Shown here piece by piece: positions 1 to 64,000 of a DNA stretch of 64,000 nucleotides (its first letter is position 1; each line of letters opens with the position of its first letter). The position numbers and the translations under genes were made by a program. The stretch is from Macrostomum lignano. Its lineage: Eukaryota. The notes below the pieces were generated by a model. That model saw only the letters and a program-made list of their open reading frames with translations, did not search any database and had not been told where the DNA came from. The DNA is taken from assembly GCA_002269645.1 (NCBI GenBank), contig NIVC01002971.1, forward strand, positions 1-64,000, in the 5' to 3' direction.

Positions 1-113
1 TGAGAAAAGGAGAAGAAATTAGCAAAAAGCTGAGAAGAGATGCAAACCTTGAGCGGGCTGGATTGTTATTGGCATGGGAAGTTAGAAAGGACCCGAGGGC
101 GGATAGAGAGACT

Positions 114-155
114 GCGGGCCGCATGTGGCCCGTGGGCTGGAGTTTGCTGACCCTG
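114..155 (-). mobile_element. Terminus of a hAT-family (Charlie/Ac-like) non-autonomous element
   Basis: Reverse complement reads CAGGGTCAGCAAACTCCAGCCCACGGGCCACATGCGGCCCGC, the typical CAGGG..CAAAC..GGCCC.CGGGCC..ATGCGGCCC end of hAT MITEs. The partner end is not in the window. Confidence 0.55.
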
Positions 156-1019
156 CAGCCTGCAGTAGGCTATGCATGACGGGCCCAGTTAACTGCATAA
201 TGGCAAATAAGAGACATGGGAGATTGGAGATAGGAGACTGTCTCCCCTGTTCCCCTTCATTTATCTCCCCGATTACGAGTAGGGCACAGTCACTCAGTCA
301 CATTTTGATACATAGACATAGATATTTTCTCAGTTTTCATATTCATAGGCGGTCAGAGCTCAAATGGGACAGGTCATGAATAAATAACAATCTAACCCCC
401 GCCTTGTCATTTTTCCGGATGAATAAATCCACTGAATCATAAAGGTTTCAAAGTGCATTTGCGTTCTCATGACAGTTTTTGCCACTCAATTATTCTAGTC
501 TTACTGAATCCCCGAGTTAACAGAAAATTATAGCTCGGCGCACGTCCGCCAGCTTGAATATTCTCGCTATATTGTTCTCTATTTGCGATCGTCTTTTACA
601 ACCCGACATCAATAAAACCGTGTGGGCTTTATCTCTCATTAACAGAAATCTCTCATCAATTATAGCCTGTATAAAGCTTACTCATTTAGAGTTGCTCTTA
701 GAAAAATGTTTTGAATTTCCTGGCCAGTGGCAATAACCCGTAATGACAGGGCAATGCAAGGAATTATTTTAACCTAGAGGTGACAGCTAATTTTGGCCAA
801 TTCATTTCAGTTGGGGTGGGGGGTTAGAAGAAAGGCTAGAGAAGTGATATGGGAATTTCTACGTTGTACCGTTCTTGCCTGCTTAAGCGAACCTATGCGA
901 AACAAACAAACTGTCCTGACTCCTTATCAGTGCAGGTCATCAAGTTTTTCTATTCCCATATTGCACCAAAGATAAAGGAAGAACAAAGACGAATTTCGTG
1001 CGAGGCTTGACAAGGTCTG

Positions 1020-1023
<4 letters not shown>

Positions 1024-1081
<58 letters not shown>
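1024..1081. repeat. (TA)n microsatellite
   Basis: Direct reading. Confidence 0.98.
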
Positions 1082-1082
<1 letters not shown>

Positions 1083-1835
1083 TTACAACCTAGCATAAAC
1101 ACATAAATACTTTGATACGGAAAGTATTGATTCGATCTGACCTAAAATAGGTGCCAGCAAAAGAAAGAAAATATTCATAGCATTTTATATGTGCTTAAAA
1201 GTAAAACCAGATGGTAACAGATGGAAATTGCAGTTGTGCAGCTAGTTGATTATTATCAATGGGATAAGTAAAATATTACAAAAATTCTGTTGGCTTGAAT
1301 TGGAGGTAGGAATACTGTATACAATACCATTAGTATTTCATATACTGGGGTTTAAGAAAATAAATCCCCCATTTCAGCCGCATCACCTCCCACTAAGTTT
1401 CCGGCCCCTCCACCCCTCCTACACAGTTTTGAGCTAAATTACCCCTCCGGCCTCTATAACACCGAATTTTAAGCTGTACCTAATTCTAGGGTTCAAGAAT
1501 GTAAACAATAAAGATAGAAGCAATATAATCAGTCTCTAAAATAACTCCAGTTCATGAATGACCGATCGCCAGGCTTGTAGTAAACTCGTGAAACTGCGGA
1601 TCCTAAAAGTAAAGATAAAATGGCAGTTTGCGATCGAGTATGCATCGTAATATACTAATATTTAACTCACAATCTACAATCATGTCTGCGTGTTGAAGCT
1701 GAGAACATATACAGGAAGAAATTGCAGAATTGCAGAATACAGGGAATACGAGAATCGAGATAGAAGGAAATCGGATTGATATAAAAAACAGAGAAAGATA
1801 TTTTTAGTACTCACTTGCGACTCACGCGTCCTACA

Positions 1836-3863
1836 TCAGGCCTCCTCGGAGTCACCTGTCAGAGGAATGACAAAAAAATGGCTTGCTGGATCCCTGTCCG
1901 CTCCAGCAAGATTGGCAAGCAGATTCGCAGGCAAAATCCAGCACTTTCGCTCAGGTGTGCCAGTTAGAACACCAGATGTCATCCTGTACAAGCCGATTCC
2001 CAGACGCAAAGATGGATATGGGTTGGCGTAGATGTTGTCAACTGGGTGTAAAATCCTGCCAGTGACTTGATTAGCTTCACTTACAGCTTCGATTAGGACG
2101 CATACTTTGTCGATTATGCAACAATTATCACCTCGCTTTGTGCTGAATTTCAACGGTGGAATGCGCTGCTCATTCAACAGAAGATCGCGAACTCTGAGCA
2201 CCTGCTTAACTGAATGCGCTGCCATGTGCCTTGTCACCTTTACGCGGCGCTTTACAGATCCAAGAAAGTTTTCGAAAGGGAAAGTCGAAAAGTTGTTTAA
2301 ACTGCCTAGCTTTCGGACAAACTCATCCAAATGAAGAATAGTGTGAAGATTGAAACTTATAAACTTCTGGCCGTAAAGATGGGCAGCCCGTTCAACAAAA
2401 ACTTCAATGCAAGTTTTTGCCTGCGTCCACCACTTGGAGTACCTTTCGTTGGAGTATGCGTAAATGGCGAAATGGAGGTAAAGAAAGTGGTTATACCTTT
2501 CTTCATTTAAAATGCCTTTGAAGAGGACAGGTCCTAGGTACAGCAAGTACTGTCTGAATTCAGTAGCCTTCATGTGCTTTAGTTCCAAGTCGATTTTCCG
2601 GGGTCTTCGTTGAAAGTTTGAAGGTGTCCAACCGGCAGCCATAGTAATTCGGTCGCCCAATAGGCTCATCGGACCGGGATAGACGAGACACTTCTTGCCA
2701 TTAGATTTGTCGAAAAATAGGTAAAATAGCTTCCTTGTGACTCCAAGGCAGACGGCATGCTGGTAGTCAGGGGGAAAAGCATCGACAAAACTAATGTTAG
2801 GCAAATTTAGAAGGGGCGATAGAGCGATTTTTTTATTTTCCTGGTTAGACTCCTTTCCCTCTCGGTATTGTTGGCTGCTACGAGACTCCCCGACGCTCGT
2901 TGAAAATGTTACTCTGTTGTCGGTATAAGGTCCAGTAGCCCTGCAGTACATGCAACCGACGTACGACATGTGCCCTTGAGTTACTGAGACCCAGGCTCGA
3001 GCAGGCGCATCGCAAACAAATCGGATAGTCGAGAAGCTGATGCTTAAATTTTCGATAATTTTAATGGGACCCGTAAGAAAACGTTTAGCCTCGTCGCAAA
3101 ATTGTCGAAGATAATCATTCAGAGGTGGCTTGCCACAACCAGCCCATACGGCTACTGGAAAAGGTCTGCTGAATACGCTGGGAATAGACATTAGTATGGG
3201 CCAAAGACCGAAGTGGCTTGCTCGGTACAAAGGCAAGCCGTCAAAATTAACGATGGCTTCAATTTTGTAAACCTTCTCAGTTTCACTATCGTGTTGTAGA
3301 TATTCTGGCCTAATGTGCAGCTGGTTTTTGCGAAACATTAGTTCTAGATTTTTCAGAATCGAAATGTAGCGAAAATGGCCTTTTCCCATGGACTCCAATT
3401 TTTCCGTTGGATCGCCAGCATTGATGACGGCCTCAATAGAGTTGACAGACTTCGGCGCAGGCAAGCCTATGTCTCTTAGACCATCAACAAGGAATTTTTT
3501 AGATCCACGACTTAGGTTGAAACAAGAAAAGTAGACTACCAGCAAGGCGAATATTTTATCTTCTAAAGAGCGGTCATCCTCTTTCTTGTCAATCTCCTCA
3601 TCTTCATCGCTGCAAACTCGCGCGAACTCGTCAAAATCAGGATAGCTGCCATTGTCGTTGCCAAGATCTGGATCAGTACCTTCATTGATTTCTGCTACAG
3701 AGGACTCCGAAGCGATGAAACCGGCGACTCTCCCAGAATCATCTGCTTCGACTACTTTTCTTTTTTTCTCTTGCAGTGCGATGTCTTCCAAAGCTTCTTG
3801 TTCTCCTTCCATGAACAAGCCCAGCAAATCCTTATTTGCTTGTCGCCTCAATTGCCTTGTCAT
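1836..3863 (-). CDS. CMC/CACTA(EnSpm)-type DDE transposase, 675 aa, apparently intact
   Basis: Uninterrupted ORF with family motifs NFDGLPL (D1), LWPIL, FVCDAPAR (D2), GHxSYxGCxYC, DYQHAVCLGV (DxxH), KATEFRQYLLYLGPV, NLHxxLHL and FSTFPFENFLG (E). Confidence 0.85.
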   Translation of the reverse strand: MTRQLRRQANKDLLGLFMEGEQEALEDIALQEKKRKVVEADDSGRVAGFIASESSVAEINEGTDPDLGNDNGSYPDFDEFARVCSDEDEEIDKKEDDRSLEDKIFALLVVYFSCFNLSRGSKKFLVDGLRDIGLPAPKSVNSIEAVINAGDPTEKLESMGKGHFRYISILKNLELMFRKNQLHIRPEYLQHDSETEKVYKIEAIVNFDGLPLYRASHFGLWPILMSIPSVFSRPFPVAVWAGCGKPPLNDYLRQFCDEAKRFLTGPIKIIENLSISFSTIRFVCDAPARAWVSVTQGHMSYVGCMYCRATGPYTDNRVTFSTSVGESRSSQQYREGKESNQENKKIALSPLLNLPNISFVDAFPPDYQHAVCLGVTRKLFYLFFDKSNGKKCLVYPGPMSLLGDRITMAAGWTPSNFQRRPRKIDLELKHMKATEFRQYLLYLGPVLFKGILNEERYNHFLYLHFAIYAYSNERYSKWWTQAKTCIEVFVERAAHLYGQKFISFNLHTILHLDEFVRKLGSLNNFSTFPFENFLGSVKRRVKVTRHMAAHSVKQVLRVRDLLLNEQRIPPLKFSTKRGDNCCIIDKVCVLIEAVSEANQVTGRILHPVDNIYANPYPSLRLGIGLYRMTSGVLTGTPERKCWILPANLLANLAGADRDPASHFFVIPLTGDSEEA

Positions 3864-4221
3864 TGTTTTCGTCCGAATCAGACTTTGATGATAGTTGACT
3901 GTTGTAATAAAGTAATTACTACGATTGCTTATTTCGTATTAAAGAAAGTATATGAACAAAAGCTGGGAAGAATTGAAAACTATTCCTTTGGGGGTTTGTG
4001 CGCGCTGATTGGACAGGCATGGGTGCGGGGACGGTAGGGCCAATGAAATTGGAAAAGCCATTGCGGCCTTTTTCATTCGAAGAACTATAGAAGACAATTG
4101 CTTCTAGAAGCAACCTAAACCACTGAATCATTAAATAAGCATAAACTATAGTGTGAGCTCCAAACTCTTGCTTTATTTGGTACTCAGTTTTGCACTAGCA
4201 TAGTCTAGTCTGCATGCTACA

Positions 4222-7170
4222 ATGAAGTTTTTAGTGATCTTTAAAGACGACCGTCAAATTGTTGAGGTCCCGGAAAGCGAACTGAAGCTTCCTGAAGGCT
4301 TTCAAAACCTTAAGGAAGAGGAATGGTTAGAAAAGAGGGACTCCACTGAGAAGTGGAAGTGTGAAGCCTTGTATGAAGGCTGTTTTTACTCTGCTCTAAT
4401 TATTCAGGTAAGCAACCGATCCCAACGATATTTGAAATGTTAAAATTCTTGAATCGATCTAATATTTGTACGCTCATATTTTCTCATTAATTTAAAGGTA
4501 ATACTAAGCAACAACCTAGAGCCTGGGAGCTTCCGCTTTGTGCGTGAATTGGTGGCCAAAAAGACCCGACTGAACCGAATTCTCGAGTTGGTTCAACCCA
4601 GAGTCTTTCAGGAGCGTGACATGAAGAAAGCACGAAGGCATTACCAGACTAAGGTAAAATTAAGCACAGCCCATATAATTTTTATCGAGAACTTTGTTTT
4701 CTCCGTTTTACCTTTTAAACTAATTTTTAAGAAAAGGGAAGAAATTAAATGTGAGAATAATCTTTAAAACTGACATTACCTTGATAATTTCTCATGCCGT
4801 AACCATCCCAAACAGAATCTGTCAGACGGCTCAGCCACCGATTCCGAGGCAATCTTCGAAGATAAGAGCAGCCGCTGTTTGCAACCTCCAGCTTTGCTGC
4901 CTAAACAACATCCGCCTACGATTGCACAGTTAGCGCCAATGCCTCCTATTAGTGATGATGAAGCAGAAGCTGGCGTAGACGCCGATATGGAAGCTGAGGC
5001 GGAAGCTGAAGTGGAAGCTGAGGTGGAAGCTGAGGTGGAAGCTGAGGCGGAAGCTGAAGTGGAAGATGAGGCGGAAGCTGAAGTGGAAGCTGAGGCGGAA
5101 GCTGAAGTGGAAGCTGAGGTGGAAGCTGAGATCGGAGCTGAGGTGGAAGCTGAGATGGGAGCTGAGGCGGAAGCTGAGGCGGAAGCTGAGGTGGAAGCTG
5201 AGATGGGAGCTGAGGTGGAAGCTGAGGCGGAAGCTGAAATAGAAGCTGAGTTCGTAGCAGATGATCGATCGACGATTCCTAAGTCGCCTCCCACCATTTC
5301 ATCTTTTAATTTTGGTTCTGGCTTTCTTAGAAAACTAGAAGAGCAGATCCAAGCCGGTGTTAGCTTTGAGCTGGAAAGTCCAAGAGGCATCAAGTTTCTG
5401 TCCTTATATGCCCTACGCGAACTTACTATGCGCAAGAATGAATTGAAAGCATTAGAAAATGGTTTGACCAAACAAATCACCGCAATGCGCACTGAAGTGC
5501 AGAGCGTGCTACGCTTTTTGGTACCGGTTGGCGCTGACATTCCAACTGATAATTCTGAGCCTTCATTCTGGCCGATCAACTCCTGGGAAAAATATGTGCA
5601 ATTCGCTTCCAATCCAAATGAATATATTTCTACTTTGGTAAGTTCATGACTGAGTTTTTTATTTTCTTTTCATTAAAAGAAATGCTCTAACTACTACTCA
5701 AAGCGCACTAGTACTATCACTGTGAAATAACAATCTATAAGTATTCTCACCTGTAAAAATCTAAACAGAAGAGCCTGCTACGTTCATGCAAGCGAGACAA
5801 GTGGTCCGATGCTTTAATGGCAATGCTTAACGAGAGCTTGTCGAAAGAGATGCAGGCGGTTATTAATTTAATCGGGTCAGACATGCGAAGCCGAGCTGTT
5901 GCTGCTGGAGTTGCGACCAACCTTGCTGATGCGCAGCTTGGATTTCAGAGCACTCTGCTCAGCCATTTCCAAAGTAAGTCTACTTAATCAACGTTCAATG
6001 AGACTTTTAAAGCTAAATATCAAGAAATTAGTCGAGCACAGCGCATGCTATTCATAGTAACTTTCAACTTTTTTCCTAACAGAAGCAATCACATTCATCT
6101 ATGGCGCGACCGCTGAAGCCGGCAGGCCCTCTGAACAATCTGTAAGAAATACTTGCAGACAGCAGCTAAAGCATGGCGGTGACCGATTAAAGGGGCGGTC
6201 GCATCGCACAGGAAGCCAGCTGCTTTCCGGAGTCCAGACTCAAAGCCCCGCTTCTGACAGCACCGTACAAAGACAGTCTCTGGTGGCAGCGACTCCAAGC
6301 CCCGCTTCTGGCAGCGCCGTACAAAGACAGTCTCTGGTGGCAGCGACTCAAAGTCCCGCTTCTGGCAGCGCTGTGCAAAGACGATCTCTGGTGGCAGCGA
6401 CTCAAAGTCCCGCTTCTGGCAGCGCCGTGCAAAGACAGTCTCTGGTGGCAGCGACTCCAAGCCCCGCTTCTGGCAGCGCCGTGCAAAGACAGTCTCTGGT
6501 GGCAGCGACTCCAAGCCCCGCTTCTGGCAGCGCCGTGCAAAGACAGTCTCTGGTGGCAGCGACTCCAAGCCCCGCTTCTGGCAGCGCCGTGCAAAGACAG
6601 TCTCTGGTGGCAGCGACTCAAAGCCCCGCTTCTGGCAGCGCCGTGCAAAGACAGTCTCTGGTGGCAGCGACTCAAAGTCCCGCTTCTGGCAGCGCCGTGC
6701 AAAGACAGTCTCTGGTGGCAGCGACTCAAAGTCCCGCTTCTGGCAGCGCCGTGCAAAGACACAGCCATTCATCTTCTTTTTCCCTAGTGAGTAAAAACGT
6801 ATCTAAACTGAATAATGAACGATGAATACGATGATTGATAAGCATTAAATACTACTGTCAGTAAGATAAAATGTGCATGCAGTAATTTTTTGTTTTCTTT
6901 CCAATGTCACAGACACCATCGCGACTATCAGCGGGAGAAGTGCCGCCAGCGGTGACAGCAAAGCCGAGCTCCCAATCCAGAAAGCGAGCGAGTATTCAGT
7001 TGGATTCTCAGCCTCGAAAGCGGAACAACCATCGCCCCCGTTCAGCAAAGTCAAAAAACAACTACCGCACTGACTGCTCTCTCGAATCTGATGACGAAAC
7101 CGAATCAAGTGGATCAAACTGGTCCGAAGATCAGCGAGAGCTGGGTGATGGACAATTTAAAATCTTCTAA
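4222..7170 (+). CDS. Spliced accessory gene of the transposon (DUF4806-like), ~776 aa, 6 exons
   Basis: GT-AG exons that join in frame: 4222-4407, 4498-4653, 4816-5637, 5769-5973, 6083-6786, 6913-7170. Contains an acidic (AEAEVE)n tract, a coiled-coil region, WPINSWE and [13 protein letters not shown] motifs reminiscent of DUF4806 proteins, then 18-aa repeats. Head-to-head with the transposase across a ~360-bp gap. Confidence 0.7.
4985..5250 (+). repeat. Coding 12-bp-based minisatellite (GAAGCTGAG-based) encoding (EAEA/EAEV)n
   Basis: Direct reading inside exon 3 of the accessory gene. Confidence 0.9.
6237..6760 (+). repeat. 54-bp coding tandem repeat (~9.5 copies) encoding [18 protein letters not shown]
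   Basis: Period of 54 (e.g. GACTC at 6291 and 6345); in frame within exon 5. Confidence 0.92.
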
Positions 7171-8084
7171 TTATGAGAGCACGTATTTTACGAGTAAATG
7201 CTGTCACAAAATGATTCTAAAACTGACATTCTTTCAACACCTTTGTTGCCAACTATTTTTCGTTCTAATATTGTGTTTTAATATCAGTTCCATTTAACTT
7301 CGCTAAATAAATTCAAATTTCATTAGATTTAAGTTTCTTATTCGATTTCATTCATAGACTCAAACTAATTTTCTAAAAAACTGCAAAAAATTCACAAAAG
7401 GCAAACTTCGTAAGCAAGTAGCAGCAAGGTTGTTTAAATTTATAATGGAAGAGACAATTGCTTAAAAAAATCAGATAGCTCTGAAAATTATTTGGAAATA
7501 AATTCAATTTTGAAACAACCAGAAAGCTAGCCTGCTGCCAGAGAAAAATATATCAGTAAAAGCCATGCATACTACTGTTAGTAGAGTAAACCAATTCTTG
7601 CCTTAATTTATTGGGCAGTCCACCGGGCGCCGGGTATAAGGCCGGCGCCCCGACTGGACAAAGAGTGCGCCCCGCTACCGGCCACAGGCCACCGGGCGCC
7701 GCGGTCTGCGCACCCTTGGGCGTACCAGAATTTCCCACTGGGATAACAGGGAGATTAGGTAGGCTTTACTCGTGAAGGCTATTCCATGCTACTGAAAACT
7801 TATTTGTTTTAGAAGCTTCAGCAAATTACAGAGATTGTCAGAAAACTGGATATCAGGCGTTTTGCTTTTCTTTCAAGCATCTTAATCTCTAAGAAACAAA
7901 CACCACGATGACTGTACAATGCTTTTTTGCATGTAGCTTTTTTAATCTGAATTTTTTCTTCTTTCTTGCCTCTCCTACGGCCTAAGATTGGCAGCCTGTA
8001 ACTCAAATCCTTTTGGACCCACACAGATTCCAACCCAAGCCCTTCATGACGCAAAGCGATGCGCTTCAGCTCTTCCATCTTCAG

Positions 8085-11000
8085 CTGATACTGATGCTGA
8101 TGCTGATACTGATGCTGATGCTGATGCTGATACTGATGCTGATGCTGATACTGATGCTGATACTGATACTGATGCTGATACTGATACTGATGCTGATACT
8201 GATACTGATGCTGATACTGATACTGATGCTGATACTGATACTGATGCTGATACTGATACTGATGCTGATACTGATACTGATACTGATACTGATACTGATA
8301 CTGATGCTGATACTGATACTGATACTGATACTGATACTGATACTGATACTGATACTGATACTGATACTGATGCTGATGCTGATACTGATACTGATGCTGA
8401 TACTGATACTGATACTGATACTGATACTGATACTGATGCTGATACTGATACTGATACTGATGCTGATACTGATACTGATGCTGATACTGATACTGATACT
8501 GATACTGATACTGATACTGATGCTGATGCTGATACTGATACTGATGCTGATACTGATACTGATGCTGATGCTGATACTGATACTGATACTGATACTGATG
8601 CTGATACTGATACTGATACTGATACTGATGCTGATACTGATACTGATACTGATACTGATACTGATGCTGATACTGATACTGATGCTGATACTGATACTGA
8701 TACTGATGCTGATACTGATGCTGATACTGATGCTGATACTGATGCTGATACTGATACTGATGCTGATACTGATACTGATGCTGATACTGATACTGATGCT
8801 GATACTGATACTGATGTTGATACTGATACTGATGCTGATACTGATACTGATGCTGATACTGATACTGATACTGATACTGATACTGATGCTGATACTGATA
8901 CTGATACTGATACTGATACTGATGCTGATACTGATACTGATACTGATGCTGATACTGATACTGATACTGATGCTGATACTGATACTGATGCTGATACTGA
9001 TACTGATGCTGATGCTGATACTGATACTGATGCTGATACTGATACTGATACTGATACTGATGCTGATACTGATACTGATACTGATGCTGATACTGATACT
9101 GATACTGATGCTGATACTGATACTGATGCTGATACTGATACTGATGCTGATACTGATACTGATACTGATACTGATACTGATACTGATGCTGATGCTGATA
9201 CTGATACTGATACTGATACTGATGCTGATACTGATACTGATGCTGATGCTGATACTGATACTGATACTGATGCTGATACTGATGCTGATACTGATACTGA
9301 TGCTGATACTGATACTGATACTGATGCTGATACTGATACTGATGCTGATACTGATACTGATGCTGATACTGATACTGATGCTGATACTGATACTGATACT
9401 GATACTGATACTGATACTGATACTGATGCTGATACTGATACTGATACTGATGCTGATACTGATACTGATGCTGATACTGATACTGATACTGATGCTGATA
9501 CTGATACTGATACTGATGCTGATACTGATACTGATGCTGATGCTGATACTGATACTGATGCTGATACTGATACTGATGCTGATACTGATACTGATGCTGA
9601 TACTGATACTGATGCTGATACTGATACTGATACTGATGCTGATACTGATACTGATACTGATGCTGATACTGATACTGATGCTGATGCTGATACTGATACT
9701 GATGCTGATACTGATACTGATACTGATGCTGATACTGATACTGATACTGATGCTGATACTGATACTGATGCTGATGCTGATACTGATACTGATGCTGATA
9801 CTGATACTGATGCTGATACTGATACTGATACTGATACTGATACTGATGCTGATACTGATACTGATGCTGATACTGATACTGATGCTGATACTGATACTGA
9901 TGCTGATACTGATACTGATGCTGATACTGATACTGATGCTGATACTGATACTGATGCTGATACTGATACTGATACTGATGCTGATACTGATACTGATGCT
10001 GATACTGATACTGATGCTGATACTGATGCTGATACTGATACTGATACTGATACTGATACTGATACTGATGCTGATACTGATACTGATACTGATACTGATA
10101 CTGATGCTGATACTGATACTGATGCTGATACTGATGCTGATGCTGATACTGATACTGATGCTGATACTGATACTGATACTGATACTGATACTGATACTGA
10201 TGCTGATACTGATACTGATGCTGATACTGATACTGATGCTGATACTGATACTGATACTGATGCTGATACTGATACTGATGCTGATGCTGATACTGATACT
10301 GATGCTGATACTGATACTGATACTGATACTGATACTGATACTGATGCTGATACTGATACTGATGCTGATACTGATACTGATGCTGATACTGATACTGATA
10401 CTGATACTGATACTGATACTGATACTGATGCTGATGCTGATACTGATGCTGATACTGATGCTGATACTGATACTGATGCTGATGCTGATACTGATACTGA
10501 TGCTGATACTGATACTGATGCTGATACTGATACTGATACTGATACTGATACTGATACTGATGCTGATACTGATACTGATGCTGATACTGATACTGATGCT
10601 GATACTGATACTGATACTGATGCTGATACTGATACTGATACTGATGCTGATACTGATACTGATGCTGATACTGATACTGATACTGATACTGATACTGATA
10701 CTGATGCTGATACTGATACTGATGCTGATACTGATACTGATGCTGATACTGATGCTGATACTGATACTGATACTGATACTGATGCTGATGCTGATACTGA
10801 TGCTGATACTGATGCTGATACTGATACTGATGCTGATGCTGATACTGATACTGATGCTGATACTGATACTGATGCTGATGCTGATACTGATGCTGATGCT
10901 GATGCTGATACTGATACTGATGCTGATACTGATACTGATACTGATACTGATACTGATGCTGATACTGATACTGATGCTGATACTGATACTGATACTGATG

Positions 11001-11783
11001 CTGATACTGATACTGATGCTGATGCTGATACTGATACTGATGCTGATACTGATACTGATGCTGATACTGATACTGATGCTGATACTGATACTGATACTGA
11101 TGCTGATACTGATACTGATGCTGATGCTGATACTGATACTGATGCTGATACTGATACTGATGCTGATGCTGATGCTGATACTGATGCTGATGCTGATGCT
11201 GATACTGATACTGATGCTGATACTGATACTGATGCTGATACTGATACTGATACTGATGCTGATGCTGATACTGATGCTGATACTGATACTGATGCTGATA
11301 CTGATACTGATACTGATGCTTATACTGATACTGATGCTGATACTGATGCTGATACTGATACTGATACTGATACTGATGCTGATGCTGATACTGATACTGA
11401 TACTGATGCTGATACTGATACTGATACTGATGCTGATACTGATGCTGATACTGATACTGATACTGATACTGATACTGATACTGATACTGATGCTGATACT
11501 GATACTGATACTGATACTGATACTGATACTGATACTGATGCTGATACTGATACTGATGCTGATGCTGATACTGATACTGATACTGATGCTGATACTGATA
11601 CTGATACTGATGCTGATACTGATACTGATGCTGATACTGATACTGATACTGATACTGATACTGATGCTGATACTGATACTGATGCTGATACTGATACTGA
11701 TACTGATACTGATGCTGATACTGATACTGATGCTGATACTGATACTGATACTGATACTGATACTGATGCTGATACTGATACTG
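8085..11783. repeat. 3.7-kb hexamer microsatellite (GATACT/GATGCT)n
   Basis: Direct reading. The three ~1250-aa ORFs here are artefacts of the repeat. Confidence 0.98.
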
Positions 11784-12219
11784 TCGTGATACTCTTGTGT
11801 TATAAAATAATCAAAGACAAGCACAATCGATATGATGCCATGACAAAACTGGTTCTCAATTTACTTCATTTATAATCTTGACTATGCATTTTTGCTGGTG
11901 ATATTAAAGTAAAAAGTCCAGTTGTTTCGTTGAAAAGTCAGTTTTGTTGTACCAAAGTTCAAGCAACAGAGCTCGGCTGCAATCTATAGGGTAAGCTACC
12001 CTTAGTTTGGTAGGGTAGCTCGTAGCTGAGTTTTTAAGCTGAGTTCGGGAACTGGAGACGACACACTACAGCAATAATAGGGTGGTTACAAGGACCACTG
12101 AAGTCACTTCGTTAAACTTCTTCTTCTTCTTAAGTAGTCCTTGTGTGGTTATTGGTGAATTTCGACTTAAAGTTTAAGACGAAACAGTTACTTGATAGCT
12201 ACGTGCGTGTACAAACACT

Positions 12220-12602
<383 letters not shown>

Positions 12603-12761
12603 CTAATACTAGCTACTGAAAAACTACGTTTTGGTTGAACTACGCTCGTAGCTACTTAATTTTTTCATTAACAACAAGCATATTGCATTCTTACTTAGAT
12701 GGTCGATTAAACCAGTTCCTTCAATGTATAATATGACATAAAGTTATAGATCAGATTTTTA

Positions 12762-13209
12762 CAACAACAACAACAACAAAGTACACTGGATAGTCTCTAG
12801 TGTCACAGGGCGCGTCTCAAGGCCAGAGTGCGAACATAGGCCGCTCCGCCGGCAGAGTCCGGGGCGCCGGCGTCAGCAAGCAGGCAGTCGACGAAACGCC
12901 GAGTGCGCGCCTGTCCTCGCCGGTAGGGTGCCTGCAGCTTGAGCAGCAGCACCTCCTGCACCGGCTGTGGGCAGTACGACTCGGCGCGGATGATATGACC
13001 TGCCAGCTGGAGTCGCCGACGGCGCAGCAGGTCACTTGGACGGGCCAGGCCGGCGCGGCGATAGAGTGCCGCGTTGGTGACTTGCTTGTCGCCGATCTTG
13101 AAGGCGGCGCGCAGCAGGCCAGCGTGGGCTGCGTCGACTTGATGTTCGAGCGAGTCTGACAGCGTCCAGGTCTCGGCGTTGTAAAGCAGGACGGTTTCGA
13201 CTACCGCCG
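12762..13209 (-). mobile_element. 5'-truncated RTE-like non-LTR retrotransposon (3' end of ORF2) with (TTG)n tail and 8-bp TSD
   Basis: Post-RT motifs VLLYNAETW, VTNAALY, RRRRLQLAGHIIR and RRGQARTRRFVDCLLADAG. (ACA)n at 12762-12779 is the 3' tail on the - strand. TSD GATTTTTA at 12754-12761 and 13210-13217. Confidence 0.85.
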
Positions 13210-13323
13210 GATTTTTAGTATACTGGATGGTAACAGCCATTAAAGCAAAAGCGACACAACAGGTAAAGGGAGATCAGGTATGTGACATTGACGAAAGCTC
13301 GTCCGATTTTTCCGCAAGTCATT

Positions 13324-14490
13324 TCAGAAGCGGCCAGGTATGTTAGCCTGGTTGCTCATCGGCAGAGGATCTGTTGGCGCGGAACGACCAGTGCCGCTAC
13401 CGCGGTGCTTGCAACGCTCTAGTCGGAACAGAGCCACAAATCTCCGTCGGTAACTCGGGCTCTTCCACAGCAGAAGCAGCCAGTTACCGCTCTGGTTGAA
13501 GATGACGAGCGCCTCGCTCAGCTGCGAGATGTTTAGCAGAGCGCGAAGGAGCTGAGCATCCGCCTCTGTCCTGTGCTGACCAATGATCTGCCCTGATAGA
13601 ATGGTGAGCACACTGGGCAGAGAGCACACAGTGAGCAGGACTGACATGGCGACGCACACGATCGTGTTGGTCATCTTGTCTCTCTCGTCAGCAGCTGTCG
13701 TGAGCGACGACGAGAGCTGACGGTGTTGACGCAGGATGACTACCAGCTTGCAGGCGAGGTAGCAGTTCGTGAGCAGCACACAGAATACCGGAAGAGTCGG
13801 TGGGTTCAGGAACAGGGGCATGTACACACTCAATAGTACTTTGGCAAAGCCTTCGATGTGTGAATTAACCATGCAGACAATTAGTCGTGGGGCATTGGGC
13901 GTGAACTGAAGCTCATACCAGCTGTAGACAGCTAGGCAGACGGAGCTCAGGGCAAAGGAAGCCGCTACAGCGACGCCGCAAACTCGCCAGGCCGTGCGAT
14001 GCGAGACCGTCTGGAAGCGGAATGGCATGGCCAGACACAGAGCTCGGTCCAGCACCATCGCCAGGAAGATGCACATCGACTGTAGGCCGAGCCACTTATC
14101 AGCGAATCGGTATACAGTGCACAGAGTGGGTGAGTAGTTAGTTACAATGAAGCCAAACTGACCACCGCTGATCCAAGGCAGGCCGCGGCGAAGAAACTGG
14201 CTCAGTACGCCACCCACGAGCAGGTAGGCGCTGTCGGCGATCGCCATGGCGCCCAGGTAGACGTTGAGTCTGGTGCGCTCGGCTCCGCGACCCAGCGTGA
14301 CCCACACGGTGGCGCAGTTACCGAACAGACCGGACACCGTCACCAGAGGCAGCAGGAGGCCCGTCACAACTCCGTAGGCTGTGCTGATCGGACAGAAGAT
14401 GTGCCGGTTGGGCGCATCGGGGAGGCAGTCGACGATGGCGCTGCTCAGGCTGGCGTAGAAGCTCGTTTCTGGGGCGGAGGAGTTGGCCAT
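13324..14490 (-). CDS. Intronless rhodopsin-class (class A) orphan GPCR, peptide-receptor-like/PROF-like, copy 1 (intact, 388 aa)
   Basis: Seven hydrophobic segments; TM1 GLFGN, TM2 YLGAMAIAD, TM3 Cys and LDRALC..PF (DRY variant), TM6 CSLP, TM7 NQSGNWLLL followed by SPSYRRRF (helix 8). Confidence 0.88.
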   Translation of the reverse strand: MANSSAPETSFYASLSSAIVDCLPDAPNRHIFCPISTAYGVVTGLLLPLVTVSGLFGNCATVWVTLGRGAERTRLNVYLGAMAIADSAYLLVGGVLSQFLRRGLPWISGGQFGFIVTNYSPTLCTVYRFADKWLGLQSMCIFLAMVLDRALCLAMPFRFQTVSHRTAWRVCGVAVAASFALSSVCLAVYSWYELQFTPNAPRLIVCMVNSHIEGFAKVLLSVYMPLFLNPPTLPVFCVLLTNCYLACKLVVILRQHRQLSSSLTTAADERDKMTNTIVCVAMSVLLTVCSLPSVLTILSGQIIGQHRTEADAQLLRALLNISQLSEALVIFNQSGNWLLLLWKSPSYRRRFVALFRLERCKHRGSGTGRSAPTDPLPMSNQANIPGRF

Positions 14491-15199
14491 GTCTTGCTCA
14501 AAGCGTCTGAGATGCTGCTCTTGATTGTCGTGAGGCGGCCCGTATATTTATGCTTTTTTCTATTCGGCCGCCTCTGCAAAATTTAATCTGGGCTTAAGTC
14601 TTTTGAAAAAGCTGGGTTGACAATTTACGAGTATTGCTTTGCTGCCTTTGATGGTAATTTAATAGTTACTCAGTTGCCTTTTGTTGAGCATTAACTTTCT
14701 TGATATATCCAAAGCGTGACGACTAGTACTGCAACGACATCAACTGCTGCACAGAAACGTTTGGGTAATCAGTAACAAGATCCAAATGGAGACGCCTCCA
14801 AGTGCCCAGGTAGGCACTTCATAATTGACACTTGGATGCAGCTAAATTGATTCTAATAACTAGGAGGGTGTTTATGTATCGAATCATTGCTGCTGGTTAG
14901 CTGTTGTTATTTCGGAAGCTGTTGGGAATTTCGATTATGATTCGCAGATAGCGTCTATGCGCTTGTGTAGTCAGGAAGCAGTTTATCTAAGTTGAAGGGC
15001 CGGTTCCCGATTTCCGCTACATTTCACTCTTTGAAGTCATTCCTGTAGTAGACTGAGGAACCTTCTACCATTCGAAGGCGTCGCTGTTCTATACGATGCT
15101 TGAGATTTTGCAGCTCACCGATGAACTGATGGATTCACTCAATCAGCGAGTTAATGCAAATACGCTCGTAAGTCGATATAGGTTTTACTTATGCTCAGG

Positions 15200-18100
15200 A
15201 CCGAATGATATTTAAAACGTATATTTTCTGGCACTGTGCGGTTTTTCTGCAGTCACTCTGCTTGGGCGTCCAAAGAATTCGATGGTGAGATGTTTACTGG
15301 CATTGAGGAAGCCATCATGTCGTACTTGAAACCAAAGTTGCGTATCATACTGGCCAAGCGCAACAAGTTTTGCTCTTTTGGAGTGAGACAGCATGAGAAC
15401 GAGATACTGCCCGATTTCCTGACGAGGCTGAGGAAAGCTGCTCGCCACTGTTAATTTGATTCCCTAGATAAAAGCTCAAAGCCCAGAGATTGAAATGGTT
15501 AACCTCGCATTTGCCCACGGACGCAACACGGAGTTCTCAAAGCGATGCAGGCAGAAGAACTCAGTATCGCGGATATTGTTGTCCTGACAAGGCGAATCGA
15601 GCAAGTAGAGGACTTCGTTGCGGGTAGGCTTCGTTGCTGGCGTCCTGTCTACGGCCACTTCCTTCAAACACTGCTTGTGAGTCGCATACTCAGATCTTCC
15701 GCGGAAATTACAAGCGCCAAAATTAGCATCAGTGTTGTCGCTACTATAAAAAGAGCCATGTCGCTAGAAAATGTCCAGCCTTGGTACAGCGGTGCAGCAA
15801 ATGCAGAAAGCTCAACCACTTTGCCTCCGTATAACGCTCTACCTGTTCAAGCCTGCGCACAATATGGAAGTAACGACAATAGCACTGAGGTTTTGCACCT
15901 GTCCAACGTAGAAGTAATTCACTCGGTAGAAGCCAGCTTGGAAACATTTGCTGCTTGACACAGGCGCCTCTGTACGTCAACATCATCTCACTCGCCCAGG
16001 CGTCCAACGCTAAAGTTTTGCTACCGCCGCCTCTATGGCGGTACGCTACTGTCGTGGTCTGCGTCCCACAGACCTGAATGCTCTTCGTTCGACAAAATCT
16101 TTTGGATTTCTGGTAGAGATCTGTTGGAATCTGACCACCAGCTTTTCAGTGTAACCACAGCCAGCGACAGCCTACAGCCTACCAGTGAAGGCTCCAGTGA
16201 AGTACTTATGGTTGCCTCGTGGTTGTCTCGAGGTGGCCTGGTAGGTCTTAAGTCTCGAGCCTCTTCTTCTGGGAGCCTTCTTAGTAGCTCTTAGTAGCGT
16301 AGGTAGTGGACTAGTGGTGCCACCAGTCCGTCTGGTCTCGGCCTTCGGTGAGGTGAGCTTCTGTCGGGACGAAATAATTAAGACGAGCGAACACAGCACC
16401 GTGTGCAGATTTGCAGCTTGACAGGGCATCTTGTCAGCAGATCCTGCCGGGCTTAAGGGGTGGATGGGAAGGCTGTGTTAGCCTCTCGTAGACTTGGTGT
16501 TGGCTTCAGAAGGGTCACAGTCAGACCAATAACAAAGACTTGATAGCACACAACGGGTTCAAGACTGTTAACTGACAGGCGAAACAATCCTTGACGGAAA
16601 CAAGGGTGAGGGGTCCGTATTTATAGCCTGAGAATCCCTTTGTGCGCGAGACCTCGTGTCTTGTGACTCGTTCTATTTTTAGAACTGAATTTTTAGTATA
16701 GGGAAAGTCACTTCCCGCCCGAGGAGACAGGGGTCTCCGGGCAAAGTGCACAGGGCCGCGTGACTCAGTGTCTATTTTTAGAAATATGAGTCACGGTTTA
16801 CCTTAGAGAGCGTAAGGGCCCTGGGGCACGTGATTCCTCAGTAAACACAGACCAGTGAGTGCAGTAAACATGTTTACTGCACTTTACGACTTTAGAAAAC
16901 AGGTCACCAGCGTGACCTCAGTACTGGAGCAAAACAAGAGCAGACCACAGCAGAGAAGCATGTGGCTGCAAACAGGAGCGCAGAAAACGGGGCAGAGGAC
17001 AAGCAGCAAACGGGGAATGGACAGCAAACAGGCAGACAGAGGGGAGGCGGCAGGGTGCCTAGCGGCAGACAGCAAACCCAGGGCGATGGCGAGGGCGAGG
17101 GCGAAGGAAACTTCTGACAAGAGGGATGACGCCTAACACTAAACTAGCGGCTCACTTCACTAGCAATGATCAAGGACGTCAATGCCACGATTGAGCTCAT
17201 CGAAGATGCCACTGCGATGTTCTGTCGCGCGCGTAATGTACCTATAGCTCTTGAACCTGCTGCCAACGCCGAGTTTTTACAGGTTGCAGAAGCTGGGAGT
17301 GATCGAGCTAGTAGATAGCCCGCTGAGCAATTCGTCACCTGTGGTTCGAATAAAGAAGCCGAAACTGTAAGGATGTGTGCTGACTACAGTGTGCATGTGA
17401 ATGCTAAAATACGTTCTGAGGATTAACCAATCCTCATTGGTTAATTAGGATGAAGATGAGCGTAGAATGCCTACTAGAAAGGATCAAGAACGCGAGGAGG
17501 TTAGCCGGGGTTGACCTGCGATCCGCCTACCGGCAGATGGTGTTGAACAAAAGCTGCCTAGGATCTATCAGTAATTTTAATGTCAAAGGGTCTGTTGTTT
17601 GCATAAATAACTGCAGATAAGGATGAAAATGCCTAATTCCTTTTGGAAAGCATTCTATCTGACTTACAATGGGTTTTTATTTATCAACAAGATGTCCTGG
17701 TCTTTACCGAATATTCAGAGTCGCTGCTAAAAAGACTCTCTCATTAAGCCAAACTTGTGGAGAATCATGTCGCCATCAAAGACAGCAAGTGCGTAGAAGA
17801 GACGGACATAGTCTCTTTCCTAGGCTTCAAAATCCCATCTGACGGCATCCAGCCAGACGATAGACTTGTGGACAAGATCTGCAACATCGCCACACCCAGG
17901 AATGAGAAACAAATAGAGAACTTGATCTGACTCGTGAAATGTTTTGGTCATCCGAATTTCTAAAGAAAGGCAAAACTTTTTAACGACTTGCGGCATTCCA
18001 ATGTACCTTTCTCGTGATTCACAAGCTGAAAATCTGCTTTTCGTGCTCTGAAGAAGAAAAAATCGCGTCACAGTCGGTCGTCCAGACAAACACTTTTGAG

Positions 18101-18650
18101 AAAGAGGTCACCCTCACGACGGACGCATCCAAAGGCGCCCTTTTCCGGCGGATTCACTTAAGAGTTCACTCGGTCATCTTCATCACCAGAAGTCTCTTCA
18201 AGGCCAAAGTAAATTATTGGAAGAAAGGCGGAGTTCCGCTTACTAAGGGCGATTCTAAAGGAGGCGCTTAGGGGCGAACATCCACGCGTATCTCCCGATG
18301 GGCATCTGCAATAATGTAATATGACCACATAGGTACTTACATCCTAGGAAAAGACACCCCCACGTGGACGCGTTAATTGTCGCGGTTGCGTTTCACATAC
18401 TCGTCCGTTGATGCAGAAAAGTGCGCAGTGCAATCATCAACTGTGTGGCGTTTGAAGCACCAGTTATTCCGTTGGAGATTGAGCTGAGCGCCGACCTACA
18501 GTACATGTATTCATTTCAAACTTTAGTCGTCTCGCCAGTTCAGGCGATTGGAGACGATTCTCACAGGTGGAGAAGCCATTATGGCATGTTTTGGAGATGC
18601 TCACGGTAGAGAACGGTCTACTATTCAAAAGCCGCTAGGTTTTGATCCAA
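15200..18650 (+). mobile_element. Decayed Ty3/Gypsy internal region (gag-pol with many stops and frameshifts)
   Basis: Remnants in order: gag (RQHENE..DFLTRLRKAARHC), protease LDTGAS (~15958) and GRDLL (~16110), RT (SPVVRIKK, RMCADY, VDLRSAYRQM, SFLGFKI..DGIQPD), RNase H (VTLTTDASKGA). Confidence 0.8.
16151..17137 (-). mobile_element. LTR-like insertion (TG...CA ends) interrupting the decayed Gypsy between protease and RT
   Basis: Gypsy coding remnant stops at ...TTTTCAG (16150) and resumes near 17140. The insert begins TGTAAC, ends CTAACA, and carries a - strand TATAAATA. No matching TSD found. Confidence 0.5.
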
Positions 18651-19452
18651 CAGTAGTGAGGCCTTTAGCGTGGCTCACAGCACTAATTAGGGCTATTTCG
18701 CTACTTTCGCTATTTCGCTAGGGCGAATTATCGGGTCTGTGGGGAGATCATTGCGGTGTGAAGGGCACATGTTTAAATCCGAGTGAGTCCAAAATTATTT
18801 GAGTTACACACTGCCAGTCTTACTCGGGGAGGCAATAAACGAAAAAAATAATACTCGGTACTATAAAATGATGAAAGACCAACACAATCAAAATATGATG
18901 CCGGGGCAAAAATTGTGCTAAAAATTACTGGTAATTTCGGGTATGCATTCTAGCTGGTGCGAAAGCAGGTGATATTGAAAAATAAAGTCCAGATGTCGCG
19001 TTCAATTTACTTACAATGCTGTTTTGTTGTACCGAGGTTCAAACAGTTACTGAAGAGTTCGGCTGTAATCTAAAGAGTAGGTGTAGTACACGGGTTTTTA
19101 AAACTGAGGGCGGGAACTGGAGACGACATACTACAGCAATAAGACAGTGGTTATTGGTGAGCTTAATTTTAAAGTTTAGGACGAAACATTTGGGTGATAG
19201 CTACGTGAACAAACACTCATACTACTGAAAAACTACCGTCAAGCTTGAACCAACTATTGCTGTTCATTACAACAAGCATAATGCATTCTTTCTTTTTGAT
19301 GGCCGATTAAACTAGTTCCTTCAGTTTCTGACATAAAATAGAATTCTTGATCGAATAGCCACAACTAATACAGCAAAAGCGACACAACAAGCAAAATGAG
19401 TTCAGGTCAGTGACATTTGACAACGGCTCATCCGATTTTTCCGCAAGTCATT

Positions 19453-20618
19453 TCAGAAGCGGCCAGGTATGTTAGCCTGGTTGCTCATCGGCAGAGGATC
19501 TGTTGGCGCGGAACGACCAGTGCCGCTACCGCGGTGCTTGCAACGCTCCAGTCGGAACAGAGCCACAAATCTCCGTCGGTAACTCGGGCTCTTCCACAGC
19601 AGAAGCAGCCAGTTACCGCTCTGGTTGAAGATGACGAGCGCCTCGCTCAGCTGCGAGATGTTTAGCAGAGCGCGAAGGAGCTGAGCATCCGCCTCTGTCC
19701 TGTGCTGACCAATGATCTGCCCTGATAGAATGGTGAGCACACTGGGCAGAGAGCACACAGTGAGCAGGACTGACATGGCGACGCACACGATCGTGTTGGT
19801 CATCTTGTCTCTCTCGTCAGCAGCTGTCGTGAGCGACGACGAGAGCTGACGGTGTTGACGCAGGATGACTACCAGCTTGCAGGCGAGGTAGCAGTTCGTG
19901 AGCAGCACACAGAATACCGGAAGAGTCGGTGGGTTCAGGAACAGGGGCATGTACACACTCAATAGTACTTTGGCAAAGCCTTCGATGTGTGAATTAACCA
20001 TGCAGACAATTAGTCGTGGGGCATTGGGCGTGAACTGAAGCTCATACCAGCTGTAGACAGCTAGGCAGACGGAGCTCAGGGCAAAGGAAGCCACTACAGC
20101 GACGCCGCAAACTCGCCAGGCCGTGCGATGCGAGACCGTCTGGAAGCGGAATGGCATGGCCAGACACAGAGCTCGGTCCAGCACCATCGCCAGGAAGATG
20201 CACATCGACTGTAGGCCGAGCCACTTATCAGCGAATCGGTATACAGTGCACAGAGTGGGTGAGTAGTTAGTTACAATGAAGCCAAACTGACCACCGCTGA
20301 TCCAAGGCAGGCCGCGGCGAAGAAACTGGCTCAGTACGCCACCCACGAGCAGGTAGGCGCTGTCGGCGATCGCCATGGCGCCCAGGTAGACGTTGAGTCT
20401 GGTGCGCTCGGCTCCGCGACCCAGCGTGACCCACACGGTGGCGCAGTTACCGAACAGACCGGAACCGTCACCAGAGGCAGCAGGAGGCCCGTCACAACTC
20501 CGTAGGCTGTGCTGATCGGACAGAAGATGTGCCGGTTGGGCGCATCGGGGAGGCAGTCGACGATGGCGCTGCTCAGGCTGGCGTAGAAGCTCGTTTCTGG
20601 GGCGGAGGAGTTGGCCAT
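19453..20618 (-). pseudogene. GPCR copy 2, near-identical to copy 1 but with a 1-bp frameshift in TM1 (or an assembly indel)
   Basis: CCGGAACCGTC at ~20460 versus CCGGACACCGTC in copy 1 splits the ORF into 20331-20618 and 19453-20436. Confidence 0.8.
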
Positions 20619-21023
20619 GTCTTGCTCAAAGCGTCTGAGATGCTGCTCTTGATTGTCGTGAGGCGGCCCGTATATTTATGCTTTTTTCCATTCGGCCGCC
20701 TCTGCAAAATTTAATCTGGGCTTAAGTCTTTTGAAAAAGCTGGGTTGACAATTTACGAGTATTGCTTTGCTGCCTTTGATGGTAATTTAATATTTCAGCT
20801 TGTTTTTTTGGTGAGCATCAATTTTTCTGATTAATACAGCCATCAACATGAATTGCACTGCGTTCATCTTCACCCAGCTAGATTTTTTCTGATGTGGTCA
20901 GTAAGCAAGAAAGCTGTTGATTGAATTGAAAACCCATCTTATTATCTAGATGTAACTGCTTTATCCCGAGATTAGCGTTGCCCTGGCGAAAGAGAAAGAT
21001 TGATTTCAGTATCCCTGCCCCGC

Positions 21024-21204
21024 TGTAAGAGGCGTGAATGTTTTCGCTGTTGTGTGGTTGTTATTGGGTCGGAGTTATTCATCTGCAAATAATCGCGATG
21101 TACATTGATTGATGTACATTGCAAATATATAAATCGTTGCGCGTGGCTTTAGCCACTTCGTGTGTTTTTGGTCTCGCTTAACTCTCGCCTTCTCTCAGTT
21201 TACA
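21024..21204 (+). repeat. 5' LTR
   Basis: TGTAAGAGG...AGTTTACA, identical to 25802-25982. Confidence 0.97.
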
Positions 21205-21205
21205 T

Positions 21206-21217
21206 TGGTGGCAGCGG
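21206..21217 (+). promoter_or_regulatory. Primer-binding site complementary to the tRNA-Leu 3' end
   Basis: TGGTGGCAGCGG is the reverse complement of CCGCUGCCA-CCA, the 3' end of eukaryotic tRNA-Leu(AAG/TAG). Confidence 0.8.
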
Positions 21218-21223
21218 CCTCAG

Positions 21224-22084
21224 TTGCAAACCGGCTCACTTATGGCGCACGCAAATGCACTTTTACCGCCAAAGTTTTCTGGCTCAGACGATACTGATAT
21301 CAACATGTGGCTGCAGATGTTTGAGGACTTTGCAGCAGATTCTGAGTGGAACGACACCAAGATGGCATCCAAGATCAAGCTGCTTCTATCAGGTGAAGCC
21401 CTCGTGTTCGTCTGGGACCTGCCAGCGGCCAAACAGAGCAGCTACAAGATCTTAAAGGACGAACTCGTCAAGTTCTACAGAGGCAAGGATAACACTTTTC
21501 GCGCTATGTCTGAGTTCGAGAGCCGGAAGCGACGCCAAGGAGAGTCGCTGAGGGAGCTGTGCTACGCACTCAAGCTTCTGTATCGAAAGGCACGCCCGGA
21601 GCACGCTCAAACGGTGAGAGATTGCGAAGTGCGACACCGACTGCTAGCTCTGCTGCCGACAGAGATCCGTGAGGCTCTGTTGAAAGCTTCGGATTATGAC
21701 AGCAGCAGTCCTGAACAGCTGGCAGACCGCGCCACAGCGCTGGAGAGCATCGGCAGCAAAGGAGCCCCGGCAAGCGTCGCAGTGACATCGGTGAGCAGCC
21801 AAGTGACTGACCGGCTGGAGCAAATGCAAGAGCAGTTGGCGGATCTGGCTGCGACGGTCGCCACCATTGGCAGCCGCGGAGGACAGCGCGGTGGGAGAAG
21901 GAATGCAGCTCGTGGAAGAGGCAGCACCCGTGGAAAATGCTTCAACTGCGCTCAGCCCGGTCATTTCGCTGCTCAGTGTCCAGGCAAGCAAGTCGCTCCA
22001 GCTGTGCCGTCTGTGTGCAGCCGCTGCTCAGGCAGAGGACACCGGGCCGAGGTCTGCCCGACCCCGGCTTCGGGAAACTTCTGA
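21224..22084 (+). CDS. gag: Gag with two CCHC zinc knuckles
   Basis: PKFSG..WL..FE motif, capsid-like region, CFNCAQPGHFAAQC and CSRCSGRGHRAEVC. Confidence 0.93.
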   Translation: MQTGSLMAHANALLPPKFSGSDDTDINMWLQMFEDFAADSEWNDTKMASKIKLLLSGEALVFVWDLPAAKQSSYKILKDELVKFYRGKDNTFRAMSEFESRKRRQGESLRELCYALKLLYRKARPEHAQTVRDCEVRHRLLALLPTEIREALLKASDYDSSSPEQLADRATALESIGSKGAPASVAVTSVSSQVTDRLEQMQEQLADLAATVATIGSRGGQRGGRRNAARGRGSTRGKCFNCAQPGHFAAQCPGKQVAPAVPSVCSRCSGRGHRAEVCPTPASGNF

Positions 22085-22115
22085 GGACTGGTGAGCGCGG
22101 GCCATCACCAGCCCT
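22072..22115 (+). promoter_or_regulatory. -1 ribosomal frameshift signal (G GGA AAC plus downstream hairpin)
   Basis: Slippery heptamer in gag frame at 22072-22078, two codons before the gag stop; 5-nt spacer; stem AGG-A-CTGGTGA / TCACCAG-C-CCT at 22084-22115. Confidence 0.85.
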
Positions 22116-25100
22116 GCCTAGCAAGGCCCAAACCGTCTCAATATTTCTGCCCGGCAGCATTGCTGGCCGGCCCTGCAGGTGGCTGTTCGACACTGGCGCA
22201 CAGGTAACTTTAGTTTCAGCTGCGCTGCTTCGAGTTCTAGGAGTCGATGCTCAGCTTCATCCTCCTATCAGCACTCCGGTCGGAATCGATGGTCGACGCT
22301 TGGAGTCTCCGGCGAGTGCAACGCTAGCGATACAGCTAGAGGGACTGCCATCCGTGGAGCACCAGGTAATGGTGGTTGCCGGGATTCAGCCGGAATGCGT
22401 GCTCGGTATGGACGCCATCGGGAAAATGTGCTCAAGTTTTAGCGTCAATCTCCCGGCGTCTTCCGTCCAGCTGGGGTCAACCAGGATCTCGATCTTGCCG
22501 GACAGGAGCTCCTCGCAGGCCTGCCGAGTGGTGCCCACCGCCGTGATTGCCAGAGTTGCCAGCACCGTGTCCATTCCAGCCCGCAGCCGCGTCATCATCC
22601 CAGTCAAAGTGCCATCGTCTGTCGAGCAGGGTCTATTCGAGCCCAGCTCAGATTTTATTGACAAGACTGGCCTGCTGCCAAACAGGGCTCTGGTGGTCTC
22701 CAGCGTAGACGGAAATCTCCCAGTGGGCGTCTGCAACGTGAGTGCCGACCCGGTGGTGCTCTACCAGAACCAGGCAATCGGCAACTTCGACGCTGCAGAA
22801 GTAAACGGAGCAGACGGTGAACCTGGTGAAGAGGAAGCTGGCTTTAACATCAACCCGGAGCTGAGCGAGTCGCAGCGCGAGCGCATCGAATCCTTGCTGT
22901 GCCAGGCAGAGCAGGCATTCGCCAGGCACGAGTTTGACCTGGGAACAACACACCTGCTGCAACACGAGATTAATCTGGAACCCGGCAGTCGCCCCATCAA
23001 GCATAGGCAACGGACCGTTCCCCTGAATTACCGGCAGCAAGTGGACGAGAAAATTAGCGAGATGCGGCGTCACGGGATTATCGAGCCGTCCTGCAGTCCA
23101 TGGGCGAGTAATCTGCTTGTGGTGCGAAAGAAAAACAACGAGATTCGAATCTGCACCGACTGGAGAGCCCTCAACTCGTGCACCGTGAAGGACGCCTACC
23201 CGCTGCCTCCGCTGTCTGCTGCGCTGGACGCGCTCACTGGAGGCAGTTGGTTCAGCACTCTTGACCTCCGCCAAGGGTTCCTGCAGGTTGAGCTGCGAGA
23301 GCAAGACCGGGAGAAGACCGCTTTCTACACCACGCAGGGCCTGATGCAGTACAGGAAACTCGGGTTCGGCCTCTGCAACGCCCCGGCAACCTTTCAGCGC
23401 CTGATGGACCTAACGATGGCCGGCCTGAACTGGACAGAGGTGCTCACGTACATGGACGATCTGATTCTGTTTAGTCAGACCTTCGAGAAGCATGCGGAAA
23501 CACTGGAACAGGTCCTGGGAAGACTGCAGTCTGCCGGCCTCAAATTGAACAAACGCAAGAGCTACTTCTGCTTCCAGGAGGTTGAGTACCTAGGACACAA
23601 AATCTCGGCAGAAGGCATTCGACCAACTCAGGACAAGGTCAGCGCTATCCAGTCCATCCCGATACCCGAATGCGCTGAGGATGTTCGCCGGCTTGTCGGC
23701 ATGCTGGGCTTCTACCGGCGTTTCGTTCCGCACTTCGCCAGCATCGCTAATCCGCTTCATCAGGCGACTCAGAAGAGTCGACAGTTTCAATGGACAACTC
23801 AGTGCGATGACGCTCTGCGGAAGCTGAAGTCAGCTCTGTCGACACCACCCGTACTGAAGCTGCCTGACTTCTCCAAGGGATTCCGGTTGTGCTGTGACAG
23901 CAGCGGAGTGGCCATCGCCGGCGTCCTGAGCCAGCTCCACGAAGATGCAGAGTGTCCGGTAGCCTACGCGTCGAGAGTCCTGAACAAAGCGGAGCGCAAT
24001 TATTCGACTACCCACAGAGAGCTTCTTGCGGTGGTCTGGGCGATGAAGCATTTCCGGAACTACTTGGCGTCCGCTGGCGAAATTCTCGTCTTCACCGACC
24101 ACAAGCCGTTGCAAGGGCTGCTCAACACCAAGGAGCCAGAAGGCCGGCTAGCCAGATGGATTACGTTTCTGCAGGAGATCAACTTCAAGCTGCTCTTCAG
24201 ACCTGGTCGCGAAAACGTGGTTGCGGACGCACTGAGCCGAGCAGCGGCGACCCGGCTGCACCCTGCCTGGTCGGACAACGACATCCGTGTAGCGCAGGCT
24301 GACGACCCAGTGCTAGCGGCGGCTCGACAAGTGCTCCTCGGACAAAGGCCAAGACGTGGCAAGGCTGCAGATGACGCAGAACACCTGGTGAGGACAGAGA
24401 AGCTGGACCTTGGTGAAGATGGCGTCCTCAAGAAGAGTGGCCAACCCGTCATCCCGCGGCAGCTTCGCCAGGACCTGCTGCAGCTGCTGCACGACGATCC
24501 TGCAAGCGGGCACCTCGGAACCGAAAGGACGCTGGCCAGAGTCGTCAGCAGAGCTTGGTGGCCCGGCCTAAAGGACGACGTCCAGCACTGGGTGAGCAGC
24601 TGCGAAGTGTGTCAGCGTCGCAAGGTACCGCATCAGCACCAGAGGGCACCGCTGCAGATCAACACCGTGCCATCAGCTCCTTGGGAGATGGTGCAGGTGG
24701 ACATCAAAGGGCCCCTCCCAGAGACTGAAGCCGGCCTCAGGTACATCATCTGCTTCACGGACGTGTTTTCCAAGTGGGTTGAGGCGACCGCGGTGTCCAA
24801 CATTGAGGCCCGGACGGTTTCGGATGCGCTGCTAAGGAGTGTCGTTCTTCGCCACGGAGCGCCCGAAGTCATCCACTCCGATCAGGGTCGTCAGTTTGAA
24901 AGTGACATCTTCCAAGAGCTGTGCCGCCTGCTGGATATTCGCAAGACAAGAACGACACCCTTCCATCCCAGCGGCAACCCTGCAGTCGAGCGGTTCAACC
25001 GAACATTAGGCGACATGCTGGCGGCGTACTGCATGGAACAGCAGAACAAATGGGCGGACTTCCTGCCGTACGTCATCTGGGCCTACAACTCTTCAGCGCA

Positions 25101-25695
25101 CTGCACCACCAAGAGGTCGCCCTACGCAGTGCTTCACGGATGTGACCCCAGGATCCCGGCAGAGCTCAGTTTACCTGCAGGCGGCGAAAGGAGGCTCGTC
25201 ACGGACACGCTGGCAGACGCTCGCACCGGCTTGCAGCTCGTGCGGCAGCGCCTGCAGTCGACACAGCGGTCACGGAAGCAGCAGTACGACAAGCGCCAGC
25301 ACTTCACGCCGATCCAAGTCGGGCAGCTGGTGATGCTCAGCAACCCGGCGGTGTTGAAGGGCCAGTCCAAGGCTCTCCGTCGGCGGTGGCTGGGACCGTA
25401 CCGCGTGCTCGAGAGGCTGAGCCCCGTCACCTACCGGATCTCAAAACCCGCCGGCCGGAGACGAAGCACGGTGGTGCATCACGACCGGCTCAAGCTGTTC
25501 GTGCGCAGGCGGCCGCAGCCCGCTTCCTGGCAGTCCGCCCCGACTCCGCCCGCTGCAGAGGCCGGCCGACCGCCCAGCCCGGCTGTCGATCCGCGGCTGA
25601 CCTGGACGGACTTGCTGGATGAGCCGACCGCAGTCGGCCCTCGGCGTTCTGCAAGGACTCGAAGACCGCCTGATTTTTATGCTGCGCAAAACTAG
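22072..25695 (+). CDS. pol: Pol (protease-RT-RNase H-integrase), in the -1 frame relative to gag
   Basis: LFDTGAQ protease, YMDD RT, RNase H (CCDSS, TDHKPL, ADALSR), HHCC zinc finger, integrase core (VDIKGP, SDQG, ERFNRT), GPY motif. Confidence 0.95.
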   Translation, partial: GKLLRTGERGPSPALPSKAQTVSIFLPGSIAGRPCRWLFDTGAQVTLVSAALLRVLGVDAQLHPPISTPVGIDGRRLESPASATLAIQLEGLPSVEHQVMVVAGIQPECVLGMDAIGKMCSSFSVNLPASSVQLGSTRISILPDRSSSQACRVVPTAVIARVASTVSIPARSRVIIPVKVPSSVEQGLFEPSSDFIDKTGLLPNRALVVSSVDGNLPVGVCNVSADPVVLYQNQAIGNFDAAEVNGADGEPGEEEAGFNINPELSESQRERIESLLCQAEQAFARHEFDLGTTHLLQHEINLEPGSRPIKHRQRTVPLNYRQQVDEKISEMRRHGIIEPSCSPWASNLLVVRKKNNEIRICTDWRALNSCTVKDAYPLPPLSAALDALTGGSWFSTLDLRQGFLQVELREQDREKTAFYTTQGLMQYRKLGFGLCNAPATFQRLMDLTMAGLNWTEVLTYMDDLILFSQTFEKHAETLEQVLGRLQSAGLKLNKRKSYFCFQEVEYLGHKISAEGIRPTQDKVSAIQSIPIPECAEDVRRLVGMLGFYRRFVPHFASIANPLHQATQKSRQFQWTTQCDDALRKLKSALSTPPVLKLPDFSKGFRLCCDSSGVAIAGVLSQLHEDAECPVAYASRVLNKAERNYSTTHRELLAVVWAMKHFRNYLASAGEILVFTDHKPLQGLLNTKEPEGRLARWITFLQEINFKLLFRPGRENVVADALSRAAATRLHPAWSDNDIRVAQADDPVLAAARQVLLGQRPRRGKAADDAEHLVRTEKLDLGEDGVLKKSGQPVIPRQLRQDLLQLLHDDPASGHLGTERTLARVVSRAWWPGLKDDVQHWVSSCEVCQRRKVPHQHQRAPLQINTVPSAPWEMVQVDIKGPLPETEAGLRYIICFTDVFSKWVEATAVSNIEARTVSDALLRSVVLRHGAPEVIHSDQGRQFESDIFQELCRLLDIRKTRTTPFHPSGNPAVERFNRTLGDMLAAYCMEQQNKWADFLPYVIWAYNSSAHCTTKRSPYAVLHGCDPRIPAELSLPAGGERRLVTDTLADARTGLQLVRQRLQSTQRSRKQQYDKRQHFTPIQVGQLVMLSNPAVLKGQSKALRRRWLGPYRVLERLSPVTYRISKPAGRRRSTVVHHDRLKLFVRRRPQPASWQSAPTPPAAEAGRPPSPAVDPRLTWTDLLDEPTAVGPRRSARTRRPPDFYAAQN

Positions 25696-25788
25696 TTTAC
25701 TGGTTCATTTTTGCTATTCGTGCATTTTTAATTCTCATGGTTTTACTGCCTCTTTTGTCTTTTCGCAGTTTTTTATTATCCTCAATTT

Positions 25789-25801
25789 AGGGAAGGAGTG
25801 A
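25789..25801 (+). promoter_or_regulatory. Polypurine tract
   Basis: AGGGAAGGAGTGA immediately before the 3' LTR. Confidence 0.85.
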
Positions 25802-25982
25802 TGTAAGAGGCGTGAATGTTTTCGCTGTTGTGTGGTTGTTATTGGGTCGGAGTTATTCATCTGCAAATAATCGCGATGTACATTGATTGATGTACATTGC
25901 AAATATATAAATCGTTGCGCGTGGCTTTAGCCACTTCGTGTGTTTTTGGTCTCGCTTAACTCTCGCCTTCTCTCAGTTTACA
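25802..25982 (+). repeat. 3' LTR
   Basis: Identical to the 5' LTR. Confidence 0.97.
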
Positions 25983-26363
25983 CTGCTCTTGATTGTCGTG
26001 AGGCGGCCCGTATATTTATGCTTTTTTCCATTCGGCCGCCTCTGCAAAATTTAATCTGGGCTTAAGTCTTTTGAAAAAGCTGGGTTGACAATTTACGAGT
26101 ATTGCTTTGCTGCCTTTGATGGTAATTTAATATTTCAGCTTGTTTTTTTGGTGAGCATCAATTTTTCTGATTAATACAGTCATCAACATGAATTGCACTG
26201 CGTTCATCTTCACCCAGCTAGATTTTTTCTGATGTGGTCAGTAAGCAAGAAAGCTGTTGATTGAATTGAAAACCCATCTTATTATCTAGATGTAACTGCT
26301 TTATCCCGAGATTAGCGTTGCCCTGGCGAAAGAGAAAGATTGATTTCAGTATCCCTGCCCCGC
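25983..26363. repeat. 381-bp direct duplicate of 20643-21023 (GPCR upstream region)
   Basis: CTGCTCTTGATT...CCTGCCCCGC on both sides of the Gypsy; one mismatch seen (ACAGCCATC vs ACAGTCATC). Confidence 0.95.
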
Positions 26364-26415
26364 TGATAACGACAATTGTAATTGCATGTGACGCCCTAGA
26401 CTAGACTGGTTTCTA

Positions 26416-26760
26416 CGAGCGTAGTAAATCACAAGGTCTTTGTGTCAGAGTCGAGTGTAGTAAATCACAAGGTCTTTGTGTCAGAGTCGAGCGTAGTAAA
26501 TCACAAGGTCTTTGTGTCAGAGTCGAGTGTAGTAAATCACAAGGTCTTTGTGTCAGAGTCGAGCGTAGTAAATCACAAGGTCTTTGTGTCAGAGTCGAGC
26601 GTAGTAAATCACAAGGTCTTTGTGTCAGAGTCGAGCGTAGTAAATCACAAGGTCTTTGTGTCAGAGTCGAGCGTAGTAAATCACAAGGTCTTTGTGTCAG
26701 AGTCGAGCGTAGTAAATCACAAGGTCTTTGTCTCAGAGTCAAGGGTAGTAAATCACATCT
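26416..26760. repeat. 36-bp minisatellite (~9.5 copies)
   Basis: Unit GAGTCGAGCGTAGTAAATCACAAGGTCTTTGTGTCA, with no spacers. Confidence 0.95.
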
Positions 26761-27478
26761 GTGTCAGTGTCTACGTGTGTCACATGGACCGTTTTCATTG
26801 CGTCATAGTCTGCTAAGCGCACTTCGTCAGGACACGTTCATTCATCGGACTCCGCCATCAGCCCTCCCTAGCTTCACTCTCTAGGAGAACATCAAGTCTT
26901 CATTATGAATCGCAAGAGCAACTCGATGTCTTGCTTTGAAAGATTTTTTTCTAAAACAAGGAAAGTACTGTAGCGAGAATTTTGCTATTTAACAACAGGC
27001 TTATAAATCATTAGAAAAGGCAAGTTGTGCTACACAGATACGCCCTCATGGCGGGTCCTTTGCAAATCTGCATGCGAGTATAGTAGTGTAGTATAGCTTC
27101 CACTTGAGGCAGGATGCTGGCCTGTTGCTGCTTGTGGAAAGCTTAGGTTAGGCAGATGATTTAGGTAAAACTAATGAGGCTTTACAATTTATCAGCCACA
27201 CGCAGGAGTGCACAGTGTGTCACGTTGCCTAGCTATAGATAGAGTGCATAGTGGCGCAGACTGCGTTGCCTGCACGCACCCAACCTGAACTGTAAAGCAT
27301 TTTATGTAGTTTTAAACCCTTCCCATGTGGGTTTTTCTTTGTGGGAAGGGGTATTTCGTAGCACAAGAAACTATTGTACCGCTACACCTTTATTTGTTCG
27401 AGCATATATAGATGTAGTATACATGACGAACATTGGGTCACAAACATTACTTAGTTCTCGCAATGCCTTGCATTATAA

Positions 27479-28200
27479 TACGAGGGGTGTCCCAGAAGTA
27501 TGTAGTGTCACTTTTGCTTGCTTCCATGAGTACACCTTTTCACGTTTAATTTTGAACAAAGTCCAGTTCTAAAAAAACTAGCGGAAATTCAATTCAGACA
27601 ATTCAGACTGGGGACAATTTTGTCTATGGCTAAAACTTGCTTCGGTTGCATAATGTTTTGAACTGGGGTTTGTTGCCCCAGTCGGAATTGTCTAAATTGA
27701 ATTTCCGCTAGTTTTTTTAGAACTGGACTTTGTTCAAAATTGAACGTGAAAAGGTGTATTAATGTGTGTTTAAAAATCATATGCCTTAAAAGTTAGCGGC
27801 TTATTTTAGCTTTCATGCCACGAAAATCGAAAATCCAATTTTTATAAGTGCTTCCTGCTATAAGCAGCATGCATTTGTTCGCATACCCTTGGCCATAGAA
27901 ATACACACCGCATTGTGCTTCTATGCTCACTCAGAAGAAAGCCACAAGTAGAGCTGATCAAGCACAGAGTTGCAAGACAGCAGCTGCAAGATTTGTTCCA
28001 CTCATCATGGGCCCTAACTTTTGGATGAGTTGACAACACACTGCCGGCCGCCTCGCATTGTTCGATCCACCTGTAAACTGTCGTCGACTGATGGCATCGG
28101 GAGTCGGGACCGTGAATGCGGGTCAGGTTTTCGTGAATGTCAGGGCATTTCTGACCAAGACTCCAAAGTGTAAAAATTGCGTGACTCCGCCCTTCTGTAG
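27479..28200 (-). mobile_element. Tc1/mariner-derived remnant with an internal 83-bp inverted repeat
   Basis: TA+CGAGGGGTGTCCCAGAAGT mariner-type TIR at 27479. The - strand at ~28040-28190 encodes an N-terminal HTH-like remnant (AIFTLWSLGQKCPDIHENL..IHG...TTVYRWI). IR arms at 27531-27613 and 27676-27758. Confidence 0.55.
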
Positions 28201-28731
28201 AGTGAAAGTTCTGTATTATGTATGACGCTTCGTAGTATGACGCAAGTCATACATAATTAATCAATAGCTAGTTTATAGTAAACTTTGCGAGCAACTTCCA
28301 TCAAAGAGGGCTAAATGAAAAACATGCAAATCAATGCAAATCATGCAAATCAGTTAAAATTAAAAAAACTCGCTATAATTGAAAAAGTATGCTCCAATGC
28401 AACAAGAAAAGTGATTTTAGAGTCTTGTATTCAAAATACATTTTAAGGGAAGTGGACTTAAAATTATGTGCATGCATTTAAGCTAGAGCTGGCCGCTACA
28501 TTAGGATCAGAAGTTGATTATAACAATTAATAGCAATTAGTAAAGAAAATATTGGTTATCAAAGAATACCTACGTATGATTTTTTACTCCTAGTGGGAAT
28601 AAATCAGTTGTTGAATAAAATTTGTTGCAATGGCAAATATATGTACTTTCACAGCGCTAAATTTCCTACAACTCAGTAAGGCTAGTTGAAGTGCAATTAG
28701 GATTCAATAGGCTAAAGCTGAGTGCTCCTTG

Positions 28732-29456
28732 CCCGATAAAAACGGTACCCAGGCCAAGAAGCGTTCCGGAGTCACCTGCGTCGCCCAGAGTCGTTTCAGA
28801 CGCGTTACAGATGATAGATCAAATAGGAAAGAAGTGATTCTAAAAAGACTCTTAGATGTCCCAGTACAAGTCGCCAAAAAGTCGCAGAAGAGGCGCTTTA
28901 GCGTCACTTAGTGCATCACTTTTGAGTAGATGAGCACGCATTTTCTTTTCGCCCAGAAATGACGATCAAGCAGTCTGTTAGACCCGTAGTAACGACTCTG
29001 TAAGTTGTCCTTGAGTGACGCACTAAACGGTTCTACAGTGACGCTAAAGCGCTTCTTCTGCGACTTTTTAGCGACTGCAGAACGCCACTGAAACGCCGGA
29101 AATGTGACTCTAATTCATCAAGCGATGCAAATGCGCTTTAAAAACCACTCAGCGACTCTAGCTATAGCTAGTAGTGCGACTACTCTGGAACGCCGGCCTC
29201 AAATACGACTCTATGGCCCCAGAATCGTTATACTGGCGCCCCGGAGTCGCTAGAGTCGCGCCAAAATCACTTGCGTCGCCCCCTCTCCCTCCAGAATCGT
29301 TCAGAATCGCAGACAATAAAATGTATCAAAGTGATTTTGGGGCGATTCTAACGACTTTTTGGCGACTTGTACCGTGACATCTCGGATCGTTTTAGAGTCG
29401 TTTACCGAGTCACTTCTTTCCTATTTGATCTATGTCTGGGTACCGTTTTCACCGGG
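28732..29456. mobile_element. Non-autonomous TIR element (CCCAG...CTGGG core 28748-29440, TA-flanked) with AGTCG/CGACT subterminal repeats
   Basis: Long imperfect inverted repeats (GATAGATCAAATAGGAAAGAAGTGA, GTACAAGTCGCCAAAAAGTCG and their complements); no ORF. Confidence 0.75.
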
Positions 29457-30159
29457 TTTTACAGCATTTTACCTTCCATTTCATTTAAACTCAACTTAAT
29501 TTACTTTGGACAATCGGAAGTTCAACTTCGTTACTTCTAGCTAGGTCTATATACATGTAAGTCTACATTCATTATGTATCGTCAAACTGACGTTGACGAT
29601 TTTGGATGTACGCTGACGAAAGTGAATCAGATTTTATAAAAGTTGCGTCAACAGATTGTCGAAATGAATTGGAGCTCGACAAAAAATAAATGGAGTTTTG
29701 TCAGTGCCAACCACATATAGGCTCTCTTCACAATAAAAATTTGTGCTTGCTGTCGATATTGAAAAGGAGTTTGTCTAAAATAAATTTATAGATGTACATG
29801 TACATCTAAAAAAATTGAAGTGTCGAATTTGCATGAACTTCCGATATTGTCTAAAGTGAATTAGAATTTGAATGAAATTGAAGGTAAAATGGTGCAACAT
29901 GAAATACACTTTAGGGAATTTTAATTTTGCACGCAGGAAAAATGTTAGGCTTTGCAATTGAAAAATTTCTCGGACTTTTGGTTTTCCTGTTTTTTACTTG
30001 ATCCGTTCTGGTGCGTTCCCATAATTTTTTTCAGAGCGCCAAAATAAGTGCCTTTAAATTACTAATTTTGTCAAGTTACTTAAAAATAGTGTATAGTATT
30101 CCAGTAATACCTGAACAATTGACAATCGCCACGCACTTTAAAGTTCCCAATGTAGTGTA

Positions 30160-33037
30160 GTAGTGTAATTTTGGCTCAGGCAAGCAGCCTGTTTAGCCAG
30201 TATGGGCTTTGTATTTATGATTTAATTTTTAGATGCTAGGAATAATTGTTAAATTAGTCGAGGTAAATTACGAAGTATTGCTTTGACTACGAGATAAGAT
30301 ACGATCGAATAAAGCCAGATCGAAAAATCGAAAAAAGTATGAGAACAATTGTTTTTAAATTACCACAAAAGGGCGCAATGAAAGGTAACGATCGAGGTTT
30401 TTAATAAAAATTGGTTGTTCATTTAGGATATTATTAACACTATAAAAATATGATAAGGACGCACCTTTTTTCAATCTTAGAACTGCACGTTTTGCTTCAA
30501 TGCGCTTTTCCCCTACTGTCAGTAGGCTAGCTTAGGAATCTCTCTCCATTCTCTCATCCAGGCTAAGTTCTACACTAATTCATGCCATCACTATTAATTA
30601 TGATAAATACTCAATGTACTTCTCTTAGGATTCTAATTTTGGATTGTTTTGGATGGTCAGACTGTCTGGGTTTGAGACGGATTGACCTCTAGCAGTCTAG
30701 ACGGGCGACACTAAGTCTGGGAGGAATGGTTTCAACCCCATTCTGACCCCCAGATTTGCGGCTTTTTCACTGTTTTCAGTACTTTATGGCGGTCTAGCTG
30801 TCACTTTTGGCTCCAGCCTATCTGGGTCAATGAGGTCTTTCCAGCTTTCTCCCCACTCACTCTGTTACTTTCTCCTTTAATTTATGGGTGTTTTGCTGTC
30901 ACTTTTGGCGCCAGGGTGTCTAGACTAGTGGCTTTTATTATGTTTTGCGCATGATTTATGACCGCACCTGTCATCTTCCCTGGGGTCTGAAGGCCACCTG
31001 GTGGGGTGGGTTTTGGGGTCTTGAGCTCAGCCAATCAGAGTCGACCTGACTGCCCCCGGCTCGACCAATCAGAAAATTCGGCGCCTATTTTAACAAAAGC
31101 TCTCAGCCAAACGGAAAATTCGGCGTGCATTATAACAAATCAGCCGCGTGAGAGCTATAAAAGGCGGCAACTCGAACCGCGCTCGAGACACCCGCGCGAC
31201 CTTTTGCGAACTGGTCGTTTAATCCCTGGCCTTTGTCCTTGCCAGGCCTTCTGGGGCGCTCGACTTGGCCTGATACTGCCTTCAGGCTCTTCCCCCCTGC
31301 GGTCCTGCCGACCTGATCCTCCTTCCCCGGCAGTTTCGGCTTCAACAGCTAAGTTCCCCCTGAGAAGCATCGTCAATATCTCCCGGCAGTGATCTAAGAG
31401 CAGCAACGACAACCGGCAAGTGAGGAGCAACAGCGTCGCGCGTCAGTTAAGATCAGCAGCAGCATCCCATCCGAGCGCTTCGGTCTCTGTGGATTCCTTG
31501 GCCAGCGGCAGATAGGTCCTCTGATTGGTTTGGTGAGAGGCTCTCTTGACCTGCTTAACTGGGTGCACCCTTTGTCTGACCCCTTCCTAGGTAGTCTGAT
31601 AGATTTGCACTTTTGCTTACTTGCTTTTGTGTGCCAATCTCGAGGCAGAAGTGTCAGTTAATATTAAAAGTAGACATTTGCTCTAACTCAATCTAAAGTG
31701 TTTAGGATTGCGGATTAAGTGAGAAAGTTAAATCTGGAAGTTAAAGACTTAGCGTTTTCTTTCTTTTTCGCAATGCCAGCTGAGATGAGCGGCTAAATCT
31801 AGAGGCAGAGGTCACAGTGGACCGGAAGCGGCACAGTTCCCAGTCAATCAGACAATCTAAGAAATCATTATGTTAAGCATGCAAATTAGGAGCCAGACTG
31901 GCGCTTTGGCGCGGTCACTGGCAGTTAAGCGGCTAAAGTAAGTTAAAAATTAGTCTAAAGATCTCCGAAAGTGACAATGCAGCTACATCATCGCTATCTG
32001 TCGACGTGTTAACACATTTAGTGCCAAAAGCGTGCCGTTACGTGTACTTATACATGTACTTCTGGGAATTTGGTAATGAAATAGTACTTTTAGTAGTGTA
32101 TGAAGGCTCGCCAGCGCAAGAACCCCCTGCAAAAGTCCTCTCTGTCCCTGCATGGCCAATGCGATCTTAGTCCCAGCAGCGTCCCTTCTATTCGGCTATG
32201 ACTTCGAGATTTAGACAGCTAAAAGACACTAGATCTGGCAGGTAAGTGCAGTGCCCCTCTAGTCGGAAGTCCGATTTCGATAGCTCCGGTTTGGTGAGCC
32301 GGGGCGCACGGACTGGTGGCAGCGGGTTAGTTAATCTGCGGATTAGCTAATCATATCTCTACCTTTCAAATTCTCCCTGCTTGTCTCTCACTGTCTTCTC
32401 CTAGCTAGGACCTTGCTGCTCGCCCACAATCTAGCTACCATGGGGCTGACCATCTGACAGGAGTGAGAGGCCAGAGTTCTAAGAGATTCATTTCTGAATT
32501 CTGAGGCTCGAAGCTATAGGCTTAAAAAGGCCGAACCCATCAAATAATAATAATAAATATTGATAATTAATTTTTAGTATGTCTCAAGATTTAAAAATGG
32601 TGTGAGAAAAAATGAACAAAAAATAACGCATTTAGTACAACTAGTAAACGCATTTAGGTAAGCATTTGTTTTGACAGAATCGATGCCGTAATATGCTTAC
32701 GTTGTGCTACATCGATAAATTTGCAACCTTTGTCTGTCAAAAAACCCTGAGTACATTGTTTGCTTTTTACTAACTTTTCTTTTTCTTCTAGTATAACTGA
32801 TTGACCTATATTGATTTTTTGTTAATAAATGCGTAGGCCCCCTATAGATACACTCGTATTTTTGTATATTTTTGTTATATAGGTAATAGTAGTGTTTGCA
32901 TCGGATTTGAAAAATATTGTAAATTTGTGCTGTATAGAAATATGAAATTATCTATTTCTAGCATCTAAAAATTAAATCATTAATACAAAGCCCATACTGG
33001 CTAAACAGGCTGCTTGCCTGAGCCAAAATTACACTAC
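30160..33037. mobile_element. ~2.9-kb non-autonomous element with ~80-bp near-perfect TIRs; unclassified
   Basis: 30160-30239 is the reverse complement of 32958-33037 (one mismatch); no transposase ORF inside. Confidence 0.75.
31028..31170 (+). promoter_or_regulatory. Pol II promoter-like module: two CCAATCAG boxes, duplicated GAAAATTCGGCG, and a TATAAAAG box
   Basis: AGCCAATCAG (~31029), GACCAATCAG (~31063) and CTATAAAAGG (~31156). Confidence 0.55.
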
Positions 33038-35014
33038 ACACTAAACTACACACTACTGTAAAGTTAAGTTAAATTCATGACGTTACTTTACGTGTAGTGC
33101 CGCTAGTGCCAGTGCGTACTACATGTGAGACTTGTGAGTCAACCTGATAAAGCTAAACAGTTCGAAGATGTGGCTTTTTGTGCACGTTCTACGAGCTATA
33201 TATAATATCAAAATGCTTAACTGTTGGCTTAATTATAGTTTTATAAGGCCATGTGGGGTCATAATTTGCAAACTGTTTAGGCCCTACACTTAGACTTAGG
33301 CCCCTATGACTGACGGAATTAGCAAATTAGCAACGCTAATGTAAAATGTCTAAAGCGGGAACCAACCAACTCGAACAATGGAACAAAGTATATTCCACTG
33401 TATTATGTAATTATGTGGTTGAAACCTATGTTGTATGAAGACTTGTTTTACTAGGCCTATATGGGTTGGTAATGGTAGGTATCTTAATCTGACTATTGTC
33501 AAAGTGGTTAATAGTTTCTAGGAATATAACAGTTTGAATCTGCGCTAATAATTTGTTTTACTCTACAAAATATTCTATATATTCCATATATTCTATATAT
33601 TCTCAATATTTGATGTTTGTTAAAAATACACACGTTCAAATAGTATAAATAGGAGCAGGCTGAGAGGAAGAAGAGGAACTCGTTCGTTAGCTATAAGCTC
33701 AAAACGTGTTCAATAAACATTCTCAGATCTTTGCTCATTTTAAAAGGTATTGAAAGTCAGAATTGAGAATTCATGCAGAGAGAGTACTAAGAGTAATCGC
33801 TGTGACCCTCTAATCTTGGTAACGCCCAGACTGGAGAGAGAAAGTACATATACCAGTAAGACCACTCAGGCCATATACTAAGAACGCTACCAGACTAATA
33901 CATAAGAACGCTACCCAGAAAATACATGAGATTCTAAGAAACAGTTAGAAATACTAAAGGCAGAATTTAGTATCAGCAGTATAAATTCGATAGCAGGGAA
34001 TTTGAAGGCCTGTTACAACTTTGGTGGCAGCTTGTAGGACATTTAATAAACACTAATAGTTAGAAGTTGAGAAAGACAGAGCCAGAAGGCCTGTCACACT
34101 ATGTTAACTATGATGGCTATGGGTAGGCCCCTATGGGTCTGTGACATGACATAGTTACTTAAAAAACCCAAAAATACTATAGGCCTAGCCTACAGGCCTA
34201 GTCTAATCGGTCAATAGAATTTTATCTAAAAATACTCAGCAAAAATGTAAGAAAGTAACTTTTCTATATCTTTTTATCTATTTTTATAGTAGTTGTTATT
34301 TATATATAGTAGGCCTACCATATATTGCTAGTATTCATAAATACCTTGGGGCCTATAAATCATTAGCTTAGAGGCTATTCAATTAAAAAACATTTGTGCC
34401 ATTTATGTCATTCTCTTATGAGATAGATTCATATACTGTAGTAATAAAAATGATATTTTCTTACTAAACCTTTTAATTTCTTAGATCCAACAATTTCTAT
34501 AAGACTTCCTTGTTATAGAAACCAAATATAAACTAGTCACAAAGTCTTTCCAAGTTGTGAACATATTTGTAGCCCTCTGATAATTGTTTCAGCCCACAAC
34601 TTTAAGCCAAAATACTTTTATTGCTCTCTTTTGGTTTTTGCTTTTTTGTTTTGCTTTTTGGAACTTAAATCTATTAGCAAGTATAGACTTTTTGCCCTTA
34701 ATTTTATTCTTTAATAGCTTTGCCAGAGCATTGAAGGATTTGGTTTTTGCTTTGTCAAAAATAGATTAAAGATCTGCTTGCCAAATAGTGTCAAGAATCA
34801 TACTTCTTGTTGGTTGACTAGCCATTTAATTTAGGCCCTAGTGCTAATCTAAAAATGCTAGATCCATTGGTTTGGGTCTTTGCCATCATTGAATAGGTCC
34901 ATCATTTCAGTTGGTAGCTTTGTGACCATTGTTAGACCTGTCCTTAGGTTTTAAAAAGAATTGAAAGTCTGATTGCCATTTTTTCTTTTGGCCTTTTTTG
35001 TTTTGGCTTATGCT

Positions 35015-35171
35015 TGGGTGCAACCTAGGGATTCACCCAGCTGATCTATTGGCAACACACAGGTAAGTCACTATTAGACAAAATAGTAGTCATATGACTA
35101 CTCTCAACCAATAGTGACTTACATGTGTGTGCTGCCAATAAAAATGGCTGGGTGATTTCCAAGGTTACCCA
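35015..35171. mobile_element. 157-bp palindromic MITE-like hairpin
   Basis: TGGGTGCAACC..TCACCCAGC..TATTGGCAACACACAGGTAAGTCACTATT pairs with AATAGTGACTTACATGTGTGTGCTGCCAATA..GCTGGGTGA..GGTTACCCA. Central perfect palindrome AGTAGTCATATGACTACT at 35085-35102. Confidence 0.7.
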
Positions 35172-35818
35172 TGTATGTTATAGCTCTTTTCCTTGTTGTT
35201 GCTGCCAAATCAATACAAGCACACAGTATACTCAAATTAAATTTTTTCATTTAAAATCTAAAAAATCGCCAAGTTCTTTATTTTCTAGAATTCTTCCATA
35301 GCTGTAGATATGGCTATAGGAAGTTATAGACAATGGTTTTTAGAAAACATATATATATTGTTTTTGGAATGCATATTTTATTATATCTAGTTCCTGTATC
35401 TAGTAGTATTGTCCACTCAATCTCTAAGACTTGGAAAACTTTAAGAGTCATTAGAGCTCATAATTTGATAGTTTGAAGGGGGTTTAGAACAATGCAACAG
35501 ATTTTCCATGCCACATGAACATTGTAGGGTGGTTGGGGTTAAGTAGCTTTGGATATGGATAGACTACAGGGAGAATTGAAATGGCTTTAGAATTGCAAAT
35601 AGTAAGCATTAAAGTACTAATGCTACAATAAGGCTGTATTGTTAGAGAAACTGTATGAAAATCTTTGCCTGCAAATAGTTCAAGAGCAGTATTAATTAGG
35701 AAATAAAATTATGAACATTAAACTTTTGTTGCACCATTTCACCACAAGATGCCTAGGCCTTGTCGTCTGTCGCAGTCTATTTTAATCATCTTCTGGCATT
35801 GCTTTTTTTACAGCTAAA

Positions 35819-36661
35819 ATGCCTGTAGCCGCCACTAAGGCCAAGAAGCGAGTGCCGGCGGTGCCCGAGACCGCACTGAAGGGTAAGAAGGCCGCGATCG
35901 AGGCCCGGGCCAAGCGGCTCAGACTGAGCGTCCTGCGCCGTCGTAAGGAGCGCCAGAAGCGCATGGCGGTGTTTAAGAAGGCCGAGAAATACCAGCTGCA
36001 GTACGAGAGCATGGCCAAGTCCGAGCTGCAGAAGGCCAGACAGGCCAAGAAGCACGGCAATTTCTATGTGCCCGCCGAGGCCAAGGTGGCCTTCGTTGTT
36101 CGCATCCGCGGCATCAACGGTCTGCACCCGAAGCCGCGAAAGATTCTGCAGTTATTCCGGATGCGCCAGATCAACAACGGCGTGTTTGTGAAGCTCAACA
36201 AAGCCACCGTAAGTTATCGTTTAGATTCTTAAAGTGCAGTCTGTCCTACTGTAAGTAGCTGTGTAAGTATTATCGAAGAAAAATTCAATTTGCCATGCCA
36301 GATCAACATGCTGCGCATCATCGAGCCCTACATCATGTGGGGCTACCCGGACCTCAAGTCCGTCCGCTCGCTGCTGTACAAGCGCGGCTTCGGTCGGGTT
36401 AACGGCCAGCGAGTTCCCCTGACTGACAACAAGATCGTCGAGAAGGCGCTCGGCCGCAAGGGTGTGACGTGTATCGAAGACATGATCCACCAGATTTACA
36501 CCTGCGGCCCCCGATTCAAGGCCGTCACCAACTTCCTGTGGGCCTTCAAGCTCAAGACGCCGCGCGGCGGTTTCCGCAAGAAGGCGAACCACTTTGTCGA
36601 GGGTGGCGACTTCGGCAACCGGGAGTTCTACATCAACCGCATGCTGCGGCGCATGGTCTGA
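35819..36661 (+). CDS. RPL7: 60S ribosomal protein L7 (uL30), 249 aa, 2 coding exons
   Basis: Exons 35819-36208 and 36302-36661 (phase-0 GT-AG intron). Motifs [51 protein letters not shown] and [12 protein letters not shown]. Confidence 0.93.
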
Positions 36662-37409
36662 TTTGTTTCAACTTAGATGGGACACTTGGTTGATTGGTTG
36701 TGGGCTGTTACAAAGTCCACAGATAACAAACCGTATGTGGCGAGCGCTCTGTTGGCCTAGTGGAATTAGCTCTGAAATACAACTGGTTCCGCCGAGATGA
36801 TTAGTGCTGTGCTATTTGTTGGATGAAAAAATATCTATGTTACAAATGCGTATAATATTATTTCTTTGCAATGGTAGATATTCTTAAGCTGCTTTTCGTG
36901 CGAGATCATTTATGCCGACTTTCGTGCTGTTCAGCAGGTTCTTATTAGATATCATACATAGAAGCATAGGCATTAGTAAGCTGATTTTACCACAGAGACC
37001 GTTGAAAGCTTATCAAAGAGGGGATCATATTCGGATATTTAGGGGTTGTCTTTATCATTGAGCCAAGGCCTACCGGACTAATCGTTGTCAATCTGCTTGA
37101 GAGACTGGTGCTGTGACGCATACTCTTCTGTGGAACTAAAGAAACAATCCACTTTGTGACAATCAGCACGCTTTGTGGCAGCTTTTAAAATGTGTCAATA
37201 ACAATGACATTTTGACAGTAGCATTTCACCAGGTGGATCATGCACAGGGTCAGTGTCATCCTACTGTCACAGAGCACCTTGTACAAATTGTATGTAGGCC
37301 ACAAACACTTGGTGTTATTTCCGAGTACCTATAGATATCCAAGAGGTGTCCGGAAAGTTCTGAAACTTTTGATCCCAGAGCAAAAAAAGTAGCAGCTGCA
37401 AGGGGGGCA

Positions 37410-38358
37410 TCACAAGCTTGAAAAATCACATCGTCGAAAAGCATCCACCGTCACAAGCTCGAAAAGTCAAGCTCGAAAAATCACGTCGTCGAAAACTTTA
37501 GCAACCACCATCACAAGCTCGAAAAATCACATCGTCGAAAAATGATTTAGCAACCACCATCACAAGCTCGAAAAATCACATCGTCGAAAAATGATTTAGC
37601 AACCACCATCACAAGCTCGAAAAGTCACATCGTCGAAAAATGATTTAGCAACCACCATCACAAGCTCGAAAAATTACATCGTCGAAAAATGATTTAGCAA
37701 CCACCATCACAAGCTCGAAAAATCACATCGTCGAAAAATGATTTAGCAACCACCATCACAAGCTCGAAAAATCACATCGTCGAAAAATGATTTAGCAACC
37801 ACCATCACAAGCTCGAAAAATCACATCGTCGAAAAATGATTTAGCAACCACCATCACAAGCTCGAAAAATCACATCGTCGAAAAATGATTTAGCAACCAC
37901 CATCACAAGCTCGAAAAATCACATCGTCGAAAAATGATTTAGCAACCACCATCACAAGCTCGAAAAATCACATCGTCGAAAAATGATTTAGCAACCACCA
38001 TCACAAGCTCGAAAAGTCACATCGTCGAAAAATGATTTAGCAACCACCATCACAAGCTCGAAAAATCACATCGTCGAAAAATGATTTAGCAACCACCATC
38101 ACAAGCTCGAAAAGTCACATCGTCGAAAAATGATTTAGCAACCACCATCACAAGCTCGAAAAGTCACATCGTCGAAAAATGATTTAGCAACCACCATCAC
38201 AAGCTCGAAAAGTCACATCGTCGAAAAATGATTTAGCAACCACCATCACAAGCTCGAAAAGTCACATCGTCGAAAAATGATTTAGCAACCACCATCACAA
38301 GCTCGAAAAGTCACATCGTCGAAAAATGATTTAGCAACCATCATCACATGCTCGAAAA
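37410..38358. repeat. 49-bp satellite (~18 copies)
   Basis: Unit GCAACCACCATCACAAGCTCGAAAAATCACATCGTCGAAAAATGATTTA. Confidence 0.95.
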
Positions 38359-38635
38359 GGGTTAGGGTTAGTGCTTGTGCCTTAGGGTTTAGGGTTAGGT
38401 TAGGGTTTGTGCTTTAGGGTTAGGGTTCAGGGTTAGGTTAGGGTTAGGGTTTAGGGTTAGGTTAGGGTAATGGTGCCTTAGGGTTAGGGTTAGTGCTTGT
38501 GCCTTAGGGTTTAGGGTTAGGTTAGGGTTTGTGCTTTAGGGTTAGGGTTTAGGGTTAGGTTAGGGTAATGGTGCCTTGGGGTTAGGGTTAGGGTTAGGGT
38601 TAGGGTTAGGGTTAGTGCCTTGGGGTTAGGGTTAG
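38359..38635 (+). repeat. Degenerate interstitial telomere-like (TTAGGG)n block
   Basis: TTAGGG/TTAGG/TTTAGGG units interspersed with GTGCTT/GTGCC, all in one orientation. Confidence 0.88.
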
Positions 38636-40360
38636 AGCTTGCGCCTTTTATGGTCATTTCATTGAAAAGTTGTGTGAAAAAGCATCGCAATACCACTGAT
38701 ATTCTTCTTTTACTGTAACACTATAAGTAGCATTGAAATGGGTTTTCACACAAATTTTGAATGAAATGACCAAAATACACGCCACTGAATTCATAGGAAA
38801 GAAGAGATGTGCCGCTTTAAAATGACACCAAAGTTGTGCTTGCAGCTGCTACTGTTTGCTCTGGAATTCGGTGTCAGAACTTGCCGGACGTAGATATTTA
38901 TGCTTCTGGAATGCGCACTTGCGCAAATCGGTGTCCGTTTATTATGCAGTCCATTCTAGCATCGCCGCTTGCTCCCAAAAGTCCCAAGTGTCTGCCGTCT
39001 CCATCTACACTGTCCATCGGTCCATCGCGAGCTCTTTTGCTCTACAAGGATTAGACAGTGGATTTAATAGCGATGGTGTTCTGAAAGATACAGTGAAACT
39101 AATGCTACAATGCATCCTGGGTTAGGATTAGGAATTAAATTATCTTTGTTCAAAGCAGCTCCTAGTCAGCTAATCCAGTAATTAAAGTTCTGACTGATTT
39201 AATCCCATGAAATTGATTAGGGTTGAGATTTTCCTTTAAATTAGTTTTTTTATCTCAAGGAGATTAAATCCTTCTAGCTCCATTGTGAAGAGTAAACCTC
39301 ACTAGGAATTAAGCCATTCTACGAGTATGAAAGTTGTCGCATCAATAGCATCTCTCTTAGCAAACTACGGCGCTGTTCAAAGCATATTCGTGCCTGTCTA
39401 CGGTTACCGATAGCAAATCTACGAGTAGGTATTGAAAAACCCGCATCATTCCGGCTGTAATTTATTCATTCTATGTCGGTTTTTTTACCTGAAGAACTTG
39501 GAACTGGCCAGGTCGACTGAACGCCCAATTCGAGGTTGCTTTTTCTCCAGTGGCGTGTCTTGCCCAGGCCAATCCCGAGGAACTTAAAGTCTAACTCCGT
39601 GCGCGAACGAATCATAGTTTTAGGGTCCGTCTCCATCTTATTTTCTATAGCTTGGACACTGCATATAATCCCAGCCCGAGAAAGTTGGTCATATCTGGAG
39701 CAGGTGTGGCCAAGTATACTCGTGCAGTGAATTTTTCATTAAAGTACTTTCAAACCGCCTTTCCAGGCGGCTAGCATCGTCTTCTGAATAGTAGAATTAT
39801 CCGTAAAATCAAGAACGTCGACCATATCTGTTTACGAGTGTGCTTACATTTTTTGAAATGATGACTCACTGTGGTTCCTAACTTATAAATACGCTCGTAG
39901 TATACTTTTCACTAATTATTCAAGATTCTTTGACTTGCTATAATAATAAAGTATTGAATGTTTGAAGGACTAAGTTTATTAATTAAGTTGCAACATGATT
40001 TACGACGTGCAAGGATCTAAAAGGAGTTGTGCTTGAAAAATAATTTCTATTATTCCAACCATTGGAACTCTTAAGAGTCTGTATACTACGAGTATTACAA
40101 AAAAATATTTTAAATTCAAAATCCACAAAGGATCTAAGTGGAGTAAGCTGCGAAACACGAAGCTAGGCAATCAATGATAACACGGTTGTTAAGCAATCGC
40201 AGCATGGGCGAGCTAACAACAGCAATAAAATTCGTTGCATTAAGTTGGACATTGGTCACTTAAAACTTCATACAGACCATCTGCAGTTTTTTATCCGCAA
40301 AAATGACATCTGATATCAATGCCGAAACGGTCCCAGGGAGAACTAAAGCAAATGACAACA

Positions 40361-40948
40361 TTAAATCGTTACGCAATTAGTCTTTTTGTCATCACTGACG
40401 GAGCTCAAGGCAAAGGAAGCCGCTACAGCGACGCCGCAAACTCGCCAGGCCGTGCGATGCGAGACCGTCTGGAAGCGGAACGGCATGGCCAGACACAGAG
40501 CTCGGTCCAGCACCATCGCCAGGAAGATGCACATCGACTGTAGGCCGAGCCACTTATCAGCGAATCGGTATACAGTGCACAGAGTGGGTGAGTAGTTAGT
40601 TACAATGAAGCCAAACCGACCGCCGCTGAGCCAAGGCAGGCCCCGGCCGAGAAACAGGTCCAGACAGCCAGATATCAGCAGGTAGGCGCTGTCGGCGATC
40701 GCCATGGCGCCCAGGTAGACGTTGAGTCGAGTGCGCTCGGCTCCGCGACCCAGCGTGATCCACACGGTGGCGCAGTTACCGAACAGACCGGACACCGTCA
40801 CCAGAGGCAGCAGGAGGCCCGTCACAACTCCGTAGGCTGTGCTGATCGGACAGAAGATGTGCCGGTTGGGCGCTTCGGGCAGGCAGTCGACGATGGCGCT
40901 GCGGAGACTGGCGTAGAAGCTCGTTTCTGGGGCGGTGGAGTTGGCCAT
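40361..40948 (-). pseudogene. GPCR copy 3: diverged paralog truncated after TM4
   Basis: N-terminal ~185 aa are closely similar to copy 1 (with changes such as ISGCLDLFLGR); homology ends abruptly at ...FALSSV (~40397). Confidence 0.85.
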
Positions 40949-42543
40949 GTCTTGCTGGCTTCCAGCTCCGATTGCAGACGCAATTTATGTCCGCAGTATT
41001 TTATACCTTTCTTTAATCGTCTTTTACAAGCGTAAGTCGATTGGTTTTTTTGTGAGTTTGTAAATCGCTTTGATGAAAGGATTAAATTAAATCCGAATTG
41101 CGAATATTGGGTTGTAATCACGTTTCATAGGGCTTGATGCAATTTTTTAATTCAAGCTTTTTAAAAAAGTTATTAATTTTTTTCATCTCCTGTTTGGTCT
41201 TCTGAGATTGGCCTAAAGCCAGTAACTGCTGCTAAAAATTCAATTGAACCTGTCCGGCAGAAAAATAATGAAAACGAGGGGACGGCTTTTAATTATCAAT
41301 TGTTAATTTCTTTTCCAAATTCACAAAGAACTTTATTTCAAGAGAATTAATATTTGAATCACTACAGAAGTCAGAGATTACGCTCCTGATTTAGTATGAG
41401 TTGATTTGAGTTGAGCTGAGCTGAGCTGAGTTGAGAGATGAGTTGACTAATCGATTTTATGTTCAAGTCTTAAAACAGTTGTATCTATATTAATACTGTA
41501 GGTTTTTATTAGTTATGGGTGGATGATTTTGGTGTTAAGAGTTAAGAGTTGGCGTTACGTCAGTACGTAATTAGCTGTCCCTACACTTTTCTACAAGTAT
41601 AACAGAACTTCTAGGAAAAGAGGACCATCATTTCTGTTCAATCTACGAGTGTCATGAGTTGCACCTTTCTTCAATTACCAGCAAGTAGTATATTTGATTA
41701 GTCGGATTTTCAAGCATTTTAGCAGGTGCCGTTGCTCTTTAAAGAAAGTTCAAGGCTTGTCAGTCGAAGCAAGTCTATCCGTTAAATTTAATTGCTGCTA
41801 TGGAAACCAACGATCGGGCAGGATTTAGGAAGCACGCAGTTTTCAACTATATAAAGAATCAAAAGAAAATATTTTCATCATTTCAATTAATTTTCTCTGA
41901 CTTGCATTGGCCATTGTTAAAATGACTTATCACAGAAATAGTCAATTTAATTCTGAATATTGACTGCTTTCTTTTGTGCCAGAACTGGACCATTGCGTAC
42001 TGGACTTTCAGCAGCTGCATTTGAATCAATTGAATACTATGCTTGACTACAAATTGTATCTACTGTTTTTGATAGTCTTTGTTTAGACGATAAAATTTAG
42101 AATTATTTGGGTTAGAAGTGACAACTTTTGTACTGCACTGGAGTATTATAACTCCAGTATTAATTGTATTCTACGCTCAAATCCCCACCCCTTCAGAAGT
42201 GGATCAGAGTGAATGGAGTGACAATCAGATTTCATTCAATAAAAAAAGTTCTTCAGCCATGACTCTCCGCATACGAAGAGGAGAAAGTCGCCTACTGCAG
42301 GGGCATCTGTCGCAGGCTGAGAGAGAGGGGGGTTGTGGTTCTTGATTGAGAGGATTGGGGGAGAATTGTGCAAATTTGTGCCCCGTCCGTAGTCATAAGC
42401 AACGACCTCGCCGTCTACTCAGCCCCAGCTGCATCCAACCCCCGTCTCCCGAATGCACCAACTCACTCCAGCTTCAGTCCTTTTGTGTGCTGCCAGCATT
42501 TCTAAACTCAACTCCCCACAGAGTTTCCTGAGCACCATCGGAT

Positions 42544-42546
<3 letters not shown>

Positions 42547-42626
<80 letters not shown>
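42547..42626. repeat. (CT)n microsatellite upstream of NOMPC
   Basis: Direct reading. Confidence 0.97.
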
Positions 42627-42629
<3 letters not shown>

Positions 42630-42914
42630 CCTTCCAGCCAGCTCCGCTCTCCCCTTTGTCGTCCTCCCTTTCTGACCGAGGCTTTATTGGCTGCTGCTCC
42701 AGGCCTGATTGGCAACGCAGGTGCGCACTACTCATAACTTATTGAGGCAGAGTTTCTAAAGCGACCGGCCGATCGGCATCAGGGTTGCACAATTTTCACG
42801 CAGCTTCTATTGCACTACTGCACCGCCTCTGCATAGTGAGCTCTGGACAAGTGAGCTGAGCAGCAACAGAAGTCTTCCCATCCTCGGGAAGCGAGCTCAT
42901 CGAATTCTTGCAGG

Positions 42915-45900
42915 ATGGAGCGGCAGGACTTCAAGTATCAGAAGCTTAAAGACAGTCGGGCGGCCAGTGCTTCTAAGAGACCGCCAGCGGCTGCTGAACC
43001 TGCGTCGACATCGGCGCCCGGTGCCTCCAAGACGGCGGACTCGGCCAGCAAACAGTCGGCCGCCTCCAGCGACACCGCCAGCTCGGGAAGTCAGACGAAC
43101 CTTCTGCAACAGCATCCAGCAGCAGCGAAGACGGAGCAGCCGACAGCTGCCATTGTTGTCGAGGAGCCACCACCCAAGGAGCCGCCGCCGCAGCCGCCAC
43201 CGCCGCCGCCGCCGCCGCCGATACCCGTAGTCCGCATCGAGGAGACGGGTTCCTTGAAGTCCACGACTGGCTCGTTGACCAGCCTGCGAAATCCGGCGGT
43301 CGCCGCCACGTCTTCAACTGCGGTGCCCGATGTCGAATCGACGCCGACGTTGGACCGGTCCGAGGCTGAAGTCGCCAAGCCCACTGCAGCAGCCGCCTCC
43401 GCAGCCACTGCCGAGGTGGTGTCGAAATCCGGTGGCAGCAGCTCGGGAGCCAGTCGAATCCTGCTCTTTGCCAAGCGAGGCGAATGGGCGAACGTAGAGA
43501 GCCTGCTGAGGAAGGGCGATTTCCAGCCTGGCGACGTGTCCGAGGCAGATGAGGTAATTTTCAAAATGGCTACTGATTGCACCTTCATTTTTTATGCTCA
43601 TCTGCGAAGATTGGCGCCCTCCAACCTCAGCTGGGCTCTGTTAATAGAAACTGAAATCTACATGGTGGTGGCTACTTGATACACCAGGCTCTTTTATTAC
43701 CAATTATGCAAATACGAGCATTAACTAATTGAATCGCCATAATTTTCCAACCCAGGTGTCAGGTGAGACGCCACTGATGATGGCCTGCAAGGACAATAAG
43801 CTGGTGATTGTCGATCGGCTGTTGGAGAACGGAGCCAGCGTCTCAGACAAGAGCTCTGTGAGTGAACCGTTGGAATATAAAATATTACTAATTGCTATTG
43901 CTTGAATATAGAAACTTAGCCAGGCCGCATCTTTGCGGCAGAGGAGGCCAAATGACCCGCGGCCCTCAATGAATGTCGCTGCCTGCTCAGATCTGCTGCT
44001 GATCGATGAGTTTCCTGAGTTTCCGCGCGTCATTCTTCTCATGGACCTCAGACTGGCGACATGCTTATCAGCTAGCCGGAGAATGAGATGAGGGAACACA
44101 ATCTCAGAGAGAAAGAGAGCAAAAAACCTTGATCGTAAGGCGCATAGCCAGGGGTGGGGGAATTTCGTGTAACTATGAGTCCTAGCAACTATTATTCACC
44201 TAGTTGCCCGTCCCGTGAGTAGACAGTCCCCGAGGCAGCGCTGCGGAATCACTTCCTGCTGTTGGCTCCGCAAAGAAGTGCCACAGCCAGTCCAGCTCCA
44301 TAAAGCACCCAGCAGTTTTCCATTTATTCTTCATCGTCTTCTGAGACTGGCAGTGGCAGTTGGGAATCTCCCATGGCAACCGGCCTTTCTCCCTCCGCCT
44401 CTTTTTTCTCTCTTCATGTTGCAGCTCTGCCAACGCGTTGTAATTCCTCCGCGTTTAATAGGGCACACTTTACGAGGCCAAGTACTATACAGGTAATCTC
44501 ATTATTCTGCATCTTAACAAAGCTGCATTTCAATGGGAAATTCTTATGTGCCTGGAGCCTTTTACACAATGACTGGACAGAAAAATGTTGTCTACGCATT
44601 TAATCCCCGCGGTCTCTGTTGACCCGTCCAGGACGGTCGGACTCCGCTGCACTTTGCCAGCCAGTTCGCCAAGGATGACGTCATCAAATTGCTGCTCAGC
44701 CGAAAGGCCGATCCGAGCCAGCCTGGCGGGGTGAGTCAGCGATGATTTATGAAATTAATTAGCTTACGCTCGTATCAACTGACTTTAGAGGCCAGGTCCT
44801 TTTTTAACATTTGTCCACTCAACAAACATTGAAGGTGAAGAATCAGACGCCGTTGCACTACGCCTGCCAGAGAACCCAGGCTGCACTGCCGGCCGTGCAG
44901 CTGCTGCTCAAGGCCACACGGAATGGCCGCCTGCTGCCCGACAAAGTAAATTTGCGGACAGGGGTGACGGGGAGTGACGGGGATGGAGTGACGGGGGTGG
45001 AGTGACGGGGGATGGAGTGACGGGGGGTGGAGTGACGGGGGATGGAGTGACGGGGGTGGAGTGACGGGGGATGGAGTGACGGGGGGTGGAGTGACGGGGG
45101 ATGGAGTGACGGGGGTGGAGTGACGGGGATGGAGTGACGGGGGTGGAGTGACGGGGATGGAGTGACGGGGGTGGAGTGACGGGGGATGGAGTGACGGGGG
45201 TGGAGTGACGGGGGATGGAGTGACGGGGGGTGGAGTGACGGGGGATGGAGTGACGGGGGTGGAGTGACGGGGGATGGAGTGACGGGGGTGGAGTGACGGA
45301 GGGATGGAGTGAGAAGGAGTGACACATGAGAATCAATTCTGCACCCCGGAACCAACTCCAGGTGGACAACATTCCGCTATTCTACGCAGTCGAACAGGGC
45401 AACGCCGTGGTGGTGAAGGAGCTTCTTGACAGGGACACGGAGGCGCAGGTGAAATGGAAGAAGAGCTTCAACGGTGAGACGGCGCTTCACATTGCCGCCT
45501 CCAGGAAAGATATGGAAGCCATCAAGATCTTGTGCGACGCCGGGGCGGAGGTCAACGTGCAAAATGTGAGTCCTGCTGTACCTTCACTCCCTTCACTCCC
45601 TTCACTCCCTTCACTCCCTTCAATCCCTTCACTCCCTTCACTCCCTTCACTCCCTTCACTCCCTTCACTCCCTTCACTCCCTTCACTCCCTTCACTCCCT
45701 TCAATCCCTTCACTCCCTTCACTCCCTTCACTCCCTTCACTCCCTTCACTCCCTTCACTCCCTTCACTCCCTTCACTCCCTTCAATCCCTTCACTCCCTT
45801 CACTCCCTTCACTCCCTTCACTCCCTTCAATCCCTTCACTCCCTTCACTCCCTTCACTCCCTTCACTCCCTTCACTCCCTTCAATCCCTTCACTCCCTTC

Positions 45901-48900
45901 ACTCCCTTCACTCCCTTCACTCCCTTCACTCCCTTCACTCCCTTCACTGCCTTCAATCCCTTCACTCCCTTCACTCCCTTCACTCCCTTCACTCCCTTCA
46001 CTCCCTTCAATCCCTTCACTCCCTTCACTCCCTTCACTCCCTTCACTCCCTTCACTCCCTTCACTCCCTTCACTCTCTTCACTCCCTTCACTCCCTTCAC
46101 TCCCTTCATTCCCTCATTCCCTGACTCCCTTAAATCAATATTCTTACTCGTTTCATACTTTATTTCTGTTTCTTCAGTCCATCAATTTTACTTTTTACAC
46201 ATTTTCTTAGAAAAATCCAGTCTTCAAAATCATATTGTGTTGTCAGGAGCTTGAGCCTGAGCTCAAGAAATCGATATTTCAACATGACAGTACTGGCAGA
46301 AATCTTTGTGCTTACTTTGACAACAAGCCACTCCAATCGTTAACCAGAGGTTTCCTCTTTCTTTCTCAAAACTTGTTTTCAGAACGACGGCCTCACGCCG
46401 CTGCACATCAGCGCTCACGAGGGCGACGAGACGGCCATCAAATTCTTCCACACCTGCAAAGCAGACGCCTCCCTTTTGGACAAGGTGACTCATTCACTGA
46501 TTAGTGTTCTGTTGCTATGACAACTATAAATAGTAGACATCAGGCCTCTTCAGCTGTAGTGGATAACAATGAATTGTGAAGTGCAGCCACTATAATTGTG
46601 ATGAGCTCTGGCCTCGTTTGAGATCGGGGGTTACTTTAATGTAGGTTTGTTAATCTATTAGTCATAAAGGTTTATAATAATTATAATGCTCTGGCTAATG
46701 AAATTAGGCATTTTGTTATATGTGAATGAAGCAGAAATTTTACCAGATGACACGCTAGGCAGATCTAAATGGCTCCGTCTGGTCTCTGAGCTAATTGGAT
46801 CACTACAGATATATCGCTTCGAATTGGGAGTTGCAGTGGAACAGCTCCTATAGCACTCTCTGATCTGGGAAACCGTATCGTTTTTATTAAGTTAATGACA
46901 ATTAAGGAGGCCACTGGAGGTCATCAGTAAACGTGTCTGGCTCTCACGCCACAAGCCCATATGTGCTTGGGAGTAATCGGAGTGGGCCGAATGGTCGCAG
47001 CAGTGTCAAAGGCGTTGCACCAAGGTGCCCAACAGCCCTATAACAAATATTATTTATTATGTAAGCCAGTCCTCGCACTACTTGCACCCTTTGTACTATT
47101 TGTTTACAGCAAGGTGCAGAATTGAAGCTTCGACACGAGTAGTTATTGCACAGCTGTGTAGGAAGTTTTCCTCTGATTGGTAGCTCACGAACCCATGGAA
47201 CCCTCGCAACTGTTGAACCTGATCTTGGCAGTTCGACCGCAGCCCGCTGCACATGGCTGCAGAGCGGGGCCAGACCAGAGTCGTCGAGCTGCTGATCGAC
47301 AAGTTCAAGTGCAACGTACTCGCCAGGACAAAGGACGGCAGCACTCTGATGCACGTGACCTCGCAGTTCGGCTACCCGGACACCACTCTGGCCTTCCTCC
47401 GCCGCGGCGTCCCGCTGCACATGCCGAACAAGGGCGGCGGCGTCTGCCTTCACGCCGCGGCCAAGAGCGGTCACGCCAGCGTGGTGCGAGGCCTGCTGGA
47501 CAAGGGCGCCAACGTGAATGCGCGCACCAAGGACAAACTCACTGCGCTGCACGCGGCCGTGGCCTGTGGACATCCGCACGTTGTCGAAACTCTTCTTGGC
47601 TTCGGCGCCAGCGTCGACTTCAAAGGCGGCGAAGACGAGGACACGCCGCTGCACCTTGCCGCCAGGACGCGCGGCGGCGAGCGGTGCGCAGAGATGCTGC
47701 TCAAGAGCGGGGCGGACGTGAACAGAACCAACCGGCTGGGTCAGACGCCGTTGCACACCGCGGCCAAGGGCGGCAACTTGAACATGCTGCGAGCCCTGCT
47801 GGACGAAGGCGGCGACCCGACTCGGGTGTGCCAGCAGGGCAACAGCCCGCTGCACATGGCGGCCAGGCACTGCCGCCAAGCTGTCGCCGCGGCCATCATC
47901 GAGCACGTGACTCAGACCAAGTCGCGCCACGACGCCGTCAATTTGGTCAACCTCGGCAACAAGGAGGGCGAGACGGCGTTGCACTACGCGGCCGAGCTCA
48001 CCAAGGAGAAGGCCAGGACCGACTTTGAGGACACGGATCTGGTCAAGCTGCTGCTGCGGTACGAGGGCGACGTCAGTGTGCAGACGAAATACGTGAGTGC
48101 CACTCCCGAATCGCTGCTTGGCAGGAAGTTCTCAGGTTATTTACAACTAAAATCACATACCTGCCGGCTGCCTATCACCTGATTAGTTACCTACCTACCT
48201 ACCTCTCTACCTGTCGACCTGTCTACCTGTCTACCTACCTACTTGTCTACCTACCCACCTGTTTACTTACCTGTCTACCTACCTACCTGTCTACCTACCT
48301 GCTTACCTATCTACCTAACTAACCTGTCTATCTACCTGTCTACCTACCTGTCTACCTACCTATCTACGTACCTATCTACCTTACCTTTTGTCCGAGGTTG
48401 ATTAACAAGCTTATCAAACAGTTTAGCTCTGCTTGCTATCTCCCTTATTAATGCTTTTTGTAACGAAAACACAGTCTCTTTAGTAAAATTGCAAAAGGAT
48501 TTGTGCTGAAACGCTCATTAAAAATCCAGACGAACGAGACCCCGCTGCACTACTGCGCCCGGTCTGGCAACGAGGACATCCTGCTGGAGATCGTTAAATT
48601 CCTCGATCACAAAATTCAACTGGTGGTCAACAAGCAGACAACGGTGAGTTTAAATGTTCTTGGAACAGCTGGAACAATGCGATTATTGGAGAAAAGTCTG
48701 GAAAATGACCTACTTGGCTTTTTCAGAACGGCTGGTCGCCACTTTTAATCGCAAGCGACTGCGGCCGAGACGGAATTGTCGACATCCTGCTGAGAAAGCA
48801 CGCCAGAGTTGACGTGTTTGACACGGTGAGTAAGCGATGAAGCTGTACACCCTGGGTGAGCGTGTGCATGATTGTGTGCCTGCTTACAGTTTTGGAGCTT

Positions 48901-51900
48901 TTGGAGCCAAAAGCATTGGGTCAGGGGTCGCAGAACCTTCTTGCTAATATTTTATGTTCCTTTAAAAAGTACAGTTTATTCATCTATATAAGCTTACCTC
49001 TGAGGTGTTGGATGAGGGTACATATCGAAATTGGGAGCTTTACCACTCTCAAGCCCCCTTATTTTGGTCAGCAACTTCTGGTTTTATTACGCGTTAGTTT
49101 CTATGCGTACTTTTATTTTCCATCTCCGCACCTTCTATACGATTTAGGACCACGTGATACGCCAATACAAGGCGGACTTGAGCCCATTCAAGCATGAAAT
49201 TTTTTCCCACGTATGGCTAGTCATTTCCGGTGCCAGTATCCCGATCTGAACTCTTCCAGAAAGGTTTCGCTGCGCTTCACCTTGCTGCAAAGAACAACAA
49301 CGCCAACGTTGTGCGCGCCCTGCTACGCATGAACGCATTCGTCAACGCCAAGAGCAAAGAGTGCTACACACCGCTGCATCTGGCCGCGCAGGAGGGTCAC
49401 AACGAGGTGGTGCTGATCCTGCTCAAGCAGGACGGGGTGGAAGTCGACGCCAGGACTCTGGTAGGAGTTCCCTCAGAAGTTTCCTTTGTCGCTACGGCTT
49501 GAGTTCCGTTATTTTCAAATCAATATTATTAGTGAAAAGACTAGGCCAAAAGTTTTTTGCTTCCATAGCAACAATGTCACCCGCTTTCCAAGAAAGTCAG
49601 AAGTAGAGTTCGCATCTAGGAATTAGGGACCGTTTTTGCAGACGGACTCCATTCATCAATATCCTAAACATGGTTCCAGCACTCAAAGACTCCGCTTCAT
49701 CTGGCGGCCCAGCGAGGCCACAAGGAGGTCTGCGAGACCCTCGTTGATCACAGCGCCGACTGCAAAGCTACCGACAATGTGAGTTTCCTTAGAAATGATA
49801 CTTTGGCACATTAAAAGCAGCAAGATCAAAGTCAAAGTTGACTTATCACCGATTTCAGAACGGTCAAACTCCGCTCCATCTCGCGGCAGAGCACGACAGG
49901 TCGCATGTTGTGAAAATGTTCCTGCGCAAGAAGGACATTGTGACCCTGGCCAGCGCTGTGAGTGCAGCTCCAAAATAGAAACTCTGAATTTAGAGATTTG
50001 ACATTGAAAAATTGAAAATGTTATTTGCATTCTAACAATCATTAAAACCATCCGATTCCCGAACACTTTCAGGATGACGTACGTTACCAAAGCAGTGCTC
50101 TATATTAATCTCTTTGAAAAATGATAGAACTCTGAGCATGGATCCTAATCAATATGCCTTATACTCGTACACTGTACTGTTACTGCATGCGAAACTTTTT
50201 GGTTCAATTGATTTCTTTTCTATTCGGCCACTTTAGGGACGTAAAATAGGTCATTTGTTTTGATTAGCACCTTGATTTAAGTCGAGGCTGGAAGGCACAA
50301 TGCACTAGAATCTTAAGCGTTCGCACGAGCCGCTCAAGCTCCGCAAGATAATCTATTTCCCCAGTGACATAACGTTGCTTGAGACTATTTTACTACTGTC
50401 GCTCACACCCCCCGGTAACCAAAATCTGCAGAAAGGCATGACCTGCGCTCACATCGCAGCCAGCAAAGGCAGCATCTCCGTCATCAACGAACTGCTGCGC
50501 TCGAATCGCAACCTGCTGTGCACCGGGAAAATCAAAACTAACGGCTGCACCGCTCTTCACCTGGCCGCTCAGGAGGGTCACGAGCGCGTGGTGAAGCTCC
50601 TTGTTGAAGCTGGCGCCTCGCCGTCCGACGAGAACATCGACGGAATGACGCCATTGCATCTGGCGGCGCAGAACGGCCACTCGAAGGTGCTGCAGGCGCT
50701 CAAGGAGAAGGTCGACCTGCGCATCGCCTCGCGAAAGTCGGGCCTCACTCCGCTGCACATCGCTGCCCACGCCGGCAAGCAGGACTTTGTGCAGGAGATT
50801 CTCAACAAAGTGCCCGCTAATCTGGCCTCCATCAAACCGAAGGACTACAACTTGTTCAAGGAGATGGTTTCTGATGTGAGTAATTCTTTCAACAAAGTCG
50901 ATATAAGATTTATAGCTTGTGACTTGCATTTGTCAATTCAATTTCCTACCATTTGTACAGTACGGTTTCACTCCGCTGCACTTGGCAAGTCAAAGCGGAC
51001 ACGAGAGCCTAGTGAGGTACCTGCTCAACAGCACAAGCGTCAAAGTTGACTCGGCAACAATAAAACACGTGAGCCGGACATTATACTTGCCGATAGATGT
51101 TATTCTTTGTTTTAATTGCCATTCTCTAGCCCTAACTTGTACCTAAACTACAGGGCATGATCCCGCTGCATCTGGCTGCTCAAAATGGCGAAACAAACGT
51201 TGCTAGCCTGTTGCTAAGCCGGGACACGAATCAGATTCGGCTGGCAGACAGTCACGGCCGGACCGCATTGCACTGGGCGGCTAATAAAGGTCACTACGAC
51301 ATGACCGCCCTGCTGGTGGGCCAGGGGGCCGACGTGAACGGCAGGGACCACGTGAGTGTGTGCGATGGCCTTTTATCGTAGTATCTTATATACTATTCGA
51401 AGTATAACCTGGTAAGCTCATTAGTTAGTTGGTAAGCTCAATGGTTAGTTGGTAAGCTCAATGGTTAGTTGGTAAGCTAAATGGTAAGCTCAATAGTTAA
51501 TTGGCAAGCTCAATAATTAGTTGGTAAGCTCATTAGTTACTTGGTAAGCTCATTAGTTAGTTGGTAAGCTCATTAGTTAATTGGTAAGCTTATTGGTTAT
51601 CTGTTAGCCTAATGGTTAGTTGGTAAGCTCAATGGTTAGTTGGTAAGCTTAATGGTTAGTTGGTAAGCTCAATGGTTAGTTGGTTGGTAAGCTCAATGAT
51701 TAGTTGGTAAGCTAATGGTTAATTGGTAAGCTCAATGGTTAATTGGTAAGCTTAATGGTTAGTTGGTAAGCTCAATGGTTAGTTGGTAAGCTCAATGGTT
51801 AGTTGGTAAGCTCAATGGTTAGTTGGTAAGCTAATGGTTAATTGGTAAGCTCAATGGTTAATTGGTAAGCTTAATGGTTAGTTGGTAAGCTCAATGGTTA

Positions 51901-54900
51901 GTTGGTAAGCTCAATGGTTAGTTGGTAAGCTCAATGGTTAGTTGGTTTCTCGGCTTCCTGGCAGTAATTTATGATTATGATTAGCCTATAATTATGAACA
52001 GTTAGTCAATACGCTCAGAATAAGTTTTCCCTTTTTAGTTGTCCTTGGCAACGAAATTCAAGCTGGAACCTCGTGTGCAAAACTAAAATCTGTAGTCAGG
52101 TGGTAGGATGAGTAGAACGCGACTCTGGGAACTGGGAGCTTCCACCCGCTGCCAGAGCAAACAGTCTCGAATCGACCCCCCGCCATCTCCCCAACCGCAG
52201 AGCAACTGGGCTCCGCTTCATTTTGCCGCGAAAATGGGCCACCTGCGGGTGATGCAGCTGCTTGTGGACTCCAAGGCCAACTGCGAGGCGGAAACCAAGG
52301 ACGGAAAACTGCCGGTGGCATATGCCGCGGAGAACAACCACGTTGAGGTGGTCAGCTTCCTGCTGAAAGAGCGGCACAACACCTACGCTTTGATGGAAGA
52401 CTGGAAGGTGCGCGCTATTGCTAAATCAGTTGTCAAACAGGCTGCTGCTACCCCTAAAGAAAGTACCCTGGGTAGAAACTACCCCTGAACGAGCTCAAGA
52501 GAAACTATCGACCATACTACTAAGCTGTAACATACAGTACCTTCACAATTTCACTGACTTGCATTGACTTCCCACAATGTCACGGAAATCACTCCAACGA
52601 TGTCACAGACACAGCTTCGTTTCCAATGTCACAGACACAGCTTCGTTTCCAATGTCACAGACACAGCTTCGTTTCCAATGTCACAGACACAGCTTCGTTT
52701 CCAATGTCACAGACACAGCTTCCCCAATGTCACAGACACAACTTCCCCAATGTCACAGACACAGCTTCGTTTCCAATGTCACAGACACAGCTTCCCCAAT
52801 GTCACAGACACAGCTTCCCCAATGTCACAGACACAGCTTCCCCAATGTCACAGACACAGCTTCCTTAATGTCACAGACACAACTTCCCCAATGTCACAGA
52901 CACAGCTTCGTTTCCAATGTCACAGACACAGCTTCGTTTCCAATGTCACAGACATAGCTTCGTTTCCAATGTCACAGACACAGCTTCGTTTCCAATGTCA
53001 CAGACACAGCTTCTCCAAAGTCACAGACACAGCTTCCCCAATGTCACAGACAGATTTCCCCAATGTCACAGACACAGATTCCCCAATGTCACAGACAGAT
53101 TTCCCCAATGTCACAGATACATTTTTGCAATGTCACAGATACATTCTGCAATGTCACAGACAATGTCACTGCCCGACATCCCGCTCCAGTTTCTGTACAA
53201 CATCATGCTGTGCAGCAAGATCAGCGGCAACAAAACCCTGGAAGAGTTCATCCTGGTGTCACCGGCCCCAGCCGAGACGGCGGCCAAACTGTCCAAGAAG
53301 TTTGTCATCCTGTCCGAACGCGAGAAGGAACGCGCCAAGGAGCTGGTCCAGATGGGCAAGTACTGCGAGAACATGTGCACGGAGCTGGTGGCCGTGGCGG
53401 CTGCCGAGAGCGGCGGCGACGGAGCCGCCAAGCTGTTGAAGGCCGTGGACAACCGAGGCGTGCAGTTCCTCGACATTCTACTCGAAACGGAGCAGAAGGA
53501 GGTGATCGCGCACCCGGCTGTTCAGCGCTACCTCACTGACGTCTGGAGAGGCAACCTGGACTGGCCAACGTGGAAGTTCCTGCTACTCTTCACCGTGTTC
53601 CTGGCCATCCCGCCCGTGATGATGGCATTCAGCCTGCCGCTGTCCTGCAATCGGTACCACCGCAAGCCGGTCATCAAGTTCATCGCCTACCTGATCGCCC
53701 ACGTGCACCTCATCTTTCTGTTCGTGTTCGTCGCCGTGGAGCCGGAATGGCTCGGGCCGCCGTACTACACCAGGCGGGACCTGATGCCCACCTGGTTGGA
53801 GTGCCTCCTGCTGCTGTGGCTCAGCGGCCAGCTGGTGTCTGAGCTGACGAATCCGGCTGACAGGTGAGCTGGGGGGGGGGCTGATTTGGGGTTAAGACTT
53901 CTGAAATCTTTCAAGATACATTTGGGGACTCTGATAAGTTTTTAGAGACCCTCGTCTAGAGACATCTTTAAAGTGCATCTAGAGAAGATTCAAGTAATCT
54001 AGCGACCCTCTAGAACATTTTGAGACATTTCGAGGATCGTTTTTGGATATCCAGAGACCACGTTGGAAAGCCAAAGATTATAATTATCTTGGACATCTAG
54101 AGACCACCCCGGAAATCTAGAAACCACCCTTGACAGCTAGAGACCACTTTGGGCATCTAGAGACCACCTTGGACAGATAGAGCCATATTGGATATCTAGA
54201 GATCATATTGGATATCTAGAGACAAAATTGGATATCTAGAGACCATATTGGATATCTAGAGACCATATTGGATATCTAGAGATCATATTGGATATTTAGA
54301 GATCATATTGGATATCTAGAGACAAAATTGGATATCTAGAGACAAAATTGGATATCTAGAGACAACATTGGATATCTAGAGACCATATTAGACATCTATA
54401 TATCATATTGGATATCTAGAGACAACATTGGATATCTAGAGACCATATTAGACATCTAGATATCATATTGGATATCTAGAGACAAAATTGGATATCTAGA
54501 GACCATATTGGATATCTAGAGACCATATTGGATATCTAGACATCATATTGAATATCTAGACATCATATTGGATATCTAGAGACAAAATTGGATATCTAGA
54601 GACAACATTGGATATCTAGAGACCATATTAGACATCTATATATCATATTGGATATCTAGAGACAACATTGGATATCTAGAGACCATATTAAACATCTAGA
54701 TATCATATTGGATATCTAGAGACAAAATTGGATATCTAGAGACCATATTGGATATCTAGAGACCATATTGGATATCTAGACATCATATTGAATATCTAGA
54801 CATCATATTGGATATCTAGAGACAAAATTGGATATCTAGAGACCATATTAGACATCTAGATATCATATTGGATATCTAGAGACAAAATTGGATATCTAGA

Positions 54901-57900
54901 GACCATATTGGATATCTAGAGACCATATTGGAAATCTAGACATCATATTGGATATCTAGAGACAAAATTGGAAATCTAGAGACCATATTGGATATCTAGA
55001 CATCATATTTAACACCAATAAGCCATATCGAAAATTTAGGGGCTTTAGAACATCTAGAGACGCCGCCGGTCGTCTATAGCCGGAGACAACGCTCTGGAGA
55101 CAAAGCAAAAATTACGGCAAATAACTCATCGCCTTAACACCTGGATGTTGCAGATCGGGCCTCGGCATATTCAAGGTGATTGTAATTGCCGTGGCAGCGG
55201 TAGGCGTCATCACCCACCTGGCCGCCTTCGCCCTGCCCTCGGACACCAACGCCAGGTTGGACGCGCTGTTCGCCCGCAACCAGCTGTTCGCCTTCGCCAC
55301 CCTGCTCTGCTTTGTGATGTTTCTGGAGTTCCTCACCTTCCACCACCTGTTCGGGCCCTGGTCCATCATCATCCGGGATCTGATGCGCGACCTGATGCGT
55401 TTCCTGGTGATTCTGGCCATCTTCATGGCCGGCTTCACCGTCCACCTGCGCTCTCTCTACGTGCCCGTGTACCGGCCGGACACGTACGACACTCCCGTGG
55501 CCATGGGCAAGAGCCTGCTCACCGCGTTCGAGCTGCTCTTCTTCGCTTTATTCGGCTACATCGAGCCGGACAACCTGCCGAATATGACCCAGTCCCCGAC
55601 CTGGACTATGACTCTCGTCAAGGTGATTTTCGGCTGCTACCTGATCATAACGCTCATCGTGCTCATTAACCTGCTCATCGCTATGATGAGCGACACTTAC
55701 GAGAGGATCCGAGCCGAGTCCGACACGGAGTGGAAGTTCGGCCGGGCCAAGCTGATCAGCAACATAAACAAGACCAGCTCCACGCCGACCCCGATGATTC
55801 TGGTCACTCAGCTGATCTTCGTGCTGAGAAATTTCCGCCGGAAGCACCGGGTGCAGAGTCAGTCCGGTAAGTGATCGGGTGGCCGCTCGCGACACTTTTA
55901 GTTGAGTTAATCTCCTAAGGAAAACGATTTTTAAAGCAAAAATCACCAGCCCTGAAAGCCGGCTTATCTAGCCTAAGATGTCAGCATCCCCTAATGAGCT
56001 TTGACTCAAGGCATCTGAGCAACCCCCATGGGTCACAGAATTTCAGCAATACCCCCATGAGCCTGGACATCTCAGATATTCCCCCATGAGCCTTGACATC
56101 TCAGCGATTTCTCCATGAGCCTTGACATCTCAGCGATTTCTCCATGAGCCTTGACATCTCAGCGATTCCCCCATGAGCCTTGACATCTCAGCGATTTCTC
56201 CATGAGCCTTGACATCTCAGCGATTTCTCCATGAGCCTAGACATCTCAGCGATTTCTCCATGAGCCTTGACATCTCAGCGATTTCTCCATGAGCCTAGAC
56301 ATCTCAGCGATTTCTCCATGAGCCTTGACATCTCAGCGATTTCTCCATGAGCCTAGACATCTCAGCGATTTCTCCATGAGCCTTGACATCTCAGCAATTC
56401 CCCATGAGCCTTGACATCTCAGCGATTTCTCCATGAGCCTAGACATCTCAGCGATTTCTCCATGAGCCTAGACATCTCAGCAACTCCCCCAGTAAGCCTT
56501 GACATCTCAGCAATTCCCCCAGTAAGCCTTGACATTTCAGCAATTCCCCATTGACATCTCAGCGATTTGACAGGGTGATTCTTATATAATTGAACCCTTA
56601 ACCGACTGTTGCCACCCTAAACGCCCGACAGGTCTGGAGGAGGACGATGTGGACACAAGCCGAGGCGACGTGATGCATTCGCGGGGCGCCGTGAACAGAA
56701 ACGCGCAATCGTCAGGTGAGTGATTGGAATAACAGGAACAAAATCGCACTTACTCCATCTAAATCTACTTGGGTCAATGACTCGCATTTGCTTCTTCAGA
56801 TCATTTCAAATTCTAGTTAAATTTCCAAAGAATTCAACCGCTTTTTTTGTTTTAATGCCTGTTCAGCATTGAGGGCGAATCATTGATTCTTATTTTTTGT
56901 CAGTTTGTGTTAGAGGCAGGGGGCTGTGTGCACCCACCCTGGCGCACTTTAAGCGAAATTGTCACACAACCGGCGATAGGCACACAGTCACCTTTATTTA
57001 TTGTTAGGCATGTACACTTCACTGTGCCTTGGGGGGTTGGCTGGACGTTAATTGCACGAACAGAGTCAAGCCGAGATTCCAATTCAGCCTTCAAATTAAT
57101 GTGACTGCACTTAGAATCGAGCCTGGGCCGCTGGCACACCAGAGCCTGCGCTACCGCCGGGCTACAGCCCTCCTATATTCTTACCTTATTTCCTTTTAAA
57201 CTTAGAAGCTCACCAAAAACAGGTGTTGAGCACCTTTTGATTGTTAAATATAAATTGTTTACTTCTAAAACATCGTTTTGTTTATCCTTTGGAATCTGCA
57301 GTCAGGTCAGGCCGTTTAACAATCCACATCACAGGTACTGGCTGAGTAATTATTAGATGCTTGAGAACTGTTCATGGCACAAAAAAGTACATCTATGAAG
57401 CACTTATAGAAGTAAATTTGTGTTGATTGCACACATAAGCTGTCCCAGTGTTGATCAGAAATTGTCACAGAATGGGGTTTACACACCTTTTTACTCAGCA
57501 CAAAATGCACCGTTTTTTGTCAAAAGCGCCGCTCAGAACTGGCCTGAGCAGAGCACCCTGACACTCACAGTTATTGCTAAATAACAATAATGCTTCATCA
57601 GATTCAGTCCGAGACGAACCCGAAGAGGCTGAGAACGCCCAGTCCACCACGGCTTCGAATCGAGCCGGTTTGTTTGCACTTTTATCTTTGCCAAAGCAGT
57701 TTGGTTTCTACAAGGGTTGGCGGCTCTGCTGTACCAGAGATATCAGCCGCTTCTGCTTGACAAGCCGGGGGCACGCAGTGTTGTCGCCATTTAATTTTTG
57801 TATTGCTGCTTCTGTAATGACGCCACTATACCTGACTAACTCTTCGCTTGCACAACTCAAATGCTTGGACGTGAGATGTTATGAATTGGGTGCTAAAAAT

Positions 57901-58418
57901 GCTAATTTTTTATGTTTTGATTCAGCCTGTTTGACTGCAATGTTCAATGCAGAGCTTAGATGGTCAGTGTTTCAACAACTGTAGCTTTTAGCCGTCTGTG
58001 CAAAGTGACCCAGCAGCTGGTGTACAGCAAGAGCGGATGTCGTACATGCTTTAGCAATAACTGTCCTCAAAGAATGCAGCTTCTTGGTGTCGTTAGTAAA
58101 GTCGCTCGATGTTGTCACAAGAGCTGCAGTTCACGCCTCGATGTCAATTAATGAACAATGAAAATGTCCGCACCTGCAGGTCAAGAGAACGCGACTGAGC
58201 ACCGTGGCGGTCCCGCGAAAATCGAGGACGTTGTCGACTGGGAGAGCGTCATCAAGAAGTTTTCCAGCATCCATGGCGGCGACTCCGCCGCGGCCGCCGC
58301 TGCCAGCGAAGCCCTGGAGCTGACGCCGGAGCCGAAGGCCAGGCAGAGACGCCGCGGCTCGGTGCTGGCAGACGGTGACCGGGAATCGCGGCGGGGGTCG
58401 CGGATCTTCGAGGACTGA
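42915..58418 (+). CDS. nompC: NOMPC/TRPN1 mechanosensitive TRP channel, ~1820 aa, 21 coding exons
   Basis: GT-AG exons that join in frame: 42915-43553, 43756-43857, 44632-44730, 44835-44945, 45362-45565, 46383-46484, 47232-48092, 48530-48643, 48727-48825, 49260-49460, 49680-49778, 49859-49957, 50432-50875, 50961-51068, 51154-51351, 52201-52407, 53190-53863, 55154-55866, 56632-56715, 57602-57667 (least certain), 58180-58418. About 29-30 ankyrin repeats; NOMPC signatures RTKDGSTLMH, LHMPNK, HARVDVFD, FILVSPAP..TAAKLS, EQKEVIAH, FHHLFGPW, LINLLIAMMSDTY, EWKFG (TRP box) and IEDVVDWE. An additional upstream exon is possible (acceptor at 42913). Confidence 0.95.
44960..45310. repeat. Intronic 14-15-bp G-rich minisatellite (GGAGTGACGGGGG[A/G]T)
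   Basis: NOMPC intron 4. Confidence 0.93.
45580..46115. repeat. Intronic 9-bp minisatellite (CCTTCACTC)n
   Basis: NOMPC intron 5. Confidence 0.95.
48185..48380. repeat. Intronic CTAC/CTGT low-complexity repeat
   Basis: NOMPC intron 7. Confidence 0.85.
51410..51945. repeat. Intronic ~20-bp minisatellite (GGTTAGTTGGTAAGCTCAAT)
   Basis: NOMPC intron 15. Confidence 0.93.
52575..53168. repeat. Intronic 24-26-bp minisatellite (AATGTCACAGACACAGCTTC...)
   Basis: NOMPC intron 16. Confidence 0.93.
54180..55010. repeat. Intronic 20-bp minisatellite (GGATATCTAGAGACCATATT)
   Basis: NOMPC intron 17. Confidence 0.93.
56060..56565. repeat. Intronic 29-bp minisatellite (CCATGAGCCTTGACATCTCAGCGATTTCT)
   Basis: NOMPC intron 18. 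Confidence 0.93.
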
Positions 58419-59810
58419 TCGAGTAGTTCGAATATTGATGAATTCCCTGTGCGCGAAACCAGCGAATCGATTTTAAATTTAATTACTGAAATGTCCTTCA
58501 AATCTAAATTATCTTAAAGATTTATCGAGGACGGATCTAGAAGAAGGACTGTTTCTTAGGACGAACTTCTCATAAAGCAGCGATAGTTTTTACTGTGAGC
58601 AGATCAAATGCTCAAGTGTAGAGTTTTGCACAGATCTTCTTTGTAAATTTTTATTTCAATAACACGATTTTGAAAACGGCAGTGTTAAGGACGCGTCTTC
58701 AAATAGGCCTTCAATCAGGCCTTCAAATATTTTCTAAGAAATGAAATGTGCCGTATTTAATAAAAATTTAACTATCGATGCAGTAAATTTCAGGTGTCCT
58801 GTGCGTGCATCCTTGGGATTTGTGCAGTGGCAACATTCCCGATATTAAAACCAATCGGCCTTCAAATATTCTATCTATTTGATTGCTATTTGCTGCAAGA
58901 GAAAAGGAGCCTTCTTCAATGAAATTTAATGCTAATCTTATATTTTTATATGAGGGACACAAAAGTACACAAAAGTATCCAGTGTTTTTATTGCATCTTT
59001 CCTTTCTTCTCTGGCTTAGAATTTGCTAACATGGCAATATCGTACTGACTAAAACTGACCCCGGCGCACTGAATACATTTATATAGTTATATCATTACCT
59101 TGTACATACAATGCTTATATTTCTTATTAAAATATTTTTACATAGACTTGAATTTAACCCGTGATTTCAACCAGTCAATAAACATAACCTTGTTCTCTTA
59201 ACTAAGTACAATTTCTATACTTACTATTGAAAGTAAAACAGTAGTGTTGTTTTCCGACAAGGATTATTTTCCTTACTTTAAATTTATACGTTTATTTGCA
59301 TTAGAAAAATAGTCTTATTAAAACAAAAAAATATATATAGACCACTCAAATTTCTAAATTAAAATGAGCGAAGTGATGCAGTCTGCAGCGCTAAAATTAT
59401 TGATAAGCGCAACTAAGGAAGCTCTTTGGCAGATTTTGTAACAGAGTTAACAAGATGCAGAAAGTCTCTATATATAGCTGATCTATAAATCTAAAAGCAT
59501 TTTCCCATTACTGCGCAGCGCGTGTACTTTCTACACTACTCTACAGAGAATGATAAGTAGCAAGCGGGGGTTTTGGCTAAAGAAACATGTTTTAGAAGCT
59601 CTACAAAAAATTCTACAAAATGTAATCATTTTCTTAGAAATGGCTGGTTTAACTGCACTGCAGTTTTTTAAGTGTGGCTACTCAGGCCTCTTTGTACAGA
59701 TTTTACTCAAGGAATGCTAATAATATTAGGTACATTTACGCTCGTATGTAAAAAAACGAAAAATCAGAAATAATCCATGATTCCATTTCCGTTGTCGTTG
59801 CAACTGATTT

Positions 59811-61890
59811 TTAAGCAGAATTCTGACCCATCTGTTGACTGCGAGTGACAGACAAGTTCAGTTTGCGCTGCGTCAGCTCCGACTTCATTGTCCGCAGCTC
59901 CGACTCGGCCTGGGTTCTCAGCTGGAGTGCGGAGGGAGGGGGTGGAAATCACGGAGCTAGCGGTCAAGGAAGTGAGATTTATAACTGACAAATTGGCTTT
60001 GGAAGAGGAGCTCGCTGATTGGTTGAGGCAGTGGCTAATTGGACTGGAAGAGGAGCTTGCTGATTGGTTGAGGCGGTGGCTAATTGGACTGGAAGAGGAG
60101 CTCGCTGATTGGTTGAGGCAGTCGCTAATTGGACTGGAAGAGGAACTTTCTGATTGGTTGAAGCGGTGGCTAATTGGACTGGAAGAGGAGCTCGCTGATT
60201 GGTTGAGGCAGTGGCTAATTGGATTGGAAGAGGAACTTGCTGATTGGTTGAGGCGGTGGCTAATTGGACTAGAAGAGGAGCTCGCTGATTGGTTGAGGCA
60301 GTGGCTAATTGGATTGGAAGAGGAGCTTGCTGATTGGTTGAGGCGGTGGCTAATTGGACTAAAAGAGGAGCTTGCTGATTGGTTGAAGCGGTGAATTGGA
60401 TTGGAAGAGGAGCTCGCTGATTGGTTGAGGCGGCGACTAATTAGACTAGAAGAGGAGCTTGCTGATTGGTTGAGGCGGTGAGGCTGATATCCGACTAATT
60501 GGTTTGAAAGTAGCGCATTCCAACTGGTTGAGGGTGAGTTCTAAGAGTTGACAGCTGGTGGGTCTCCTACTGGCGGGAAAACAAACATAAAATTCCTGTT
60601 CACTTTCAAAGAAACCACCCAGACTTGCCTTGACTTCGGCCGTCAGTTTCATTTTTGAGTCGTCGACTCGGCGTTGGAGCTCCTCGATTTCGTGCTGCAT
60701 TCTGGTGGCCTGAATGCGCAGGTTCAGCTGCAGTAGGGCACAGGTGGGAGTTTGAGTCTGGGTGGCTTGTATAAAACTACATTACTGCCGAGCTTTCCCG
60801 AGCTTTCCCAGCAGTGAGGATCTGGGAGGGTAGTGGCCCAGCAACTCAGGATCTGTTTGGCTGGCCCAGCAACTGAGGATCCGGAAGACTGGCCCAGTGA
60901 CTGAGGATTTGGGAGGGTGGTGGCCCAGCAACTGAGGATCTGGGAGGCTGGCCCAGCAACTGAGGATCTGGGATCACAAAGCAACGCAGCACCCTTCAAA
61001 CCTGCTGGGTAGCGTCGGGAGCATCAACATTGCGGCCCTCCTTGACGCGCGAAGTCATGGTGCCAACCATCCGCTTGTGATAAGCCTCCAGCTCTTCTCG
61101 CAGCTTGTTGGTCTGCTCCTCCAGCGGGACTGTCTGCTTTTTCGCCTCAAAGTAGCGCTTCTTCCACATGTCGCGGGCTGCAGTGTTGAGTGAGCATTAA
61201 AAAGTGGTAATTTGCCACCAGTATGACTACATGTATGACACTAATAGTCTAATGATTTTTTTAGTGCTGACACAAAAAATCTAATTATACATGCAAATGA
61301 GTGCTGACACTAATAGTCTAATGATAACTGAGTGCTGACACTAATAGTCTAATTATAACTGAGTGCTGACAGTAGTCTAATAGTCTACTATTAAAATAAG
61401 CTAATTTTAGCTCCCTGACACCAGCAATCGCTCCAGCCTCCCTCACCCTGATTCCGCAGATTCTGCATCCGAGACTGCAGCTGCTTCGCCCGCCTCATCA
61501 GGTCCTCGCGCCGTCGCTCAATCTCCAAGCGGTCGTCGCGAATTTTCTGCAACAATTGCAGCAACTCTTCTCCTGAATTAATTAGGGGTGACATTTTCTT
61601 TACTTTCTACTGATAAGTAGGCTACTTAGAATGCGAAAAAAGTGAATAAAAATTTTTTAGTATTTATTACGCTCTCGACGAAGCTTCTCTTGAGGGTCTT
61701 CCGGTTCCTGATCGTGAATCATGGTTGCCTCCTCAATCAGCAGGTTTGGAATCAGCTGAAAAAAAAACGAAAACTATTGCTAAAAATTTTCTGAGTAGGG
61801 AATTACAGTTTGACTTTGAAGTCACTCACGCTATTGGCGGCATTTTCATCTTCGCGTTCTCGCCGTCTTCGTTCCTCTTCTTCGGCAAGT
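59811..61890 (-). CDS. SPATA1: SPATA1-like coiled-coil protein, 3' exons (5' part lies further right or outside the window)
   Basis: In-frame exons 61830-61890, 61671-61755, 61447-61572, 61002-61177, 60629-60727 and 59811-59921 give ARDMWKKRYFEAKKQTVPLEEQTNKLREELEAYHK...MQHEIEELQRRVDDSKMKLTAEVKLRTQAESELRTMKSELTQRK, matching my recollection of the SPATA1 C-terminal domain (WKKKYYETKK...KMKLIVEVKMRKQA). A possible 23-nt upstream micro-exon lies at ~62355-62377. Confidence 0.8.
60000..60480. repeat. 45-bp intronic minisatellite (~11 copies) with CCAAT boxes
   Basis: Unit GGAAGAGGAGCTCGCTGATTGGTTGAGGCGGTGGCTAATTGGACT in the last SPATA1 intron. Confidence 0.93.
60790..60975. repeat. Degenerate intronic repeat (GCCCAGCAACTGAGGATCTGGGAGG)
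   Basis: Direct reading. Confidence 0.8.
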
Positions 61891-61904
61891 CTGCGAAAAG
61901 CACG

Positions 61905-62135
61905 GTTGGATAACAGTGGCGCCAATAGTTGGATAACAGTGGCGCCAAAAGGTGGTTAGCAGTGGCGCCAAAGGTTGGAACAGTGGCGCCAAAAGGTTGA
62001 AACAGTGGCGCCAAAGGTTGGAACAGTGGCGCCAAAAGGTTGAAACAGTGGCGCCAAAGGTTGGAACAGTGGCGCCAAAACGTTGGAACAGTGGCGCCAA
62101 AAGGTTGGAACAGTGGCGCCAAAAGGTTGGAACAC
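61905..62135. repeat. ~22-bp intronic minisatellite (GTTGGAACAGTGGCGCCAAAAG)
   Basis: Direct reading. Confidence 0.92.
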
Positions 62136-62529
62136 TCCGTTTCATTTATTCGGAAAGTACATCTGGTCAAACCCACGCATAGTCCACATTCTCTTTTAGA
62201 AGCAATGCTAGACTGCTAGAGACAAAATGCCCGGCTTCTGTCAACAAAGCGAGGCCGAAGTTGACTTGCAGATTTTCCAGTTTTTTTAGGCAGCCTCGGC
62301 ATTTCATTCAGCACAAAATAGTCAGGCAGCGGAGAGAGCACGCCTACTCAGGCAGGCCTTCGGCCCCCACCTGTTCACGCAAGTTCAAACAATCAGTGCT
62401 CATTATTGAAGAGAGAGAATGCATGACTTAGAGTCGCCATGACAATTTTATCTGGCCTGCGAGTCATTTTAGAATGCACCTGCTTGCTTTTGAGACTGTG
62501 AAGAGTGTTTTTGGATCGAGCTGTGTCTC

Positions 62530-62775
62530 TAATGCAGGTTTTTGCTTTTAAGTATGATAAAACTAAGTGCAATATAACCTAATCTACTCTCATCTAATCC
62601 TTTCTGATCCAATCTAATCAAGTCTAGTTTAACCCAATATCATCTAATCTACTCTAATAGGACCAAATCTAATCTAATATAATTTACAAGTAATATAATA
62701 TAATATGTTCTAATCTAATATAATTTACTCCTATCTAATCCTATCTGATCCGATCTAGTATAATCCAATCTAATC
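62530..62775. repeat. (ATCTA)-like low-complexity tract
   Basis: Direct reading. Confidence 0.75.
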
Positions 62776-63716
62776 AATACATACCTTCCAAGCGGAGTAG
62801 GTACGGTATTAAGCTCTATACTGTCTTTGCGAATCAGTCAGTGGCTACCTGTGGAACCTAGCTGTGCATTCCTCATTGGAGAAGAATTTGAAGTTTGGTG
62901 CCAACCTCGATTGCAATGGCCTCTCCTTTAGTGAAAAGGTTGTCGTTGAGCTGTCTCAAAACCTGCTTAACTTAGGCTATCACATCTTTTTGGACAGCTG
63001 GTTCAGCTCGAACCGTTTGGCCCTATGGCTTCTGGAGCGGAGCACGCTAGTCACAGGAACAGTCCGGAAGGATCGCGGAATTCCCATGCTTTTTCAACAT
63101 CCAGCCAACTTCTTCGAGATTCGCGAGGAACAGCAATGTTCTGGCGTGCAAGTTTGTTGACAAAAAGCAGAGCGGAACAAAGATTGTCTACGTGATTGAC
63201 ACTTCGGGCCAGGCGGGCTGTGTCAACGTTACTCGAATTCGCCGAGGCGGCGTGGAAGAAGTGATCCCAAAGCCGGTTTGCATCGCCAACTATTCGCCTT
63301 TTATGGGCGGCGTAGATCGCCTGGACAGTGGACTCCAGCCGTACCATCCGAACAGGAAGACGCAGAAATGGTTTCAGAAGCTCGGTTTTCACATCATCCT
63401 GCTTCTAGTTCGCAATGTTTGGATCGTTTATCAGAATGCTGGAGGAACAAAGAGCTTCCTCAGCTTCCTAGAAGTTGCGATCAAGAATTTGATTGAACAA
63501 TCTGGGCCAGGCAGACGTTGCGTTTCGGTTCGGGTCGGTCGGGCACCCGCCGCAGCCGGGCACATTCCAAGCAAGTCAGGCCAGGTTGTTGGGCAAAATC
63601 GACCGAGGCGTCGATGCCGACAGTGTCAAAAGAAGATAGTGTACGTCTGCTCGCAGTGTCCTGGCGTCCCGTCACTGTGTTTTGTGAACTGCTTTGGCAC
63701 GTGGCACAATAACTAA
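62775..63716 (+). pseudogene. Frameshifted piggyBac (PGBD4-like) transposase fragment
   Basis: YIPSKRSRYGIKLY, GYHIFLDSWFSS, GTVRKDRG, YSPFMGGVDRLD, KWFQKL and a C-terminal Cys-rich CRQC...CSQC..LC...CF..WH; at least two frameshifts. Confidence 0.88.
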
Positions 63717-64000
63717 AGAACCATTGTCTAGCAATTTGACGATCATTATTCACATTTTTAATGCAGAACAATCCATTACTACAAGCAATGCATTGTCTGT
63801 AGGATCGTCAAATAGAAAAGCAATGCAAAGAATCAGCGGTCGCAGCACGTGACAACGATTTGTCTATGGCTTATAGAGTTCGACCCATAGCCGACTGAAA
63901 CGGTGGGTAGAGAACTTGTGCGCTGGCCATAGATACTCGTATTTTGAACCGACTGCGCTGCGGAGTTGTAAGTGGTCGAAAACGACCTTCCAGACTTCTT

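What the first reader, a model, noticed from the sequence alone, without database searches (positions are those of the whole stretch)
20643..26363. Intact Gypsy flanked by a 381-bp 'giant TSD' that points a host GPCR promoter antisense into the 3' LTR
Seen: the element has identical LTRs but no 4-6-bp TSD (left flank ends CCCGC, right flank begins CTGCT). Instead, 20643-21023 is repeated directly at 25983-26363 with one mismatch. This segment begins 25 nt upstream of the GPCR ATG and contains a - strand TATA-like box (ATAAATATA at 20671-20679; copy at 26011-26019). In the second copy the predicted start (~25990) lies a few bases outside the 3' LTR, so transcription would run antisense through the whole element. 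Established: LTR integrases normally make 4-6-bp TSDs; large duplications arise from uncoordinated one-ended integration or from unequal recombination between two insertions at nearby sites. Inference: the event both duplicated a host promoter and may have created a cis-antisense (piRNA/siRNA-triggering) transcript for an otherwise active element.
Basis: partly seen in the sequence, partly recalled or inferred. Interest (0 to 1): 0.8.

Follow-up and report, generated by a model that had tools for sequence, protein, structure and literature searches.

The report
Flatworm Gypsy element with 381-bp flanking duplication
An intact, young Ty3/Gypsy retrotransposon of the flatworm Macrostomum lignano is flanked by a real 381-bp duplication of a receptor gene's upstream region instead of its family's usual 4-bp one; this is a rare integration outcome already known from human endogenous retroviruses, and the proposed antisense-promoter effect is untested.

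Summary
A 4,959-bp Ty3/Gypsy element (21024-25982) has identical 181-bp TG..CA LTRs and intact gag and pol. It lies between two direct copies of a 381-bp host segment, 20643-21023 and 25983-26363, which differ at one base.

The window is the start of Macrostomum lignano contig NIVC01002971.1 (Mlig_3_7). A second contig (NIVC01000866.1) carries the same segment-element-segment structure, including the same C/T difference between the copies. A chance misassembly is therefore unlikely.

Five other independent insertions of this family all have canonical 4-bp duplications (GCTA, GTTG, GCTG, GTAC, GTCT). This locus is the exception, one of six.

Best explanation (about 0.6): one aberrant, non-concerted integration joined the two LTR ends to target positions 381 bp apart. 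The same outcome is documented for HERV-K(HML-2) loci with 111-450-bp duplications. The main rival is two nearby insertions followed by unequal recombination; chance co-location of two insertions is about 1e-5.

The duplicated segment carries a TATA-like box conserved in three receptor paralogs. In the right-hand copy it points into the 3' LTR. Antisense transcription and piRNA triggering remain pure inference.

The adjacent receptor gene's frameshift in this window is a 1-nt run-length difference that is absent from the second contig.

Verdict: a new example of a known kind, of modest interest.

The parts
13324..14490 (-). GPCR-B: intact single-exon 388-aa rhodopsin-family 7TM gene, tandem paralog of GPCR-A. 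Its upstream 14491-14704 matches 20619-20831 and is uninterrupted at 14514|14515, the equivalent of the left edge of the duplication.
   Evidence: 7tm_1 E=9.8e-13
19453..20618 (-). GPCR-A: 7TM receptor gene next to the element. In this window a 1-nt deletion in an A-run at 20463/4 breaks the frame. In the second contig it is in frame and encodes a protein identical to GPCR-B.
20643..21023 (.). Left copy of the 381-bp duplicated host segment (-25 to -405 relative to the GPCR-A ATG).
20671..20679 (-). TATA-like box ATAAATATA, about 55 nt upstream of the GPCR-A ATG. It is conserved in paralogs B and C although C's upstream region is otherwise diverged.
21024..21204 (+). 5' LTR, 181 bp, TG...CA, with TATATAAA at 21126-21133.
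21206..21223 (+). Putative primer binding site TGGTGGCAGCGGCCTCAG, 1 nt after the LTR.
   Evidence: read from the sequence, the tRNA was not identified
21242..22084 (+). gag ORF (280 aa) with a CCHC zinc knuckle.
21937..25695 (+). pol ORF (1252 aa), in the -1 frame and overlapping gag, with domain order PR-RT-RNaseH-integrase (H2C2, rve, p58_C/SH3).
25789..25798 (+). Polypurine tract AGGGAAGGAG, 3 nt before the 3' LTR.
25802..25982 (+). 3' LTR, identical to the 5' LTR.
25983..26363 (.). Right copy of the 381-bp host segment. It abuts the last base of the 3' LTR and continues into the unique flank TGATAACG...
26011..26019 (-). Copy of the TATA-like box. A start about 30 nt downstream would fall near 25989, 7 nt outside the LTR, reading antisense into the element.
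   Evidence: the start site is an inference
26416..26757 (.). 36-bp tandem array (9.5 copies here, roughly 22 in the second contig) just right of the duplicated segment.

Best explanation
A single, aberrant (non-concerted) integration of one cDNA of a young Macrostomum lignano Ty3/Gypsy family. The two LTR ends were joined to the target at positions 381 bp apart rather than 4 bp apart: the U5 end at 20642|20643 and the U3 end at 21023|26364 of the pre-insertion sequence. This could have happened on one duplex or across sister chromatids. Fill-in, replication or repair of the intermediate then duplicated the intervening 381 bp. Both junctions lie exactly at the LTR termini. The U3 junction has a 2-nt TG microhomology, so that end could alternatively have been sealed by host end-joining after a one-ended integrase reaction. 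One by-product is a second copy of the receptor gene's core-promoter region (the TATA-like box) at the element's 3' end, facing inwards. Another is that the gene keeps its native 405 bp of upstream sequence. What is shown: the structure, its presence in two contigs, and the family's normal 4-bp TSD. What is inferred: the single-event mechanism and any promoter activity of the duplicated copy.
For: The host segment abuts the exact TG and CA termini of identical LTRs on both sides. So both junctions are retroelement-end junctions, not random breakpoints. The left edge is continuous host sequence in paralog B (14514|14515). Both copies share a base that differs from paralog B (G in 'GAATGG' vs A in 'GAATAG'), so the right copy derives from the left copy's locus and not from the paralog. 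The same structure, with the same C/T difference at position 198 of the segment, is in a second contig, NIVC01000866.1. That contig differs by 4 substitutions and 1 indel over 7.5 kb and has a longer 36-bp array. Five other independent loci of the family have clean 4-bp TSDs, so the family's integrase is normal and this copy is the exception. The ages agree with one event: LTRs 0/181 differences, segment copies 1/381. There is precedent: HERV-K(HML-2) loci flanked by 111, 250 and 450-bp duplications, with the pre-integration allele sequenced for the 250-bp case (PMC5488345), and retroviral aberrant integrants discussed in PMC4422153. The rival needs two insertions within 381 bp. With 6 known independent loci in a 764-Mb assembly (size from PMC5730564), chance co-location in the same orientation is about 15 pairs x 5e-7, or roughly 1e-5 (my calculation).
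Against: No pre-integration allele, and no single-insertion allele, could be examined. The sequence alone cannot separate one wide-stagger event from two insertions plus unequal crossing-over, because both predict exactly this structure. The ancestral continuity of the right edge (26363|26364) is not verified, since paralog homology ends at 20831. The right junction starts with C, whereas all five canonical TSDs start with G. The two contigs differ by only about 0.05%, far below the 1.4-2.4% between the species' subgenomes (PMC10733133). They may therefore be haplovariants or a redundantly assembled single locus rather than independent chromosomes.
Confidence: 0.6

Rival explanations
1. Two independent insertions of the same family, in the same orientation and 377-381 bp apart, one at each edge of the segment, on sister chromatids or homologs. 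Unequal homologous recombination within the elements then produced one recombinant element flanked by the duplicated interval (a 'pseudo-TSD').
For: It predicts exactly the observed structure, with mismatched 4-bp half-sites (CCGC on the left, CTGC on the right). The family is very young and probably active: LTRs are identical and copies differ by 0.2-0.9%. The shared C/T difference between the two segment copies could be a pre-existing polymorphism between the two parental chromosomes. Pseudo-TSD models are discussed for HERV-K (PMC5488345).
Against: It requires two hits within 381 bp by a family with only 6 independent loci found, about 1e-5 by chance. There is no sign of hot-spot targeting. 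The other insertions sit in a 22-bp satellite, in low-complexity sequence, in an intron-like position and 1.8-3.9 kb from genes, and no tRNA genes lie near any copy. No parental or reciprocal allele was seen among the 10 copies retrieved.
Confidence: 0.15
2. Assembly artefact: a haplotype switch or mis-join inside the 5-kb repeat created the duplication in silico.
For: Mlig_3_7 is a Canu assembly of early PacBio reads from a repeat-rich hidden polyploid, with much redundancy and many chimeric scaffolds (PMC5730564, PMC10733133). The element is about 99% identical to copies elsewhere.
Against: Both junction types (segment end|LTR start and LTR end|segment start) must exist in reads to be assembled at all. 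Two separately built contigs show the identical structure and the same internal C/T difference, while differing elsewhere. A haplotype switch between x-only and y-only alleles should also give the complementary deletion or single-copy contigs, and none was seen.
Confidence: 0.05
3. A pre-existing 377-bp tandem duplication of the promoter region, into whose junction the element inserted canonically with a 4-bp TSD that later acquired one mutation (CCGC vs CTGC).
For: The 4 nt on either side of the element match at 3 of 4 positions.
Against: A 3/4 match is expected by chance in about 5% of cases. The model needs the insertion to hit exactly the duplication junction (about 1 in 760 positions). 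It also needs a substitution inside 8 bp, while 362 bp of LTR carry none and 762 bp of segment carry one. Paralog B shows no such tandem duplication.
Confidence: 0.03
4. Functional reading: the right-hand copy is an active promoter that makes an antisense transcript through the element and triggers siRNA/piRNA silencing.
For: The TATA-like box ATAAA(T)ATAC is conserved at the same distance from the ATG in paralogs A, B and C, even though C's upstream region is otherwise diverged. The copy retains it, with a predicted start near 25989, 7 nt outside the LTR. In M. lignano, proximal regions of up to 2 kb upstream were enough to reproduce tissue-specific expression for the genes tested (PMC5730564).
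Against: No expression evidence for this receptor is available here, and the protein has no match at E<=1e-20 in the protein collection. The copy lacks the native start region, leader and ATG. No transcript or small-RNA data could be consulted.
Confidence: 0.15

Closest known systems
HERV-K(HML-2) insertions with long target-site duplications (7p21.2 solo LTR, 250 bp; 6p25.2 provirus, 111 bp; 21q21.1 provirus, putative 450 bp) - PMC5488345, PMC4422153
   Same: An integrase-bearing LTR retroelement whose family normally makes short TSDs. Individual copies are flanked by a direct duplication of hundreds of bp of contiguous host DNA abutting the LTR ends. The same two explanations are debated: inefficient or aberrant integration versus a recombinational pseudo-TSD.
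   Different: Those are vertebrate betaretrovirus-like ERVs and are mostly solo LTRs or truncated proviruses. This one is a full-length, apparently competent Ty3/Gypsy element in a flatworm, its LTRs are identical, and the duplicated DNA is a gene's core-promoter region. No pre-integration allele is available here.
Experimental aberrant retroviral integrations (RSV/RCAS U5 mutants; HIV-1 under suboptimal raltegravir), cited through PMC4422153 (Oh et al. 2006; Varadarajan et al. 2013; neither paper is held)
   Same: One end is inserted by integrase and the other is inserted aberrantly or by host enzymes, giving large duplications or deletions of host DNA. The 2-nt TG microhomology at the U3 junction here would fit a host-joined end.
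   Different: As I recall those papers, one viral end is often imperfect. Here both ends are complete and precise.
Inter-element unequal recombination between LTR retrotransposons (elements lacking matching TSDs, well known in plants)
   Same: An intact element whose two immediate flanks do not form a short TSD.
   Different: Recombinants between distant elements have unrelated flanks. Here the flanks are a 381-bp direct duplication, which requires the two parental sites to be 381 bp apart.
Very long TSDs of non-LTR elements (R9 in rotifers, 126 bp; Dualen in Chlamydomonas, median about 900 bp) - PMC9977147
   Same: A long duplication of target DNA set by the distance between the two strand cleavages.
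   Different: Those come from endonuclease/TPRT mechanisms and are a regular property of the family. Here the element uses a DDE integrase and the long duplication is a one-off (1 of 6 loci).

Membership tests
Ty3/Gypsy (Metaviridae) LTR retrotransposon | Pol domain order protease - RT - RNase H - integrase | tested here: met
   Pfam hits along the 1252-aa ORF: Asp protease 72-162, RVT_1 396-556, RT_RNaseH 619-747, Integrase_H2C2 839-897, rve 914-1011, Integrase_p58_C/SH3 1129-1186.
Ty3/Gypsy (Metaviridae) LTR retrotransposon | Direct LTRs with TG...CA ends, a PBS after the 5' LTR, a PPT before the 3' LTR, and gag with a CCHC knuckle | tested here: met
   Identical 181-bp LTRs. TGG-starting PBS at 21206 and PPT at 25789-25798. 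zf-CCHC E=3.3e-8. The priming tRNA was not identified.
Ty3/Gypsy (Metaviridae) LTR retrotransposon | Short (4-6 bp) target-site duplication | tested here: not met
   Not met at this copy (CCGC vs CTGC; a 381-bp repeat instead). Met at 5 of 5 other independent loci of the same family, all with 4-bp TSDs. The family is therefore a normal member and this copy is aberrant.
Bona fide long TSD from a single integration (as HERV-K 7p21.2) | The duplicated host DNA abuts the exact LTR termini on both sides, in direct orientation | tested here: met
Bona fide long TSD from a single integration (as HERV-K 7p21.2) | A pre-integration allele exists with one copy of the segment, continuous with both outer flanks | not testable with these tools
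   Only the left edge could be checked indirectly, through paralog B. No other M. lignano sequence of this locus could be retrieved except the second contig, which also carries the insertion.
Bona fide long TSD from a single integration (as HERV-K 7p21.2) | The structure is real in the genome, not an assembly product | tested here: inconclusive
   It is reproduced in a second contig with a shared internal difference. Raw reads could not be inspected, and the two contigs are only about 0.05% diverged.
Pseudo-TSD by recombination between two nearby insertions | Parental single-insertion alleles, or a target hot spot that makes double hits likely | tested here: not met
   No such allele is among the 10 retrieved copies. 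The other insertion sites show no common genomic context. The sampling is limited to one assembly.
Cis-antisense / piRNA-triggering promoter | Minus-strand initiation at the duplicated promoter and element-antisense small RNAs | not testable with these tools
   Only the conserved TATA-like box and its orientation are shown.

The most novel reading that the evidence does not exclude
The integration event itself copied a working TATA promoter to the element's 3' end. This active Ty3/Gypsy copy would then be transcribed antisense from the day it inserted, making it a self-made silencing trigger for the whole young family. The 381-bp repeats would also give the host a clean homologous-recombination route to excise the element precisely.
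Probability: 0.07. Interest if true: 0.65.

Novelty: new member of a known kind. Interest (0 to 1): 0.3.

Why it matters
It extends the phenomenon of LTR retroelements flanked by target duplications of hundreds of bp. Until now this was documented mainly for HERV-K and for experimentally perturbed retroviruses. Here the element is a full-length, apparently active invertebrate Ty3/Gypsy whose siblings integrate normally.

M. lignano is transgenic-tractable and has RAMPAGE, RNA-seq and inbred sublines. The locus could therefore be used to ask two things: how such events arise (one event or two), and whether a duplicated core promoter facing into a transposon has any silencing consequence.

In practice, it is also a caution for LTR-RT annotation pipelines that demand a 4-6-bp TSD. 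They would reject this intact copy.

Tried and rejected
1. I looked for an empty-site or single-insertion allele and found none.
- The exact look-up of GPCR-B found nothing.
- A homology search with GPCR-B returned no protein at E<=1e-20, so the locus could not be reached through the receptor.
- All 12 contig look-ups went on the element family. They returned one same-locus contig, which also carries the duplication.

2. I tried to verify the right edge through paralogs. A sensitive BLAST of a reconstructed empty allele against paralog B's upstream region and against the whole window found homology only up to 20831/14704.

3. I tested Ty3-like tRNA-gene targeting as a source of double hits. 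No tRNA genes lie in the window or near any copy.

4. I asked whether the segment hides an RNA gene. There are no Rfam hits at E<=0.1 in 12000-30000.

5. I asked whether the right copy was donated by paralog B. This is rejected, because both copies share the A-specific base.

6. I considered a larger composite LTR (segment plus LTR). This is rejected, because the order is segment-LTR...LTR-segment, not segment-LTR...segment-LTR.

7. A whole-window repeat scan for other LTR pairs was swamped by the (CTGATA)n satellite and was uninformative.

8. Supplementary tables of the M. lignano LTR-RT survey, which might name the family or clade, are not held. Oh 2006 and Varadarajan 2013 are not held either.
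Full report
**1. What is in the sequence**

A direct repeat of 381 bp (20643-21023 and 25983-26363) brackets a 4,959-bp LTR element at 21024-25982. The two repeat copies differ at one position (20840 C / 26180 T).

The LTRs are 181 bp (21024-21204 and 25802-25982). They are identical and begin with TG and end with CA. The 184-bp figure from the repeat finder over-extends by 3 nt.

The host base before the 5' LTR is ...CCCCGC and the host sequence after the 3' LTR is CTGCTC.... So there is no 4-6-bp target-site duplication. The right edge of the repeat is ambiguous by 2 nt, because the LTR starts TG and the unique flank after the second copy starts TGATAA.

The element has all the expected parts:
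- a TGG-starting primer binding site 1 nt after the LTR;
- a polypurine tract 3 nt before the 3' LTR;
- a 280-aa gag with a CCHC knuckle;
- an overlapping -1-frame 1252-aa pol with protease, RT, RNase H and integrase domains in Ty3/Gypsy order.

**2. Where it comes from**

The pol protein is on record on one contig, NIVC01002971.1 of assembly GCA_002269645.1. Window and contig coordinates are the same. Its closest relatives are named Macrostomum lignano proteins.

NIVC00000000 is the Mlig_3_7 assembly of the DV1 line. It was built with Canu on PacBio reads and polished with Pilon. It is 764 Mb, about 21% LTR retrotransposons, and has extensive redundancy (PMC5730564). The species carries three subgenomes that differ by 1.4-2.4% (PMC10733133).

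**3. The host context**

The segment lies upstream of a minus-strand, single-exon rhodopsin-family 7TM gene, GPCR-A (19453-20618). It begins 25 nt upstream of that gene's ATG.

GPCR-A has two paralogs in the window:
- GPCR-B (13324-14490) is an intact tandem paralog of 388 aa (7tm_1 E=1e-12). Its homology to A runs from 19361 to 20831, which is 189 nt into the duplicated segment.
- GPCR-C (40361-40948) is a partial third paralog.

In this window GPCR-A has a 1-nt deletion in an A-run at 20463/4, which splits the ORF. In the second contig (see section 4) the run is one base longer, and the gene encodes a 388-aa protein identical to GPCR-B. The 'frameshift' is therefore a run-length error or an allele-specific lesion, not a property of the locus.

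Paralog B is uninterrupted across the position equivalent to the left edge of the duplication (14514|14515). So the left copy sits in its original context. Both copies carry an A-specific base that differs from B. So the right copy was copied from this locus and not from the paralog.

The receptor has no match at E<=1e-20 among 5.8 billion proteins and is not an annotated gene on record.

**4. Is the duplication real?**

Locus L003 is a second contig, NIVC01000866.1 (470 kb). It contains the same left flank, the same segment-element-segment arrangement and the same right flank.

Over 7.5 kb it differs from the window by four substitutions and the one indel. It also carries about 22 copies of the neighbouring 36-bp repeat instead of 9.5. 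The C/T difference between the left and right segment copies is present in both contigs.

Two separately built consensus sequences therefore agree on the structure and on its one internal difference. That argues against a chance mis-join.

An in-silico haplotype switch between an 'insertion at the left edge' allele and an 'insertion at the right edge' allele would need both junction types in the reads. It should also yield complementary contigs, and none is seen.

There is a caveat. The two contigs differ by only about 0.05%, far below the subgenome divergence. They may be haplovariants or a redundantly assembled locus, and I could not look at reads.

**5. What the family normally does**

The 90%-identity protein cluster has 12 members. 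I retrieved nine further genomic copies.

By their flanks they represent five further independent loci, several of them again present in two or three contigs. All five have clean 4-bp duplications: GCTA, GTTG, GCTG, GTAC and GTCT.

Copies at different loci differ by 10-43 substitutions in about 5 kb. LTR pairs differ by 0-1. So this is a very young family with a normally working integrase. The window's locus is the single exception among six.

The other insertion sites share no obvious context: a 22-bp satellite, low-complexity DNA, an intron-like position, and 1.8-3.9 kb from genes. No tRNA genes lie nearby.

**6. Mechanism**

Both junctions are exact LTR termini, so both are retroelement-end joins. 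Two histories give precisely this product.

(A) One cDNA whose two ends were joined 381 bp apart. This would be non-concerted integration, within one duplex or across sister chromatids. Alternatively, one end was sealed by host end-joining, for which the TG microhomology at the U3 junction is suggestive but only 1-in-16 evidence. Repair or replication would then duplicate the interval.

(B) Two ordinary insertions at the two edges, followed by unequal crossing-over within the elements.

The sequence cannot separate them. I favour (A) on prior odds:
- Two hits within 381 bp by a family with six known loci in 764 Mb is about 1e-5 unless there is a hot spot, and I saw no sign of one.

A pre-existing tandem duplication hit exactly at its junction (3/4 match, CCGC vs CTGC) is too coincidental.

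The ages fit one recent event: 0/181 LTR differences and 1/381 segment differences.

**7. The promoter reading**

A TATA-like motif (ATAAATATA on the minus strand at 20671-20679) lies about 55 nt upstream of the ATG. It is conserved in paralogs A, B and C, although C's upstream region is otherwise diverged. That is reasonable evidence for a core promoter element.

The right copy keeps the motif (26011-26019). A start about 30 nt downstream would fall near 25989, 7 nt outside the 3' LTR, and would read antisense into the element.

Everything beyond that is inference that I could not test: initiation at the orphan copy, an antisense transcript, and siRNA/piRNA consequences.

Two further consequences follow from the anatomy:
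- The gene keeps 405 bp of its native upstream sequence in spite of the insertion.
- The 381-bp repeats allow precise loss of the element by homologous recombination. This point was also raised for HERV-K long TSDs.

**8. Comparison and novelty**

It works like the long-TSD HERV-K insertions and like experimentally aberrant retroviral integrations. It is an ordinary member of Ty3/Gypsy in every tested feature except the TSD of this one copy.

The M. lignano LTR-RT survey that I could read (PMC12801592) does not mention TSDs. I found no report of such a case for an invertebrate Ty3/Gypsy element, but my literature search was limited to the held library.

I class it as a new member of a known kind. 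It is real and unusual within its family, but mechanistically precedented, and its most interesting implication is untested.

**9. Verdict**

- Observation: confirmed.
- Interpretation: partly supported.
- Best explanation: a single aberrant integration, confidence about 0.6.
- Interest: 0.3.

Noticed in passing
window 13324-14490(-), 19453-20618(-), 40361-40948(-): This is a cluster of rhodopsin-family 7TM receptor paralogs. A and B encode identical 388-aa proteins (taking the second contig's version of A), while their flanks diverge sharply at 19361 and 20831. That suggests a very recent tandem duplication or gene conversion. The protein has no match at E<=1e-20 in 5.8 billion proteins and is not annotated.
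   Followed up: partly
window 20463-20464: There is a 1-nt shorter A-run than in contig NIVC01000866.1, and it breaks the GPCR-A frame only in this contig. It is probably a residual long-read run-length error, or possibly an allele-specific lesion.
   Followed up: yes
L002, L004/L005/L010, L006/L008, L007, L009 (element ends): All five canonical 4-bp TSDs of the family start with G and are preceded by A or T (GCTA, GTTG, GCTG, GTAC, GTCT). By chance this is about 0.001. The preference is asymmetric, because the last TSD base is not C. The aberrant copy's right junction starts with C.
   Followed up: partly
L003; L004/L005/L010; L006/L008: Each of three loci of this family occurs in two or three different contigs of Mlig_3_7, with element copies only 0-4 substitutions apart. 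This illustrates the assembly's redundancy and haplovariants.
   Followed up: partly
window 8085-11783: There is a 3.7-kb (CTGATA)n satellite array. It produces three spurious stop-free 'ORFs' of over 1,200 aa on both strands.
   Followed up: no
window 37468-38635: A 49-bp tandem array (18 copies) is followed directly by degenerate TTAGGG-like interstitial telomeric repeats (38358-38635).
   Followed up: no
window 27525-27764; L009 2690-2878: An inverted repeat with 89-nt arms (94% complementary, 62-nt spacer) has a related copy near another locus of the family. It is probably a dispersed MITE-like repeat.
   Followed up: no
window 26416-26757: The 36-bp tandem array next to the right segment copy has 9.5 copies here and about 22 in the second contig. 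This is either a length polymorphism or assembly collapse.
   Followed up: partly
window 12803-13240(-): A 145-aa ORF abuts the 3' end of GPCR-B and has no Pfam hit. From memory its sequence resembles the C-terminal tail of non-LTR retrotransposon ORF2 proteins. This was not tested.
   Followed up: no
window 45326-48179(+): These ORFs encode ankyrin repeats (Ank E=5e-49) and are interspersed with short coding-like tandem repeats (9-, 15- and 29-bp units at 44971-46131).
   Followed up: no
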